Positions 1-64,000 of a stretch of DNA of 64,000 nucleotides are shown here, one piece after another. The position numbers were made by a program, and so were the translations under genes. The notes under the pieces were generated by a model. The model was not told where the DNA came from, did no database searches, and saw nothing but the letters and a program-made list of their open reading frames with translations. Within the stretch, counting starts at the first letter, position 1; each line of letters starts with the position of its first letter. The stretch comes from Patescibacteria group bacterium (GTDB taxonomy: Bacteria; Patescibacteriota; Patescibacteriia; UBA2591; UBA6264), in NCBI GenBank assembly GCA_016784145.1, contig JADHVF010000002.1, positions 112,357-176,356 of the forward strand, given 5' to 3'.

Positions 1-103
1 GAGAAAGGAAAGACAATTAAACAAGGCCAGACATTATTTAAGAATGATTTTAAAAAGATTAATAAAGGAAAAATTTTATTTCCAAAACTTTAATTAAATT
101 TAT

Positions 104-604
104 ATGGTATTTTTTGATTTAATCCTCCTTTTAATTTTATTTGGGTTTGTTTGGTTTGGTTTTTGGAATGGCTTTATTCAAACCATAGGAGGAATTATTA
201 GTTTAATAGTAGCTGTTTTTGTAGCCAGTAGATGGTATGATGTTATAGCGTTGCAAATTTTGCCGTGGCTGGGAGATAATTTTAATTTAGCGCGCTTATT
301 GGCTTTTATCGCTGTTTTTATTCTTGCTAGGTTTATTCTCTTTTTAATATTTAAGGCGATTAATAAATTTTTTGAATTACCTATTTTAAAGTTTTTCAAT
401 CGTTTAGCAGGAGCAGCCTTTGGTTTAATTGAAGGAGGATTAATTATTGGTCTTCTTTTATATTTTTCAACTAGTTTTCCAATTACAGGCTCTTGGAATG
501 AAATGATTGAAACTTCTATTTTAGCAGGATTTTTAATTCCTTTTGGAAAAGTTTTATTGCCATTATTACCAGCAGCATTAAAACAAGTTAAAGAAATATT
601 TTAA
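104..604 (+). CDS. cvpA: CvpA-family (colicin V production-like) integral membrane protein
   Basis: 166 aa with four hydrophobic helices. The N-terminal residues F/ILLLILFGFVWFGFWNGFI and the overall layout are typical of CvpA/DedE. Confidence 0.6.
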   Translation: MVFFDLILLLILFGFVWFGFWNGFIQTIGGIISLIVAVFVASRWYDVIALQILPWLGDNFNLARLLAFIAVFILARFILFLIFKAINKFFELPILKFFNRLAGAAFGLIEGGLIIGLLLYFSTSFPITGSWNEMIETSILAGFLIPFGKVLLPLLPAALKQVKEIF

Positions 605-607
605 TAA

Positions 608-1939
608 TTGTATTATATGAAAAATTTAAAACTTAAATCATCAGTTGTTGTTATTGTTTTAATAAGCTTGATTGTAGGCGGATTGGCTGGCACAATATCA
701 GGCTTTTATGCTTTTAATTACTTGATGAACAATGAAACTCCTTTGCTACATTCTTTTTTGTATCAAACTTTTTTAAATCCTCTAACAGAAACACCCAAAA
801 AAATAAAAGAACAAACACAATCACCAATGGCCAGACAAATTATAGTTAATTATGATGAAATAGATGCTATTTCGGCTGTCAGTAATATTAGTCCTTCGGT
901 TGTTAGTATTGTTGTTTCAGAATATGTTACTCATTATTATGGATCACAAAGATTTAATTCTCCATTTTTTGATGATTTTTTTAATGATTTATGGGGATTC
1001 AGGGGTAATGAAATTCCTTTTCCAGCTCCTATTCAAGAGAAAAAGAAACAACCACAACAAGTTGGCGGTGGAACAGGTTTTGTGGTTTCTTCAAAGGAAA
1101 GATTAATTTTAACAAACAAGCATGTTGTGACAGGGAATGAAGCAGAATATACTGTTATAAGCAATAGTGGAGAAAAATATGATGCTGAAGTTTTGGCTCG
1201 TGATCCATTTAATGATATTGCTATTTTAAAAATTAATGATTTAAAATTCAATTTACCAGAAGTTAAATTTGGAAATTCAGATAAAATTAAAATAGGACAA
1301 ACAGTAATTGCAATTGGTAATTCTTTGGGAGAATATAGGAACACAGTAACCAAAGGAGTTGTGAGCGGAATTTCTCGCAGAGTTATTGCTAGTGATTCGA
1401 TTGGTCAATCAGAAGTATTGGAAGATGTTATTCAGACTGATGCGGCTATTAATTTTGGTAATTCAGGAGGCCCTTTAGTGGATTTAAATGGAGAGGTAGT
1501 AGGGATAAATACAGCTGTTAATAAACAGGGGCAGTTGATTGGATTTGCTATTCCAGTCAATCAAGCAACCAATGTTGTGGCTAGTGTTAAAAAATATGGC
1601 AGGATTATTAGGCCATATATAGGAGTGAGATATGTCTTAAATAATAAAAAAATAGCTCAAGAAAATAATTTGGATTATGACCATGGAGCCTTAATTATAA
1701 GAGGTGAGCAGGATACAGAATTGGCTATTATCCCAGGTTCTCCTGCTAATAAGGCTGGCTTGGTTGAAAATGATATTATTTTAGAAATAAATAATACAAA
1801 AATAACAGCTACAAACTCTTTAGCTAGAGAGATTCAAAAACATATGCCGGGAGACAAGGTCCAATTAAAGATTTATCATCAAGGAGAAATCAAAGAAATA
1901 GAGGTAGCCTTAGAAGAATATAAACAAGGAATGTTTTAA
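608..1939 (+). CDS. htrA: HtrA/DegP-family trypsin-like serine protease with C-terminal PDZ domain; N-terminal TM anchor
   Basis: Catalytic-triad motifs GTGFVV...TNKHVV (His), DIAILK (Asp) and GNSGGPLVDLNGEVVGINTA (Ser). The C-terminal PDZ-like segment contains GALI...GSPA. The true start is probably the Met at 617. Confidence 0.85.
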   Translation: MYYMKNLKLKSSVVVIVLISLIVGGLAGTISGFYAFNYLMNNETPLLHSFLYQTFLNPLTETPKKIKEQTQSPMARQIIVNYDEIDAISAVSNISPSVVSIVVSEYVTHYYGSQRFNSPFFDDFFNDLWGFRGNEIPFPAPIQEKKKQPQQVGGGTGFVVSSKERLILTNKHVVTGNEAEYTVISNSGEKYDAEVLARDPFNDIAILKINDLKFNLPEVKFGNSDKIKIGQTVIAIGNSLGEYRNTVTKGVVSGISRRVIASDSIGQSEVLEDVIQTDAAINFGNSGGPLVDLNGEVVGINTAVNKQGQLIGFAIPVNQATNVVASVKKYGRIIRPYIGVRYVLNNKKIAQENNLDYDHGALIIRGEQDTELAIIPGSPANKAGLVENDIILEINNTKITATNSLAREIQKHMPGDKVQLKIYHQGEIKEIEVALEEYKQGMF

Positions 1940-1957
1940 AATTTTTTATAAAAAATT

Positions 1958-3044
1958 ATGCAAGAATTAATTTTAGAATTAAAAGAGTTTAAAAAGAGGC
2001 TTCAAGAAATTGGAGAATATCTTTGACCTTGCTAATAAAAAAATAATTATTAAAAAAATCGAAGTTGAAATGACCTTGCCGAGTTTTTGGGAAGATAGGG
2101 TTAGAGCTGAAACAGAATCAAAAAAATTAGAAAAATTAAAACAAAATTTAGCCAAATACCAAAAAATAAAAGTAGAAGTAAATGATTTATTAGAAATATC
2201 TAATATAGACAAAATAGATCAAACAGTTAATTTAAGAAAAGAAATAGAAATACAATTTTCTAAAGTAAAAAAACAACTCCTTGATTTTGAAGAGTTGTGT
2301 TTTTTAAATGGAAAATACGACCAAGAAAATGCATGGTTGTCTATATTTGCTGGAGCAGGAGGAGATGATGCTCAGGATTGGGTTGAAATGCTTTTAAGAA
2401 TGTATTCAAAGTATGCTAAGCAAAAAGAATGGGATTTTAGAATTGTTGAAGAATCAAAAGGAACAGAAGCAGGACTTAAAAGCGTGGTAATAGAAGTGAG
2501 AGGAGATTTTGCTTATGGATTTTTAAAAAATGAAGCAGGAGTTCATCGTTTAGTTAGAATTTCTCCATTTGATGCTGAAAAAACGAGACATACATCTTTT
2601 GCAATGGTGCAAGTTTTACCAGAAATAGATGATATAGGAGTTGTTATTAAACAAGATGATTTAAAAGTTGATACTTTTTTATCGTCTGGACCAGGAGGAC
2701 AGCATATGCAAAAAACAGAGTCAGCTGTTCGAATTACTCATTTGCCAACTAAAATTTCAGCTAGTTCGCAAGTTGCTAGGTCTCAGTCTAAAAACAAAGA
2801 CAGGGCTTTAAAAATTTTAAAATCAAAATTATATCATTATTTTCAGGCAGTTAAACAAGAAGAAAAGGATATGATAAAAGGGGAATTTAAGTCAGCTTCA
2901 TGGGGAAATCAAATTCGTTCATATGTTTTGCATCCATATAAAATGGTTAAGGATTTAAGAACAAAATTTGAGACAAATGATGTGAATTCAATCTTAGATG
3001 GCAACTTAAATGAAATAATTGAAAGCAAATTAAAATTTAAATAA
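1958..3044 (+). CDS. prfB: Peptide chain release factor 2, expressed through a programmed +1 ribosomal frameshift (frame 0 from 1958 to the in-frame TGA at 2024-2026, then the +1 frame from 2025 to 3044)
   Basis: The main body has SPF (RF2-specific), the GGQ motif (SGPGGQHMQKTESAVRITHLPT) and an RF2 domain layout. The body ORF has no ATG. Upstream in frame 0, an ATG at 1958 encodes MQELILELKEFKKRLQEIGEYL, followed by CTT TGA C, which is the canonical prfB frameshift heptamer. Confidence 0.9.
2012..2027 (+). promoter_or_regulatory. prfB autoregulatory +1 frameshift site (SD-like GGAG, then TAT CTT TGA C)
   Basis: The sequence ggagaatatCTTTGAc matches the E. coli site AGGGGGUAUCUUUGAC. The P-site CUU is followed by a UGA stop with C at +4, and an internal SD-like GGAG sits 5 nt upstream of CUU. 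Confidence 0.8.
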
Positions 3045-3054
3045 TTATTATTAT

Positions 3055-4935
3055 ATGTGTGGAATAGTTGCCTGTATTGGCAAAAAAAATACAACAGAAA
3101 TTTTATTAAGAGGGTTAAAGCGATTAGAATATCGTGGTTATGATAGCGCTGGTTGTGCGGTTTTAAACAAAGGGAGAATTAAAGTTATTAAAGAAAAGGG
3201 AAGAGTTTTGTGGTTAGCTAAAAAAATTAAAATAGAGTCATTGGATGGAAGTTTAGGGATTAGTCATACTCGTTGGGCCACTCATGGAGAGCCAAACAAA
3301 ATTAATGCCCACCCCCATTTTGATTGTAAAAAAGAAATTTTTTTAGTGCATAATGGAATTATTGAAAATTACAAAACATTAAAATCATGGCTAAATAAAC
3401 GAGGTCATAAATTTTATTCTAATACAGATACAGAAGTAGTAGCTCACTTGATTGAAGAAAATTATCCTACGAGCAGGGGGACTAATACAAAAGATTCAGA
3501 AGGCAAAAATAATAATTTATTAATTGCTGTTCAGAAAGCACTGGCATTGGTTGAGGGAACTTATGGTTTGGCAATTATTTCATCTTTGGCTCTTGATAAA
3601 TTAATTGTGGCCAAAAAAGGGAGCCCTCTTGTTATTGGTATTGTTAAAAAGGGAAAATATATTGTTGCTTCAGATCCAGCAGCAATTATTGAACACACTA
3701 GAAAAGTTATTTATTTAAGTGACGGGGAAATTGCTATTTTGTCAAGCAAAGGATGCCAAATAACAGATTTAGAAAATAGAAATATTACAAAACAAATTGA
3801 TAAAGTGTCATGGGATTTATCTAAAATAGCTAAACAAGGATTTGATCATTTTATGCTTAAAGAAATATTTGAACAATCAGAATCAATAAAAAATTGTATA
3901 AGAGGAAGATGCCTAACAAAAGAAGCAAGAATACAGTTAGGAGGTATAAATGATTGGATTGATTTTTTAAAAAATGTTAATGGGTTTGTATTTTTGGCTT
4001 GTGGAACATCTTGGCATTCAGGGCTTATCGGAGAGTATTTATTTGAACACTTAACAGGTATTTTTAGTAAAACAGAATATGCTTCAGAGTTTAGGTATAA
4101 AAATACGCCAATTGATAAGCAAAAAGCATATTTTGTTCTTTCTCAATCAGGAGAAACAGCGGATACATTAGAATCATTAAGAAAAATAAAAGAAAATAAT
4201 GCAAATGTTTTTGGCATTGTAAATGTGGTTGGTTCAACTATTGCCAGAGAAACTGATGCGGGCGTTTATATTCATGCTGGCCCAGAGATAGGGGTTGCTT
4301 CAACAAAAGCTTTTACATGTCAGGTAGTTGTTTTAGCACAAATTGCAGTATTGCTGGGAATAAAAAGAGGCAGGATAAAACCATTAGAAGCAGCCACAAG
4401 AATTAAATCAATTGATAGTATTCCAGCCAAAATAAAACAAATATTAAATCAAAATAAACAGATTAAAAAATTAGCAACTAAATATTACAAGTTTAATAAT
4501 TTTCTTTATTTAGGCAGGGAGTACAACTTTCCAACTGCTCTTGAAGGAGCCTTAAAATTGAAAGAAATTTCGTATATTCACGCAGAAGGCTATCCAGCCG
4601 CAGAAATGAAGCATGGACCAATTGCGCTGATAGATAAAAATATGCCAGTAATAGTTGTAGCAACTGATACGGTTGATAATGTTTATCAAAAAGTAATTAA
4701 TAATATTGAAGAAGTTAAAGCCAGAGGAGGAATTGTTATTGCTATTGCTACTAAAGGTAATCAGGCCATAAAAAAGATAGTTGATGAAGTTATTTATGTT
4801 CCAAAAATAGATGGATTTTTGACTCCAATATTAAATGTTGTGCCGTTGCAACTTTTAGCATATCATATGGCTGTTTTAAGAGGTTGCGATGTGGACAAAC
4901 CAAGAAATTTAGCAAAGAGTGTAACAGTTGAATAA
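3055..4935 (+). CDS. glmS: Glutamine--fructose-6-phosphate aminotransferase (isomerizing)
   Basis: The N-terminus MCGIV has the catalytic Cys2 of class II amidotransferases. Two SIS domains follow, and the protein ends with the GlmS-typical VTVE. Confidence 0.93.
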   Translation: MCGIVACIGKKNTTEILLRGLKRLEYRGYDSAGCAVLNKGRIKVIKEKGRVLWLAKKIKIESLDGSLGISHTRWATHGEPNKINAHPHFDCKKEIFLVHNGIIENYKTLKSWLNKRGHKFYSNTDTEVVAHLIEENYPTSRGTNTKDSEGKNNNLLIAVQKALALVEGTYGLAIISSLALDKLIVAKKGSPLVIGIVKKGKYIVASDPAAIIEHTRKVIYLSDGEIAILSSKGCQITDLENRNITKQIDKVSWDLSKIAKQGFDHFMLKEIFEQSESIKNCIRGRCLTKEARIQLGGINDWIDFLKNVNGFVFLACGTSWHSGLIGEYLFEHLTGIFSKTEYASEFRYKNTPIDKQKAYFVLSQSGETADTLESLRKIKENNANVFGIVNVVGSTIARETDAGVYIHAGPEIGVASTKAFTCQVVVLAQIAVLLGIKRGRIKPLEAATRIKSIDSIPAKIKQILNQNKQIKKLATKYYKFNNFLYLGREYNFPTALEGALKLKEISYIHAEGYPAAEMKHGPIALIDKNMPVIVVATDTVDNVYQKVINNIEEVKARGGIVIAIATKGNQAIKKIVDEVIYVPKIDGFLTPILNVVPLQLLAYHMAVLRGCDVDKPRNLAKSVTVE

Positions 4936-4937
4936 AA

Positions 4938-5477
4938 ATGAAAAAAAAATTAGGCAAAATTCATGTTTATACTGGAAACGGAAAGGGCAAAACAACTGCT
5001 TGTCTTGGCAGTGCAGTCAGGGCAGTTGGTTGGGGATTGAAAGTCGGAATTATTTTTTTTGCTAAAGGAGGATTTGATTATGGAGAAAGAAATAGTTTAC
5101 TAAAAATAGGGATTGATTTTTGGGTAAATGGAATTTCTCATTTTAATAAAAATAAGAGTAAATATGATTTTAAAATAAGTAAACAGGACAAAACAGAGGC
5201 AATCAAAGGCATGATTATTCTGGAGCAAATTTTTAAAGAGAATCAATATGATTTAATAATTCTTGATGAAATAAATTTTGTTTTAAAAGAAAAAATGATT
5301 GATAAAGATTATTTTGTAAATTTATTAAAACATAAACCAAATAACATGGAATTAATTTTGACGGGCAGGGGAGCATTACCAGCCATAATAAAAATAGCTC
5401 ACCTGGTAACAGAAATGAAATTAATAAAACATTATTATTATCAAGGAGTTAAGGCTAGACAAGGAATAGAATATTAA
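4938..5477 (+). CDS. Cob(I)yrinic acid a,c-diamide / corrinoid adenosyltransferase family protein (CobA/CobO/BtuR)
   Basis: The P-loop-like GNGKGKTTA and the conserved IILDEI motif, in a protein of about 180 aa, fit PF02572-type proteins. Confidence 0.65.
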   Translation: MKKKLGKIHVYTGNGKGKTTACLGSAVRAVGWGLKVGIIFFAKGGFDYGERNSLLKIGIDFWVNGISHFNKNKSKYDFKISKQDKTEAIKGMIILEQIFKENQYDLIILDEINFVLKEKMIDKDYFVNLLKHKPNNMELILTGRGALPAIIKIAHLVTEMKLIKHYYYQGVKARQGIEY

Positions 5478-5504
5478 AGATTTTATTAAGAAATAAATAA
5501 AAAA

Positions 5505-6956
5505 ATGAAAATATTTTTATCTTTTATTGTAGGGGTTGCAATTACCTCTTTTTTGTTTATCCCAGCAATTGTTTATATTCCTTTATTTTTATTGATTTTA
5601 ATTATATTTGTGTTTATTAAACCAAAACAAGTATTGCCTGTTTTGGTTATTTTTTTATTTTTTATACTTGGCGTAATTCGTTATGAAATAAGCCTTCCAA
5701 AAATAGATAAAAATCATGTTAGTTTTTATAACAACCAAACAATTGTTTTTCAGGGAAAAGTTATTAAAGAGCCAATTAAGAGGATTGATAAATTAAAATT
5801 AATTATTGGCAATGTTTCTTTTCAGAAACATAAATTAAAAGGCAGAATATTAGTTAACGCGCCTGTTTTGTCTGATTACAAATACGGAGATATTTTAGAA
5901 GTTGAGTGTAATCTTAATCAATCTCAATCATCTGATAGATTTAATTATTATGAATGGCTTGCTAAAGATGATATTTATTTTAGTTGTTATTGGCCTAAAA
6001 TAAAAATTATTACCAGAAAGACAGGCAATTTTTTTTATGAAAAAATATTATTATTTAAATCTAATGCTAATAGTTTAATTAATAAAAATTTTTCTCAACC
6101 TCAGGGATCAATTTTGACCGCAATGTTGCTTGGCATTCGCCATCAAATACCACCCTTAACAAGAGATAATTTTAGTCAGGCAGGCATATCGCATATTCTG
6201 GCTATTTCAGGGCTTCACATTAGTATTATTTGTTTACTATTAATTACTTTTTTTGTAAACACATTGCATATTAGCCAAGCCAAATCTTTTTATTTAATGT
6301 GTTTTGCTATTTCTCTTTTTGTTTTATTGGTGGGAGCGCCAGTTTCAGCGGTCCGGGCAGCTATTATGGGGATTATTTTATCTTATGCAACCAAAATAGG
6401 GCGTCCTAAAAATTTTATGCAAACACTTGCTTTTGTTTGCGTTTTAATGCTACTGCTAAACCCAAGAGTTTTAAAATCTGATATAGGATTTCAATTATCT
6501 TTTATGGCTGTTTTAGGCATAGGAATGTTTAGAGATTATTTTAATCATATTTTTAGTCAAGTTCCAAACAACAATAAATTTCCATTAAGGTATTATTTAT
6601 CTATTACTTTGTCAGCTCAAATTTTTGTTTTACCATTAGTTTTGTATTGGTTTGGAAGCTTGTCTTTAATATCTTTATTATCTAATATTTTAATTTTGCC
6701 TTTATTATCATTTTTAATGATATTTGGTTTTCTTTTTATTTTTTTAGGATTGATTTTTCCTTGGTTGGTAAATTTTTTGTTATGGCCTGTATGGATATTA
6801 TTGACTTATGTTGTTTTAATAGCTAAAATTGGAGCAAATATTCCATATTTATCGTTTTATATCAAAGATTTTTCGTTTTTGGGAGTAATTGGGTTGTATG
6901 TCTTGATATTAATTTGGTTTTTTAAAATTAAAGGAATAACAAATCATAAATTATGA
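5505..6956 (+). CDS. comEC: ComEC/Rec2 competence-channel protein, membrane (competence) domain only
   Basis: Polytopic membrane protein with the ComEC signature AGISHILAISGLHISII. An N-terminal OB-like soluble segment lies between TM helices. There is no MBL domain in this ORF. Confidence 0.8.
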   Translation: MKIFLSFIVGVAITSFLFIPAIVYIPLFLLILIIFVFIKPKQVLPVLVIFLFFILGVIRYEISLPKIDKNHVSFYNNQTIVFQGKVIKEPIKRIDKLKLIIGNVSFQKHKLKGRILVNAPVLSDYKYGDILEVECNLNQSQSSDRFNYYEWLAKDDIYFSCYWPKIKIITRKTGNFFYEKILLFKSNANSLINKNFSQPQGSILTAMLLGIRHQIPPLTRDNFSQAGISHILAISGLHISIICLLLITFFVNTLHISQAKSFYLMCFAISLFVLLVGAPVSAVRAAIMGIILSYATKIGRPKNFMQTLAFVCVLMLLLNPRVLKSDIGFQLSFMAVLGIGMFRDYFNHIFSQVPNNNKFPLRYYLSITLSAQIFVLPLVLYWFGSLSLISLLSNILILPLLSFLMIFGFLFIFLGLIFPWLVNFLLWPVWILLTYVVLIAKIGANIPYLSFYIKDFSFLGVIGLYVLILIWFFKIKGITNHKL

Positions 6957-6966
6957 GAAATTATCC

Positions 6967-7866
6967 ATGTTAAGTAAAGAAATTTTTTTTAAAAAAAGTA
7001 TTTTTATTATTGGAATATTATTTTTAATAAGCCTTATTTTTTTAGGATATATTTATTGGCTGGCTTGTTTAAATGATACTAATTTAAGAGTAATTTTTTT
7101 AGATATTGGACAGGGTGATGCTACTTTAATTCAAACGCCAGCTCATCAAAATATCTTAATTGATGGTGGTCCTGATATAAATATTATTAATAAATTAGAC
7201 AAGTATATCTCTTTTGACAACAGAATTATAGATATAATTATTTTAACTCATACAGGACTAGATCACTTAACAGGATTAGTGGAGGTTTTAGAGCGATATC
7301 CAGTTAAGCAAATAATTAGCAATGGGCTTGACGACTCAAAGCCACTTGTTTATAAGTGGCAAAATCTTATTAAGAAAAAAAATATTCCACACAGAATTAT
7401 TGATGCTCCTATAGATATTAAGGTAGAAGAAAATGTTTTAATGAAATTTTTTTGGCCTCAGCAATCATTGGTTAAGGATTTTAAAGCAGATGATAATTTT
7501 ACCTCTATTGTAATGAAATTAGTTTATAAAAATAATAGTTTTTTGTTTACAGGAGATGCTACTAAAGAAACAGAAGCAGAGTTGATTAACAATGATATTG
7601 ATTTGTCTAGCGATGTTTTTAAGGCAGGCCATCACGGCTCAAAATATTCTTCAACCATGGATTTTTTAAAAAAAATTAATCCAAGTTATGGAGTTATTTC
7701 ATCAGGAGAAAATCAGTTTGGTCATCCTAGTTTGCGGGTTTTAAAAAATTTAACTCAATTAATACCATATGATAAAATTTTTAGAACAGATAAAAATGGG
7801 GATATAATATTTAAAACTAATGGGAATAATTTAGTTTTTCAATTACAAGATTCTTGGTTTCAATAA
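6967..7866 (+). CDS. Membrane-anchored metallo-beta-lactamase-fold protein (the ComEC C-terminal MBL domain encoded as a separate ORF)
   Basis: One N-terminal TM helix. MBL motifs FLDIGQGDATLIQTP and ILTHTGLDHLTGL (HxHxDH-like), plus KAGHHGSKYS, are typical of the ComEC C-terminal domain. It begins 10 nt after the comEC stop, in a different frame. Confidence 0.75.
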   Translation: MLSKEIFFKKSIFIIGILFLISLIFLGYIYWLACLNDTNLRVIFLDIGQGDATLIQTPAHQNILIDGGPDINIINKLDKYISFDNRIIDIIILTHTGLDHLTGLVEVLERYPVKQIISNGLDDSKPLVYKWQNLIKKKNIPHRIIDAPIDIKVEENVLMKFFWPQQSLVKDFKADDNFTSIVMKLVYKNNSFLFTGDATKETEAELINNDIDLSSDVFKAGHHGSKYSSTMDFLKKINPSYGVISSGENQFGHPSLRVLKNLTQLIPYDKIFRTDKNGDIIFKTNGNNLVFQLQDSWFQ

Positions 7867-7929
7867 ATAGACATGGACAGATTTTAGAAAAAATGTTATA
7901 ATATTTTATAACATAATTAATAAATACAC

Positions 7930-7959
7930 TTGACATTGTATTTGTAATATTGTTATAAT
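7930..7959 (+). promoter_or_regulatory. Sigma-70-type promoter for tuf (TTGACA, 18-nt spacer, extended -10 TGtTATAAT)
   Basis: TTGACA at 7930-7935 and TG-n-TATAAT at 7951-7959. An SD sequence GAGGA lies 8-12 nt before the tuf ATG. Confidence 0.5.
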
Positions 7960-8034
7960 TATATTCACTAATAAACTAATAATTTGATTTGTAGATATTT
8001 TTTAACCTACAATCTAAAATGAGGAAAAATTAAT

Positions 8035-9240
8035 ATGGCAGCTAAAGAAAAATTCGAAAGAACAAAGCCGCATTTAAATGTTGGTACAATTGGTCATGTT
8101 GACCATGGCAAAACAGCTTTAACAGCGGCAATATTAAAAGTTTTAACAGCTTCTGGAGGAAAGGCTGAAACAAGAAGTGTTGATGAAATTGACAATGCTC
8201 CTGAAGAAAGAAGTAGAGGAATTACAATTTCGTTAGCTCATGTCGAGTATGAAACAGACAAAAGACATTATGCTCACATTGATTGTCCAGGACATGCTGA
8301 CTATGTTAAAAACATGGTTACTGGTGCAGCTCAAATGGATGGAGCTATTTTGGTTATTTCAGCCACTGATGGTCCAATGCCTCAAACAAGAGAGCATATC
8401 TTGCTGGCTAGACAAGTTGGAGTACCATCTATTGTCGTGTTTTTAAACAAGACAGACCAAGTTGAAGACAAAGAGTTGATTGAACTTGTTAAAGAAGAAG
8501 TTAAAGACATTCTTAAAAAGTATGAATTTCCAGGAGATGAGACCCCTATTATTGAAGGCTCGGCTACTAAAGCAATAGAATGTGGTTGTGGAAAAACAGA
8601 TTGCGAGCATTGTGGACCAATCTTAAAATTGCTTGATTCCCTTGATTCATATATTCCAGAACCAAAAAGAGATACAGAGAAACCATTTTTAATGCCAATT
8701 GAAGATATTTTTTCAATTGAAGGCAGGGGAACAGTTGTTACTGGAAAAATTGAAAAAGGAATTGTTAAATTAAATGATGAGATTGAAATTGTAGGATTAA
8801 GACCAACAACTAAAACAATTGTTACGGGCATAGAAATGTTTAGGAAGTCATTAGAAGAAGGGTTTGCTGGAGATAATGCAGGTATTCTTTTAAGAGGAAC
8901 TAAAAAAACAGACATTGAAAGAGGGCAAGTAATTGCTAAGCCAGGGACTGTTACTCCTCATACAGAATTTGATTGTCAGGTTTATATTTTATCCAAAGAA
9001 GAAGGGGGCAGACATACCCCATTTTTGGCTGGGTATAAGCCCCAGTTTTATATTAGAACAACTGATGTTACTGGCGAAGCGTTTTTACCAGAAGGAACTG
9101 AAATGGCTATGCCAGGGGATACATTAGACCTTAAGGTTAAACTCTATAAACCAATTGCACTTGAAGAAAAGCAAAGATTTGCAATTAGAGAAGGTGGGAG
9201 AACAGTTGGAGCAGGAGTTGTAACAAAGATAACCAAGTAA
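8035..9240 (+). CDS. tuf: Translation elongation factor Tu
   Basis: [16 protein letters not shown] and NKTD GTPase motifs with full three-domain conservation. It carries an unusual Cys4 insertion in domain I (see findings). Confidence 0.97.
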
Positions 9241-9298
9241 TGTTTTGATTTAACAGTTAGAATATTAGTTTAGAAATGAATTAGTTTTTTATAATGTA

Positions 9299-9664
9299 AT
9301 GAAAAATAAAAGTAAGCAAAAAGACAAAATTGTTGCTAAAAAATTAGACAAGAAAGAATATAAACCAAAGATTCGTATCAAGGTCAAATCATATGACCAT
9401 AGAATTATAGATGAAGCAATTAAAAACATTATTGAATCTTTGAAGCATTTAGATGCTAAGATTATTGGCCCAATTTTTCTTCCAACTGAAAAAAGAAAAT
9501 ATACTGTTTTAAGGTCTTCTTTTGTTCATAAAGATTCAAGAGATCAATATGAAAAAAGAACCCACAAAAGGCTAATTGATATTATTGATTTTAACCCAAA
9601 AGTAATAGAAAAGCTGACAGGGTTAGATTTGCCTGCTGGAGTAGATATTGAAATAAAAATGTAG
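9299..9664 (+). CDS. rpsJ: 30S ribosomal protein S10 (uS10), with a roughly 20-aa Lys-rich N-terminal extension
   Basis: The core IRIKVKSYDHRIIDEAIKNI...RSSFVHKDSRDQYE...LIDIIDFNPKVIEKL matches uS10. Confidence 0.93.
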   Translation: MKNKSKQKDKIVAKKLDKKEYKPKIRIKVKSYDHRIIDEAIKNIIESLKHLDAKIIGPIFLPTEKRKYTVLRSSFVHKDSRDQYEKRTHKRLIDIIDFNPKVIEKLTGLDLPAGVDIEIKM

Positions 9665-9801
9665 TGTTTTTATAAGATAAAAAGTTTTACAAATAAAATA
9701 GTTTTTAATTAAGATTAAAAAACCGTTTTAAAAAAACGAAGTGTTGATTTTAATTACATGACTCCATTGCCAAAGATTTAAAATTAAATTAATTTTATTG
9801 C

Positions 9802-9841
9802 CCGGATTTAGCCGGTAAATTATTTGGCTGTCCGGTTTTTT
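9802..9841 (+). terminator. Terminator/attenuator-like hairpin (nested CCGGA/TCCGG and AGCC/GGCT stems followed by T6) in the rpsJ-rplC spacer
   Basis: ccggatttAGCCggtaaattatttGGCTgtccggtttttt is the only GC-rich palindrome in a 190-bp AT-rich spacer and is followed by a U-run. Confidence 0.35.
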
Positions 9842-9853
9842 AATTAGCCAGAA

Positions 9854-10477
9854 TTGTTTATGAAATTTATTCTTGGAAAAAAATTAGCCATGACTCATAT
9901 CTTTAATAAAGATAATGAAATTATTCCAGTGACGAAGATTCAATCTGGGCCATGTTTGGTTGTTCAGGTTAAATCAAAAGACAATGATGGATATAATGCA
10001 ATTCAAGTTGGATTTGAAACAAGAAAAAAAATAAACAAAGCCAGTCAAGGGCATGTTCAGGGACTTTTAAAAAAAAATGAAAATACATTTAAGTATTTAA
10101 GGGAGTTTAGAATAAATGATAGTAAATTAAAAAAAGGAGATATAATAAATGTAGATATTTTTAAGGTTGGAGACATGGTTAAGATTTTAGGAAAGACAAA
10201 AGGCAGAGGATTTCAAGGGGTTGTTAAAAGACATGGATTTCATGGCTCTCCAGCTAGTCATGGACATAAAGATCAGTTAAGAATGCCTGGATCAATTGGA
10301 GCTACTGGTCCGGCTAGAGTTTTTAAAGGAAAAAAAATGCCTGGCAGAATGGGAAATAATTTTAAAACAGTTTATGATTTAAAGATCGTTAAAATTTTTC
10401 CAAAAGAAAATATTATTCTTGTTAAAGGGTCTATTCCTGGGGCTAGAAATTCATTATTAAAAATTGTTGAAGCTTAA
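9854..10477 (+). CDS. rplC: 50S ribosomal protein L3 (uL3)
   Basis: Conserved uL3 core (GKTKGRGFQGVVKRHGF, PGSIGATGPARVFKGKKMPGRMG). The likely start is the ATG at 9860. Confidence 0.95.
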   Translation: MFMKFILGKKLAMTHIFNKDNEIIPVTKIQSGPCLVVQVKSKDNDGYNAIQVGFETRKKINKASQGHVQGLLKKNENTFKYLREFRINDSKLKKGDIINVDIFKVGDMVKILGKTKGRGFQGVVKRHGFHGSPASHGHKDQLRMPGSIGATGPARVFKGKKMPGRMGNNFKTVYDLKIVKIFPKENIILVKGSIPGARNSLLKIVEA

Positions 10478-10488
10478 AAAATAGGTTT

Positions 10489-11127
10489 ATGATTAAAGTG
10501 GATGTATATAATCAGCAAGGAAAAATTGTTGATACCAAAAAATTAGATTCAGATATTTTTGAAAAAGAAATAAACAATGATTTAGTTCATCAGGTTGTTG
10601 TGTCTCTTTTATCAAATAAAAGACATCCATTTGCGCACACAAAAACAAGGTCAGATAAAAGAGGAGGGGGGAGAAAGCCATGGAGGCAAAAAGGGACTGG
10701 TAGAGCCAGAGCAGGTACAATTCGTTCTCCACTTTGGCGTGGAGGAGGAGTAACCTTTGGACCAACTAAAGAAAGAAATTATCAAAAAAAGATTAATAAA
10801 AAATTAAGAAAAAAAGTTTTTTTAATGTGTTTGACAGATAAAGCAAAAGAAAAAAATATATATGTATTAGATAAAATTGATTTACAAGAAATAAAAACAA
10901 AAGATTTTTTTAATATATTATCAAAATTAAAAATAGAGCAGAATAAAAAAATTCTTTTTTCCTTGGATGACAAAAATATAAAAACAATTAAGTCAGCTAG
11001 AAATATTAAAAATATAAAAACAATTAAGATTACAAGTTTAAATATATTAGATATCTTGAAATCAGATTATTTATTAACCACGGTAAAAGGAATTGATAAA
11101 ATAGTTAAACACTATAAACAAATTTAA
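10489..11127 (+). CDS. rplD: 50S ribosomal protein L4 (uL4)
   Basis: uL4 motifs (RKPWRQKGTGRARAG, SPLWRGGGV) and its position after rplC. Confidence 0.93.
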   Translation: MIKVDVYNQQGKIVDTKKLDSDIFEKEINNDLVHQVVVSLLSNKRHPFAHTKTRSDKRGGGRKPWRQKGTGRARAGTIRSPLWRGGGVTFGPTKERNYQKKINKKLRKKVFLMCLTDKAKEKNIYVLDKIDLQEIKTKDFFNILSKLKIEQNKKILFSLDDKNIKTIKSARNIKNIKTIKITSLNILDILKSDYLLTTVKGIDKIVKHYKQI

Positions 11128-11130
11128 TGT

Positions 11131-11625
11131 ATGTTATTCTTTTCTAAAAAGAAAATTAAAACAGATTCAAAAGTTGATAAAAAAACTCAACCAAAGAGGG
11201 GTGATTTAGCTGTTACAAGTAAAACAAAGAGACAGTCAACTAAAATTAAAAAAAAGACTCAAACAACCAATAGTGGTTCAGTTGTTTCAAAAAAAGTTCC
11301 CCAAAAATCAACTCAAAAAGATAAAATATTGAAGCATGCCACAGGGTTGGCATATTTATCATTAACCAGGCCTATTATTACTGAAAAGGCAATGGTTTTA
11401 CAAGAACAGGGAGTGTATACATTTGAGGTTCCAATTAATGCTAATAAAATAATGATAAAGAAAGCAATTAAGGAACTTTATGGATTTATGCCTGTTAGAG
11501 TTAACATAATAAAGTCAAAAGGAAAAAGAAAAAGATATGGCAAAAGCATGGGGATTACAAAGAAAAGAAAAAAAGCATTAGTTTATCTTAAAAAGGGAGA
11601 AAAAATAGAATTTTCTAAAAAATAA
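11131..11625 (+). CDS. rplW: 50S ribosomal protein L23 (uL23), with a roughly 70-aa K/T/Q-rich N-terminal extension
   Basis: The C-terminal 95 aa match uL23 (RPIITEKAM...YTFEVPINANKIMIKKAIKELYG...V). There is no alternative downstream start. Confidence 0.88.
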   Translation: MLFFSKKKIKTDSKVDKKTQPKRGDLAVTSKTKRQSTKIKKKTQTTNSGSVVSKKVPQKSTQKDKILKHATGLAYLSLTRPIITEKAMVLQEQGVYTFEVPINANKIMIKKAIKELYGFMPVRVNIIKSKGKRKRYGKSMGITKKRKKALVYLKKGEKIEFSKK

Positions 11626-11626
11626 T

Positions 11627-12466
11627 ATGTTAAAAGTTCATAAACCAACAACTCCTTCCAGGAGAAAAATGAGTCAGATAAAAAATCCAGAATTAAGCAA
11701 AGACAGACCTGAAAAAAAGTTGATAACAATTTTAAAATACAAGGCAGGTAGGTCAAAAGGCAAGGTTGTAACCAGGCATAAAGGCGGACAAGCAAAACGT
11801 TTTTACAGAAAAGTTGATTTTAGACGAGAAAAATTTGATATTATTGGCATTGTGAAAGCCCTAGAATATGACCCAAATCGTTCGGCTTGGATTGCTTTAA
11901 TTTTTTATGTTGATGGAGCCAAAAGTTATATTCTTGCTCCTAGTAAATTAAAAGCAGGAGATAAAATCCTAAGTTCAAAAAATAAAATAGAACCAGATAA
12001 TGGAAATCGTATGCCATTAAAGCATATTTTAGCAGGAGCATTTATATATAATATAGAATTAGCTAGAGATCAAGGAGGAAAAATTGTTCGTTCGGCTGGA
12101 AATTTTGCCACTTTAATGGGATTTAAGGATAAGTATGCTCAAATTAAATTGCCTTCTGGAGAAATAAGATTAGTTTCAAAAGAATGTTCAGCTAGTTTGG
12201 GGCAGGTAAGTAATAAAGAATGGCGTTTTGTTCGTTGGGGGAAAGCAGGCAGAATGCGTCATAGAGGAATTAGGCCAACTGTTAGAGGAAAAGCGATGGC
12301 TCCGGTTGCTCATCCTCATGGAGGAGGAGAAGGAGGTTCTCCAATAGGGTTAAAACATCCTAAAACGCCGTGGGGAAAGCCAGCATTAGGTGTTAAAACT
12401 CGTTCAAAAAAGAAATGGACAAATAAATATATAGTTAAGCATAGAAAACATAAAAAACGTAAATAA
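11627..12466 (+). CDS. rplB: 50S ribosomal protein L2 (uL2)
   Basis: Highly conserved uL2 (VRGKAMAPVAHPHGGGEG, KTPWGKPALG). Confidence 0.97.
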   Translation: MLKVHKPTTPSRRKMSQIKNPELSKDRPEKKLITILKYKAGRSKGKVVTRHKGGQAKRFYRKVDFRREKFDIIGIVKALEYDPNRSAWIALIFYVDGAKSYILAPSKLKAGDKILSSKNKIEPDNGNRMPLKHILAGAFIYNIELARDQGGKIVRSAGNFATLMGFKDKYAQIKLPSGEIRLVSKECSASLGQVSNKEWRFVRWGKAGRMRHRGIRPTVRGKAMAPVAHPHGGGEGGSPIGLKHPKTPWGKPALGVKTRSKKKWTNKYIVKHRKHKKRK

Positions 12467-12474
12467 AATAATTT

Positions 12475-12762
12475 ATGTCTAGAAGTCTTAAAAAAGGTCC
12501 TTGGATTGACCAAAGATTATTAAAAAAAATTTCAAAATTAAAACAAGGAGACAAAACAGTAATTAAAACATGGTCAAGGGCATGTGTTATTGTTCCTCAA
12601 ATGATAGGATTTACTATTGGTGTTCATAATGGAAAAATATACGTGCCAGTTTTTGTTGTTGAAAACATGGTTGGACATAAATTAGGAGAATTTTCCTTAA
12701 CTAAAAAGTTTGTTAAGCATGGAGGAAAAATGCAGAGAGAAGCTGAAAAAGTCAATAAATAA
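12475..12762 (+). CDS. rpsS: 30S ribosomal protein S19 (uS19)
   Basis: [12 protein letters not shown]...[13 protein letters not shown], 95 aa. Confidence 0.95.
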
Positions 12763-12767
12763 TAATA

Positions 12768-13361
12768 ATGAATATAATAGCAATTACAAAAAATATCAGA
12801 ATTTCACCAAAAAAAATGAGACAGGTTAGTATTGTTATAAAAGGAATGAATGTTCTTGATGCGATTGATTCTCTAAATTTTATTACCAGAAAGTCAGCTT
12901 CTTTTATTTTAAAAACGCTAAATTCAGCTATTGCTAATGCTGAAAATAATTTTTCTCTTAAAAAAGAAAATCTTTTTATAAAAGAAATTATGGTTGACGA
13001 TGGTGTTACTCTTAAAAGATGGCGTGCTCGAGCATTTGGCAGAGCTGCTCCAATAAGAAAAAGAAGTTCTCATTTAACTATTATTTTAAATCAAGTTAAA
13101 GAAGAAAAAATAAAAAAGAAAGTCCAAAAATTAGCAGAGCCAAGCATTAAAAAAATCGCTAAATCTGGCGAACCAGTTTCTGTTCCAAGAGAAAAGCAGA
13201 GTAAATTAACAGACATGGATAAAGATAAACAAGCTAAGCATGAAGAAATTTTTGATAGTCGTATGAAAGGGAAACATCGGTCTAAGCAACATGTTGATAA
13301 TGTGACTCAAAAACAATCAGGAGGAAGATTAAGTAGAATTTTTAGAAGAAAAAGTATATAA
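12768..13361 (+). CDS. rplV: 50S ribosomal protein L22 (uL22), with a roughly 85-aa charged C-terminal extension
   Basis: The N-terminal 110 aa match uL22 (RISPKKMRQV...RWRARAFGRA..P.RKR.SHLTIIL). The C-terminal tail is K/E/Q-rich low-complexity sequence. Confidence 0.88.
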   Translation: MNIIAITKNIRISPKKMRQVSIVIKGMNVLDAIDSLNFITRKSASFILKTLNSAIANAENNFSLKKENLFIKEIMVDDGVTLKRWRARAFGRAAPIRKRSSHLTIILNQVKEEKIKKKVQKLAEPSIKKIAKSGEPVSVPREKQSKLTDMDKDKQAKHEEIFDSRMKGKHRSKQHVDNVTQKQSGGRLSRIFRRKSI

Positions 13362-13373
13362 AAAATTATTATT

Positions 13374-14027
13374 ATGGCCAGAAAAGTTAATCCAAAAATT
13401 TTCCGTATCCCATTTACAAGAGATTGGGAATCAAAATGGTTTGCTAATAAGCATGAGTTTAAAGATTTTTTAAAGAATGACTTACAAATTAGAAAATTTT
13501 TATCATTAAAATTAAAAAATTGCGGAATTTCTTCTATTAAAATAGAAAGACTATTAAATTCTATAAAAATTATTATTCATACTTCAAAACCAGGTATAAT
13601 TATTGGTAGAGGAGGGACAGGGATCCAAAAAATTAGAAAGCAAATTAAGGACAAGTTTTTAAAAGAGAATCAATCCATTGAATTGAATATAGTAGAAGAA
13701 AAATCGCCAATGTTGTCAGCCAATATTATATTAGAGGAAGCAATTAGTGCCATAGAAAAAAGATTGCCTTATCGTAGAGTTATGAAAAAAATAATTAGAG
13801 ATGTAAGTACGGCTGGAGCAAAAGGTGTAAAAATTATTATTAAAGGGAGATTAAATGGAGCTCAGATTGCTAGGTCAGAAAAATTAATTTGGGGGCAACT
13901 TCCTCTTCAAAAAATGAGAGCAGATATGGATTATTCTAGAGGAGCGGCTCATACGGTTTTTGGGGTAATTGGAATAAAGGTTTGGATTTATAAAGGCCAA
14001 CAATTTAAAAAAGAAAAAGCAGATTAA
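13374..14027 (+). CDS. rpsC: 30S ribosomal protein S3 (uS3)
   Basis: KH domain and uS3 C-terminal domain (GIIIGRGG, RLNGAQIARSE). Confidence 0.95.
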   Translation: MARKVNPKIFRIPFTRDWESKWFANKHEFKDFLKNDLQIRKFLSLKLKNCGISSIKIERLLNSIKIIIHTSKPGIIIGRGGTGIQKIRKQIKDKFLKENQSIELNIVEEKSPMLSANIILEEAISAIEKRLPYRRVMKKIIRDVSTAGAKGVKIIIKGRLNGAQIARSEKLIWGQLPLQKMRADMDYSRGAAHTVFGVIGIKVWIYKGQQFKKEKAD

Positions 14028-14038
14028 ATATACATCAT

Positions 14039-14452
14039 ATGTTAATGCCAAAGAAAACAAAATATAGAAAAAGTCATAAAGGAAGAAGACGCACAAAGGG
14101 AGTTGCAAATAGAGGTCATGTTTTAAGCTTTGGTGATTATGGATTAAAATCATTGGAACAAAATTGGATTACTTCTCGCCAAATTGAATCTGCTCGTAAA
14201 ACCATATCAAGACATATTAAAAAACAGGGAAAATTATGGATTAGAATTTTTCCAAGCAAGCCAATAACAAAGAAAGGAGCAGAGGTTCCAATGGGAGGAG
14301 GGAAAGGAGCGGTTGAATATTATGTTGTCCCAATTAAGCCAGGAACAATCATATTTGAAATTACTGGATTAGACGAAGAACTGTCTAAAAAAGTATTAAA
14401 ATCAGCATCACATAAATTGCCAGTTAAAACAAGAATTGTGTCTAAAATTTAA
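14039..14452 (+). CDS. rplP: 50S ribosomal protein L16 (uL16)
   Basis: MLMPKKTKYRK.HKGR start and a conserved core. Confidence 0.95.
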   Translation: MLMPKKTKYRKSHKGRRRTKGVANRGHVLSFGDYGLKSLEQNWITSRQIESARKTISRHIKKQGKLWIRIFPSKPITKKGAEVPMGGGKGAVEYYVVPIKPGTIIFEITGLDEELSKKVLKSASHKLPVKTRIVSKI

Positions 14453-14457
14453 ATTTT

Positions 14458-14649
14458 ATGAAGATAAAAGAAATTAGGCAAAAAAGCAAACAAGAATTAA
14501 ATAAATTATTATTAGAATCTCATGAGAAATTGAGAGAATTAAGATTTAAAGTTCAGTTAAAACAGATAAGAAAAGTTAGAGATATGCGAAAAGCTAAAAA
14601 ATTAATTGCTAAAATTTTAACTATTTTAAAAGAAAAACAAAATGATTAA
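14458..14649 (+). CDS. rpmC: 50S ribosomal protein L29 (uL29)
   Basis: 63-aa helical protein (EIR.KS..EL...L......L.ELRFK) between rplP and rpsQ. Confidence 0.9.
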   Translation: MKIKEIRQKSKQELNKLLLESHEKLRELRFKVQLKQIRKVRDMRKAKKLIAKILTILKEKQND

Positions 14650-14878
14650 AGGAAAATTCAAAGGAATAGTTGTAAGTGATAAAATGGATAAGACAATTAT
14701 TGTTAATGTAACTAGAATTAAAAAGCATCCATTATATAAAAAAAGATATAAACATAATAAAAGATTCAAGGTTCATGATGCCAAGGGCATGGCTAAAGAA
14801 GGAGACAATGTTTTATTCCAAGAATGCAGGCCTTTATCAAAAGATAAAAGATGGCGATTAATAGAAATTATTAAATAA
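14642..14878 (+). CDS. rpsQ: 30S ribosomal protein S17 (uS17)
   Basis: GIVVSDKMDKTIIV...HPLYKK..K....F.VHD fits the uS17 OB fold. It overlaps rpmC by 8 nt. Confidence 0.93.
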   Translation: MIKGKFKGIVVSDKMDKTIIVNVTRIKKHPLYKKRYKHNKRFKVHDAKGMAKEGDNVLFQECRPLSKDKRWRLIEIIK

Positions 14879-14888
14879 TAAATAATAT

Positions 14889-15260
14889 ATGATTCAAGTA
14901 GAATCAAAACTTAAAGTTATTGACAACTCGGGTGCAAAAATTATTATGTGCATCAAGGTTTTGGGTGGATACAAAAGAAGATATGCCAGAGTTGGAGATA
15001 TGATTACAGCTAGTGTAAAAAAAGCAACTCCTCATACTTTGACAAAAAAAGGGGAAGTTGTTTATGCTGTTATTGTCAGAACAAAAGCCCCTGTTAAAAG
15101 AAAAGATGGCACTTATGTTAGATTTGATGACAATGCTGCTGTAATTATTGATAAAAAAACAAAATTACCAAAAGGCAATAGAATTTTTAGTGTAGTCTCT
15201 AGAGAGTTAAGAGCCAAAGGTTATCTTAAAATTATTTCATTATCTCCAGAAGTATTATGA
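14889..15260 (+). CDS. rplN: 50S ribosomal protein L14 (uL14)
   Basis: MIQ.ES.L.V.DNSGAK and full-length uL14 conservation. Confidence 0.96.
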
Positions 15261-15568
15261 AAATTAAAAAAAATGATATAGTTAAAATTTTATCAGGCAA
15301 AGACAAGGGCAAGCAAGGCAAGGTGCTAAGAGTTTTGCCTGCTCAAAATAAAATTGTTATTGAAGGATTAAACTTAAGTGTTAAGCATGTTCGTCCTAAA
15401 AAAGCAGAAGAAAAAGGGCAAAGAATAAAAATGGCCATGCCCTTAAGTCTTTCTAATGTTACTTTAATTTGCCCTAGATGTAAAAAAACAGTTAGAGTGG
15501 GATATAAAGTTTTAAAAAATGGCAATAAGAGAAGGTTTTGTAGAAAATGTAAAGATGTATTTAAATAA
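15257..15568 (+). CDS. rplX: 50S ribosomal protein L24 (uL24), variant with a C-terminal CxxC...CxxC zinc ribbon
   Basis: KOW motif ([20 protein letters not shown]). C-terminal [29 protein letters not shown]. Confidence 0.92.
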
Positions 15569-15577
15569 TTTTTTCAT

Positions 15578-16126
15578 ATGACTTTAAAAGAAAAATATCA
15601 AAAAAAGATAATTCCTGAGCTTGTAAAAATTTTTAATTTAAGTAATAAATTAATGGCCCCCAAAATTCTTAAAATTACTGTTAATGTTGGGATTAATTTG
15701 GATATTTCAAAGAAAAATTCTAAATACATAGAGATAGTAGAAGATACAATAAAGCAAATAACAGGCCAGATTCCAGTGAAAGTTTTTGCTAAAAAAGCTA
15801 TAGCAGGATTTAAAATAAGGCAAACAAATATTGTTGGAGTCAAGACTGTGTTGCGTTCTAATAAAATGTATGATTTTTTAGAAAAATTTATTAAAATTAC
15901 TTTGCCAAGAACAAGAGATTTTAGAGGAGTAAGAATAACAAGTATTGATAATGGAGGGAATTTATCTGTTGGCATTATAGACCAAGTAGTGTTTCCCGAG
16001 ATAATTCCTGAAAACATTCAAAGATCTCACGGGCTTCAAGTTGTTATTACAACTAGTGCGCCTAACAAAGAGCAGGCAATTGCATTATTTAAATTATTAG
16101 GGATTCCATTTAGAGAAAATAAATAA
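15578..16126 (+). CDS. rplE: 50S ribosomal protein L5 (uL5)
   Basis: Conserved uL5 (LKEKY...P.L...F...N.M..PK..KI.VN.G, RDFRG). Confidence 0.95.
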   Translation: MTLKEKYQKKIIPELVKIFNLSNKLMAPKILKITVNVGINLDISKKNSKYIEIVEDTIKQITGQIPVKVFAKKAIAGFKIRQTNIVGVKTVLRSNKMYDFLEKFIKITLPRTRDFRGVRITSIDNGGNLSVGIIDQVVFPEIIPENIQRSHGLQVVITTSAPNKEQAIALFKLLGIPFRENK

Positions 16127-16134
16127 TTATTTTT

Positions 16135-16320
16135 ATGGCTACTAAAGCGCAAATAATTAAATCAATCAAGAAACCAAAATATTCCAGCAGGCTTGTTCGT
16201 CGTTGTTGGAGATGCGGAAGGAGGCATGGATATATGAGGGAGTTCGCCCTTTGCCGTATTTGTTTTAGAGAATTAGTAAATAAAGGAGTAATTCCAGGAA
16301 TAAGAAAATCATCTTGGTAA
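16135..16320 (+). CDS. rpsN: 30S ribosomal protein S14, type Z (zinc-binding)
   Basis: 61 aa with CWRCGRRHGYMREFALCRICFRE (Cys4). Confidence 0.95.
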   Translation: MATKAQIIKSIKKPKYSSRLVRRCWRCGRRHGYMREFALCRICFRELVNKGVIPGIRKSSW

Positions 16321-16355
16321 TTTGTATGTTTTAATTAATTAAATCGATTAATTTT

Positions 16356-16790
16356 ATGACAGACCCAATAGCTGATATGTTAACCAGGATAAGGAATAGT
16401 CTAGCAGTGAAAAAAACAGAAGTATTAATTCCTTATTCAAACAAAAAACTTAAAATTGCTGAAATTTTAGCTAAACAAGGATTTGTTAAAAAAATAGAAA
16501 CTCTTTCTATTAAATCAACAAAAGAGGATGTTTTAGATTCTAGATTTAAGCAAATAAAAGTTACATTAAAATATGATAAAAATGGACATCCTTTTATAAA
16601 TAATTTAAAACGCATAAGCAAACCAGGGTGTAGAATATATGCAACTAAAGACAAAATACCAAAAGTCTTAGAAGGAGGCGGAATAATTATTATTTCTACA
16701 TCAAGCGGATTAACCACGGGCAGTGATGCTAGAATAAAAGGGGTGGGAGGGGAATTAATTTGTGAAATAAGAAAAAAAATAACTAATTAA
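16356..16790 (+). CDS. rpsH: 30S ribosomal protein S8 (uS8)
   Basis: MTDPIADMLTRIRN start and a conserved C-terminus GG.I...STS.G..T. Confidence 0.95.
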   Translation: MTDPIADMLTRIRNSLAVKKTEVLIPYSNKKLKIAEILAKQGFVKKIETLSIKSTKEDVLDSRFKQIKVTLKYDKNGHPFINNLKRISKPGCRIYATKDKIPKVLEGGGIIIISTSSGLTTGSDARIKGVGGELICEIRKKITN

Positions 16791-16794
16791 AATT

Positions 16795-17346
16795 ATGTCT
16801 AGAATAGGACGAATGACAATTGATATTCCAACTGGAATTAAAGTGGAATTTAAAGATAATATTATTCATGCTAAAGGAGATAAAGGAGAATTATTTCAAT
16901 CTTTTCCTGATTTTATTGATGTTAAAATTAAAGATAATAAGATTAATGTATTTGTTTTAAACCCAGAATTAAAAAAACAAAAATCAATGTGGGGGACGGC
17001 TTCAAAGTTAATTTTTAATATGATAGAAGGGCTGTCTAAGGGATTTACTAAACAATTGAAATTAGTTGGAGTTGGGTATAGAGCTGAAACAAGAGGAGAT
17101 GTTCTAATTCTTAAAGTGGGGTTTTCTCATTTAGTTGAATTTCCTATTCCAGTTGGAATAGACATAAAAGCAGAGAAAGACATGGTAACTGTTTCGGGTA
17201 TTGATAAGCAAGCAGTAGGAGATACTGCTGCTAAAATTAGAAGAATTAGAAAACCAGAGCCTTATAAAGGAAGAGGGATTCGTTATAAAGATGAAGTTGT
17301 TTTAAGAAAAGCAGGCAAAAAAGCTACGGCTGGTGATATTGCTTAA
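16795..17346 (+). CDS. rplF: 50S ribosomal protein L6 (uL6)
   Basis: MSRIG...I.IP.GI.V and the two uL6 repeats. Confidence 0.95.
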   Translation: MSRIGRMTIDIPTGIKVEFKDNIIHAKGDKGELFQSFPDFIDVKIKDNKINVFVLNPELKKQKSMWGTASKLIFNMIEGLSKGFTKQLKLVGVGYRAETRGDVLILKVGFSHLVEFPIPVGIDIKAEKDMVTVSGIDKQAVGDTAAKIRRIRKPEPYKGRGIRYKDEVVLRKAGKKATAGDIA

Positions 17347-17355
17347 TAAATATTT

Positions 17356-17703
17356 ATGAATAGAAAAAATAAACAAGACAAAAGAAAGGCAAGGCACAAC
17401 AAAATAAGAGCAAAAATAAATGGCACTAGTAAATGTCCACGACTATTTGTGTTTAGAAGCAATAAATATATATATGCACAAGTAATTGATGACAACAAAG
17501 CTCATATAATTTTATCTGCTAACAGTCAAAAGATAAATAACAAAACAAAAACACAGGCAGCTAGTGAAGTAGGTAAGTTGGTTGGCCAAGGATTGATTGG
17601 TAAAGAAATTAAAAAAATTGTTTTTGATAGAGGAGGATATAAATATCACGGCAGAGTAAAAGCACTAGCAGAGGCAGTTAGAAAACAAGGAATAATTTTT
17701 TAA
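17356..17703 (+). CDS. rplR: 50S ribosomal protein L18 (uL18)
   Basis: RL.VFRSNK.IYAQ.ID and C-terminal FDRGGYKYHGRVKALAE.R..G. Confidence 0.94.
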   Translation: MNRKNKQDKRKARHNKIRAKINGTSKCPRLFVFRSNKYIYAQVIDDNKAHIILSANSQKINNKTKTQAASEVGKLVGQGLIGKEIKKIVFDRGGYKYHGRVKALAEAVRKQGIIF

Positions 17704-17732
17704 ATTACATTTTTTAGAATAAAAAATAAATT

Positions 17733-18206
17733 ATGCCAATAAAAAAAATAACCAAAAGACAGCCAAGAGATAGGAATGTTAGAGAATATGAACAACAATT
17801 AGTTGATTTAGCCAGAGTAACAAGAGTTGTTAAAGGGGGAAAAAGGATGCGTTTCAGGGCTTGTCTTGTTATTGGAAACAAAAAAGGAAAAATTGGAGTA
17901 GGAGTAGCAAAAGGATTGGATGTAGCTATAGCTGTTCAAAAAGCAATGAAAAAAGCAACCAAAGAAATAAAGGAAATAAAGATTGTTAACCATACTATTC
18001 CTCATGCCATAAAAATAAAACATAAATCTGCTAGAATTTTATTAAGACCTGCTAAGCAAGGACATGGCATTGTTGCCGGGGGAGTAGTGAGAATAGTTTT
18101 AACTTTAGTCGGAATAGAAAACGTTACAGCTAAAATTTTAGGTTCAAAAAATAAAATAAATAATGTCCGTGCAACTATTAAAGCATTGGAATCTTTTAAT
18201 GATTAA
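17733..18206 (+). CDS. rpsE: 30S ribosomal protein S5 (uS5)
   Basis: dsRBD plus S5 C-terminal domain (RVTRVVKGGKRMRFRA.LVIGN..G.IG.G..K). The next gene is rplO, and no rpmD (L30) lies between them. Confidence 0.95.
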   Translation: MPIKKITKRQPRDRNVREYEQQLVDLARVTRVVKGGKRMRFRACLVIGNKKGKIGVGVAKGLDVAIAVQKAMKKATKEIKEIKIVNHTIPHAIKIKHKSARILLRPAKQGHGIVAGGVVRIVLTLVGIENVTAKILGSKNKINNVRATIKALESFND

Positions 18207-18214
18207 TATTTTTT

Positions 18215-18679
18215 ATGTCTATTAGTTTATCAAATTTAAAATCCACTATTAAAAGAAAAAAGAAAAAACGCGTAGGGAGAGGGGATTCTTCTAAAGGAGG
18301 AAATTATGCAGGCAGGGGACGAGGTGGACAACGCTCAAGAAGCGGAGGCAAAAAAGGGTTAAAAATAAGAGGGTTGAAACGAAATATTAGAAATTTACCA
18401 AAGCTTAAAGGGTTTAAGAGCTCAAGGCAGAGATTGGCTATTTTAAAGTTGGTTGATCTTGAAAAATTATTTAAAAATAAAGATATAATTGGTCCTAAGG
18501 AATTAAAAAAATTAAATTTAATAAAAACAAACAAGACAAAATACAAGGTTTTAATGTCAAGCACATCTATTTCATTAAAAAAAGAGCTTAATATAAAAGC
18601 ACATGCTTTTTCTAAGCAAGCAAGTCAAGCAATAGTTAAGGCCAAGGGCAAAGCAATAATTATTAATAGTATTAAGTAA
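18215..18679 (+). CDS. rplO: 50S ribosomal protein L15 (uL15)
   Basis: Gly/Arg-rich N-terminus (KRVGRG.SSKGG..AGRG.GGQ.SRSG) and its position before secY. Confidence 0.93.
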   Translation: MSISLSNLKSTIKRKKKKRVGRGDSSKGGNYAGRGRGGQRSRSGGKKGLKIRGLKRNIRNLPKLKGFKSSRQRLAILKLVDLEKLFKNKDIIGPKELKKLNLIKTNKTKYKVLMSSTSISLKKELNIKAHAFSKQASQAIVKAKGKAIIINSIK

Positions 18680-18680
18680 T

Positions 18681-19961
18681 ATGAAAGCATTAGATAAAAT
18701 AAGACAAGTATGGCAAATTAAAGACTTAAGAAAAAGTATTTTATTTGTTTTAGCAATGTTAACTATTTTTAGAATAGCAGCTCATATTCCAGTCCCAGGA
18801 GTTAATGTTGCCAATTTGAAAGAATTTTTCTCTCAAAATGAAATGTTAGGCATGTTAAATATTCTCTCTGGAGGAGCAATGTCTAATTTTTCTATTGTAG
18901 CAATGGGAATTGCTCCTTTTATTACGGCTTCTATTATTATGCAGTTATTGACAATGGTTATTCCAAAGTTAGAAGAAATTAGCAAACAAGGCGCTACTGG
19001 TAGGCAAAAGATAAATCAGTATTCAAGGCTTTTGACAATTCCATTGGCCTTGCTTCAATCTTATGGGATGATTATGCTTTTTAGACAATCTTCAAGTCAA
19101 ATAATCCCTGAATTAACAAAATTTCAAATGGCCAATGTAATAATTGTTATGATGGCTGGTACAATATTTTTAATGTGGCTAGGAGAATTAATTACAGAAA
19201 AGAAAATAGGCAATGGAATTTCTCTTATTATATTCGCAGGCATAGTAGAAGGAATCCCTATTTCAATCCAACAAACTATTGTTACATTTTCAAAAGAACA
19301 GATAATTAATTTGTCAACAATTACTGCTTTAGCTTTAATTACCATTTTAGGAGTTGTTTTTATTACAGAGGCTCAGAGGAATATTCCGATTTCTTATGCT
19401 AGAAGAATTAGAGGGAATAAAATGTATGGCGGTATGGACACGTATTTACCTTTAAGAGTAAATCAAGCAGGAATGATTCCAATAATTTTCGCGATTTCAA
19501 TAGTTTTGTTTCCAGGATTAATAGGTCAAATAATGTCTAGGGCTGATTCTTCTTTTATAGCTGGTATTGGTCAATCAATGATTAATTTATTTCAAAATCA
19601 AATTGTTTATGGGGTTGTTTATTTTATTTTAGTAGTGGCTTTTACATATTTTTATACTAGTATTATTTTTCATCCTAAACAAATTTCTGATAATTTACAA
19701 AAACAAGGGGGGTTTATCCCTGGCATTAGGCCGGGCCAACCAACTTCTAAATATTTATCTAATATTAGCAACAGAATAATGTTAGCAGGAGCAATGTCAT
19801 TAGGTATAATTGCTGTTTTGCCTATCATTACTCAAAACGTTTTTAAGGTGACTACATTTGTGGTTGGGGGAGCAGCGATTTTAATTGTAGTTAGTGTAGT
19901 CCTAGAAACAGTCAAGCAGATTCAAGCTCAAATTTCAATGCATGAATACGAAGGTGTTTAA
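18681..19961 (+). CDS. secY: Preprotein translocase subunit SecY
   Basis: Ten-TM protein with SecY signatures (LNILSGGA, GI.PFITASII.QLL, RGNKMYGG...YLPL..N.AG.IP.IFA). Confidence 0.96.
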   Translation: MKALDKIRQVWQIKDLRKSILFVLAMLTIFRIAAHIPVPGVNVANLKEFFSQNEMLGMLNILSGGAMSNFSIVAMGIAPFITASIIMQLLTMVIPKLEEISKQGATGRQKINQYSRLLTIPLALLQSYGMIMLFRQSSSQIIPELTKFQMANVIIVMMAGTIFLMWLGELITEKKIGNGISLIIFAGIVEGIPISIQQTIVTFSKEQIINLSTITALALITILGVVFITEAQRNIPISYARRIRGNKMYGGMDTYLPLRVNQAGMIPIIFAISIVLFPGLIGQIMSRADSSFIAGIGQSMINLFQNQIVYGVVYFILVVAFTYFYTSIIFHPKQISDNLQKQGGFIPGIRPGQPTSKYLSNISNRIMLAGAMSLGIIAVLPIITQNVFKVTTFVVGGAAILIVVSVVLETVKQIQAQISMHEYEGV

Positions 19962-19969
19962 AAATAAAT

Positions 19970-20728
19970 ATGAGCATATCAATAAAAAATCAATCCGAAA
20001 TTGAAGCAATGATTCAATCTGGTAAGCTTTTATCAGCCATATTAAAAAAGGTTGTTAAACAAACTGTTCCAGGGATAACCACAATAGAATTAGATAGATT
20101 AGCAGAAGAATTAATAGTAAAAGCGGGCGCTCAGCCGGCTTTTAAAAATTTTAAGCATGGCCATAATAAATTTCCTGCTTGCCTTTGTGTCTCAATAAAT
20201 GAAGAGATTGTTCATGGGATTCCATCTAATAGAATTATTAAAAATAATGACGTTATTGGGCTAGATTGTGGTTTAAAATATAAAGATTTTTTTTCAGACA
20301 TGGCTGTTACTTTAATCATGGGTAGAGGATCAAAACAAACAAGAAAATTAGTAAAAGTTGCTAAGCAATCTCTAGACAAGGCAATAGAAATAATCAAACC
20401 AGGGATTTATTTAGGAGATATTTCTAATACAATTCAATCATATGTTGTTAAAAATAATTTTGCTGTTGTTAGGGACCTTACTGGGCATGGAATTGGCAGA
20501 GAATTACATGAAGAACCAAGTATTTTTAATTATGGAGAGCCAGGAACTGGCCCTATTTTAAAACAAGGAATGACTTTGGCATTAGAGCCAATGATTACAG
20601 TCGGTGATTGGAAAGTACGAACATTAAATGATGGTTGGACGATTGTTACGGCTGATAATAGTTTGTCAGCTCATTTTGAGCATACAATTTTAGTGACTAA
20701 AAATAAAGCAAAAGTTTTAACAAAATAA
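19970..20728 (+). CDS. map: Methionine aminopeptidase type I
   Basis: Pita-bread fold with metal ligands (D in GLDCG, H in HGIGRELHE, EHT); 252 aa. Confidence 0.94.
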   Translation: MSISIKNQSEIEAMIQSGKLLSAILKKVVKQTVPGITTIELDRLAEELIVKAGAQPAFKNFKHGHNKFPACLCVSINEEIVHGIPSNRIIKNNDVIGLDCGLKYKDFFSDMAVTLIMGRGSKQTRKLVKVAKQSLDKAIEIIKPGIYLGDISNTIQSYVVKNNFAVVRDLTGHGIGRELHEEPSIFNYGEPGTGPILKQGMTLALEPMITVGDWKVRTLNDGWTIVTADNSLSAHFEHTILVTKNKAKVLTK

Positions 20729-20729
20729 T

Positions 20730-21131
20730 ATGTTTTTAGGAATAGATTTTGGAAAAAAATATATTGGCACATCATTGGCAGATGAGAATTTAAAAATTGC
20801 CAGTCCATACAAAGTTTTTATAGAATTAAAAGAACAAGATTTATTTAAAAAACTTAATAATATTATTTTAGAGAAAAATATAATAAAAATTATTGTTGGT
20901 TATCCAATTGGATTGTCTGGCAAAGAAACAGCCCAAACGAGAAAAACAAGTGTTTTTATAAAAAAATTAAAAAAAGAAACAAACATAAAAGTTGTTGAAT
21001 CTGACGAAAGGTTCACAAGTAAAATCGCAGATAATTCATTAAAAAATATGAAAAACAAGCAAGCAAAGATATTTAGTCATGCTGTAGCAGCTGCTATTAT
21101 CTTGCAGGATTATCTTGATTATAATAAATAG
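20730..21131 (+). CDS. ruvX: Putative pre-16S rRNA nuclease / Holliday-junction resolvase-like YqgF (RuvX)
   Basis: N-terminal LGIDFGKKYIGTSLAD (RNase H-like YqgF motif); about 135 aa. Confidence 0.8.
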   Translation: MFLGIDFGKKYIGTSLADENLKIASPYKVFIELKEQDLFKKLNNIILEKNIIKIIVGYPIGLSGKETAQTRKTSVFIKKLKKETNIKVVESDERFTSKIADNSLKNMKNKQAKIFSHAVAAAIILQDYLDYNK

Positions 21132-21142
21132 TTTAATGTTTT

Positions 21143-22231
21143 ATGGTTTTTTTATTTTTTATCATTAGTTTTTGTGTAGCTATTTTTTTATTTCCTATTG
21201 TCAAAAAAATTGCAATTAAAAATAAAATAATCGATCTACCATCACGATCTAAGCGGAAAATTCATAATCAACCAATGCCATTATTAGGTGGTTTTATCAT
21301 TTTTATTTCATTTTTTGCTGTCTTGTTATTAGCAATTAATTTTAATGTTTTACAACCAGAGTCATTTAAAATAAAGCATCTAATTGCTTTATTTTTAGCT
21401 GGGTTAATTTTGATGGTTGGCGGATTTTTAGATGACAAATATAATCTACGCCCAATTTATCAAATTATTTGGCCGATAATTGCTATTTTAGTTTTTATTA
21501 TTAGCGGTGTTGGTATTGAATATATTAATAATCCATTTGGTCCAGGATATTTGTATTTAGATAAATATAAAATAGAGGTTATTAATTTAAATGGAATCCC
21601 TTACTATTTTACTCCATTAGCAGATATAATAACTTTTGTTTGGTTAATATTATTAATGTATTCTACAAAATTACTTGATGGATTAGATGGGCTTGTTTCA
21701 GGAATAAGCTTGATTGGCTTGCTTGGGATTATTGGACTCTGTTTTTTTACTAAATTTTATCAACCAGACATTGGATTAATAGCAGTGATATTGTCGGGAG
21801 CATTTGCAGGGTTTTTAATTTTTAATTTTCACCCTGCTAAAATTTTTTTAGGAGAAGGGGGGAGTTTGTTTGCTGGTTTTATTTTAGGGGCTTTGGCAAT
21901 AATTTCAGGTAGTAAAATAGCTACAACGTTTTTAATTCTTGGATTAGCTGTTTTTGATTTATTGGGAGTATTTTTTCAAAGAATTTTTAAATATCACAAA
22001 TCGCCGTTTTCAGGAGATAAAATACATTTACATTTTCGATTATTAGACATAGGATTTTCACACAAACAAGCAGTATTTTTTTATTGGTTAATTGCTTTAT
22101 TTTTTACTTTACCAGTATTATTTTTTCAAACAAAAGGGAAAATTATAACATTGGTGATTTTTTCTTTTTTTTATATATTTTTAATTCTTTTTTTAAACAA
22201 AAAAATAATTAAATTGACAAACAAGCAATAA
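21143..22231 (+). CDS. Polyprenyl-phosphate N-acetylhexosamine-1-phosphate transferase (WecA/TagO-like, MraY/WecA GT4 superfamily)
   Basis: Polytopic membrane protein. MraY/WecA superfamily motifs DDxxN (LDDKYNLRP) and LLDGLDGL, and a C-terminal DKIHLHFRLL resembling WecA DRxHxHHxLL. Its loop 1 (IHNQPMPLLGG) lacks the MraY HxxKxxTPTMGG signature. Confidence 0.75.
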   Translation: MVFLFFIISFCVAIFLFPIVKKIAIKNKIIDLPSRSKRKIHNQPMPLLGGFIIFISFFAVLLLAINFNVLQPESFKIKHLIALFLAGLILMVGGFLDDKYNLRPIYQIIWPIIAILVFIISGVGIEYINNPFGPGYLYLDKYKIEVINLNGIPYYFTPLADIITFVWLILLMYSTKLLDGLDGLVSGISLIGLLGIIGLCFFTKFYQPDIGLIAVILSGAFAGFLIFNFHPAKIFLGEGGSLFAGFILGALAIISGSKIATTFLILGLAVFDLLGVFFQRIFKYHKSPFSGDKIHLHFRLLDIGFSHKQAVFFYWLIALFFTLPVLFFQTKGKIITLVIFSFFYIFLILFLNKKIIKLTNKQ

Positions 22232-22269
22232 ATATATATAAATATATATAAATAGATAAAAATAAATAT

Positions 22270-23715
22270 ATGACAGAAAAACAAGAACAAATAATTTTTT
22301 TTGGTAAGACAAATTATAGAGATATAAATAAAAAGTTTGGTATTAAAAAAATTGATAGAACACGTCATATGTATCTAATAGGCAAAACAGGAACAGGGAA
22401 ATCAACGGTGTTAGAAAATATGATTTATCAAGATATTCAAATGGGGAATGGAGTAGGTGTTGTTGACCCTCATGGAGATTTGGCTGAAAGAGTGCTTGAT
22501 TTTGTGCCGGGTTCAAGAATTAATGATGTTGTTTATTTTAATCCGTCTGATATTGAATATCCATTTGCTTTTAATGTTCTAGAGAGAGTAGGAGAGGAAC
22601 ATCGTCATTTGATTGCTTCGGGATTGGTTGGTGTTTTTAAAAAAATATGGGCTGATTCATGGGGGCCAAGGTTAGAATATGTTTTAAGAAATGCTGTTTT
22701 AGCGCTGTTAGAATATCCAGGCAGTACGCTACTGGGAATTATGAGAATATTGGTTGATAAGGATTTTAGAGAAAAAGTTGTATCCAGATTAACAGACCCG
22801 GTTGTTAAGTCATTTTGGACTAATGAATATCCAAGATATCCAGAAAAAATAAGAACAGAAGCAATTTTGCCTATTCAAAATAAAGTCGGGCAATTTTTAT
22901 CTACTTCATTAATAAGGAACATTGTTGGACAGGTGAAATCAAAGATAAATTTAAGAGAAATAATGGATGAAAAAAAAATATTAATAATGAATTTGTCAAA
23001 AGGGAGAATTGGGGAAGATGCCTCGGCTTTACTAGGAGCAATGATGATTACAAAGATTCAATTAGCAGCCATGAGTAGAGTTGATATTTTAGAAAAAGAA
23101 AGGAAAAATTTTTATCTTTATGTAGATGAATTTCAAAATTTTGTAACAGAAGCATTTGCTGACATTCTCTCAGAGGCAAGAAAATATCATTTAAATTTGA
23201 TTATCGCACATCAATATATTGGTCAATTGATTGCTGAACAAACAAGCAAGGTAAGAGATGCAGTTTTTGGAAATGTGGGCACAATTGTATCTTTTAGGAT
23301 AGGAGCAGAAGACGCAGTGTTTTTGTCTAGAGAGTTTTTGCCTAGATTTGAAGAAACTGACTTAGTTGATTTGGATAAATACAATACATATATAAAATTA
23401 ATGATTGACGGGATTACATCAGAGCCATTTTCAGCAATTACATTGCCTCCTTTAGCAGAGTCAAAAGGGAATAGTGACAAGGTTATTGCCCTTTCAAGAG
23501 AAAGATATGCTGAGCCGAGAAAAATTGTTGAAGACAAAATAGCTCGCTGGAGTGGAACAGATGAACAAGGACAAGCTCCTAGAGATGAAAGAGTAATTAA
23601 GTATGAGTCAAAGTGTAATAAGTGCAAGGTTGATGTTTTTGTTCCTTTTGTCCCAGATGGAGTTCGTCCAGTGTATTGTAAAAAATGTTTAAAAGAAACC
23701 AAAAAAACCAAATAA
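22270..23715 (+). CDS. Cytoplasmic TraD/TrwB/VirD4-family (type IV coupling-protein-like) P-loop ATPase with a C-terminal CxxC...CxxC zinc ribbon
   Basis: Walker A HMYLIGKTGTGKST, then VVDPHGDL and YFNP (TrwB/VirD4-like motifs), Walker B LYVDEFQNF, and the C-terminus CNKCKVDVFVPFVPDGVRPVYCKKC. No N-terminal TM segment. Confidence 0.6.
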   Translation: MTEKQEQIIFFGKTNYRDINKKFGIKKIDRTRHMYLIGKTGTGKSTVLENMIYQDIQMGNGVGVVDPHGDLAERVLDFVPGSRINDVVYFNPSDIEYPFAFNVLERVGEEHRHLIASGLVGVFKKIWADSWGPRLEYVLRNAVLALLEYPGSTLLGIMRILVDKDFREKVVSRLTDPVVKSFWTNEYPRYPEKIRTEAILPIQNKVGQFLSTSLIRNIVGQVKSKINLREIMDEKKILIMNLSKGRIGEDASALLGAMMITKIQLAAMSRVDILEKERKNFYLYVDEFQNFVTEAFADILSEARKYHLNLIIAHQYIGQLIAEQTSKVRDAVFGNVGTIVSFRIGAEDAVFLSREFLPRFEETDLVDLDKYNTYIKLMIDGITSEPFSAITLPPLAESKGNSDKVIALSRERYAEPRKIVEDKIARWSGTDEQGQAPRDERVIKYESKCNKCKVDVFVPFVPDGVRPVYCKKCLKETKKTK

Positions 23716-25496
23716 TGAAATCTCAAGAGATACGAAAACAATTTTTATTATTTTTTAAAAACAAAGAGCATAAAGTGGTTTCTTCTGCTTCGTTAGTTCC
23801 AGCAGACCCTACTGCTCTTTTTACTTCTGCAGGCATGCAGCAATTTATTCCTTATTTAAGTGGTCAGATTGCCTCTCCATACAAAAGAGCTTGCTCTATT
23901 CAAAAATGTTTTAGAACATCTGACATTGATGAAGTTGGTGATGATTTTCACCATACTTTTTTTGAGATGTTAGGAAATTGGTCTTTTAATGATTATTTTA
24001 AAGAGGAAATTATTAATTGGTCATTAGAATTTTTAACAGAGCATCTTAATTTAAGCAAAGATAGATTGTGGGTCTCAGTTTTCAAAGGAACACCAGAGGT
24101 TTTAAAAGATAAACAAGCAATTGATATTTGGGAGAAAGCTGGTATTGCTAAAAATAAAATTAAACAATTGGGAATGAAGGATAATTTTTGGGGACCAGTA
24201 ACTCAAACAGGGCCTTGTGGTCCTTGTTCAGAAATCTATTATGATAAAGGAGAAAATTTCAAGACTCAAACATGTGATACAAAAAAATGCGGATTAAATT
24301 GTAAATGTGGCAGATTTGTAGAAATATGGAATTTAGTTTTTATGCAATATAATAAAACAAGTGATAAAACTTTTCTTAAATTGCCAGGAAAAAATATTGA
24401 TACAGGGGCTGGGCTAGAAAGAATTGCATCAATTATTCAAAATAAAAAGACAAATTACGAGACAGATTTATTTATGCCAATAATTGACACTATTAATAAT
24501 TTAGGCAATTTTGAATTAAATAAAATTACTAATAAAGCTTCAAGAATAATTGCTGATCATTTAAGAGCAACTTGTTTTTTAATATCAGATGGGGTTTTGC
24601 CATCAAAAGAAGATAGGGGGTATGTGTTAAGAAAATTAATTAGAAGAACAATGAGACATTCAAGAAACCTTAATACAGACAATGATTTTTTAATTAATAT
24701 ATCAACCAAAATAATAGATGTTTACAAGGAATCGTATCCAGAATTATTGCAAAATAAAAATAATATTTTAACCATTATTCAAACAGAGCAAGAAAAATTT
24801 TCCAAAACATTAGCACAAGGCTTAAAAAAATTTAATCAACTGGCATTTAATATTAAAAAAATAAATCAAAAGGTTATTAATGGAAAAGATATTTTTCATC
24901 TATACGACACTTATGGATTTCCTTTTGAATTAACACAAGAAATGGCAGTAGAACAGGGGCTAAAAGTAAGTAAAAGTGATTTTAATAAAGAATTTGTTAA
25001 ACATAAGCAAATATCTCGAGTAGGGGCAATTAAGAAATTTGGAGGAGTCGGGCAATGGGGGAAGAAAGTTGCTGCTCTTCATACAGCCACTCATTTATTG
25101 CATCAGGCATTAAGGGATGTTTTAGGGGAACATGTTCAACAGGCAGGATCAGACTTAACTCTTGAAAGATTAAGATTTGACTTTACTCATGCTAGCAAAT
25201 TGACACCAGAAAAAATAGCTAAGATTGAAAATATTGTTAATGCTAAAATTAAAAAAGGAATAAGGATATGTATAGAAAATATGTCATATGATGATGCTAT
25301 TAAGTTGGGTGCCTTGGCTTTTTTTAAGGAAAAATATCCTAAGCAAGTAAGTGTTTATTCAGTTGGAAATTATTCAAAAGAAGTTTGTGCTGGGCCACAT
25401 GTTAAAAACACTAAAGAAATTGGGACATTTAAGATTATAAAAGAAACATCGTCAGGAGCAGGAATTAGAAGAATAAAAGCAATTATACAAAATTAA
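23715..25496 (+). CDS. alaS: Alanine--tRNA ligase, compact form (catalytic, tRNA-recognition and editing-core domains; no C-terminal C-Ala domain)
   Basis: MKSQEIRKQFL.FF...H..V.S.SLVP.DPTALFT.AGM.QF, class II aaRS motifs, and the editing HxxxH (HTATHLLHQALRDVLGEHV). The ATG overlaps the upstream stop (TAATG). Confidence 0.9.
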   Translation: MKSQEIRKQFLLFFKNKEHKVVSSASLVPADPTALFTSAGMQQFIPYLSGQIASPYKRACSIQKCFRTSDIDEVGDDFHHTFFEMLGNWSFNDYFKEEIINWSLEFLTEHLNLSKDRLWVSVFKGTPEVLKDKQAIDIWEKAGIAKNKIKQLGMKDNFWGPVTQTGPCGPCSEIYYDKGENFKTQTCDTKKCGLNCKCGRFVEIWNLVFMQYNKTSDKTFLKLPGKNIDTGAGLERIASIIQNKKTNYETDLFMPIIDTINNLGNFELNKITNKASRIIADHLRATCFLISDGVLPSKEDRGYVLRKLIRRTMRHSRNLNTDNDFLINISTKIIDVYKESYPELLQNKNNILTIIQTEQEKFSKTLAQGLKKFNQLAFNIKKINQKVINGKDIFHLYDTYGFPFELTQEMAVEQGLKVSKSDFNKEFVKHKQISRVGAIKKFGGVGQWGKKVAALHTATHLLHQALRDVLGEHVQQAGSDLTLERLRFDFTHASKLTPEKIAKIENIVNAKIKKGIRICIENMSYDDAIKLGALAFFKEKYPKQVSVYSVGNYSKEVCAGPHVKNTKEIGTFKIIKETSSGAGIRRIKAIIQN

Positions 25497-25498
25497 AT

Positions 25499-26194
25499 AT
25501 GTACAAAGTTAAGCTTGAACAATTTCAGGGGCCATTTCATCTATTGCTTAAGTTAATTGAAAAACAGGAAATGGATGTTAGTGAAATTTCTTTAGCAAAA
25601 GTATTAGATGAATTTTTATATTACATTGAATCATCAAATCAAATAGAATCTAAAGAATTGATTGATTTTTTAGAGATAGCTTCAAGAATAATTTTATTAA
25701 AATCAAGATTGTTGGTTTTGCCAGGAAATGAATATGATGATTTAGAGGGAGATGATAATCTTATAAATAGAATTAAAATTTATCAAAAATTTGCTTCTGC
25801 TTCTAAGCAAGTATTTGAATTATTGGCTAGCTCAAATCATTCTTTTTCTAGAAAAAGAATTCCTTTAAATATGTCTAAAGATTATTCTGTTGACTTAAAG
25901 ATAACTCCTAAAATTATTCATAAAACTTGGCAAAACATTGTTAAAGAAATTTTAAAATATAAACAAGCAACCAAAGTAATAAAAATAAAAACAATCTCTT
26001 TAAGAAAAAAAATAAATGAGCTTCTTTTGCTTGTAAAACAAAAAGAAAAAATTATTTTTAATAATATAATTAATAGAAAAAAAACAGAGGAAAAAATAGT
26101 AATATTTTTAGCAATGTTAGAGCTTGTAAAAAAAGAGCAAATAAAAATAAGCCAAGCAGAGCTATTTGGTGAAATTATTATAAGAAAAAAATGA
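25499..26194 (+). CDS. scpA: Segregation and condensation protein A
   Basis: MYKVKLEQFQGPFHLLLKLIEKQEMDVSEISLAKV is the ScpA N-terminal signature. Confidence 0.88.
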   Translation: MYKVKLEQFQGPFHLLLKLIEKQEMDVSEISLAKVLDEFLYYIESSNQIESKELIDFLEIASRIILLKSRLLVLPGNEYDDLEGDDNLINRIKIYQKFASASKQVFELLASSNHSFSRKRIPLNMSKDYSVDLKITPKIIHKTWQNIVKEILKYKQATKVIKIKTISLRKKINELLLLVKQKEKIIFNNIINRKKTEEKIVIFLAMLELVKKEQIKISQAELFGEIIIRKK

Positions 26195-26745
26195 AAGAAT
26201 TAAAATCAATTATTGAGTGTTTACTTTTTATTGCTAATCGTCCTTTGGACAAGAAAGATTTAATAAAAATTACAGGAAAAGAAAAAAAAGATGTGTCTCA
26301 AGCATTGAAAGAACTAACACAGGATTATCAAAATGAAGAAAAAGGGATTAGAATAATTCATAGCAATAAACAGTGGCAAATGACTACGGATCCAAAGCAT
26401 GGGTCTATTGTTCAAAGATTTTTAAAGACAGAAGTGAATGAAGAGCTTACGCCAGCATCTTTAGAAACATTATCAATAATTGCTTATAGGGGGCCAATCA
26501 AAAAACAAGACTTAGAGGAGATAAGAGGCGTAAATTGCACGATTATTTTAAGAAATCTTTTAATTAAAGGACTAATTATTGAAAAAAAACCGGATAATTA
26601 TAAAAATAATGATAATGAATTATCTTATAATGTAAGTTTAGAATTTGTTAAATATTTAGGAATTAAAGACATAGAAGATTTGCCAAACTTTAAAGAGCTT
26701 AATAGAGGTATTCCATTATCTTTATTAATTGATGATGATAAATAA
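26191..26745 (+). CDS. scpB: Segregation and condensation protein B
   Basis: IECLLFIA..PL and a tandem winged-helix layout. It overlaps scpA by 4 nt. Confidence 0.85.
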   Translation: MKELKSIIECLLFIANRPLDKKDLIKITGKEKKDVSQALKELTQDYQNEEKGIRIIHSNKQWQMTTDPKHGSIVQRFLKTEVNEELTPASLETLSIIAYRGPIKKQDLEEIRGVNCTIILRNLLIKGLIIEKKPDNYKNNDNELSYNVSLEFVKYLGIKDIEDLPNFKELNRGIPLSLLIDDDK

Positions 26746-28090
26746 TATAAGCATGCTTAAATCAAAATTAAAAAAAATTTTACCAAAACAATTTTTAATG
26801 TTTTATCACTGGGCATTAGCATATTTATCAGCTTTTATCTATAAATGGCCTAGTCAAAAAATGATTGTGATTGGAGTAACAGGCACAGCTGGAAAATCAA
26901 CTGTAGTTAATATTATTTCTAAAATATTAGAACAAGCAGAATTTAAAACAGGTTTTGCTACAACTTTTAATTTTAAAATTGGAAATAAAGAATGGAGAAA
27001 TAATCAAAAGATGACCATGCTGGGGCGCTTTGCTTTACAAAAGTTATTAAAAAAAATGGTAGATGACAATTGTGAATATGCAATTATTGAAACAACCTCT
27101 GAGGGAATTAAACAATATAGACATCTCGGGATTAATTATGATTTTGTTGTTTTTACAAATTTAGCAAAAGAACATATTGAATCTCATGGGAGTTTTGAAA
27201 AATATAGGCAAGCCAAGCAAAAACTTTTTAAACATATTACTAAAAATAAAATTAAAAAAATTAATAATAAAAAAATCGCTAAAACAATTATTGTTAATTT
27301 AGATGATAAGTATAGTGATTATTTTTTAAAATTTAATGTTAATAAAAAATATGGGTATAGTCTTAAAAGGGCTAAAGATAAAAACATATCCATATCTCAA
27401 TCGGATTTGATAGGACAATCTAACCAGCAAATTAAAATTTTAACAGCCAGCAATTTAATAGCCAGTAAAAATGGTACAGAATTTAGTATTAATAATATTA
27501 ATTTTAGAATCAATTTATTAGGAGAGTTTAATGTTTATAATGTATTAAGTGCTACTTGTGTGGGACTTGGTTGTGGTATTGATTTAAAAACTTGCCAGCA
27601 AGCAGTTGCCAAGATAAATAAAGTGGCTGGCAGAATGGAGATAGTTAATAAAAATCCGCTTATTATTGTTGATTATGCTCATACGCCTGATTCTTTAGAG
27701 AAAGTTTATAAATCAATTAAAAATAATTTTGATAATAAATTAATTTGTGTTTTTGGTTCAGCTGGCGGAGGAAGAGATAAATGGAAAAGGCCTGTTTTAG
27801 CTAACATTGCTGAAAAATATTGTGACCATTTAATAGTTACAAACGAGGATCCTTATGATGAAGACCCCGAGCAAATTATTGATGAAATAATTTCAGGGAT
27901 AAGTAAGCAAAAAGTAGTTAAAATTATTGATAGGGAAGAAGCTATTAACAAGGCAATTAATTTAGCTCAACCAGAAGACATTATAGTTATTACTGGCAAG
28001 GGATCAGAATCATTAATAATGGGAGCCAAAGGAGAGAAAGTACAATGGGATGATAGAGAAGTAGTTAGAAAATTGTTAGTCAAGAAGTAA
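26729..28090 (+). CDS. murE: Mur ligase family protein, MurE-like (UDP-MurNAc-L-Ala-D-Glu : diamino acid ligase)
   Basis: ATP-binding GVTGTAGKSTV and the MurE-typical DYAHTPDSLEKV. It lacks part of the N-terminal domain. The true start is probably an internal Met near 26753. Confidence 0.7.
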   Translation: MMMINNISMLKSKLKKILPKQFLMFYHWALAYLSAFIYKWPSQKMIVIGVTGTAGKSTVVNIISKILEQAEFKTGFATTFNFKIGNKEWRNNQKMTMLGRFALQKLLKKMVDDNCEYAIIETTSEGIKQYRHLGINYDFVVFTNLAKEHIESHGSFEKYRQAKQKLFKHITKNKIKKINNKKIAKTIIVNLDDKYSDYFLKFNVNKKYGYSLKRAKDKNISISQSDLIGQSNQQIKILTASNLIASKNGTEFSINNINFRINLLGEFNVYNVLSATCVGLGCGIDLKTCQQAVAKINKVAGRMEIVNKNPLIIVDYAHTPDSLEKVYKSIKNNFDNKLICVFGSAGGGRDKWKRPVLANIAEKYCDHLIVTNEDPYDEDPEQIIDEIISGISKQKVVKIIDREEAINKAINLAQPEDIIVITGKGSESLIMGAKGEKVQWDDREVVRKLLVKK

Positions 28091-28153
28091 AATTACTTGT
28101 GGAGTAAATGTGGATAACTTTTTTGTTTTGTGTAAAAAATCAAGTTTTTTTTA

Positions 28154-28184
28154 TTGACAAAATAAAATTTTTTTGTTATTATAA
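28154..28184 (+). promoter_or_regulatory. Sigma-70-type promoter upstream of rpoB (TTGACA, 17 nt, TGtTATTAT)
   Basis: TTGACA at 28154-28159; extended -10 at 28174-28182. Confidence 0.4.
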
Positions 28185-28238
28185 ATACACTTTGCACTTA
28201 TTTTATTATTTTTTTAGCAGTTTTAGCTATTTTTTTAA

Positions 28239-31200
28239 ATGAAAGAGACAAAGAAAACTTTTTTTTCAAATAAAAATTCAAATATTTTTTTGCCAGATTT
28301 AATAAGCATCCAAAAAGAGTCGTATTCACGATTTTTAAATCAAGGATTAAAAGAATTATTAAAAGAATTCTCTCCAGTAAAAGATTTAATAGGGGATGCT
28401 TTTGAATTATATTTTGTAAGCCTGTCTGTTGATGAGCCAAGGTTTGACGAAATAACTACTAAAAATAAAAATTTAACATACGAAGCTCCCTTAACAGTAA
28501 AGGTTCGTTTATTAAATAAAAAAACAGGTAAAAAAATAACACAAAAAGTCCATTTTGGAGATATGCCCTTGATGACAGATCAAGGGACTTTTATTATTAA
28601 TGGGATTGAAAGAGTTGTTGTGCAGCAGCTTGTTCGATCGCCTGGAGTATTTTTTTCAAGTAAATTAATCAAAGGGCGATTTTTTTATGGTGCAAAAATT
28701 ATTCCAGACAGAGGGGCTTGGCTTGAATTTGAGACAGATTTTCGCAATGTTCTCTGGGCAAGAATAGATAGACAAAGGAAAACATCAGTGACAGCTCTTT
28801 TAAGAGTGTTTGGAATAAAAACAGATAAGGAAATTATTGATATTTTTAAAAAATTAGCTAAAAGAGATAAATTAGAAGAGAGCTTGGTGCTTGATTATAT
28901 AAAAGCAGCCATGGAAAAAGACCCATCAACAACAGAAGAAGAAGGGCTAATAGAGGTTTACCGTAAAATTAGACCTGGAGACATGGCCACGGTTGATAAT
29001 GCTCGTTCTTTAATTTATGCCATGTTCTTTAATCATAATAGATATGACATGAGTAAGGTTGGTAGATTTAAAATGAATAGTCGATTAGAGATTGATACTA
29101 AAATAAAAGAAAGAACAATCAGACAAGAAGATCTGATTGAAATTATTTTTGAAATAATAAAATTTAATATAACACAAATGCCATCAGATGACATTGACCA
29201 TCTTTTTAATAGAAGAATAAGAGCAGTTGGAGAATTGGTTCAAAATAGAATGAGAGTAGGCATGCTTAGATTACAAAGAATTATCAAAGATAGAATGAGC
29301 AGTATTACAGAATCAAAAAAAATTATTCCAGGTCAACTTATAAACATAAGGCCAGTTTCGGGAATTATTAGAGAATTTTTTATGTCTTCACAATTATCTC
29401 AGTTCATGGACCAGGTAAATGTATTATCAGAATTAGAACATAAAAGAAGATTAACTGTTGTTGGTCCTGGTGGATTAAACAAAGATCGAGCTGGAGCAGA
29501 GGTTCGTGATGTGCATAAAACTTACTATGGAAAAATATGTCCAATTCAAACCCCAGAAGGCCCAAGCGTTGGTTTAGTTGGCCAATTGACTTGTTATGCT
29601 AGAGTTAATGAATATGGGTTTATAGAATCGCCATATAGAAAAGTAAAAAATGGGAAATTAACAGAAGAAATTGTTTATCTTAATGCTTATGAAGAAGAAA
29701 AATACATTTTGGCTCCGTTTTTTACTAAGATTGATAAAAATGGAAAAATACAGATAAAACAAGTTGAAGCCAGGGTTTATGGGAGGCCCACTTTTGCGAA
29801 TTATAAAGACGTTGAGTTTATTGACATTGCTCCTAATCAAATAATTAGTGTTGGCACATCTCTTATTCCTTTTTTAGAGCATGATGATGGTGTGCGAGCT
29901 TTGATGGGGACAAATATGCAAAGACAGGCAGTCCCTTTGTTTAAGCCAGAATCTCCTGTTATTGGAACTGGTATTGAGGGTAAAATTGCTAGTGACTCAG
30001 GCTATTTAATTGAATCTGAAGCAAAAGGCAAGGTAAAAAAAGTAAGCGGGGATTATATTGAAGTTGTTTATGCTGGCAATAAAACAAAAAAATATCATTT
30101 AAATAAATATAGACGGTCAAATTTTGATACTTGCTTTGACCAGCATCCAGTGGCATTTAAAAATCAAAAATTAGATAAAGGAGACATTTTAGCAGAAGGG
30201 TCTTCAATAGAAGATGGGAAACTAGCTCTTGGGAGTAATTTTTTGGTTGCTTTTATGTCATGGGAAGGAAGCAATTATGAAGATGCTATTTGCATCTCTT
30301 CTAGGTTGATGAAAAACGATAAATTGACTTCATTGCATATTGCTCAGCATGTAATTGATATTAGGGAAACAAAATTTGGTCCAGAGGTCACTACTAGAGA
30401 TATTCCAAATGTTAGTGAAGAAAAGTTAGCGAATCTCGATCAAGAAGGAATAATTAGACAAGGAGCAGAGGTCAAGCCAGGAGATATTTTAATCGGGAAA
30501 ATAACTCCAAGAGGAGAGACTGAATTAAGCGCAGAAGAAAAATTATTAAGGGCGATTTTTGGAGAAAAAGCTCAAGATGTTCGAGATTCTTCTCTTTATT
30601 TAAAACACGGAGAATCTGGGAAGGTTATTAATATAAAAATTTTTTCAAGAGAAAATGGTGATAAATTAGGTCCGGGGATTGTAAAATCAATTCAAATTTT
30701 AGTTCTTAGTTTAAGAAAAATTCAAGTAGGAGATAAATTAGCTGGCAGACACGGAAATAAAGGGGTTGTTTCAAGAATTGTCTCAGAAGAAGATATGCCG
30801 TATTTGTTAGAAAATGGTCAACCAGTTGACATTATTCTTAATCCTCTAGGAATTGTTTCAAGAATGAATTTAGGGCAAGTACTGGAAACACATTTAGGAT
30901 TGGCTGCTAATAAATTAGGAAAAAAAATAATCACGCCTGCATTGAATGGCCTGACAGAAGACGAGATAGGAAAAAAATTAAACGAAGCCGGTTATAGTAA
31001 AACAGGGAAAATGAAACTTTGTGATGGCCGAACAGGTAAATTATTCCAGAACCCAGTAACAGTTGGAATAGCTTATATGTTAAAATTAAATCATTTGGTT
31101 GAAAATAAAATACATCAACGTTCAATAGGACCATATTCTTTAATTACTCAACAACCATTAGGAGGAAAAGCTCAATTTGGCGGGCAAAGATTTGGAGAAA

Positions 31201-31454
31201 TGGAAGTTTGGGCGTTAGAAGGATATGGAGCATCTTATAATTTACAAGAAATGCTTACAGTTAAATCAGATGATGTAACTGGTAGGACAAAAGCATATGA
31301 ATCAATTATAAATGGTAAACCAGTGACAGAAATTAATATACCAGAATCATTTAGTGTTTTAGTTCGTGAGCTTAAGGGGCTTGGATTAAATGTAGAAATG
31401 TTTAGAAATAAAAGAAATATTAATTTTGGATATTCAAAAAAAATAAATAAATAA
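28239..31454 (+). CDS. rpoB: DNA-directed RNA polymerase subunit beta (compact, 1071 aa)
   Basis: Conserved beta-subunit blocks throughout (rifampicin cluster region QLSQFMDQ.N.LSE..HKRRL, GGQRFGEMEVWALEAYGA-like C-terminus). Confidence 0.97.
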   Translation: MKETKKTFFSNKNSNIFLPDLISIQKESYSRFLNQGLKELLKEFSPVKDLIGDAFELYFVSLSVDEPRFDEITTKNKNLTYEAPLTVKVRLLNKKTGKKITQKVHFGDMPLMTDQGTFIINGIERVVVQQLVRSPGVFFSSKLIKGRFFYGAKIIPDRGAWLEFETDFRNVLWARIDRQRKTSVTALLRVFGIKTDKEIIDIFKKLAKRDKLEESLVLDYIKAAMEKDPSTTEEEGLIEVYRKIRPGDMATVDNARSLIYAMFFNHNRYDMSKVGRFKMNSRLEIDTKIKERTIRQEDLIEIIFEIIKFNITQMPSDDIDHLFNRRIRAVGELVQNRMRVGMLRLQRIIKDRMSSITESKKIIPGQLINIRPVSGIIREFFMSSQLSQFMDQVNVLSELEHKRRLTVVGPGGLNKDRAGAEVRDVHKTYYGKICPIQTPEGPSVGLVGQLTCYARVNEYGFIESPYRKVKNGKLTEEIVYLNAYEEEKYILAPFFTKIDKNGKIQIKQVEARVYGRPTFANYKDVEFIDIAPNQIISVGTSLIPFLEHDDGVRALMGTNMQRQAVPLFKPESPVIGTGIEGKIASDSGYLIESEAKGKVKKVSGDYIEVVYAGNKTKKYHLNKYRRSNFDTCFDQHPVAFKNQKLDKGDILAEGSSIEDGKLALGSNFLVAFMSWEGSNYEDAICISSRLMKNDKLTSLHIAQHVIDIRETKFGPEVTTRDIPNVSEEKLANLDQEGIIRQGAEVKPGDILIGKITPRGETELSAEEKLLRAIFGEKAQDVRDSSLYLKHGESGKVINIKIFSRENGDKLGPGIVKSIQILVLSLRKIQVGDKLAGRHGNKGVVSRIVSEEDMPYLLENGQPVDIILNPLGIVSRMNLGQVLETHLGLAANKLGKKIITPALNGLTEDEIGKKLNEAGYSKTGKMKLCDGRTGKLFQNPVTVGIAYMLKLNHLVENKIHQRSIGPYSLITQQPLGGKAQFGGQRFGEMEVWALEGYGASYNLQEMLTVKSDDVTGRTKAYESIINGKPVTEINIPESFSVLVRELKGLGLNVEMFRNKRNINFGYSKKINK

Positions 31455-31457
31455 AAT

Positions 31458-34400
31458 ATGCCTACTCCCTCAACAATTGGTACCATAAGTTTACAATCAA
31501 CAAGCAAATTAAAATCTTTTGATTTTGATTCTATTGGATTAAGCATTGCTTCATCAGAAGAAGTGTTGTCTTGGTCTTATGGAGAAGTACTAAAACCAGA
31601 AACCATCAATTATAGAAGCAGAAAACCAGAAAGAGATGGTTTGTTTTGTCAAAAAATTTTTGGACCTGTTAAAGATTGGCAATGTGCTTGTGGAAAGTAT
31701 AAAAAATTAAGATACAAGGGTATTGTTTGTGATCGTTGCGGAGTTGAAATAACCAGACGTCTAGTTAGAAGAAAAAGATTTGGACACATAAGTTTAGTAG
31801 CTCCAGTAGCTCATATTTGGTTTTTAAGAGGCATGCCATCAAAAATAGGTTTAATTCTAGGAATGACCATTCAGTCACTTGAAAAGGTGGTTTATTTTGC
31901 TAATTTTATTATCACAGATGTTAAAGAAGAATTAAAAGAAATTTTTTTAAAAGATTTATTAAAAGAATATCAAGATAAAAAGAAAGAAATCAAACAAGAT
32001 TTTAAAATTAATTCTGATGAATATTTTAATAGACTAGAACAATTAACAAGTAATTATAAATCAGCTAAAAATGAAATTTTAAAAATTAAAAGAAAAAATT
32101 TATTAACAGAAGTAGAATACAGAGATTTTTCTTTAAAATATGGACACATTTTTGAAGCAGATATTGGAGCAGAATCAATTTTAAGTTTACTAGCTACTAC
32201 TGACTTGAATAAGTTATTTAGAAAATTAAAAAAAGAAGAAGATAAAACAAGAAATCCTTTGGCTAAGAAAAAAATTGCCAGAAGAGCCAGATATGTTCAA
32301 GATTTTATTAAGAATAAAATCAGTCCGGCAAATATGATTTTAAATGTAATCCCGGTTATTCCTCCGGAGCTAAGGCCATTAGTGCCTCTAGATGGAGGGA
32401 GGTTTGCTTCTTCTGACTTAAATGACTTGTATCGTAGAGTTATAAATCGCAACAATAGATTGAAACGACTTTATGAACTTCGTTCTCCCGAAGTAATTTT
32501 AAGAAACGAAAAAAGAATGCTTCAAGAAGCAGTTGATGCTTTGTTTGATAATAATATGAGGGCAGGCAAAACAACTATTGCTTCCACGGGGCAAAAAAGA
32601 CCATTAAAATCTTTAGCAGATATACTAAAAGGCAAACAAGGGAGATTTAGAAAGAATTTATTAGGGAAAAGAGTAGATTATTCAGGCAGGTCAGTAATTG
32701 TAGTCGGCCCAAAATTAAAACTCCATCAATGTGGGTTGCCAAAAATAATGGCTATTGAACTTTTTAAGCCATTTGTTGCTTCTAAACTAATTGAAAAAGA
32801 GGTGGTTCATAATGTAAAAAGTGCTAATAGATTAATAGAAGATGGTCAAGATATTGTTTGGGATATATTAGAAGAGGTAACTAAAAAATCATATGTTCTT
32901 TTAAATAGAGCTCCGACACTTCATCGTTTAGGGATTCAAGCATTTCAGCCAGTATTAATAGAAGGCAAGGCAATTCAAATTCATCCTTTGGTTTGTGCTG
33001 CTTTTAATGCGGATTTTGACGGAGATCAGATGGCTGTTTATTTGCCTATTACTGCCAAAGGACAAACAGAAGCAAAAGAAATAATGCTTTCAACAAAAAA
33101 TATCTTAAAACCAGCTGATGGCAAGCCAGTTGTTGCTCCAACCCAAGATATAGTTTGGGGAGCATATCATATGACTTTTATTAGAAAAACAAAAACAAAA
33201 GAAAAAATGTATTTTAGTAGTATGGATGAAGCAATTTTGGCTCATGAGGCAAACAAAATAGATATTCAAGACAGAATTAATATTAAGGTTGATAAAAAAA
33301 TAATTAAAACAAGTTTGGGCAGGTTAATTTTTAATTCTACTCTGCCAAAAGGATTTTATGATTTGAAAAACCCAATCAGAAAGAAGGATTTAAAAGAAAT
33401 CATTGTTAAAATTTATGAACAACACGGAGAAGATTTAACAGTAGAAACTTTAGATAAAATCAAAAAAACAGCTATTTTTTTTCTTACACTTTCAGGTCTT
33501 TCATGGGGAATGGATGACTTGCCAGTCATTCCTGAAAAAGAAAAAATAATAAAATTATCTGAAAAAGAAATAGTAAAAATACAGTCAGAATATGATGAGG
33601 GGTTGCTTTCAGAAGAGGAAAGATATTTAAAAAGTATTGATGTCTGGTTAAAAACAAAAGATGAAATAACAGATATTGTTGTGCAGACAAAAAAAGATTA
33701 TGGGCCAGCTTTTTCAATGGTTCAATCAGGAGCAAGAGGCTCGTGGGTTCAATTATCACAAATGTTTGGCATGAGAGGGATTGTCTCTTCTCCTTCTGGT
33801 CGCTTAATAGAATTGCCAATTAAATCTTCTTTTAAAGAAGGATTTAGTGTTTTAGAGTTTTTTATCTCTACTCATGGTTCAAGGAAAGGAACAGCAGATA
33901 CAGCTTTAAGAACAGCCGAAGCAGGATATTTAACTAGAAGAATGGTTGATGTTGCTCAAGATATTGTTGTATCAGAAGAGAAGTGTAGTGATAAGCAAGG
34001 ATATAGAATTAGCAGTGAAGATAATAAAGAGGTTGGAGAAACATGGGAAGAAAGATTAACTGGCAGAACAGCTGCCCGGGATATAATTAACCTTAAAACG
34101 AAAAAAGTTATTGTTAAAACAGGAGAAATAATAGGGACAGAACAAGCCCAGACAATAGCAAAAATAGATCCAGAAGAAGTTTTCATATATTCTCTTCTTA
34201 CTTGTAAATTAAATAAAGGAGTTTGTGCTAGGTGTTATGGAAATGATTTGGCTTACAATAAAAAAGTCAAACAAGGAACTCCGGTTGGGATTATAGCAGC
34301 TCAAAGCATTGGTGAGCCTGGCACTCAATTAACTTTGAGAACTTTTCATACTGGAGGAGTGGCTGGAGAGGATATTACTCAAGGATTGCCAAGAGTTGAA

Positions 34401-35246
34401 GAAATATTTGAAACAAGAGCTCCTAAAAAGAAAGCTATTATATCTAATTATAATGGGACTGTTAGAATTAAAGATGAAAATAATTCCTCTAAGAAGATAG
34501 TGATTCAATACAAGGAATCACAAAAAGATGAACATAAAATTGATGATAATTGGAAATTAAAAGTAACTAATAAAGATAAAGTCTCAAAAGGAGATATTTT
34601 GGCAACATTTAAAAATAAGCAGATTAAAGCGATTAATAAAGGGGAAATAGAGTTAAATGTCAAAGATAAAATCAATGTTATTTATAACTCAATAAAAGAA
34701 GAGGAATATGAAGTAGGCGGATACAGAGTATTAGTAAAAGACAAAGAAAAAATAAACAAAGGACAGCTTTTAACCGATGGCAATCTTGACTTAAAAGAAG
34801 TTTATAAATTAAAAGGAAAATTAGAAGTTGAAAAGTATATTTTTAGGGAAATTCAATACATTTATTCATCTCAAGGGCAAAAATTAAACGATAAACATAT
34901 AGAGATAATAATTAAACAGATGTTTTCAAGGGTCAGGATTATAGATGCTGGTGATACAGAATTTTTAATCGGAGAAATAGTCTCCAAGAGTAATTTAGCA
35001 GAGGTTAATGATCAAATGAAAGCCAAGAAAAAAGCCCCGGCCAAGGCAAAAGAATTATTAACAGGAATAACAAAAGTTTCTTTATCAACTGATAGTTGGC
35101 TTTCATCGGCTTCATTTCAGCAAACATCAAGAGTTTTGATAGATGCTGCCATTAGTCAAAAAGTAGACAATCTAAAAGGATTGAAAGAAAATGTTATTAT
35201 CGGGCGATTAATACCAGTTGGCACAGGATATAAAACAAAAAAATAA
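31458..35246 (+). CDS. rpoC: DNA-directed RNA polymerase subunit beta' (1262 aa)
   Basis: N-terminal zinc finger CxC...CxxC (CACGKYK...CDRCGVE), the active site NADFDGDQM, and a conserved trigger loop. Confidence 0.97.
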   Translation: MPTPSTIGTISLQSTSKLKSFDFDSIGLSIASSEEVLSWSYGEVLKPETINYRSRKPERDGLFCQKIFGPVKDWQCACGKYKKLRYKGIVCDRCGVEITRRLVRRKRFGHISLVAPVAHIWFLRGMPSKIGLILGMTIQSLEKVVYFANFIITDVKEELKEIFLKDLLKEYQDKKKEIKQDFKINSDEYFNRLEQLTSNYKSAKNEILKIKRKNLLTEVEYRDFSLKYGHIFEADIGAESILSLLATTDLNKLFRKLKKEEDKTRNPLAKKKIARRARYVQDFIKNKISPANMILNVIPVIPPELRPLVPLDGGRFASSDLNDLYRRVINRNNRLKRLYELRSPEVILRNEKRMLQEAVDALFDNNMRAGKTTIASTGQKRPLKSLADILKGKQGRFRKNLLGKRVDYSGRSVIVVGPKLKLHQCGLPKIMAIELFKPFVASKLIEKEVVHNVKSANRLIEDGQDIVWDILEEVTKKSYVLLNRAPTLHRLGIQAFQPVLIEGKAIQIHPLVCAAFNADFDGDQMAVYLPITAKGQTEAKEIMLSTKNILKPADGKPVVAPTQDIVWGAYHMTFIRKTKTKEKMYFSSMDEAILAHEANKIDIQDRINIKVDKKIIKTSLGRLIFNSTLPKGFYDLKNPIRKKDLKEIIVKIYEQHGEDLTVETLDKIKKTAIFFLTLSGLSWGMDDLPVIPEKEKIIKLSEKEIVKIQSEYDEGLLSEEERYLKSIDVWLKTKDEITDIVVQTKKDYGPAFSMVQSGARGSWVQLSQMFGMRGIVSSPSGRLIELPIKSSFKEGFSVLEFFISTHGSRKGTADTALRTAEAGYLTRRMVDVAQDIVVSEEKCSDKQGYRISSEDNKEVGETWEERLTGRTAARDIINLKTKKVIVKTGEIIGTEQAQTIAKIDPEEVFIYSLLTCKLNKGVCARCYGNDLAYNKKVKQGTPVGIIAAQSIGEPGTQLTLRTFHTGGVAGEDITQGLPRVEEIFETRAPKKKAIISNYNGTVRIKDENNSSKKIVIQYKESQKDEHKIDDNWKLKVTNKDKVSKGDILATFKNKQIKAINKGEIELNVKDKINVIYNSIKEEEYEVGGYRVLVKDKEKINKGQLLTDGNLDLKEVYKLKGKLEVEKYIFREIQYIYSSQGQKLNDKHIEIIIKQMFSRVRIIDAGDTEFLIGEIVSKSNLAEVNDQMKAKKKAPAKAKELLTGITKVSLSTDSWLSSASFQQTSRVLIDAAISQKVDNLKGLKENVIIGRLIPVGTGYKTKK

Positions 35247-35287
35247 TAAAAATAAAACCATTATAATCTTTAATTTTATATATAATA

Positions 35288-35318
35288 TTCCAGGAAATTA
35301 TTTCTTGGAATTTTTTAT
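35288..35318 (+). terminator. Rho-independent terminator after rpoC
   Basis: TTCCAGGAAA-tta-TTTCTTGGAA: a 10-bp stem with one G-U wobble, followed by TTTTTT. Confidence 0.55.
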
Positions 35319-35339
35319 GTTATCAAAATATAGTAAACA

Positions 35340-35367
35340 TTGAAAATATTTTTTTATATGTTATAAT
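35340..35367 (+). promoter_or_regulatory. Sigma-70-type promoter for ftsK (TTGAAA, 16 nt, TGtTATAAT), ending 7 nt before the annotated ATG
   Basis: -35 at 35340-35345 and extended -10 at 35359-35367. The spacing implies a leaderless or near-leaderless ftsK transcript. Confidence 0.4.
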
Positions 35368-35373
35368 TAATAT

Positions 35374-37494
35374 ATGCGAAAAATAAAAGCAAAAGTTAAT
35401 AAAAAGAAAAAAATTGTTCACCAAAATCATAAAGCAAGGCAACAAATAACAGGGGTTGTTTTAATTGTTGTAGCCGTGCTTTTGCTTTTGGGAATGTTTA
35501 ATTTAGCTGGTGTTGGTGGAGAATTTTTAAGTTTAATTTTTAAAATATTATTAGGCAGGGCTACTTGGGGAGTTCCTGTTTGCTTGCTTGTAATATCATT
35601 TTTTTATTTTGCTTACAATAAAGTTTCAGAAAAAAGTCATATATTTTCCTTTAAAGCTAGAATAGTAGCTTTATTTTTAATGGTTTTGATTTTGTCTGGG
35701 CTGGCTCATATTAATTTTATTAATGACAAAACATCATTTCAACTACATAATGGTGGGGGATATATTGGTTTTGGTTTGAGCTATATTATGCTTAATACTT
35801 TTGGCAATATTGCCACATGGGTTATTTTTATAGGATTTTTAATTGTTTTAGCAATTATTGTTTTAACGGGCTTAATTAAATTTGATTTTAAGAAAAGAAA
35901 AGATAGGTCAACAGAAAATCATCAGCAACAAAAATTAATTGATGATGTTTCTAACAAGAAACAACCAATAAGTTCAATTAAAAAAAAGTTAAAACCAAAG
36001 CTTTTTTCAATAAATAAAAAACAAGAATTTTCTGAAATTAATGTTGAGCAAAGTAAAAAAACTTTTTCTAATAAGAAAATAGATTTACCTCTTGATTTGT
36101 TAGATGGGTCTTTGTCTAGACCAAATGCAGGAGATACGGATGAAAATAAATTAATTATTGAAAATACATTGCAAAATTTTTCAATACCAGTTCAAATGGG
36201 GGAGACCAAAACAGGGCCTACTGTTACACAATATACTTTTAAACCAGCCGAGGGTATTAAATTATCAAAGATTACAACTTTACAAGATGATTTAGCCATG
36301 GCCCTCGCAGTTCATCCAATTCGAATTGAAGCCCCTATTCCGGGCAGGTCACTGGTTGGAGTGGAGGTTCCAAATAACAAAATAGCAGTTGTTAGATTGA
36401 AACAAATGCTAGATAGTAAAGAATTTAAGAATAGCCAATCAAACTTTACAATTTCTTTAGGCATGGATGTCTCAGGAGATGTTTGGCTGAGAGACTTTGA
36501 TAAAATGCCCCATTTATTAATTGCTGGTGCAACTGGCTCTGGTAAAACAATTTTTTTGAATGCAATAATAATTAGTTTGCTTTACCAAAATTCAATAGAA
36601 GATTTAAGATTTATTCTAATTGATCCTAAAAAAGTTGAATTAACTCTTTATAATACCTTGCCACATCTTTTAACTCCAGTGATTACTGACCCTGATAAAG
36701 CAGTTAGTTCATTAAGATGGGCAATCACAGAGATGGACAGACGTTTTGAAGTTTTGTCAAAAGCAAAAAAAAGAGATATTTCTTCTTACAATAAATATGC
36801 AGAAGAAAAATTACCAAATATAATTATAATAATAGATGAATTAGCAGATTTAATGGCTCTTGTCCCTCAAGAATTAGAATCATGTATTGTAAGATTGACT
36901 CAAATGGCTAGAGCAGTTGGAATTCATTTGATTTTAGCAACTCAAAGACCTTCTGTTAATGTGATTACAGGAATAATAAAAGCAAATATTACAAATAGAA
37001 TTGCTTTTTCAGTGGCTTCCTTGATTGATTCTAGAACAATTTTAGATTTCTCAGGGGCTGAAAAGCTACTAGGCAGAGGGGACGCGCTTTTTATTTCTTC
37101 GGAATTATCAAAGCCCAAAAGAATTCAAGCTGCTTATGTTTCAGACCAAGAGGTAAAAAAAGTAGTTTCTTATTTAACTGAAAAACTAGATCAATCTTAT
37201 GATGAAGAGGTTATTAAAGAACCAGCCCAAGAAACAACTGATGGTTTTAGTGATTTAAAACAAGATGAATTATTGCCAGAAGCAGAGGAAATAATTATTC
37301 AGGCTGGCAAAGCATCTGCATCTTATTTACAAAGAAGACTAAGAATTGGCTATGCTCGGGCAGCTCGAATACTTGATTTATTGGAAGAAAAAGGGATTAT
37401 TGGTCCGGCAGATGGAGCCAAGCCAAGAAAAGTTTATAAGTCATTTGAAGAAAATAGTGAGACAGAAGACACAGAAGAAGCTGATAATCAATAA
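35374..37494 (+). CDS. ftsK: DNA translocase FtsK/SpoIIIE
   Basis: N-terminal TM helices, a linker, the motor domain (LIAGATGSGKT, IIIDELADLM, ILATQRPS) and a C-terminal winged-helix gamma domain (ASASYLQRRLRIGYARAARILDLLEEKGI). Confidence 0.93.
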   Translation: MRKIKAKVNKKKKIVHQNHKARQQITGVVLIVVAVLLLLGMFNLAGVGGEFLSLIFKILLGRATWGVPVCLLVISFFYFAYNKVSEKSHIFSFKARIVALFLMVLILSGLAHINFINDKTSFQLHNGGGYIGFGLSYIMLNTFGNIATWVIFIGFLIVLAIIVLTGLIKFDFKKRKDRSTENHQQQKLIDDVSNKKQPISSIKKKLKPKLFSINKKQEFSEINVEQSKKTFSNKKIDLPLDLLDGSLSRPNAGDTDENKLIIENTLQNFSIPVQMGETKTGPTVTQYTFKPAEGIKLSKITTLQDDLAMALAVHPIRIEAPIPGRSLVGVEVPNNKIAVVRLKQMLDSKEFKNSQSNFTISLGMDVSGDVWLRDFDKMPHLLIAGATGSGKTIFLNAIIISLLYQNSIEDLRFILIDPKKVELTLYNTLPHLLTPVITDPDKAVSSLRWAITEMDRRFEVLSKAKKRDISSYNKYAEEKLPNIIIIIDELADLMALVPQELESCIVRLTQMARAVGIHLILATQRPSVNVITGIIKANITNRIAFSVASLIDSRTILDFSGAEKLLGRGDALFISSELSKPKRIQAAYVSDQEVKKVVSYLTEKLDQSYDEEVIKEPAQETTDGFSDLKQDELLPEAEEIIIQAGKASASYLQRRLRIGYARAARILDLLEEKGIIGPADGAKPRKVYKSFEENSETEDTEEADNQ

Positions 37495-37640
37495 TTAGTA
37501 ATCATTAATCACTAATCAATAATCACTAATAAATAATAAATAATCACTAATCAATAATCACTAATAAATAATAAATAATCAATAATCACTAATCAATAAT
37601 CAATAATCACTAATCGTTAATCAATAATAAATAATCAATA
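37483..37640. repeat. Heptanucleotide tandem repeat array: about 20 units of TCAMTAA/TAAATAA, with a 35-nt higher-order unit repeated twice
   Basis: Read directly from the sequence: tcattaa tcactaa tcaataa tcactaa taaataa taaataa tcactaa ... in strict 7-nt register. It runs from the last codons of ftsK to 2 nt before the GTG of the next gene. Confidence 0.85.
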
Positions 37641-37642
37641 AA

Positions 37643-38305
37643 GTGTCTTTTATTCGTCATAAAATTAAAAATAATACAATTGGAGATGTTCTTAAACAAG
37701 TTCGTAAATCTTTTAATTTATCTTTGAAACAAGTAGAATCAAAGACAAATATTTCCTTAAATTATTTGAAGTTTTTAGAAAATAATAATTTTTATAAATT
37801 TTCAAGTCCATCTTATGCCAGGGGAGCTCTTAAAAAATATTCAGAGTTCTTAAAAATTGATTCCAAAGACATGATAACCAATCTTAACAGAGATTTTAAG
37901 GTTGGTTTTAATAAAAATAGAGAGACATTATCTAAAACAAACAAATTAAAATTATCAAAACAATCTTTTGGTATTAAATCAGCTTTTGTGACTGTTTTTA
38001 TGCTTTTAGTTTTGCTTTATTTAGGCATTAATATAAAGCAAGGAGTGCTAACATCTCCAGAAATTAAAATTTTTAATCCAGTAGATAATTTAATAACACA
38101 AGAATCAACCCTTATTATCAAAGGAAGAGTATCTCCAATATCTTCAAATCTTTTTGTGAACAATGAATCAATAGTGCTTAATAGCAATGGATTTTTTAAA
38201 CAAGAAATAGAGCTTTCGCCTGGATTAAATAATATTGAAATTTCTGCAACCAAACAACATGCTAAAAAAACAGTTATTAATAGAAAAATAATTTTAAAAG
38301 AATAA
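37643..38305 (+). CDS. rodZ: RodZ-like cytoskeleton protein (N-terminal XRE-type HTH, single TM helix, C-terminal beta-rich domain)
   Basis: TIGDVLKQVRKSFNLSLKQVESKTNISLNYLKFLE...SYARGALKKYSEFLKID resembles the RodZ HTH. The TM helix is SAFVTVFMLLVLLYLGINI. The start is GTG and no SD is visible. Confidence 0.6.
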   Translation: MSFIRHKIKNNTIGDVLKQVRKSFNLSLKQVESKTNISLNYLKFLENNNFYKFSSPSYARGALKKYSEFLKIDSKDMITNLNRDFKVGFNKNRETLSKTNKLKLSKQSFGIKSAFVTVFMLLVLLYLGINIKQGVLTSPEIKIFNPVDNLITQESTLIIKGRVSPISSNLFVNNESIVLNSNGFFKQEIELSPGLNNIEISATKQHAKKTVINRKIILKE

Positions 38306-38314
38306 TTTTATTAT

Positions 38315-39340
38315 ATGACAAAAAAAAATACTAAAAAAAATGAGCAAAATAAAAGAGAAAAAGCAACTGAAAATGCCATTGAACAAATAAGGTCAAAATA
38401 TGGTGAAGGAACAATAATGAGATTAAGGGAGGCAAAGCATCAAGCAACCGAAGTTATTTCAACTGGTTGTCTTTCACTTGATTTAGCATTAGGAGTAGGT
38501 GGTATTCCCAGAGGAAGAGTGACAGAAATTTTTGGACAAGAGATGAGCGGCAAATCAACTTTAGCACTTCATATTATTTCGCAGGCACAGAAAAAAGGAG
38601 GAATAGCTGCTTTTATTGATGCAGAACATGCCTTAGATCCTCAATATGCAGAGAGAATAGGAGTTAAAATTAATGATATGTTTATTTCACAACCAGATAG
38701 TGGAGAGCAAGCTTTAGAAATAGTTGAAACGCTTGTTCGCTCAAACGGGGTAGATATTATTGTAGTTGATTCCGTGGCAGCTTTAACCCCTAGAAGAGAA
38801 ATAGAAGGAGAAATGGGAGACCATCATATTGGCTTACAAGCAAGATTAATGAGTCAGGGGTTAAGAAAATTAACTAGTATTATTGGTAGAACAAAAACGT
38901 GTGTAATTTTTATTAATCAAATTAGAATGAGAATAGGAGTATTTTTTGGTAATCCAGAAACAACCACCGGGGGTATGGCCTTAAAGTTTTATTCTTCAGT
39001 TAGAATACATGTTAAGAAATTAGCTCAAATTAAAAGAAAAGATGAAGTAATAGGAAATAGAGTTAGGGCTAAAATTGTTAAGAACAAAGTAGCCCCGCCG
39101 TTTAAAACTTGTGATTTTGAAATTATTTATAACGAAGGCATATCTTATGCAGGCGATTTAATTAATCTTGGAGCTACCCATGGGTTGGTTATTAAAACAG
39201 GGAATACATTAAGTTATGACAAAGCCAAACTTGGCGTTGGGTGGGAAAAAGCAAAGAATTTTTTAAGAGATAATCCTAAAACAGCTAATAAGCTTAAAAA
39301 AGAAATTTTAACAGAAATAAGCAAGCAAGCAACAGAGTAG
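38315..39340 (+). CDS. recA: Recombinase RecA
   Basis: [32 protein letters not shown], and fully conserved loops L1 and L2. Confidence 0.97.
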
Positions 39341-39499
39341 AGAAGCAAAAAAATAAAAACATAAAAGCATTAAAAAATAAAAACAAAGCGATTAAGATAC
39401 AAAATACAATAACCAAATAATAATCAAGACATAAGATGCTCTCTTGTGTTCTGTTTCGCAGAATTTCGGCGGGCATGGCAATAATCAAGCAATAATCAA

Positions 39500-39545
39500 A
39501 ATATAAAAACCAAACAAATATTTTTTTGTTTGGTTATTGGTTATT
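39500..39545. terminator. Bidirectional rho-independent terminator between the convergent recA and Wzz-like genes
   Basis: AACCAAACAAA-tatttt-TTTGTTTGGTT: an 11-bp perfect stem flanked by an A-tract 5' and a T-rich tract 3'. Confidence 0.5.
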
Positions 39546-39616
39546 GTTTGCTCTGCTTATCTTGTTTATAGAGTTTGCAAAGGAATTTGTTTGTATCTTA
39601 TTTCTTGGAATTTGAT

Positions 39617-40597
39617 TTATTCTTCTTCTTTTTTAAAATATTCAGATCCAAAGGCATAAAATATTCCTGCAAACAATCCTAGTATGCCTCCAATCATCAC
39701 ATTTTGCTGTTTTTTCGGGCTGATTGGTGTTTCGGGTAAACTTGCCTCTACTTCTACTTCAGTAGGCTTGACTTCATAATTCTTTTCATGTTGTTTTTGC
39801 TGAATATCTTGCTCCAAGCTGATAAGTTTTTGTTCTAGGGTTAATAATTGAGCTTCTTTGTTTTCTTTTTGGTTTTTAGCTCCGGCTAAAAGATTAATAT
39901 AGCTTTGAGCAATTCTACCTTGTCCATCAGAATAAGCATTATTTCTTTTGTTAATTTCTTCTTCATATTTTTTGATATCTTGATCTAATCTCTCTAAGTC
40001 GGCTGTTGTTTTAACTTTGTCTTTATCTATTTTAGCTTTATCTAACTCAATTACACGTAATTCAGTATCAAGTGTTTTAGCTGCTTGAGCAAACATGTTT
40101 TCATGATAGGTTAACAAAATATCAGTCACAACCTTAACAATACTAACAGCTTTAGTAGGCGTATTGCTTTTCCCAATTATTTGAATGAATTGTGATTCTT
40201 GTTTGCCTTGATTAGGGTTGGCTATTTCAATCATTGATTTAATGTCATTGGTTGTTGATTGTTCTGAAAAATCAGTTGATGCTTGTAATTTGGTTCTTAT
40301 TTGTTTCAAGACAGTGTCTGTATTAAAGACGGATTTAATGTCTTCAAACTCTTGCAAGGTGGCATAAGAAAATCCTTTTTCTTTAGAAAGATAATTTTTG
40401 TTTTTGCCAATTTTAACTAAATTGCTGGCTTGATAAATAGGCGAGAGCATAAAACTAATTACAATAGAGATAATAATAGCAATTAAAAATATGCTTATAA
40501 TCTCTTTTTTTCTTTTTATAATGACATTAACATAATCTCTTAAGTCAATTTCATCTTCATGATATTGATTGTCTTGATCTTGATTTTCCATATTCAT
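39617..40597 (-). CDS. Polysaccharide co-polymerase / chain-length determinant (Wzz-like, PCP family)
   Basis: N-terminal TM helix, a long coiled-coil periplasmic region, and a C-terminal Gly-rich TM (VMIGGILGLFAGIFYAFG). Confidence 0.55.
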   Translation of the reverse strand: MNMENQDQDNQYHEDEIDLRDYVNVIIKRKKEIISIFLIAIIISIVISFMLSPIYQASNLVKIGKNKNYLSKEKGFSYATLQEFEDIKSVFNTDTVLKQIRTKLQASTDFSEQSTTNDIKSMIEIANPNQGKQESQFIQIIGKSNTPTKAVSIVKVVTDILLTYHENMFAQAAKTLDTELRVIELDKAKIDKDKVKTTADLERLDQDIKKYEEEINKRNNAYSDGQGRIAQSYINLLAGAKNQKENKEAQLLTLEQKLISLEQDIQQKQHEKNYEVKPTEVEVEASLPETPISPKKQQNVMIGGILGLFAGIFYAFGSEYFKKEEE

Positions 40598-40645
40598 ATA
40601 TTCTTATTATATTTATTATTTCTCTGTTTGTCAATATGCTGTTTT

Positions 40646-42520
40646 TTATTTAATATCAAGCAATTCTTTCATTTTTTTAACATCCATGTCTGCTAATGAT
40701 TGCTTTAATTCTTGTATTAGTTCTTTTATTTTAGTTTCATTAACTTTTTCAAGATGAGAAATAAATATTTTTTCATGCTTGGTTGGCTTTTCTTTGTCAA
40801 TCAGGATTTCTTCAAAAAGTTTTTCCCCCTGTCTAATCCCGCTATAAATAACAGGGATATCAATATCCGGTTCATAGCCAGCTAATTTAATCATTTCTTT
40901 GGCCAAATCAACAATTTTAATGGCTTGTCCCATGTCTAGTACAAAAACTTCACCACCTTGTCCAATTGCGCCTGACTGCATTATTAATAGACAAGCTTCA
41001 GCAGTAACCATAAAATATCTTTTCATCTCAGGATGAGTTACTTCAACTGGCCCACCTGTTTTGATTTGATTTTCAAATATTTTAACAACATTCCCTTGAG
41101 AGTCAAGAACATTTCCAAAGCGAACAGCAGAAAATTTTGTTTGGTTTTTGCTATTTAAACAGACACATATCATTTCACATATTCTTTTACTAGCTCCCAT
41201 TACAGAGGTTGGATTAATTGCTTTGTCAGTAGAAACCATTACAAATTTTTCAATTTTATTTTTAATAGAAGCTTGACCAACAGTTAAAGTACCAAAAATA
41301 TTATTTTTAATAGCTTCGTCCGGGTTTGATTCCATCATTGGTACATGTTTGTAGGCAGCTGCATGAAATACTATCTCTGGTTGATGTTTTTTAAATACAT
41401 TGTTAATTTTATTTTTATCACAAATATCAGCAATAATAAATATTTTACTGGCATCAGGGAATAATCTGTTTAATTTTTTTTCTAAATAAAATATAGCTGT
41501 TTCTCTTTGGTCTAAAGCTATTATTTTTTTAGGAGCAAATTTAATAATTTCTTCACATAACTGAGAGCCAATCGAACCAGCTGCTCCTGTTATTAAAATA
41601 GTTTTGTTGTTGATATAAGATTGGATTGCTTGAGTATCAATTTTTACTGGTTGACGTCCTAACAGGTCTTCAATAGAGATTTCTCTCAAATCTTTTAAGC
41701 TAATCTTTTCATCTAAAATTTCAGCCGTGCTAGGCAAGATTTTAATTTTTTGAATGCCTGCTTCGCGGCTAAGATTAACAGTATTTTTAATTATTTTTTT
41801 AGAAGCAGATGGCAAAGCAATTATTATCTCTTTTATTTGATGTTTTTTAATAATAACAGGTATATTTTTAATTCTTCCCAAAACTTTTATGCCATGAATT
41901 AATATATTTTGTTTCATGTGGTTGTCGTCAACAAATCCAACTGGCAGATAGGGGGTATTACCAGAAACAGTAATATGACGGGCTAATTGTTCGCCAGCTT
42001 CTCCAGCTCCGACAATAAGAACACGCTTCCCATTTTTTTTATTATTTGTCACCCCATTTTTAAATAAATGAGCATAAACTCTTTTAGCAAACCTAAATCC
42101 GCCAGTAGTTAGCAGACATAAAAACCCAGACACAAAGATAATTGAACGGGGAAAGCCGGTAAAGATTGTTTTGTCTCTAAAAATAAATAAAATGGCTCCA
42201 ATTGTTAAAAAGCCAATCATTACTGCTCTGAATAATTTTAATAATTCTCTAATGCTTATAAATGACCATGAAATAGAATAAAGTTTTTCCAGCGAAAATA
42301 AAAAAAGAATTATAGGCAAGCTCATGGCCACAAACCCTTTAATCATGGTATAATATTCAATAGGAATTTTTCCATCAAATCGTAATAAAAATCCTAAATA
42401 ACAAGCTAAAGAAATTAGAATAATATCAGTTACAACAAAAAAAATAGTTCTTTTTAAAGTTGTTCTTTCCCAAATTTTATCTTTTATTGTCATAAAATTT
42501 TTGAATTGATTTAATAACAT
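40646..42520 (-). CDS. Membrane-bound UDP-sugar 4,6-dehydratase/epimerase (CapD/PglF/WbpM family)
   Basis: N-terminal TM helices, two Rossmann folds (VLIVGAGEAGEQL, ILITGAAGSIGSQLCEEI), and SDR catalytic residues. The probable start is the Met at 42493. Confidence 0.85.
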   Translation of the reverse strand: MLLNQFKNFMTIKDKIWERTTLKRTIFFVVTDIILISLACYLGFLLRFDGKIPIEYYTMIKGFVAMSLPIILFLFSLEKLYSISWSFISIRELLKLFRAVMIGFLTIGAILFIFRDKTIFTGFPRSIIFVSGFLCLLTTGGFRFAKRVYAHLFKNGVTNNKKNGKRVLIVGAGEAGEQLARHITVSGNTPYLPVGFVDDNHMKQNILIHGIKVLGRIKNIPVIIKKHQIKEIIIALPSASKKIIKNTVNLSREAGIQKIKILPSTAEILDEKISLKDLREISIEDLLGRQPVKIDTQAIQSYINNKTILITGAAGSIGSQLCEEIIKFAPKKIIALDQRETAIFYLEKKLNRLFPDASKIFIIADICDKNKINNVFKKHQPEIVFHAAAYKHVPMMESNPDEAIKNNIFGTLTVGQASIKNKIEKFVMVSTDKAINPTSVMGASKRICEMICVCLNSKNQTKFSAVRFGNVLDSQGNVVKIFENQIKTGGPVEVTHPEMKRYFMVTAEACLLIMQSGAIGQGGEVFVLDMGQAIKIVDLAKEMIKLAGYEPDIDIPVIYSGIRQGEKLFEEILIDKEKPTKHEKIFISHLEKVNETKIKELIQELKQSLADMDVKKMKELLDIK

Positions 42521-43601
42521 ATTTCACTTGAGAAATAGTTAATTCTGGATACATTGGCAAAGACAATACTTGTTTACATATTTCTTCTGTTTTTGATAAA
42601 TATATCTTGTTTGGCATTAAAATAGGCTCTTTGTAAGTAGGGGCTGGCCAGGAAATCAATGTTTCTATTTTGGCTTCTTTGTCCAGATATTTTTTTAATT
42701 TGTCTCTATTAGTTGATTGAATAACATAATTTTGCCAGACATCAAAAAATTTTGAATCTTCAAAATTAGGAGTATTTATTTCTGAAATATCTTTTAATCC
42801 ATCATTATATAGTTTGGCAATTTGTTGTCGTTTTTTTATCCATGTTGGCAGATATTTTAATTTAATATCCAGTAATCCTGCTTGAACATTGTCTAATAAG
42901 GCAGTATAGCCATGAAAGTAAAACTTTCTGTTTTGTCTATCTTCGCCATTATAGCGTAATAGACGTATTTTCCTAGCGATTTTATCGTCATTGGTTGTAA
43001 CCATACCAGCATCACCAAATGCCCCGAGCATTTTAAATGGATACATTGAAAAGCAGCCTGTTATTCCGAATGTGCCAGCTTTTTTCCATTTATTTTTAAT
43101 TTTCATTTTAGCTCCAATTGCTTGGGCAGCATCTTCGACAACTATTAAATTATATTGCTTAGCAATTTTCATTATTTTTTCCATATCACACATCCTTCCA
43201 TTTAAATGGACAGGCAGAATAGCTTTTGTTTGTTTTGTTATGTTCTTGACTATTAAATCAGTATTCATATTGAAATCTTCGCCAACATCAATAAGTTTTG
43301 CTTCAGCATTTTGATGATAAATACAAGAAATACTAGCCATAAAAGTATGTCCAACAGTAATTACTTTGTCTTGCTTTTTTAGTCCAACTGCTTCCAGGGA
43401 AAGGGTTAGTGCATCTGTTCCAGAATTAACACCAATAGCATGCTTAACACCAATATATTTAGCAAAGTTTTTTTCAAATTTGACTAAATCTTGTCTCATA
43501 ATTAAATCTCCTCTTGAGAAAATATCATCAATTTTCTTAAGAAATTTTTTGCGATGGTCTTTGTATTGTTTTTCAGGATTAACAAATCGTACTTTATACA
43601 T
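42477..43601 (-). CDS. DegT/DnrJ/EryC1/StrS-family PLP-dependent sugar aminotransferase
   Basis: Family-typical N-terminus ...GVKHAIGVNSGTDALTLSL and the Lys-containing motif; 374 aa. Confidence 0.88.
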   Translation of the reverse strand: MYKVRFVNPEKQYKDHRKKFLKKIDDIFSRGDLIMRQDLVKFEKNFAKYIGVKHAIGVNSGTDALTLSLEAVGLKKQDKVITVGHTFMASISCIYHQNAEAKLIDVGEDFNMNTDLIVKNITKQTKAILPVHLNGRMCDMEKIMKIAKQYNLIVVEDAAQAIGAKMKIKNKWKKAGTFGITGCFSMYPFKMLGAFGDAGMVTTNDDKIARKIRLLRYNGEDRQNRKFYFHGYTALLDNVQAGLLDIKLKYLPTWIKKRQQIAKLYNDGLKDISEINTPNFEDSKFFDVWQNYVIQSTNRDKLKKYLDKEAKIETLISWPAPTYKEPILMPNKIYLSKTEEICKQVLSLPMYPELTISQVKYVIKSIQKFYDNKR

Positions 43602-43603
43602 AA

Positions 43604-44602
43604 TTATTTTAATAATTGTTTTACTTTTTTAATAATATCTTTGTAGGTTGTGTAATATTTCTTTTCAAGAGGGGCACTGGTTGGGGCAGGAGAATCAGGC
43701 AAGCAGACTCTTTTGATTGGTTTTTTTAGATACTTGAATCCTTTATCAGCAACCAAAGCAGAAATCTCTCCAGCAACTCCGCCAGTAAGCCAGGCTGCCT
43801 CAGCAATAATTAATTTCCCTGTTTTTTTAATAGAATTAATAATAATTGGGAGGTCTATTGGTTTAACAGTTCTGATATCAATTATTTCAGCATCAATTTT
43901 ATATTTTTTTAATTCTTCGCCTGCTTTTATGGCTTCATTGGCCATATACGATATTCCAACAATTGTGATATCTTTGCCTTTTTTTCTTATTACCCCTTTT
44001 CCAATTGGAACAGAGTATATTTTTTTTGGAACATTTTCTTTCAGTCCATAAAGCCATCTATCATCAATATATACTACAGGATTATTTGATTTAATGGCTG
44101 ATATCATTAATCCTTTAGCATCATATGGAGTAGCTGGCATTACAACTTGTAGTCCAGGAATATGAGCAAATAAAGATTGGAGTGCTTGAGAATGTTGGGC
44201 TCCTTGTTCACCTCCACGATTAATAATAGGCCAAATTACAACTGATGCGGTTGATTGTCCACCAAAAATATAGTCCCAATTAGCCGCTTGGTTTATTATT
44301 GGGTCTAATCCATAAATCATAAAATCCATTCTTGGATGAACTACAATTGGTCTCATGCCAGCAATACTTGCTCCAATGCCAGCTCCAGTAATAGCATTTT
44401 CAGAAACAGGTGTATCAATTACTCGTTCTTCTCCGTATTTTTCTAATAACCCATTACAAGTATTTCCAACATACCAGGGGCTTTTAACTCCTTGTCCAAT
44501 TAAAAAGACAGATTTGTCTTGACCCATTGCCTGATGGATTGCTTCATTAATTGCCAAACTATAAGTTAATAATCTTTGGTTTTTTTTATTTTTCATATAC
44601 AT
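43604..44602 (-). CDS. Thiamine-diphosphate-dependent 2-oxoacid dehydrogenase E1 beta-like subunit (transketolase pyrimidine-binding plus C-terminal domains)
   Basis: Transket_pyr motifs (VFLIGQGV, GIGASIAGMRPIVV) and a C-terminal transketolase_C fold. It is adjacent to an E1 alpha-like gene. Confidence 0.8.
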   Translation of the reverse strand: MYMKNKKNQRLLTYSLAINEAIHQAMGQDKSVFLIGQGVKSPWYVGNTCNGLLEKYGEERVIDTPVSENAITGAGIGASIAGMRPIVVHPRMDFMIYGLDPIINQAANWDYIFGGQSTASVVIWPIINRGGEQGAQHSQALQSLFAHIPGLQVVMPATPYDAKGLMISAIKSNNPVVYIDDRWLYGLKENVPKKIYSVPIGKGVIRKKGKDITIVGISYMANEAIKAGEELKKYKIDAEIIDIRTVKPIDLPIIINSIKKTGKLIIAEAAWLTGGVAGEISALVADKGFKYLKKPIKRVCLPDSPAPTSAPLEKKYYTTYKDIIKKVKQLLK

Positions 44603-45563
44603 GTTTTAATAATTCTCCTTGTTTTGGAAAATCACTTTTAAGTGTTAATTTATATGCTTTAATAATTTTTGAATTTAATTTTTTATATATATTGTTAATT
44701 GTTTGTTTGTTTAAAATATTTTTTTTCATTAATATTTTCTCAAAATTTTTAATTGGATCTTTTTTAGCCCATTTAATAACTTCTTTATTTGGTCTAATAT
44801 CAGTGTGTTCTCCTTGGATATTGTCATCAGGGCCAACATGTCCTCTCATTCGATATGTTAAGCACTCAATAAAAGAAGGCCCTTGGTTATTTTTGGCATA
44901 CTTTACCATGGTTTTAGTTGTGTTATAAACTTTTAAGACATCATTCCCTTGTACTTGTTTGGAAGGCATGTTATATGACTTGGCAAATTCATAGATTTTA
45001 GTATTAGCCAGACAATCTTTTATTGGCATGTGAGTTGAATATAGGTTATTTTCACAAACAAAAATAATTGGCAATTTTTTTAAAGAAGCAAAGTTTAATG
45101 ATTCATGTAAGACTCCTTCATCAACTGCTCCGTCGCCAAAAAAACTAATTGTTACTTTTTTGTCTTTGTTTATTTTTGATGATAAAGCTGCACCCAAAGC
45201 AAGCGAAATTGTAGCAGCTACCAACGGAACTGTTCCTAATAATCCGTGCTGGTTGTCAATTATATGCATTGACCCTCCTCTTCCTTTTGCACAGCCATCT
45301 TTTTTTCCAAAAATTTCAAGCATTAATTTATCAATGCTTCCTCCTTTGGCCAGATAATGTCCATGAGACCGATGATTTCCAAGAATATAATCATTGTCTG
45401 TTAAAGCAGCACAAACGCCAACAGCAACTGCTTCTTGTCCTGTATATAAATGGCAGGGAGTTTTAATTTCGCCTCTTAGAATTGGATCAACTAGACTTTC
45501 TTCAAACAACCTTATTTCTACCATTTTTTTATATAATTTTAATAAAAATTTTTTGTTTTCCAT
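44586..45563 (-). CDS. Thiamine-diphosphate-dependent 2-oxoacid dehydrogenase E1 alpha-like subunit
   Basis: E1_dh motifs GQEAVAVG, NHRSHGH, FFGDGAVDEG...LPIIFVCENNLYS (ThDP-binding GDG...N). Confidence 0.82.
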   Translation of the reverse strand: MENKKFLLKLYKKMVEIRLFEESLVDPILRGEIKTPCHLYTGQEAVAVGVCAALTDNDYILGNHRSHGHYLAKGGSIDKLMLEIFGKKDGCAKGRGGSMHIIDNQHGLLGTVPLVAATISLALGAALSSKINKDKKVTISFFGDGAVDEGVLHESLNFASLKKLPIIFVCENNLYSTHMPIKDCLANTKIYEFAKSYNMPSKQVQGNDVLKVYNTTKTMVKYAKNNQGPSFIECLTYRMRGHVGPDDNIQGEHTDIRPNKEVIKWAKKDPIKNFEKILMKKNILNKQTINNIYKKLNSKIIKAYKLTLKSDFPKQGELLKHVYEK

Positions 45564-45564
45564 A

Positions 45565-46158
45565 TTAATTTTTGATAATTTTTTTAATTGTTTTGAAAAT
45601 TATTTTTAAATCATTTAAAAATGACATTTGTTTGACATATTTTATTTGTAGTTTAACTTTTTTTGGTCTTATTTCTTCTAAATAAGTTTTTTCAGGGTCA
45701 TGGCTATTTTTTAAGATTTCTCCTTCATTAGAATTCCATAATGATGCCAAGTCAGTTATTCCTGGTCTTATATTAAAGATAATTTGTTCGTCCTCTTTAT
45801 ATAGTTTAGCATATTCAGGCACTTCTGGTCTAGGGCCAACCAAGCTCATTTCTCCCTTAATTACATTAAATAACTGAGGAAGTTCATCAATTTTGTATTT
45901 TCTTAAAAATTTTCCTGTTTTAGTTAATCGTATGTCATTATTAGGAGTCGAAGGCCCTCCTATTTTATTAGCATTTAAAACCATTGTACGAAACTTATAA
46001 ACATTAAATGGTTTTTTATTTTTACCAATACGAATTCCTTTATAAATAACAGGGCCATTAGATGTTATTTTTATTAGCATTGTAATGATAATAAAAACAG
46101 GGGATAGAATAATTATCCCTATTAAGGAAAAACAAATATCAAAAATTCGTTTAATCAT
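45565..46158 (-). CDS. Small monotopic phosphoglycosyl transferase (Bac_transf family, PglC/WbaP C-domain-like); probably the initiating sugar-1-P transferase
   Basis: N-terminal re-entrant helix and the conserved MSLVGPRPE / ...RPG.T motifs. Confidence 0.85.
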   Translation of the reverse strand: MIKRIFDICFSLIGIIILSPVFIIITMLIKITSNGPVIYKGIRIGKNKKPFNVYKFRTMVLNANKIGGPSTPNNDIRLTKTGKFLRKYKIDELPQLFNVIKGEMSLVGPRPEVPEYAKLYKEDEQIIFNIRPGITDLASLWNSNEGEILKNSHDPEKTYLEEIRPKKVKLQIKYVKQMSFLNDLKIIFKTIKKIIKN

Positions 46159-46934
46159 TTTTTTGAAAAAATAAAGACAATCTTAAAAGCATATTTTTTA
46201 ATCCAGTTATTTTTTAATAATATATAATCTATTTTATCTAAAAATTTGAATATTTTTTTCCCTATTAAAAAATTTCTAAATGGGAACAAAAACATTGCTA
46301 ATAAATGAAAATAAGATATTTTTTCTATATTAAAATATTTTTTAGCAAATTTTAAATCTTTGTCTTTAATAATATGCTCCACTGCCCACTTGGTTCTAAT
46401 TCCTCTTTTTTTATTTAGCCATCGCTTTATATTTATTAAGGGGTTATGTCCAAAGGTTTCTATGCCAATTAATTTTCCATTTGATTTTAAGATTCTATTT
46501 AATTCAGGGAATGCTTTTTTTATATTAAGAGAAGAAAATGTCCCTCCATCCCATATAATATCAAAATAATTATCAGGAAATTCAGTCTTTTCGCAATCTC
46601 CTTTAATAAATTTTATTTTGTGGTTTATTTTTTCTTGTTCGGCTCTTTTTTTTGCGATTTGTAATGATTTGTTTGATAAATCAATACCATAAACTTTTGC
46701 TCCTAATTTTGCCAGCAAAATAGAATGCATGCCATGCCCACAACCATAATCTAAGATTTTCATATTAGAAGTGATATTTTGTTTCAACCAGTTTTTACAA
46801 AAATTATAACTTAAAAGCATGTTAATATTATAATTTTCAATATCTTTGTCCCAGTTATTTTTATTTTTTTTCTTGATCCATCTTTCAGATAATTTTTCAT
46901 AGTGAGAAATTTCCTCTTTTTTTCTTTGTTTCAT
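46155..46934 (-). CDS. Class I SAM-dependent methyltransferase (paralog A)
   Basis: SAM motif ILDYGCGHG...GAKVYGIDLS. The C-terminal half is paralogous to the ORF at 48220-49002 (shared EFPDNYFDII, RTKW..H...K). Confidence 0.8.
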   Translation of the reverse strand: MKQRKKEEISHYEKLSERWIKKKNKNNWDKDIENYNINMLLSYNFCKNWLKQNITSNMKILDYGCGHGMHSILLAKLGAKVYGIDLSNKSLQIAKKRAEQEKINHKIKFIKGDCEKTEFPDNYFDIIWDGGTFSSLNIKKAFPELNRILKSNGKLIGIETFGHNPLINIKRWLNKKRGIRTKWAVEHIIKDKDLKFAKKYFNIEKISYFHLLAMFLFPFRNFLIGKKIFKFLDKIDYILLKNNWIKKYAFKIVFIFSKK

Positions 46935-46938
46935 TTTT

Positions 46939-48210
46939 TTATAACTTATATGCTTCTTTTTTCCATTGAATAGCCCATTTTTTTAATCTTTGAAATCCTT
47001 TTTTTATATCTTTTGCTTCTCCGGCAAAAGAAAATCTTAAATGTCCTTCACCACTTGGCCCAAAGGCTGCTCCAGGGATAGTAATAATATGGGCTTGCTT
47101 TAAGATTTTTAAACTTAACTTAAATGAATCAACTTTAGGTATTTTTATCTTGACCAAAATATAGTAAGCCCCCATTGGTGGTTGGTATTCAAAAATATCC
47201 GAGAGATTGTCTAACTCAGAGCACATTAAATTTCTATTAAAAGACATTTTTTTGGTTAATTCTTTAATTGTTTTGGCTGATTGGTCCTTGTTTTTAAGGG
47301 CAGTTATTATTGCTTTTTGAGAAATAGCTGGCGCACAAATAGTCAGAGCATCATGTACTTTAAGCATGTGGTCAATAATCCCTTCATCAGCAAAAGTATA
47401 CCCAATTCTGTATCCAGTTACTCTGTATTTTTTAGAAAAACTACCGCAAAGAATAATTTGATTTCTTATATTAGGAATAGAAGCAGGTGATATATGTTTG
47501 ATATTGTCATAAATAAGGAAATCATAAGTTTCGTCAGTAATTAATATTAAGTTGTGTTTTTTAACAAATTTAGATAATTCTATTATTTCTTTTTTTGAAA
47601 AAACTTTTCCTGTAGGATTAGATGGATGACTGAGAATAATTGCTTTTGTTTTTTTGCTTATTTTTTTTTCACATTTTTTTATGTTTAATGCCCAATTTTT
47701 CTTTTCGTCTAAAAAAACAAATTTAGGGATGCCATTAAACTGTATTATTTGTTCAATATGAGATGCAAAAGCAGGGGAGATAACCAATACTTCATCGCCA
47801 GGATCTATAATTGTGGCTAATGCGCAAGCTAATCCTTCTTGTGCTCCAGTAGAAATCATTATCTCTTTTTTTGCCTTGATATTGGTTATTTTTTTTTCTT
47901 TTTTTAAAAAATTAGCCACCAGTTCCCTTAATTCAGTGATGCCTGGCTCAAGAGTATAAAAAGCAGTTGTTTTTTTATCTAAAGATTTTTTAATTCCTTG
48001 TTTTATATAATCAGGAGTATCTAAATGGGGGATACCTTGTCCAAAAGAGATAATTTTATTTTGCCCAATTTTTTCTTCTATTTGGTCTGCCAAAATAGAC
48101 ATTTCTTTAATAGGGGAAATAACTATTTTTTGTACTCTTTTTGAAATATTTTTAGTCCTAAATTTTTTTCCAGCTATTGCAATTGCTGAGCGAGATTGTT
48201 TCTTTTTCAT
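46939..48210 (-). CDS. Class I/II (fold-type I) PLP-dependent aminotransferase
   Basis: HPSNPTG, SFSKKY..TGYRIGY (PLP-binding Lys); 423 aa. Confidence 0.8.
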   Translation of the reverse strand: MKKKQSRSAIAIAGKKFRTKNISKRVQKIVISPIKEMSILADQIEEKIGQNKIISFGQGIPHLDTPDYIKQGIKKSLDKKTTAFYTLEPGITELRELVANFLKKEKKITNIKAKKEIMISTGAQEGLACALATIIDPGDEVLVISPAFASHIEQIIQFNGIPKFVFLDEKKNWALNIKKCEKKISKKTKAIILSHPSNPTGKVFSKKEIIELSKFVKKHNLILITDETYDFLIYDNIKHISPASIPNIRNQIILCGSFSKKYRVTGYRIGYTFADEGIIDHMLKVHDALTICAPAISQKAIITALKNKDQSAKTIKELTKKMSFNRNLMCSELDNLSDIFEYQPPMGAYYILVKIKIPKVDSFKLSLKILKQAHIITIPGAAFGPSGEGHLRFSFAGEAKDIKKGFQRLKKWAIQWKKEAYKL

Positions 48211-48219
48211 ATTATTTTT

Positions 48220-49002
48220 TTATTTTTTTGGATTAGAAAGGATAAAAACAGTTTGCCAGGCCAGCCATTTTATAATTGGAATTCTAAGTATTATTGAATC
48301 AATTTTTTCAAAAAATGTTAAAACAAAATTAAATATTTTTAAATTTCGAAAAGGTACAGCTAATACAGTAAAAAGGTGAAAGAATTTAATATCATCAATT
48401 TTGTTGAAATATTTTTTTGCATCCATTATAGCTTTTTTGTTCAAAATATGGTTCATTTCCCATTTTGTTCTTAAATGGGGTGTTAATTTTCTATATAAAT
48501 GAAAAATTGGATTATATACAAGCGGTTCATTACATATGATTTTCCCATTTGGTTTAATAACCCTTTTTAATTCTATATATGCTTTGTTTATGTCAAGATG
48601 ATGTAACATTCCAATGCATGTAATAATATCAAAATAATTATCTGGGAATTCAAGCTTTTCAGCATCCATAATTAAAAAAATTGGCTTCTTTTTGATATTA
48701 TTATTGGCTGCTGATTTTTTACAATTTTGAATAGAGACATCAGAGATATCTATGCCAAATGAATAAGCATTATTTTTTGCTAAAAAAATAGCCATATCCC
48801 CATCTCCACAACAATAATCTAGTGTTTTTTTATTAGAACAGTTTTTAATTAACCAATTATTAACAAAATTTCTACTTTTTCTAGTGATTGAATATATTTT
48901 TTTATTTGAAGTTAAGTGTTTATGTTGAGATGCATTCTTTTCTAATTTTTTATCTCTGACTTTGTTATGAAATGTTTTTTCTTCATGTTTTCTTTTTTCC
49001 AT
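48220..49002 (-). CDS. Class I SAM-dependent methyltransferase (paralog B)
   Basis: SAM motif LDYCCGDGDMAIFLAKNNAYSFGIDIS; paralogous to the ORF at 46155-46934. Confidence 0.8.
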   Translation of the reverse strand: MEKRKHEEKTFHNKVRDKKLEKNASQHKHLTSNKKIYSITRKSRNFVNNWLIKNCSNKKTLDYCCGDGDMAIFLAKNNAYSFGIDISDVSIQNCKKSAANNNIKKKPIFLIMDAEKLEFPDNYFDIITCIGMLHHLDINKAYIELKRVIKPNGKIICNEPLVYNPIFHLYRKLTPHLRTKWEMNHILNKKAIMDAKKYFNKIDDIKFFHLFTVLAVPFRNLKIFNFVLTFFEKIDSIILRIPIIKWLAWQTVFILSNPKK

Positions 49003-49006
49003 ATTT

Positions 49007-50011
49007 TTATTTTAAAGATAATTTAATTAATCCAATTAATGCCCCCATGGCATAACCAAAATGACGACAAGCAAAAGTAATAGGCATTAAAATCAAATAT
49101 TTTATATTTTTTTCTTTATAGGCAATATTAATAGAAAAAAATAGATTTAATAATAAATACAATATAATTATAAACGAGAATAAAAACCAGCTAAAAGAAT
49201 AAAAAATTCCTAATAATCCAGTAAATGTTAAATACAAAACAAAAATTAAAGGGATATAATGTCTTGCTTTAAAAGGTAATTTAACGAATTTTAATGGATA
49301 AATAGACCAAATGCCATCTTGAATATTATGAATAAAAAATTCTTTTAAAGTTGATTTTGGATAGTAGCATGATATTATATCTGGATTTAGAATAATTTTT
49401 CCACCAGCTTTTTTTAATCTTATATTTAATTCCATATCCTGACTTCTCACAAGATTTTCGTTAAATAGTCCAATTTTTTTAAATACATCCTTTTGATAAC
49501 ATCCACCAAATACAGTGTCAACTTCTTTAATTTTACTTAATCCTTTTCTAAAATGTGAACCACCTACGCCAAAAAAACCAGAAAGACAAGTAACAATGGC
49601 TTTAGCTGAAATAGTATTTTCTCGTGGGATTGTTTTTAATATTCCACCGATATTGTCAGCATTATATTCAATTAAAGTTTCAACGCATTTAGAAACATAA
49701 TTTTTTTTATATCCAGCATGAGCATCCATTATCATTGTAATTTCTCCTTTTGCTTTTTCTATGCCAATATTTAGCGCAAATGGTTTGGTTATTTTTTTGT
49801 TAATTAATAATTGAATAGAATGATATTTTTTAGAATATTCTTTTATGATCGACCTTGTTTTGTCATTACTCATTCCATCAATCACTAAAACTTCTATTTT
49901 ATTTTTAAGATAGTTTTGCCAAAGAATAGAATCTAGGCATTTTTTAATAAATTTTTCTTCATTTCTGCAAGGAATTATTATTGAAACAAATGGTAATTTA
50001 TCTTTATTCAT
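49007..50011 (-). CDS. Family-2 glycosyltransferase with a C-terminal membrane anchor
   Basis: VSIIIPCRNEE, DGMSNDKT (DxD), and C-terminal TM helices. Confidence 0.8.
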   Translation of the reverse strand: MNKDKLPFVSIIIPCRNEEKFIKKCLDSILWQNYLKNKIEVLVIDGMSNDKTRSIIKEYSKKYHSIQLLINKKITKPFALNIGIEKAKGEITMIMDAHAGYKKNYVSKCVETLIEYNADNIGGILKTIPRENTISAKAIVTCLSGFFGVGGSHFRKGLSKIKEVDTVFGGCYQKDVFKKIGLFNENLVRSQDMELNIRLKKAGGKIILNPDIISCYYPKSTLKEFFIHNIQDGIWSIYPLKFVKLPFKARHYIPLIFVLYLTFTGLLGIFYSFSWFLFSFIIILYLLLNLFFSINIAYKEKNIKYLILMPITFACRHFGYAMGALIGLIKLSLK

Positions 50012-50013
50012 AT

Positions 50014-51246
50014 TTATTTTTCAAAAATGATATTTATATTTTTTATTTCAAGCCAGTTTTTTTTGTTTTTAGGTTGATAGTTAATTCCAATACTAATATT
50101 AGAAATGCCAGGCCTAAATTTTTTCTTAATAGAATATTTCTTCCATTCAAGAGAATTTATTATGGTTGAATTTCTTTCCCATTCGTCTGTTTTGTCTTGA
50201 ATAAAAATTGAAGCAGAGGTTTTGTCTGATGATATTCTGGCAAAAACATTGAATGTCGCAATAATATTCTCTGGGCTTTGAATGTTTCCGCCATTAATTC
50301 CAAATTGAATAACAGATTGTTCAGAAGTATGTGGTTTTATTAATTGTATTTTTACAATATTATCATTTTTTTCTTTTGTTCTTTGAAAGGAAAAATTTCC
50401 TCTATTTCCTGACAAAATTAATGGAGGAGATGTTTTGGTTAATTCTTCCATTGTTATTTTATCAGGTCCACTCCATATAGAAAAATCATTTTTATATTCA
50501 TCAATTTTTATTAGATTTTTTTTATTTTGTGATATATCTAGTATGAATAATGTTTTTCCATTGTGTTTTATACTTTTTATTTTTTGAGCAGAAGGAAAAT
50601 ATCTATAGATAATTTTTTCATTGTCTGTTAAAACTTGATTTCCATTAATTTTGTCTAAAAGATTAGTTTCTTTTTTTATAAATGATATATTTTTTTTAAT
50701 TAAGTTTTCATTTAGATATTGTGACTTGTATTTAGCGTCAAATATTCTTTTATATTTTTCATCAAAAAATATTCTATATATCCATAAAATGCGATCTGAA
50801 TTATTATGTTTGTTCCATTCTTCAATATAGATGCTAAATTTTTTATCTGGAACCATATTTAAAATAGGAGCATTTTGATAAAAGAAATTGGATTCTTCTC
50901 TATCAAAATCAGCTTTTTTAAAGGCAAGGCCTCCATTAAAAAATGAAAGTAGAAAAGAAGAAATAAAAATAAATAAAATTAATGATTTGGTTGTTTTTGA
51001 TATTAAAAGATAAATTAAAGCGCCAAATAAAATTATTGGACCAAATGAATATAATTTATTAATTATTGTTGGATAATTTAATAAGGTTGACCCATAAATA
51101 TCAAGCGGTTGCAAGTAATTGTAACTATAATTAAATGTTTTTACAGGACTATATTTAATCCCAATTTTAATCCCAAGCACTATTAAAATTAATGTTAAGA
51201 TTAAAACAATAGTTAGTAAATGCTTGCTGATATTTTTTTTATTCAT
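50014..51246 (-). CDS. Hypothetical membrane protein (three N-terminal TM helices plus a roughly 300-aa extracytoplasmic domain); possibly the periplasmic partner or domain of the adjacent GT-C glycosyltransferase
   Basis: Hydrophobic helices at about residues 10-27, 67-83 and 88-105. It overlaps the upstream gene by 8 nt. No recognisable catalytic motifs. Confidence 0.4.
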   Translation of the reverse strand: MNKKNISKHLLTIVLILTLILIVLGIKIGIKYSPVKTFNYSYNYLQPLDIYGSTLLNYPTIINKLYSFGPIILFGALIYLLISKTTKSLILFIFISSFLLSFFNGGLAFKKADFDREESNFFYQNAPILNMVPDKKFSIYIEEWNKHNNSDRILWIYRIFFDEKYKRIFDAKYKSQYLNENLIKKNISFIKKETNLLDKINGNQVLTDNEKIIYRYFPSAQKIKSIKHNGKTLFILDISQNKKNLIKIDEYKNDFSIWSGPDKITMEELTKTSPPLILSGNRGNFSFQRTKEKNDNIVKIQLIKPHTSEQSVIQFGINGGNIQSPENIIATFNVFARISSDKTSASIFIQDKTDEWERNSTIINSLEWKKYSIKKKFRPGISNISIGINYQPKNKKNWLEIKNINIIFEK

Positions 51247-52261
51247 TTTTGGTTGTATTTTTAATTAAATCAGATAAATATATCGCTAATCCTAGACAAG
51301 TAAATACGTAGGCTGTATAAATATAGCTAGGAATAGCTGGTCCATTTGCCTTTAATATGCTTATAATGATTATATTTCCCCAAGCAAAAAGAAATAAATT
51401 TCTAGTTTTTTCTTTTTTATATGCTTTAACAACAATAAACAATGCAATTAGAGGGAAATATTTGATTGACAATAGAGTTTTATAAAAATATCCAGCATTA
51501 GTACCATAATGAGGGTTATTTATTGCATTAATATTAGAAATAAGACCATTGTTCCCAAAAAAGAATTGATTATATACATTTACAAAAGATTGCCAATTAT
51601 ATAATGAAATAAATAGTAAAACGATAATAATGGTTCCTAAGATCATGCCAGTTATAAATTGTTTTAATTTTTTCCAATCTTTTTTATAAATAATATGTCC
51701 AAGAAAAAATAGGGGAGCCATTATTCCAGTTGCTTTTGTTAGTGTTGCCAATGAAGCAAATATTCCTGAAATTAAGATTGAGTTAAAATATTTTTTTTCT
51801 TTTATGTTTGAAAAATAAAAGAAAAATGAGATTAAGCAATAAAGAGCGACTGTTTGGTCTGGATATAAATATGTTCCCCAGCCAAGCATTAAATAAGAAG
51901 AATTTATAAATAAGCCAATTAATAATGATGCCCATATCCCTGATTTTTTAAAAGCCCAAAGCATTGATATGGATAAAATTAGAGAATTAATGAATCCTAT
52001 ATATACCATCCCTGCAATATATATTTTTGAAAAGAAAATCGTGAATAATTTAAGATTTACTGCCAGGCTTATTCTGTCTAGCCAAGGCCAATATCCATAT
52101 GTTGTCCCCCAGGCAGCAGATCCTAGATATTGCAATGGGTCTGATGGAGTTGGTAGGGTCCAAAAATATTTTATTAAGTGAGTAATGTATAATATAACAA
52201 ACAAAAGTAATACCATGTATATTTGTTTATTATTATTTGTAATTTTGCTTATAATTTTCAT
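51239..52261 (-). CDS. GT-C-fold polytopic membrane glycosyltransferase (ArnT/PMT_2-like)
   Basis: About ten TM helices. The first extracytoplasmic loop carries an acidic PSDP motif, and the length and layout fit the TM core of PMT_2 / GT39 / GT83 proteins. Confidence 0.5.
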   Translation of the reverse strand: MKIISKITNNNKQIYMVLLLFVILYITHLIKYFWTLPTPSDPLQYLGSAAWGTTYGYWPWLDRISLAVNLKLFTIFFSKIYIAGMVYIGFINSLILSISMLWAFKKSGIWASLLIGLFINSSYLMLGWGTYLYPDQTVALYCLISFFFYFSNIKEKKYFNSILISGIFASLATLTKATGIMAPLFFLGHIIYKKDWKKLKQFITGMILGTIIIVLLFISLYNWQSFVNVYNQFFFGNNGLISNINAINNPHYGTNAGYFYKTLLSIKYFPLIALFIVVKAYKKEKTRNLFLFAWGNIIIISILKANGPAIPSYIYTAYVFTCLGLAIYLSDLIKNTTKNE

Positions 52262-52262
52262 T

Positions 52263-54263
52263 TTATTTGTTATAAAGTTTTGGAATTGAATTTATTATTT
52301 TTAATGTTTTTTCAAAATCAATTTTTATAGTATTACAATACCATTTAATTGATTCATATCTTGGCCTATTTTCGTCTTCAGCCAACATTAATGCTTTTTC
52401 CCTAGTAATTACTCCTTCTCTAATTTGATTACTTCTAAATGTATTATTTTCAGTAAACCCAGCTACTATATAATAAATATAATTATAAAATGCTACTGTG
52501 CCATCACCAATTCGCCAGGTATTTTTTGTATGTGGATCTGTTTCCCAGTCATATTCTTCAATAAGTGTTTTATTTATTTTTCTCTCTTCCCACTTTATAA
52601 AATTATAAATATTAATATTTTGATGTTTAATTAGATAGTAGGACTTAAAGGCGTCTATGGTATCGAATAGCGAAGAATTAAGATATGCCGGATTTAATAT
52701 GTATTCTTTCCCATAAAAATAAAGCATTTTTAATTTATTTTTAGAGGTAAGAGCGTATGTATTTTTTTTGTCAAAATTTGGCTTAATTTTACATAAACCA
52801 GATTTAAAATTAGTTGTTTCTAATAAGTTTTCTCCAAGAATAGAAATTTTTAAATTATTTTGTTTCATAAGAAGATTGGCATAGTAGAAATATTTTTTAT
52901 CCCCAGCCATAAATAAAGGGATTGTTCCAAGGTTTGGCCTTTTTATCCAAGCTAATATATTTTTTTTAATATTTTCCCTTTTTTTTCTAATATCAGCAGA
53001 AATTAAAATATGCTCTATTCCCAGTTTTCCACAAATTCTTGATTGATTCCTTCTGCCCAAATCAGTTATCATTCCCCAGTCATAAGAATAAGCTAATGGG
53101 TTCATTTTTAATTCTTTTTTTAGAAAATGAAGCATATAGCTACTATCTCTCCCTCCACTAAAGGGAACTAGACAATCATGTCGGCTGTTTGGTTTTTGAT
53201 ATTTTTTAAGAATATTTTTTAAATTCTGTTTTCCTTGATAGTTTATTTTAAAATATTTATTGCAATAATTACAAACGCCATTTTTATCAAAATAAATATA
53301 AGGAAAGGTTTCAGGGAGTATACATTGTTTGCAATATTTTATTTTAGAAATTTCTTTTTTTCTTTGTTGGTATGTTTTATAAAATTGATTTGAAATATTT
53401 TGAGCATTATACTCAAAACTGGTGTTAATGTATTTGTCTTTCTTTTTTGAAATTACAGCAATATCTTTTATTTTTCTAGGGACAGATAATGTCTTAATAT
53501 TTGTAAAATTTTGACAGGCTTTAATGTTTGTTTTTTCGTGTTTTATTTTTTTTAAATCTAGCAAAAGATATTCTCCTGCTTTTAATTGAGTGATATTTTT
53601 TTCAGAAAAGTAATTATTTAATTTATTTTTTTTAATGAATTTTTTTAATATATAAAATTCTGACGCAAAAGCAAATATATTGTTTGATTCATCTAAAAGA
53701 TAATATAAAGAACCGTTATTTGTAGCCAGGAGTAAATTATTTAAATTATTAAATAAAATTGCGACAGAAGTCATCCCATAAATTTTATTGAATAATATCT
53801 TTATTGTTTCTGATAAATTTTTATTATTATTTAGTTCAGAAGAAATAATTACAGGAATTATTTCAGTGTCTAATTGGCTTTGTTTTATTTCTTTTGAGTA
53901 GTCTCTCCAGAGGTCTTTAGTATTTACAATTATGCCATTATGGATAACAGCTAGTTTGTTTTTAATTACGGGCTGATTATTTTTATTTTCATGTTCGTAC
54001 CCATCGGTTACTAGTCGCGAGTGTCCAATACATCCAATAAAATTTTTGTTTATTTTAGCAAAACATTTATTAAATGATTTGCTTTTTATAAAATAACGTG
54101 CCCTGTTAGGAGTTTTGCATACATTTATTTTTTTATCATCAATCAAAGCAATTCCAGATGCTTCCTTCCCTCTTGATTCAGATAAAATAAAAAGACTTTT
54201 TATTAGTTTTTTTTGTTTAAAATTAGTTTTTTCTTTTGTTATAACACCAAATATTCCACACAT
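52263..54263 (-). CDS. Asparagine synthetase B-like glutamine-dependent amidotransferase (WbpS/AsnB family)
   Basis: The N-terminus MCGIFG has the catalytic Cys2 of class II amidotransferases. PP-loop LVPFSGGRDSS; 666 aa. Confidence 0.85.
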   Translation of the reverse strand: MCGIFGVITKEKTNFKQKKLIKSLFILSESRGKEASGIALIDDKKINVCKTPNRARYFIKSKSFNKCFAKINKNFIGCIGHSRLVTDGYEHENKNNQPVIKNKLAVIHNGIIVNTKDLWRDYSKEIKQSQLDTEIIPVIISSELNNNKNLSETIKILFNKIYGMTSVAILFNNLNNLLLATNNGSLYYLLDESNNIFAFASEFYILKKFIKKNKLNNYFSEKNITQLKAGEYLLLDLKKIKHEKTNIKACQNFTNIKTLSVPRKIKDIAVISKKKDKYINTSFEYNAQNISNQFYKTYQQRKKEISKIKYCKQCILPETFPYIYFDKNGVCNYCNKYFKINYQGKQNLKNILKKYQKPNSRHDCLVPFSGGRDSSYMLHFLKKELKMNPLAYSYDWGMITDLGRRNQSRICGKLGIEHILISADIRKKRENIKKNILAWIKRPNLGTIPLFMAGDKKYFYYANLLMKQNNLKISILGENLLETTNFKSGLCKIKPNFDKKNTYALTSKNKLKMLYFYGKEYILNPAYLNSSLFDTIDAFKSYYLIKHQNINIYNFIKWEERKINKTLIEEYDWETDPHTKNTWRIGDGTVAFYNYIYYIVAGFTENNTFRSNQIREGVITREKALMLAEDENRPRYESIKWYCNTIKIDFEKTLKIINSIPKLYNK

Positions 54264-54267
54264 AATT

Positions 54268-55554
54268 TTAAATTTTTATTTTTAATTTTTTCCAAGTAAA
54301 AATTTTTAAATAAAGAATGCCTAAGATAAATGACGTTCCAGTAGCTATTGCGGCTCCATACATTCCAAAAACAGGGATAAGTATTAAATTTAAGATAATA
54401 TTACTTATAAAAAATAAAGATACAAAAAATGTTTGATACCCAGGAAATCCTGTTTGTGTAAGAAGCATTCTGAAAGGGGCATAGCCAACACAGATAATTT
54501 GAAACAAAATTAAAATAGAGAATATTGGCCATGCTTTTGAAAATTCGGTTTTTATTTTTAATAAGGAAAGCATTAGAGGAAAGAGAAAAATAGATAACAC
54601 CCCTATAGGAAACATAATTTTATATGTAAGATTTCTTCCACTAGATATTAAAGATTTTAATGCTTGTTTTGTTTTTTTAAATTTGTATCTAGCTAAAAGA
54701 GGATTAATATTTATTTTAAAAGCAGCTGTTAGCTGGTCAAATCCTTCAGCCAATATTGCAGCTAAGCTATAGATGCCAACAGTACTGTCTGATACAAAAA
54801 AGCCCAACATAATAATATCAGTTCTTGTGTTTAAGTCTAGTAAAGCATGTCCTAGCAATCCTTTGACGCCAAATTTAATGTGTTTAATAATCCATTGTAT
54901 TATTTTTTTAGAAAAAGAATATTTTATAAATTTAATACTATAAATAAAAAGTATAACAAAAGTAATTCCTTCAGCTAAAGAAAATATAACAGGCAATTTA
55001 TTTACATCAATTTTTAAATAGATGAAAAGAATAAGAGATAGTAATAATAAACAAAATCTTATTATATTTATGCTTGCATAAAATTTCATTTTGCGACAAG
55101 CATTATAAAATGATAAATATATTTTGTTTATTGCTAGGAAGAATAGCCCAGGTAATCCATAATAAATACCAATACTAACAGATGGGCTATTTAGCAGAAT
55201 GCCAATAAAGTCTTTTAGCCAAAAGACAGATATTGAAATTAAAAAAGAAATAATAATAGTTAAATACAAGGAAGACGAAAATATAATATTTTTTTTATTG
55301 TAATCAGTATGGAATTGAGAAACATTTTTCAAGACAGATAGATGGATTCCTGCTACAGAAAGTTGAGAGAAAAAAATAAAAAAAGCATATACTTGATTAA
55401 AAACTCCAAGGACCGAAGTATTGTAGAATTTAGCAATAATAATGTTTAATAAAATTCCAATTATTCCCATTATTACGAAGCTTAAAATATTCCAACTAAC
55501 ATCAATATTAAATTTTTGAGAAGTTGGTATTTTATTTAAAATTTTTTTTAACAT
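54268..55554 (-). CDS. wzx: Oligosaccharide flippase (Wzx, MOP superfamily)
   Basis: About 12 TM helices in 428 aa, with the polysaccharide-biosynthesis-protein N-terminal pattern; it sits inside the glycan cluster. Confidence 0.7.
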   Translation of the reverse strand: MLKKILNKIPTSQKFNIDVSWNILSFVIMGIIGILLNIIIAKFYNTSVLGVFNQVYAFFIFFSQLSVAGIHLSVLKNVSQFHTDYNKKNIIFSSSLYLTIIISFLISISVFWLKDFIGILLNSPSVSIGIYYGLPGLFFLAINKIYLSFYNACRKMKFYASINIIRFCLLLLSLILFIYLKIDVNKLPVIFSLAEGITFVILFIYSIKFIKYSFSKKIIQWIIKHIKFGVKGLLGHALLDLNTRTDIIMLGFFVSDSTVGIYSLAAILAEGFDQLTAAFKININPLLARYKFKKTKQALKSLISSGRNLTYKIMFPIGVLSIFLFPLMLSLLKIKTEFSKAWPIFSILILFQIICVGYAPFRMLLTQTGFPGYQTFFVSLFFISNIILNLILIPVFGMYGAAIATGTSFILGILYLKIFTWKKLKIKI

Positions 55555-55564
55555 AAAATACTTT

Positions 55565-56122
55565 TTATTCTCTTTTTTTAATTACCTTGCATGGTACACC
55601 AACAGCGATTGAATATGGAGGAATATTCTTAGTAACAACAGCCCCTGCTCCAATTATTGATCCTTTTCCAATTTTTACTCCTTTGTTTATAATGACATGT
55701 CCTCCAATCCAAACATCGTCTTCAATAATTACTTTTCCTATAATAAATCCTTGTTCAGCGATTAATTTATCAGAATCTGTTTTATGGTCAGCAGTATTAA
55801 TCATTGTTCTAGCTGCGATTCTTACTCCTTTGCCAATCTTTACTTCCCCTGTTCCATCAATGATTACCCCTTCATTTAAAGAACACTTTTCTCCAATTTT
55901 TACATTCCAGGGGAAATAAATATTAACCATTTCTCCGATATAAGATGTTTTTAAATTTCTTCCCATGAATAATTTTAAAACAAGATAACGAAGATAATTA
56001 CATAAAGGGAATGGAATATATTTAACCATTCCATACAAAGCAAAATAAATTGCATGAATGAAATAATTTTTAAAATTATGCATTTTATTTCTTGGAAGAT
56101 ATTTTGTTTTTTTTGAATTCAT
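55565..56122 (-). CDS. Hexapeptide-repeat (left-handed beta-helix) acyl/acetyltransferase
   Basis: C-terminal hexad repeats ([42 protein letters not shown]) and a terminal ...GVPCKVIKK. The probable start is the Met at 56122, not 56215. Confidence 0.8.
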
Positions 56123-56127
56123 TTTTA

Positions 56128-57081
56128 TTATTTTTTTGTTAATTTTTTGTTGTCTTCCATGTCTAGCCACATTCCAAAAAAGAAGGAAAAAAAACCCATC
56201 ATTATGGAAAAACAAAGAATAATTAATGTAGTTTTTGGAGCTTCGTTTAATTTGAAAAATAAGTAAAAAAACCTGATCATTAATGGCATGGAAATAAGGA
56301 AGATGTTAATAAAGCTAAACAGGTAAAAAAATATTAATGGATGAAATTCTCTTACAAGATATTTATGAGTCATTCTTCTTAAATATAGTATTAGAAGAAG
56401 ATAACTAACCTTGGGAATATAAGTTATTAATTTTATTTTGCTTTTTTCTTCTCCGTAAATTGGCTTAACTTCAACATCTTGCACTTTAATGTTTGCAAGA
56501 TTTAACATATTTAGAATGTCTGCATTATATCCATATCCTTTTGTCATTTTTTTAATATTTATTGATTCGAGGGCTTGAAGCGAAATAGCAGTATATCCAC
56601 ATTGTGGGTCGATTAAACTCCAGTATCCGGTTGCGAATTTAGTAAGCAATGTTAAAAAAGAATTGCCAATTAATCGATGCATTGGCATGATTTTACTAAT
56701 ATTATGAGTTAATAGACGATTTCCTTTAACATAGCCGATATTTTTTTTAATAATTGGTTCAATGATTTTATGTAAATCATCTGGGTCCATTTGAGCATCG
56801 CCTGCCATAATAGCGATAATATCTATTTTTAATTCAATGCTTTTTAAGTAGCCATCTATCAAAGACTGTCCAAGTCCTTGATTTTTTTTATGATTAATTA
56901 AGATAATTCTTTTATCTTGATTCTTATATCCTTCAATAATATTTTTTGTTTTGTCTTTGCTAAAATCATTGACGACAATAATTTTGTCTACAAAGTTAGG
57001 GATAGTTGCTAGAGTTTTTTCAATTAATTTTTCCTCGTTGTATGCTGGTACAACTACTCCAATAGATTTATTTTTCAACAT
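56128..57081 (-). CDS. Polyprenyl-phosphate glycosyltransferase (GT2, ArnC/GtrB/DPM1-like) with C-terminal TM helices
   Basis: [11 protein letters not shown], DxD (GDAQMDPDD), and two C-terminal TM helices typical of GtrB/ArnC. Confidence 0.8.
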
Positions 57082-57087
57082 ATCTTT

Positions 57088-58050
57088 TTATTTGTTTAAA
57101 TATTTTTTAAGCCAATTAATAGTTGTTTTTAATCCTTTCTCAAAGTTAGTATTAAAATTGAATCCTAATTTTTTTAATTTAGAGTTATCAATGTCAAATA
57201 TTTTTATGTCTCCGGGAGTCCATTCAGTATATTTAATTTTTAGATCAGATTTATTTAGTTGGTTTAATATTTTATCAGCTAATTCTTTAATTGTTACTTT
57301 GATGCCAGAGGCACAGTTATAAACTTCTCCTTTGGTTTCTTTTTTCTGAGCAACTAAAAGGTTAATAGCAGCGATATCTTTAACATAGGTAAATGATCTT
57401 TGCTGTGTTCCATCTCCAAAAATAATAGGGGGTTGATTGTTTAGTGCTTTTCGTCCGAAAATAGATACAACTCCACCAACATCACTAGATTCTTGTCTAG
57501 GCCCATAAACATGGAAATAACGAAGAATCGTAATATCCATATTATAAAGATGCTCAAATGCTTTGGCATATCTTTCTCCTGCTAATTTGCTCACCCCATA
57601 ATATGAGGTTGGATTTAATGGGTGCTTTTCATCTTGAGGAAAATATTGCGCTTCTCCATAAACTGAACCAGTTGAGGCATGTACAACTTTTTTTACTCCA
57701 AAATCTCTGGACAATTCTAATATATTAAAAGTCCCTTTTCCATTAACTTCAAGATCTCTTCTAGGGTCTTTTAGACAAATCGTTTTTTTAGAAGCCGCTT
57801 CATGAAAGACGATGTCAATATTTTTAAAATATTTTTTTAAATTATTATAATCAGTTACATCACATTTTACAGCTTTAAATAATTTATTGTCTTTAAATTT
57901 ATTCAAGTTTTCTTTTTTACCAGCGCTGTAATCATCAATACTAATAACTTGTACTCCTAGATTTAGAAGTTCTTCAATTATATGACTACCAATAAATCCT
58001 GCTCCGCCAGTCACAATTGCTTTTTTATAAAGAAATTTTATTTTTTTCAT
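57088..58050 (-). CDS. NAD-dependent nucleotide-sugar epimerase/dehydratase (SDR, GalE/UXS-like)
   Basis: AIVTGGAGFIGSH, the YxxxK catalytic motif (YGVSKLAGE), about 320 aa. Confidence 0.85.
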   Translation of the reverse strand: MKKIKFLYKKAIVTGGAGFIGSHIIEELLNLGVQVISIDDYSAGKKENLNKFKDNKLFKAVKCDVTDYNNLKKYFKNIDIVFHEAASKKTICLKDPRRDLEVNGKGTFNILELSRDFGVKKVVHASTGSVYGEAQYFPQDEKHPLNPTSYYGVSKLAGERYAKAFEHLYNMDITILRYFHVYGPRQESSDVGGVVSIFGRKALNNQPPIIFGDGTQQRSFTYVKDIAAINLLVAQKKETKGEVYNCASGIKVTIKELADKILNQLNKSDLKIKYTEWTPGDIKIFDIDNSKLKKLGFNFNTNFEKGLKTTINWLKKYLNK

Positions 58051-58053
58051 AGT

Positions 58054-59172
58054 TTATTTTAATAATTTTTTATATACTTTTAATAATTTTTTGCTTTCTT
58101 TCTCCCAATTATATCTTTTTAAAATAGCTTTTTGTCCATTTTCTCTCATTTGTTTTGCTTGTTCTGGATGTTTTATGAAATGTTCAATTGTCTCAGCAAT
58201 TTTTTTAGGTTTTTTTGGATCAACACAAAACCCACAATCATTTTTTTCTATAATTTCTTTCCATAAGGGAAAATCAGATGCAATTATTGGCAATTTATTT
58301 ATCATATATTCAAAAATTTTATTTGGGATTGCATTAATGTGATTTGGTTCAGGGAGAAAACAGATAAGACCTATATTAGCATTATTCATGTGTTGATATG
58401 CTTTTTTTTGAGGTAAGAACCCTAAGAAGTTGATACTATTCCATTCTGCCATACTCTTAATCTCTTCTTCAAACTTTTTTTCAGAAAATTTACCAATTAA
58501 TGTTAATTTTACATTATATTTAGAATTAATATACTTTAAAGATTTAATAATTTTTTTAATTCCTCTTTCTTTTGACAAACCACCAACATAAATCAATTCA
58601 ATATATTTTTTTGAGTTTGCTTCTTTTTTCTTTTCTTCTTTTGGAAATAAAGAAAGAATAGGATAATTTTTAATATCAATTACATTATTTTGTTTAAAAT
58701 TACTTTTAATATTTGGTGTAGCAGTGATAATATAATCTAATTTTTTAGATACCCATTTTTCAAATAAATTAAATAAATTAGAAATTATTTTTCTAAATAT
58801 TTTAGGAATCCAATGTTTAGATAAAATTTGTTTAGTAACATCTTCATGAACATCGTAAATTATTTTTGCTTCTGTTTTCTTTTTTAGTTTTAGCATCCAT
58901 GGCAATAATTCTGGATCATGAAAATGATATATATCTGCTTTTTGTTTTAAGGCTTTTCTATAGGTTAAATAATCTAGTTTTAAAAATCTTTTAATTCTGT
59001 TTCTAGATTTTGGAATAGCAATTATTTTTATTTTATCTATTGTTTCATTTTTATTATGCTGGGCGATTAAAGTAACATTGTAACCTGAATTAACTAATGT
59101 TTTAGTTTGTTTATAAAAAATTCTTGTATCAAGCAAAGGATGAACAGACGTAAGAATGCAAATTTTATTCAT
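58054..59172 (-). CDS. GT-B fold glycosyltransferase, family 4
   Basis: C-terminal EX7E-type motif region (E..NHINAIPNKIFEYM...LPIIASD). Confidence 0.8.
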   Translation of the reverse strand: MNKICILTSVHPLLDTRIFYKQTKTLVNSGYNVTLIAQHNKNETIDKIKIIAIPKSRNRIKRFLKLDYLTYRKALKQKADIYHFHDPELLPWMLKLKKKTEAKIIYDVHEDVTKQILSKHWIPKIFRKIISNLFNLFEKWVSKKLDYIITATPNIKSNFKQNNVIDIKNYPILSLFPKEEKKKEANSKKYIELIYVGGLSKERGIKKIIKSLKYINSKYNVKLTLIGKFSEKKFEEEIKSMAEWNSINFLGFLPQKKAYQHMNNANIGLICFLPEPNHINAIPNKIFEYMINKLPIIASDFPLWKEIIEKNDCGFCVDPKKPKKIAETIEHFIKHPEQAKQMRENGQKAILKRYNWEKESKKLLKVYKKLLK

Positions 59173-60445
59173 ATTTTCTATTTAAGTTTTCTTTTGGTAA
59201 TAAATATAATAATAATAAAGCGAGTAAAAGGCCGTGCGTGATAAAGGCAGTAAGCAAAGCTGTTCCTCGGATGGATAATATAAATGTTGCCAGAACTGCC
59301 ATTACTACTTTAATATTTTTTTTATAAGAAATATTGTCTATTAATTTTAGGATAAATGATAATATTATAGCCCATAACAGCATGCCTAAAAATCCAAAAT
59401 TTATGTATCCATCGCTAATAATTCCATTATTGGGATTACCTGCTGGGTTGCTTAAGTAGTTTTTTGCTATAAGTTTCGAGGGAGATAATTCATATGGATA
59501 ATTTATGAAATTTTGAAAAAAGTGATGCTGAGAAAGATATGTATATGGATTTTCTGAAAAAAAATCATAGTAAAAAAATGATAATTGTGCTGGCACTAGT
59601 AAACTTCGTCGTATAGCAAAAGAAGGGGGTAAGAGGTCATTTGTTGTGTAATAAATTAGTACACTTAACAATATTAATCCGATCAAGCTAATTGTTATTC
59701 TTGAATAAAAGTTTTTTTTATTTAAAGCCCAAATTAATACTAATATAAATGGTAATATGAATAAATATAATTTATTTCCTGTTCCAGAAAATAACAATAT
59801 TTGAAGCAATGTGGTTAATATAAGTAATCCCCATTTTTTTTTAATTAAAAATATTGTAAAAAATAAAGGTCCTATAATTTTTGCAAACCAATTTAATGTA
59901 TAATTAGCAAGTAAGACATGTAGATTAGCATAGCTAGAGCGTATTTCATATACATTTCTGATATTAAAATTTATTTGGAATCCTAAGTATTTATAAATAA
60001 AAATAAAAGATAAAGTTGAAATAATGATAAATATTGTCCATATAATAGCTTTAGATTGTTTTATTTTTTTAATATTTAATTTAAGAGGGATAGCTTGTAT
60101 TATCAAAGAAATTATTATCCAGAAAAAAGTGGAGGCATACATAAAGATTCTTGATTCATCCATTAGGCAGAAAAGAGTAAGCATTGGAATATAAGATATT
60201 AAAAATAGCATCCATAAAATTATATGAGATGGTTTTTTTGTTTTTTTAGGAATGAGAACAAAAACAATGAAAAGTAATAAATATGATTCAATTAATTTAA
60301 AAGAATTAGGTTGAAATACAAACTTAGAGTAAGCCCAAAAAGGAGAAATAATCAAATAATAGGATAGATCTAAAATAACTCTATAAATAATTATAAGAGT
60401 AAATATTTTTATTTTGTTTTTTTTAATTACTAATGCTTTTAGCAT
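59165..60445 (-). CDS. O-antigen polymerase/ligase-like polytopic membrane protein (Wzy-like)
   Basis: More than ten TM helices, a large loop near the C-terminal third, and a neighbouring wzx and GTs. No enzymatic motifs can be assigned. Confidence 0.5.
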   Translation of the reverse strand: MLKALVIKKNKIKIFTLIIIYRVILDLSYYLIISPFWAYSKFVFQPNSFKLIESYLLLFIVFVLIPKKTKKPSHIILWMLFLISYIPMLTLFCLMDESRIFMYASTFFWIIISLIIQAIPLKLNIKKIKQSKAIIWTIFIIISTLSFIFIYKYLGFQINFNIRNVYEIRSSYANLHVLLANYTLNWFAKIIGPLFFTIFLIKKKWGLLILTTLLQILLFSGTGNKLYLFILPFILVLIWALNKKNFYSRITISLIGLILLSVLIYYTTNDLLPPSFAIRRSLLVPAQLSFFYYDFFSENPYTYLSQHHFFQNFINYPYELSPSKLIAKNYLSNPAGNPNNGIISDGYINFGFLGMLLWAIILSFILKLIDNISYKKNIKVVMAVLATFILSIRGTALLTAFITHGLLLALLLLYLLPKENLNRKYE

Positions 60446-61811
60446 CTTTATTTATTTTATTTATTGGAATAACCAAATATTTTTCTTTTGAGATTAATTT
60501 ATAAAAATTTTCAAAGAGTCTTTTCCATTTAGGCGTGAATAATTCAGTCATATAACAATTATGCCAAAGAAAAACAAAAATACCGTTATAATTTTTAGTC
60601 TGATTCAATAATTTAATTATTTCTTTAAAAGCCTCAGAATAAGATAATTTTTTATTGTCTAGAGTTCCATCCATAACAATTAATGGAATTTCCCAAATAT
60701 TTATAACTTTTTTTTTCAAAATATTGAAAGGCTTAAATGGATAACATACTCCACATCTGAATCCATTAAAATTTGCATAACATAATGTTGTGTCATATTT
60801 TAAGTCTGCATTTTCCCATGTTTCCCAACTTTTTGGTCCAGCCCATTTTAGATAATGTTGTCTGCCGCTAGTAATTTTTTTGTTGATAATTTTTTCAAAT
60901 TCTATTTTTTCTTTCTTTATAATTTTTGGATTATTATAGGCCCTGAATCCTGTCTGAATTCCTATTTCAAATTTTTCTTTTTTTAATTTTGCAATTATTT
61001 TTTTTAAAATAGGATTTGATAATAAATATCTTTTATTATCAGTCATAAAATAAAAAGATGATTTAAATTTGTATTTTTTTTCTAAATTGATTATATAATT
61101 TAGAAAAATATCATGGTATGGATCGTTTTTTAGTTTTATTTTTACTTTAATATAATCAAACAAAATTTTTATTAATTTTTTAAAAGCCAATTTTTTAATT
61201 GTTTTTTTAATGGCAATTAGTGGTGGATACCATTTATATCTATCAATTTCATCAACATCATGAGTTAGACAAATAGTAAATTTTCTTTTCTTTCTTGTTT
61301 GTTTTATTTTTAAAAATTTTAACATATTCCAGAGCATTTCTGTATATTCATTTGTTATTGGTCTATGCAAAAATTTTTGTTTATAGGCTAGTGATTCTGT
61401 TGGTATAAATCTGTTATATTTATCTCGTTTTTTTATAACATATTCTTCCCATCTAGTAAGCATAAAAAAACAAGAAGCAAATATATCTATTTTGCAAATA
61501 ATTTTATTGTCAGATATTTCTAATGCATTGTCTCCATATATAATTGGTAAATTTTTTTTTGAGGCAAATTTATTATTGGATTTTTGAAGAGGTAATTGAG
61601 CTATATTTTGAGTAGATAAGTAATTTTGATTTTTAAAATTAGAAAAAAACGAATCCTTAATGATTAATTCTTTTTTGTTTCCTAAAATAATTTTATAATC
61701 GTTTTGATTGTAAGTTTCAATTTGATATTTTAATCCTAAAAATTCATTAAATAAGGTTGATATAATATATTTTCTTTCTGCCAAAAAATTGTTTGGGATT
61801 TTAATTATCAT
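60423..61811 (-). CDS. Hypothetical protein; the C-terminal half is possibly a divergent polysaccharide deacetylase/carbohydrate-esterase-like domain
   Basis: Weak NodB-like signatures (LTHDVDEID, GRQHYLKW, VFLWHN). Low confidence. Confidence 0.3.
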   Translation of the reverse strand: MIIKIPNNFLAERKYIISTLFNEFLGLKYQIETYNQNDYKIILGNKKELIIKDSFFSNFKNQNYLSTQNIAQLPLQKSNNKFASKKNLPIIYGDNALEISDNKIICKIDIFASCFFMLTRWEEYVIKKRDKYNRFIPTESLAYKQKFLHRPITNEYTEMLWNMLKFLKIKQTRKKRKFTICLTHDVDEIDRYKWYPPLIAIKKTIKKLAFKKLIKILFDYIKVKIKLKNDPYHDIFLNYIINLEKKYKFKSSFYFMTDNKRYLLSNPILKKIIAKLKKEKFEIGIQTGFRAYNNPKIIKKEKIEFEKIINKKITSGRQHYLKWAGPKSWETWENADLKYDTTLCYANFNGFRCGVCYPFKPFNILKKKVINIWEIPLIVMDGTLDNKKLSYSEAFKEIIKLLNQTKNYNGIFVFLWHNCYMTELFTPKWKRLFENFYKLISKEKYLVIPINKINKDAKSISN

Positions 61812-61822
61812 TATAGTATTAT

Positions 61823-62734
61823 TTATTTTTTAATTTTATATATGATCATGGATATTATTTGTTTTAAGGAATTATTTTTTATTTTATTCATTATATTATA
61901 AAAATTTACCATAATATAGTTTCCTTTAGAAAATGTCCATTTTAATCTACAGCTTTTGCATCCAGGGTTATAGCAAAGAATAAACTCAGGAGTTTTTAAA
62001 AGTTTGGTTATTTCTATCTTTAAAGTTTTTTTCATACTAGTTGTTTTTGCATAAGCATCTCCTAATTTTCCTTCAGATAAAATTGCATTAAAATTTTTAT
62101 ATAATGGCAAAAACTTTCTAAAACCAGAAACACATGCTTCTGGCCAATTAATTTTAAAAAGTTTAATATCACCATTTTTATTAATATAATTTATTCCTAA
62201 ATTGCGTTGTTTTTTTTGTTTTAACCCGGCTAATTTTATTGCTACATGAGTTGTCCCAACCCCGACTATCTTGTTATCTTTTCCTATATTTAAATTTTTT
62301 GCATTTTTATTTGACATTATCCGTAATGGATTATAAGCAAAATTATTTGCTGTATGATTTTGCATCAAGTTCTTGGCATCATGCCCTATTGCTACAAATT
62401 TTTGAATTGGGTGATGACTACGAAACATTTTTGGATGATTTACCATTGTATTAACAAATATTCCAGCATATGAATGTGTTTTATTGTTGCTAATTTTCTT
62501 CCAATTTTTCTTTGAAAGAGGGAGTTTATAGCAAGAAACAAAAGCTTCAGAGACAATGGTGCCCGTTTCTCCAATTATATCAAGAAGCGCTTCAATCAAC
62601 GTATTGGCCCCTCCTTTAATTGGTCCAATTGATTTCATTGAAACTTTCAGGTTAACTAGATCTCCCTTTTTGAGTCCTAAATTATATAGATCTTTTATTA
62701 TTGTTTCCTTGTTATGTTTATGTTTTTGTTTCAT
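61823..62734 (-). CDS. AAC(3)-family (aminoglycoside 3-N-acetyltransferase-like) acyl-CoA N-acyltransferase
   Basis: The N-terminus LYNLGLKKGDLVNLKVSMKSIGPIKGGANTLIEALLDIIGETGT matches the Antibiotic_NAT (PF02522) signature. Confidence 0.7.
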   Translation of the reverse strand: MKQKHKHNKETIIKDLYNLGLKKGDLVNLKVSMKSIGPIKGGANTLIEALLDIIGETGTIVSEAFVSCYKLPLSKKNWKKISNNKTHSYAGIFVNTMVNHPKMFRSHHPIQKFVAIGHDAKNLMQNHTANNFAYNPLRIMSNKNAKNLNIGKDNKIVGVGTTHVAIKLAGLKQKKQRNLGINYINKNGDIKLFKINWPEACVSGFRKFLPLYKNFNAILSEGKLGDAYAKTTSMKKTLKIEITKLLKTPEFILCYNPGCKSCRLKWTFSKGNYIMVNFYNIMNKIKNNSLKQIISMIIYKIKK

Positions 62735-63644
62735 TATTTTTTCTATAATTTTGAAAAGAAATTATTGCTTTGTGCTTGTTAATTGTTTTCTTTGCTTTTT
62801 CAATTGTTGGTGGAGAAATAAAAATATTATTATATACTGCTATGCCTCTATTTGTTTTTATTGCTCTGTTGTGTAATTTAATAATTTCTTGAGCTTCTGT
62901 TATTTCTTTTTTTGAAGGAGTATATAGTTTTTCTACTATTGGAATTTCGCGAGGAGACATGACTAACATGCCTTCGAATCCTACTTGTTTTGCTTGTTTA
63001 ATATGTTCTTTTAGGCCTTCAAAATTACCTATATCAACATAAGGTGTATCAATTGCTGATATTTTTGCTGCTTTGGCAGCCATAGAAATCATGTGTCTTG
63101 GGACTAATATTGATGTTCCGATAGAATTATGTTCACCTTCTGTTTCTTGCAAAAAATCTTCACTCCCAAAAAGGAGTCCTTTTATTCTGGGTGACGAAAA
63201 AGCTATGTTATAAACATCAAGGACAGCTTCAGGAGTCTCAATAAGCGCTATAATATTAAAGTATCCTATAGGCAGTTTTAACTCTTTTTCTTTGGTGGCC
63301 AATTTTTCACTGAATAATTTAATGCATTTTGTATTATAGATTTTTGGGAATACAAATCCAGTAAGATTTTTAGATGCTATAGCATTTATGTCTTTTGACA
63401 AAAAGCCACTTTCTATTGAATTGACCCTAACATAAATTGGCCGATTATCTACAATATTAGATTCTAGGACTTTTTTGATCATTTTCCTTGCTTTGCTTTT
63501 ACTGTTTTTAGGAGTTGCATCTTCAAGGTCCAGAACCACTACATCTGCATTAGTAGAAAATGCTTTTTTAATGTATTTTTCATTATGCCCAGCACTGAAT
63601 AAAAGGGTTCTTATTATTAATTTTTTTGAATATTTTTTTTTCAT
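62718..63644 (-). CDS. HpcH/HpaI aldolase / citrate lyase beta subunit (CitE)-like (acyl-CoA lyase family)
   Basis: IRTLLFSAGHNEKYIKKAFSTNADVVVLDLEDA matches the CitE N-terminal motif (R..L.VPG........KA....AD.V..DLEDA); about 300 aa TIM barrel. Confidence 0.7.
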   Translation of the reverse strand: MKKKYSKKLIIRTLLFSAGHNEKYIKKAFSTNADVVVLDLEDATPKNSKSKARKMIKKVLESNIVDNRPIYVRVNSIESGFLSKDINAIASKNLTGFVFPKIYNTKCIKLFSEKLATKEKELKLPIGYFNIIALIETPEAVLDVYNIAFSSPRIKGLLFGSEDFLQETEGEHNSIGTSILVPRHMISMAAKAAKISAIDTPYVDIGNFEGLKEHIKQAKQVGFEGMLVMSPREIPIVEKLYTPSKKEITEAQEIIKLHNRAIKTNRGIAVYNNIFISPPTIEKAKKTINKHKAIISFQNYRKNNETKT

Positions 63645-63650
63645 AATTTT

Positions 63651-63995
63651 TTATTTATTTTTTTTAGAAATCAATATTGTTCTTTCAAATGTTAGTACTT
63701 CTTTATTTTTTTGATTATATGCTGATGTTTTAATATGTATAATCCCTCTGTCATTCTTGCTTTTTGACTTTCTTTTTTTTAGCACAGTTGACTTTGCTTT
63801 TATTGTGTCATTAATAAATACAGGATGTTTATGTATTATTTTGTCATAGCTTAAATTAGCAATAGCTTTACCACTTATATCCCTTACAGACAATCCAACA
63901 GTTAAGGAGAAAATCAGTGTTCCGATAACAAGAATTTGTTTATGTTGTGATAATTTTGCGTATTCAATATCAAGATGTATTGGATGATGATTCAT
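63651..63995 (-). CDS. MaoC-like (R)-specific enoyl-CoA hydratase / hotdog-fold dehydratase (possibly N-terminally truncated by the window edge)
   Basis: NHHPIHLDIEYAKLSQHKQILVIG.L matches the MaoC-dehydratase motif (N..HLD..YA..S.FG..IAHG). Confidence 0.6.
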   Translation of the reverse strand: MNHHPIHLDIEYAKLSQHKQILVIGTLIFSLTVGLSVRDISGKAIANLSYDKIIHKHPVFINDTIKAKSTVLKKRKSKSKNDRGIIHIKTSAYNQKNKEVLTFERTILISKKNK

Positions 63996-64000
63996 TGTTA

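What the first reader, a model, noticed from the sequence alone, without database searches (positions are those of the whole stretch)
61823..63995. AAC(3)-like N-acyltransferase plus CitE-like acyl-CoA lyase plus MaoC-like hydratase at the head of the glycan operon: a possible unusual N-acyl (for example hydroxyacyl) amino-sugar decoration module
The first three genes of the operon are not classical polysaccharide genes. An Antibiotic_NAT (AAC(3)) family enzyme N-acylates amino groups of amino-sugar-like substrates using acyl-CoA. MaoC-type hotdog hydratases interconvert enoyl-CoA and (R)-3-hydroxyacyl-CoA. CitE/HpcH-family enzymes make or cleave C4/C5 acyl-CoA thioesters (citryl-, malyl-, citramalyl-CoA). 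Together they could generate a non-acetyl acyl-CoA donor and transfer it onto the amino sugar produced by DegT, as in the N-3-hydroxybutanoyl or N-malyl-type amino sugars of some O-antigens. Alternatively the AAC(3)-like enzyme may be a self-protective aminoglycoside-type acetyltransferase.
Basis: inference. Interest (0 to 1): 0.7.

Follow-up and report, generated by a model that had tools for sequence, protein, structure and literature searches.

The report
Amino-sugar re-acylation gene cassette
Three enzyme genes in a surface-sugar operon of a Patescibacteria genome belong to a widespread, unstudied cassette that most likely makes an unusual acyl-CoA and attaches it, in place of acetyl, to an amino sugar; the acyl group has not been identified.

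Summary
The three minus-strand genes are real and the family assignments hold: Antibiotic_NAT/AAC(3)-fold (61823-62734), CitE-like (62718-63644) and MaoC-like (63651 to the window edge). MaoC is cut by the window end. The trio is not at the operon head: 6.8 kb of co-directional Wbp-like sugar genes lie upstream. The gene just downstream (60423-61811) is a VimE-like de-N-acetylase.

Among 57 species loci with flanks, the AAC(3)-like gene sits beside MaoC+CitE in 40 and beside the deacetylase in 43. Neighbours are glycosyltransferases, flippases, polymerases and sugar aminotransferases, never a CoA-transferase.

In a reciprocal search the same MaoC-CitE pair mostly precedes a hexapeptide sugar N-acyltransferase, sometimes in the slot where a pseudaminic-acid locus would carry PseH. 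This swap between unrelated acyltransferases supports acyl-donor supply and transfer.

Best reading: a variant of the Wbp/Vim "deacetylate, then re-acylate" route. Self-resistance and itaconate catabolism are not supported.

Caveats:
- All 89 cassette CitE proteins lack the lid Asp.
- The AAC(3)-like subfamily lacks the motif Glu.
- The window's deacetylase has Gln for a near-invariant His.

The chemistry is inferred only.

The parts
63651..64000 (-). 3' part of a MaoC-type (mesaconyl/itaconyl-CoA-hydratase-like) hot-dog hydratase gene. The first 44 codons lie beyond the window end; the full protein is 158 aa.
   Evidence: Pfam MaoC_dehydratas 47.1 bits and MC_hydratase 41.4 bits. Full length on L001 9518-9994. 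NCBIfam RipB/Ich 163 bits against a cut-off of 340. Best solved relatives are beta-methylmalyl-CoA dehydratases 8HGN and 4E3E. The motif TMNHHPxH is conserved in 53 relatives.
62718..63644 (-). CitE-like (HpcH/HpaI TIM-barrel) acyl-CoA lyase homologue of a subfamily that has [S/G]-P-P in place of the lid Asp.
   Evidence: HpcH_HpaI 141.8 bits. citE 178 bits and RipC/Ccl 136.5 bits, both below cut-off. Best solved relative is human CLYBL, 3.9e-31. R73, E41/D42, E136 and D163 are invariant, and the lid Asp is absent in 89 of 89. Its 3' end overlaps the start of the next gene by 17 nt.
61823..62734 (-). Antibiotic_NAT (AAC(3))-fold N-acyltransferase of a glycan-locus subfamily (motif GVGTTHVA[IV], C-terminal Cys cluster).
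   Evidence: Pfam Antibiotic_NAT 85.4 bits. AAC_3 85.7 bits against a cut-off of 270. 65 relatives at 38-61% identity. Invariant residues are listed. Motif alignment with AAC(3)-VIa is.
60423..61811 (-). VimE-like de-N-acetylase (DUF7033), the most frequent neighbour of the AAC(3)-like gene. The window copy has Gln286 where 47 of 48 relatives have His.
   Evidence: NCBIfam VimE NF053580, 6.7e-62, 209.5 bits (cut-off 440), aligned over 397 of 431 profile positions. Pfam DUF7033 106 bits. Within 6 kb of the AAC(3)-like gene in 43 of 57 loci. His286Gln is shown.
59165..60445 (-). Multi-pass membrane protein, probably a repeat-unit polymerase (Wzy-like).
   Evidence: TIGR04370, 7.5e-10, 38.4 bits against a cut-off of 40. 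No Pfam hit. It overlaps the deacetylase gene by 23 nt. Relatives occupy the same position in L026 and L028.
58054..59172 (-). Group-1 (GT4-type) glycosyltransferase that travels with the cassette.
   Evidence: Glycos_transf_1 91.6 bits. Homologues at 37-45% identity lie downstream of the deacetylase gene in many loci. It is the fifth most common family in the locus census, present in 38 of 83 loci.

Best explanation
The trio is the acyl-donor and acyl-transfer part of a "deacetylate, then re-acylate" module for an amino sugar of a surface glycan. It appears to be a variant of the Wbp/Vim pathway.

Proposed steps, all inferred from homology and gene context:
1. The upstream Wbp-like enzymes make a UDP-N-acetylated amino(uronic) sugar.
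2. The VimE-like protein removes one N-acetyl group and frees an amine.
3. The CitE-like and MaoC-like enzymes turn a central CoA thioester plus a 2-oxo acid into a non-acetyl acyl-CoA. Their closest characterised relatives are citramalyl/malyl-CoA lyases and itaconyl/mesaconyl-CoA hydratases, so the product is most likely a C4-C6 hydroxy- or enoyl-dicarboxylic acyl-CoA.
4. The AAC(3)-fold enzyme transfers that acyl group to the freed amine. It takes the role that the FemAB-like VimA plays in Porphyromonas.
5. The adjacent GT1, Wzy-like polymerase and flippase build the modified sugar into the polymer.

MaoC-CitE is a portable donor cassette that elsewhere works with a hexapeptide N-acyltransferase and a sugar aminotransferase.
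For: Family assignments are confirmed.

The genes are tightly packed. Gaps are 6 and 11 nt and overlaps are 17 and 23 nt.

Among 57 GTDB species loci with at least 3 kb on both sides of the AAC(3)-like gene:
- 40 have MaoC and CitE within 6 kb.
- 43 have the VimE-like gene.
- 32 have all three.

These loci span Bacteroidota, Acidobacteriota, Chloroflexota, Cloacimonadota, Zixibacteria, Ignavibacteria, Desulfobacterota and others.

The most frequent other neighbours are GT1, flippases, DegT, GT2, WbpB-like and WbpI-like genes and Wzy. No CoA-transferase or ligase appears among the families common to these loci.

In the reciprocal search, 22 of 24 MaoC-centred metagenome loci have the CitE next door, but only one has the AAC(3)-like and VimE-like genes. 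The others mostly carry a NeuD/PglB/VioB-type hexapeptide acyltransferase and DegT. The Pfam census of 148 neighbours gave Hexapep 19 and DegT 13.

In L131 and in Proteiniphilum saccharofermentans (L175) the MaoC-CitE-acyltransferase block sits between PseF and PseG/PseI, with no GNAT-type PseH found among the genes examined. So two unrelated acyltransferase folds occupy the same position after the same donor pair. Each comes with its own way of exposing an amine: a deacetylase in one version, an aminotransferase in the other.

Precedent for steps 2 and 4 is the Wbp/Vim pathway, where VimE is proposed to remove the 2-N-acetyl and VimA adds Ser or Gly (PMC7468200).
Against: Nothing biochemical has been shown.

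- The CitE-like subfamily lacks the lid Asp (89 of 89 are [S/G]PP). PMC3832036 describes that Asp as conserved across the CitE superfamily and as the proposed proton-transfer residue for C-C bond making and breaking. No substitute residue was found.
- The AAC(3)-like subfamily lacks the Glu of the TxΦHΦAE motif, which was completely conserved in all family members analysed in PMC8956665.
- The window's own VimE-like protein has Gln for a His that is invariant in the other 47 relatives.
- 15 of the 57 loci have the AAC(3)-like gene without MaoC or CitE nearby. The transferase can therefore work with another donor, possibly acetyl-CoA.
- The window's only DegT gene is 18 kb away beside a PglF-like dehydratase, so a complete Wbp route is not demonstrated.
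- The Wbp-like proteins match only at family level.
Confidence: 0.55

Rival explanations
1. The AAC(3)-like enzyme is an ordinary acetyl-CoA-dependent sugar N-acetyltransferase, an analogue of WbpD or PseH. MaoC/CitE then serve some other purpose in the locus, such as modifying a different substituent or another acceptor.
For: 15 of 57 loci carry the AAC(3)-like gene without MaoC or CitE, scattered over the tree. All characterised Antibiotic_NAT enzymes cited in PMC8956665 use acetyl-CoA.
Against: Pairing an acetyltransferase with a de-N-acetylase in 43 of 57 loci would be futile if both act on the same nitrogen. The AAC(3)-like gene occupies the position directly after CitE that a hexapeptide acyltransferase occupies in the other version of the cassette. 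The window already encodes two hexapeptide acyltransferases.
Confidence: 0.17
2. MaoC and CitE are a catabolic or detoxifying itaconate/C5-dicarboxylate pair (Ich/Ccl-like) that merely lies next to glycan genes.
For: The best named families are RipB/Ich (163 bits) and RipC/Ccl (136.5 bits), in the same gene order as ripB-ripC.
Against: Both score far below the equivalog cut-offs of 340 and 375. No CoA-transferase (the RipA/Ict role) appears among the families common to these loci. The pair is embedded in glycan operons in every locus examined in detail, including inside pseudaminic-acid clusters. The lyase lacks the catalytic Asp needed for cleavage.
Confidence: 0.05
3. The AAC(3)-like protein is a self-protective or resistance aminoglycoside 3-N-acetyltransferase.
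For: Antibiotic_NAT fold. The best solved relatives are AAC(3)-VIa, BA2930 and YokD.
Against: It scores 85.7 bits against a cut-off of 270 for AAC_3, and lower against all subclass models. The motif Glu is missing. Synteny with glycan genes is conserved in about 80 species, and no aminoglycoside biosynthesis genes were seen. Antibiotic_NAT members without aminoglycoside activity are already known: FrbF, YokD and BA2930 (PMC8956665).
Confidence: 0.02
4. The proteins have lost catalysis (no lid Asp in CitE, no motif Glu in the AAC(3)-like protein, Gln286 in the window's deacetylase) and act as binding or scaffold subunits, or the window copy is decaying.
For: Canonical catalytic residues are missing. 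The window's CitE also departs from its subfamily at V44T, D107C and D207N.
Against: The substitutions in CitE and the AAC(3)-like protein are fixed across the whole subfamily in many phyla, while all other active-site residues stay invariant: Mg ligands, Arg73, His163 and the TT motif. MaoC is 52-67% identical across phyla. That pattern fits altered rather than lost chemistry. Only Gln286 is specific to the window lineage.
Confidence: 0.08

Closest known systems
Wbp/Vim pathway of Porphyromonas gingivalis and Tannerella forsythia (WbpA/B/E/D, VimE, VimA, VimF; PMC7468200)
   Same: The logic is the same: build a UDP-di-N-acetyl amino-uronic sugar, remove one N-acetyl with a VimE-type deacetylase, re-acylate the freed amine, then hand the sugar to a GT1. 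The gene order acyltransferase, deacetylase, GT1 mirrors vimA-vimE-vimF. The window protein aligns with the VimE model over nearly its full length.
   Different: The FemAB-like aminoacyl transferase VimA is absent. An Antibiotic_NAT-fold enzyme stands in its place, and a MaoC-CitE pair is added, which implies an acyl-CoA donor rather than an amino acid. The host here is Patescibacteria and many non-Bacteroidota phyla without type IX secretion. The VimE match is below the equivalog cut-off (209 against 440 bits).
Itaconate degradation pair RipB/Ich and RipC/Ccl (Yersinia, Mycobacterium Rv2499c/Rv2498c), and mesaconyl-CoA hydratase with malyl-CoA lyase (Mch/Mcl)
   Same: These are the closest named and solved relatives of the MaoC and CitE proteins, in the same gene order. 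The Asn-x4-His variant of the hydratase motif is shared with the Mch C-terminal domain. The Mg ligands and Arg of the lyase are conserved.
   Different: There is no CoA-transferase partner, the context is glycan rather than catabolic, scores are well below the cut-offs, and the lid Asp is replaced by [S/G]PP.
Anthrose operon antABCD of Bacillus anthracis (my own knowledge: Dong et al. 2008/2010; Kubiak and Holden 2012). The operon is mentioned in PMC10050317.
   Same: An enoyl-CoA hydratase encoded in a sugar operon supplies a hydroxyacyl-CoA (3-hydroxy-3-methylbutyryl-CoA) to a hexapeptide N-acyltransferase. That enzyme acylates the amine made by a DegT aminotransferase. This is the same "donor enzyme plus N-acyltransferase" design as the hexapeptide version of the cassette.
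   Different: There is no CitE-like enzyme. The transferase fold differs from the window's. No deacetylase is involved. I did not test the family of AntA here.
AAC(3) aminoglycoside acetyltransferases and the non-resistance Antibiotic_NAT members FrbF, YokD and BA2930 (PMC8956665)
   Same: Same fold. The catalytic His is conserved. A C-terminal Cys cluster recalls the Zn site reported for group 1 (AAC(3)-IVa).
   Different: The motif is GVGTTHVA[IV] instead of TxΦHΦAE, with no Glu. The Thr at position H-3 is replaced by Gly, with two invariant Thr at H-2 and H-1. The context is a glycan locus. The substrate is unknown.

Membership tests
AAC(3) aminoglycoside N-acetyltransferases (Antibiotic_NAT, PF02522) | Antibiotic_NAT domain above the Pfam gathering score | tested here: met
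   85.4 bits against a cut-off of 25, residues 31-240. A profile of the subfamily hits 21 solved Antibiotic_NAT chains.
AAC(3) aminoglycoside N-acetyltransferases (Antibiotic_NAT, PF02522) | Score above the NCBIfam AAC(3) equivalog or subfamily cut-offs | tested here: not met
   AAC_3 85.7 against 270; AAC_3_II 75.9 against 480; AAC_3_IV 58.2 against 420.
AAC(3) aminoglycoside N-acetyltransferases (Antibiotic_NAT, PF02522) | Catalytic motif TxΦHΦAE with His and Glu (PMC8956665) | tested here: not met
   His163 is invariant, but Glu is replaced by Ile or Val and the Thr at H-3 by Gly (GVGTTHVA[IV]). The alignment with AAC(3)-VIa reads 'vTalHyAE'.
AAC(3) aminoglycoside N-acetyltransferases (Antibiotic_NAT, PF02522) | Acetylation of aminoglycosides, or a resistance phenotype | not testable with these tools
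   Needs MIC tests or an enzyme assay.
CitE-like acyl-CoA lyases (CitE, Mcl, Ccl/RipC, CLYBL) | HpcH/HpaI TIM-barrel domain | tested here: met
   141.8 bits against a cut-off of 25. CLYBL 3.9e-31 over residues 7-290.
CitE-like acyl-CoA lyases (CitE, Mcl, Ccl/RipC, CLYBL) | Mg2+ ligands Glu/Asp, the water-binding Glu-Asp pair and the conserved Arg | tested here: met
   E136, D163, E41/D42 and R73 are invariant in all 89 cassette sequences. Their roles are described in PMC3832036.
CitE-like acyl-CoA lyases (CitE, Mcl, Ccl/RipC, CLYBL) | Catalytic Asp on the C-terminal lid hairpin (Asp299 in Rhodobacter Mcl) | tested here: not met
   The window has Ser followed by Pro-Pro. All 89 cassette CitE proteins have [S/G]PP. 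5UGR, 5VXC, 6AQ4 and 4L9Y have Asp at the aligned position.
CitE-like acyl-CoA lyases (CitE, Mcl, Ccl/RipC, CLYBL) | Equivalog-level score for citE, RipC/Ccl or malyl-CoA lyase | tested here: not met
   178.1 against 443.4; 136.5 against 375; 44.8 against 500.
MaoC-type (R)-hydratases of the Ich/Mch kind | MaoC / MC_hydratase hot-dog domain | tested here: met
   47.1 and 41.4 bits on the truncated copy. Both families are also listed for the full-length gene.
MaoC-type (R)-hydratases of the Ich/Mch kind | Hydratase-2 motif with catalytic Asp and His | tested here: inconclusive
   His51 is present. The Asp position is Asn46, as in the C-terminal domain of the mesaconyl-CoA hydratases 8HGN and 4E3E. 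1Q6W, 4FFU and PaaZ have Asp there. I did not establish which residues are catalytic in Mch or Ich.
MaoC-type (R)-hydratases of the Ich/Mch kind | Equivalog-level score for RipB/Ich | tested here: not met
   163.1 bits against a cut-off of 340 for the full-length protein.
RipABC / Ict-Ich-Ccl itaconate degradation operon | Adjacent itaconate CoA-transferase and a catabolic context | tested here: not met
   No CoA-transferase is in the window operon or among the families common to related loci. The neighbours are glycan genes.
Wbp/Vim linking-sugar pathway | VimE-type de-N-acetylase | tested here: inconclusive
   Full-length match to NF053580 at 209.5 bits, below the cut-off of 440. The window copy has Gln286 for a near-invariant His. 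Activity is untested.
Wbp/Vim linking-sugar pathway | WbpA/B/E/D enzymes that make UDP-GlcNAc3NAcA | tested here: inconclusive
   Upstream are a nucleotide-sugar dehydrogenase (TIGR03026, 449 bits), a short GFO/IDH/MocA oxidoreductase, a hexapeptide acyltransferase and a WecB-type epimerase (320 bits). The only DegT is 18 kb away next to a PglF-like dehydratase. The matches are at family level only.
Wbp/Vim linking-sugar pathway | VimA (FemAB-like) aminoacyl transferase | tested here: not met
   No FemAB-like protein is in the window cluster. The AAC(3)-fold gene occupies the position next to the deacetylase gene.

The most novel reading that the evidence does not exclude
MaoC-CitE would be a previously unrecognised biosynthetic route to a C5 dicarboxylic acyl-CoA of the citramalyl, itaconyl or mesaconyl type, made from central metabolites. 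It would give a new class of N-acyl amino sugars in the surface glycans of many phyla, including 7-N-acyl pseudaminic acids. The Asp-less CitE would use chemistry different from all known CitE enzymes, for example a decarboxylative condensation from malonyl-CoA that needs no general base. The Glu-less Antibiotic_NAT enzyme would be the first sugar N-acyltransferase of that fold.
Probability: 0.2. Interest if true: 0.8.

Novelty: new variant of a known kind. Interest (0 to 1): 0.6.

Why it matters
If the reading is right, four consequences follow.

- **A new transferase role.** A fold known almost only for aminoglycoside resistance would have a large natural role in tailoring surface sugars.
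- **A misread enzyme pair.** A pair annotated as itaconate or citrate catabolism would in fact be a common donor cassette for glycan N-acylation. The MaoC component alone has at least 7,985 sequence clusters at E ≤ 1e-30.
- **Better annotation.** Automatic annotation currently names these genes as AAC(3) resistance genes, citrate lyase beta subunits and MaoC dehydratases in gut, soil and sediment genomes. This reading would correct that.
- **New structures and chemistry to look for.** It predicts undiscovered N-acyl groups on pseudaminic-acid, bacillosamine-type and diamino-uronic sugars. It also defines a CitE subfamily whose missing catalytic Asp calls for a new mechanism.

The question is directly testable because cultured carriers exist.

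Tried and rejected
- **Promoter and terminator scans** of window 56000-64000 and L001 2900-10100 gave counts no different from shuffled sequence in this AT-rich DNA. They say nothing about transcription units.
- **Solved structures for the VimE-like protein:** none found. The Bacteroides ovatus deacetylase BoPDA belongs to another family, Pfam15421.
- **The C-terminal 124 residues of the AAC(3)-like protein** alone found no solved relative. Equivalence of the Cys cluster to the AAC(3)-IVa zinc site is therefore untested.
- **A substitute general base in the Asp-less CitE.** I compared 89 [S/G]PP proteins with 9 Glu-lid and 3 Asp-lid paralogues and found no subfamily-specific acid or base.
- **Literature.** DUF7033 gave no papers. 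MaoC or citrate lyase combined with O-antigen or pseudaminic acid gave nothing relevant. An AAC(3)-type gene is listed in the P. gingivalis K-antigen locus but is not characterised.
- **3-hydroxybutanoyl as the acyl group.** I consider it unlikely. Acinetobacter makes Pse5Ac7RHb by swapping only psaD/psaE for psaG/psaH, with no MaoC or CitE (PMC9676051). The MaoC here is also of the Mch/Ich type.
- **Base composition.** GC content of the trio is 26-30% against 22-29% for neighbouring genes, which gives no clear signal of recent transfer.
- **One Pfam census call** failed on a size limit and was repeated with fewer sequences.


Full report
**1. What is in the sequence**

Window 58-64 kb carries a tight run of minus-strand ORFs. 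The three in the finding are:
- 61823-62734, 303 aa: Pfam Antibiotic_NAT at 85.4 bits.
- 62718-63644, 308 aa: HpcH_HpaI at 141.8 bits.
- 63651-63995: MaoC_dehydratas at 47.1 bits and MC_hydratase at 41.4 bits.

NCBIfam places them nearest to AAC(3), to citE and RipC/Ccl, and to RipB/Ich. All three score far below the curated cut-offs.

The solved relatives agree with this. They are AAC(3)-VIa, BA2930 and YokD for the first protein. For the second they are human CLYBL, the malyl-CoA lyases and M. tuberculosis CitE. For the third they are beta-methylmalyl-CoA dehydratase / mesaconyl-CoA hydratase.

The genes are separated by 6 and 11 nt or overlap by 17 and 23 nt. The organism is a low-GC (about 30%) Patescibacteria bacterium. 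This rests on the composition profile and the NCBI name of the identical protein.

**2. Corrections to the observation**

The exact CitE protein occurs on 12 public contigs. One of them, L001, extends 10 kb beyond the window end. It shows two things.

First, the MaoC gene is truncated by the window. The full protein is 158 aa.

Second, the trio is not at the operon head. Six more co-directional genes lie upstream:
- a nucleotide-sugar dehydrogenase (TIGR03026, 449 bits)
- a short GFO/IDH/MocA oxidoreductase
- a hexapeptide acyltransferase
- an SDR epimerase
- a WecB/WbpI-type 2-epimerase (320 bits)
- a 529-aa flippase that ends 13 nt before MaoC

Downstream of the trio, the next gene (60423-61811) matches the NCBIfam model for VimE over nearly its full length. 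VimE is the UDP-2,3-diacetamido-2,3-dideoxyglucuronate deacetylase. The match is 6.7e-62 at 209.5 bits against a cut-off of 440, and the Pfam family is DUF7033.

The rest of the cluster, 39.6-58 kb, holds these genes:
- Wzz
- a PglF-like dehydratase
- DegT
- ThDP-dependent E1 alpha and beta subunits
- a PglC-like transferase
- methyltransferases
- glycosyltransferases
- a glutamine amidotransferase fused to a WbuX-like domain
- a second flippase

**3. Does the trio travel together?**

The AAC(3)-like protein defines a subfamily of about 300 aa with 38-61% identity. A profile scan of one genome per GTDB species found 78 loci across many phyla.

I ran tblastn with the window's proteins, followed by an all-against-all clustering of ORFs. 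Of 57 loci with at least 3 kb on both sides:
- 40 have MaoC and CitE within 6 kb.
- 43 have the VimE-like gene.
- 32 have all three.
- 15 have neither MaoC nor CitE, and 12 of those 15 keep the deacetylase.

The usual order is flippase, MaoC, CitE, AAC(3)-like, VimE-like, (Wzy), GT1. MaoC is the most conserved component at 52-67% identity.

The other frequent neighbours are GT1, flippases, DegT, GT2, WbpB-like and WbpI-like genes and Wzy. No CoA-transferase or ligase appears among the common families.

**4. Reciprocal test**

A profile of the MaoC subfamily found at least 596 stretches in metagenome contigs and at least 7,985 protein clusters at E ≤ 1e-30.

Of 24 loci with flanks, 22 have the CitE next door, but only one has the AAC(3)-like and VimE-like genes. 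The CitE is instead usually followed by a NeuD/PglB/VioB-type hexapeptide sugar N-acyltransferase, with a DegT aminotransferase nearby. The Pfam census of 148 neighbours gave HpcH_HpaI 25, Hexapep 19, DegT 13 and NeuB 4.

Specific loci:
- **L131:** the order is PseB, PseC, PseF, MaoC, CitE, hexapeptide transferase, PseG, PseI. PseB, PseC, PseF and PseI score above the NCBIfam cut-offs, and no GNAT PseH was found.
- **Proteiniphilum saccharofermentans:** the arrangement is the same.
- **Bacillus tianshenii and Sporosarcina:** the cassette sits beside a PglC-like transferase. Sporosarcina also has a DegT there.

So two unrelated acyltransferase folds occupy the same slot after the same MaoC-CitE pair. 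Each comes with a different way of exposing an amine: a deacetylase with the AAC(3) fold, an aminotransferase with the hexapeptide fold. This is the strongest evidence that MaoC-CitE supply the acyl donor and that the AAC(3)-like protein is the transferase.

**5. Mechanistic reading**

The nearest precedent is the Wbp/Vim pathway. There VimE is proposed to remove the 2-N-acetyl of the Wbp product, and the FemAB-like VimA adds Ser or Gly. VimF is a GT1 (PMC7468200).

The window module reads as a variant of that pathway. An Antibiotic_NAT-fold enzyme replaces VimA, and the donor is an acyl-CoA.

The MaoC carries Asn-x4-His (TMNHHPxH). This matches the C-terminal domain of mesaconyl-CoA hydratase. 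It differs from the Asp-x4-His of 1Q6W, 4FFU and PaaZ. Together with the Ccl/Mcl-like CitE, this points to a C4-C6 hydroxy- or enoyl-dicarboxylic acyl group rather than 3-hydroxybutanoyl. Acinetobacter, by comparison, makes Pse5Ac7RHb without any such genes (PMC9676051).

Every step is inferred. None is shown.

**6. Features that do not fit the textbook families**

- **CitE lid.** All 89 cassette CitE proteins have [S/G]-P-P where 5UGR, 5VXC, 6AQ4 and 4L9Y have the lid Asp. PMC3832036 states that this Asp is conserved in the whole superfamily and in malate synthases, except in a thioesterase clade that has Glu. It proposes the Asp as the proton-transfer residue. The Mg ligands, E41/D42 and R73 remain invariant, and I found no substitute base.
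- **Second CitE paralogue.** A minority of loci add a paralogue with a Glu lid upstream of MaoC.
- **AAC(3)-like motif.** The subfamily keeps His163 but has Ile or Val for the Glu of TxΦHΦAE. That Glu was completely conserved in all family members analysed in PMC8956665. The subfamily also has an invariant C-terminal Cys cluster.
- **Window deacetylase.** The window's VimE-like protein alone has Gln286 for a His present in the other 47 of 48 sequences.

The first and third substitutions are fixed across phyla. Altered chemistry is therefore more likely than decay.

**7. Rival readings**

- **Plain acetyl transfer by the AAC(3)-like enzyme** remains possible, because 15 of 57 loci lack MaoC-CitE and are scattered over the tree. 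It would, however, make the pairing with a deacetylase futile.
- **Itaconate catabolism** lacks its CoA-transferase and its catabolic context.
- **Aminoglycoside self-resistance** lacks the motif Glu, the scores and the context.

**8. Novelty**

Searches of the open literature found nothing that links these families to glycan N-acylation. An AAC(3)-type gene is listed, uncharacterised, in the P. gingivalis K-antigen locus.

I rate the finding a new variant of a known kind, namely amino-sugar N-acyl tailoring and the Wbp/Vim type of acyl swap. It has two mechanistic oddities and a very wide distribution.

Noticed in passing
L131 2859-10040; also L175 5283-13013, L119, L132, L172: Pseudaminic-acid clusters in which MaoC, CitE and a hexapeptide acyltransferase sit between PseF and PseG/PseI, with no GNAT PseH found. 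This predicts pseudaminic acids with an unknown 7-N-acyl group.
   Followed up: partly
L127 1635-2456; L012 8157-8993; L173 8184-9026; L174 8184-9017; L175 8187-9014: A second CitE-like paralogue of about 275 aa lies upstream of MaoC in some loci. Its lid carries Glu, as in malyl-CoA thioesterases. It is absent from the window.
   Followed up: partly
window 60423-61811 (residue 286 of the protein): The window's VimE-like protein has Gln where the other 47 of 48 relatives have His in a Gly-x-His motif, possibly a metal ligand. The contig L001 copy also has Gln there, and it differs from the window at the next residue (Pro on L001, Thr in the window).
   Followed up: partly
window 43604-45563: E1 alpha and beta subunits of a ThDP-dependent 2-oxoacid dehydrogenase lie inside the glycan cluster, between DegT and a PglC-like phosphoglycosyl transferase. 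They may add a two-carbon branch or side chain to a sugar.
   Followed up: no
window 52263-54263: A 666-aa fusion of a class-II glutamine amidotransferase with a WbuX/WbpG-like N-acetyl-sugar amidotransferase (142 bits against a cut-off of 203). This suggests formation of an acetamidino group with a built-in ammonia supply.
   Followed up: no
window 46155-49002: Two paralogous SAM methyltransferases flank a class I/II aminotransferase within the glycan cluster.
   Followed up: no
window 61823-62734 (Cys201, Cys254, Cys259, Cys262): These four Cys are invariant or nearly invariant in the AAC(3)-like subfamily. They recall the structural Zn site reported for AAC(3)-IVa. The equivalence could not be tested.
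   Followed up: partly
L173 11674-13891; L174 6025-8140: In Bacillus tianshenii and Sporosarcina, a FemAB-like (VimA-type) gene and an unannotated gene of about 360 aa lie next to the MaoC-CitE-hexapeptide cassette. This hints at further links between Vim-type systems and the cassette.
   Followed up: no
L037 10877-13432; L038 5629-8184; L088 (857-aa ORF after the AAC(3)-like gene): Zixibacteria and Ignavibacteria loci have ORFs of about 850 aa that contain the DUF7033 domain fused to additional sequence.
   Followed up: no
window 1-39340: The first 38 kb is a plus-strand block of ORFs that looks like a ribosomal-protein and RNA-polymerase gene cluster, judged only from ORF sizes and order. 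It is followed by a RecA-like ORF at 38315-39340. The glycan cluster starts right after it on the opposite strand, where the GC skew changes sign near 40 kb.
   Followed up: no
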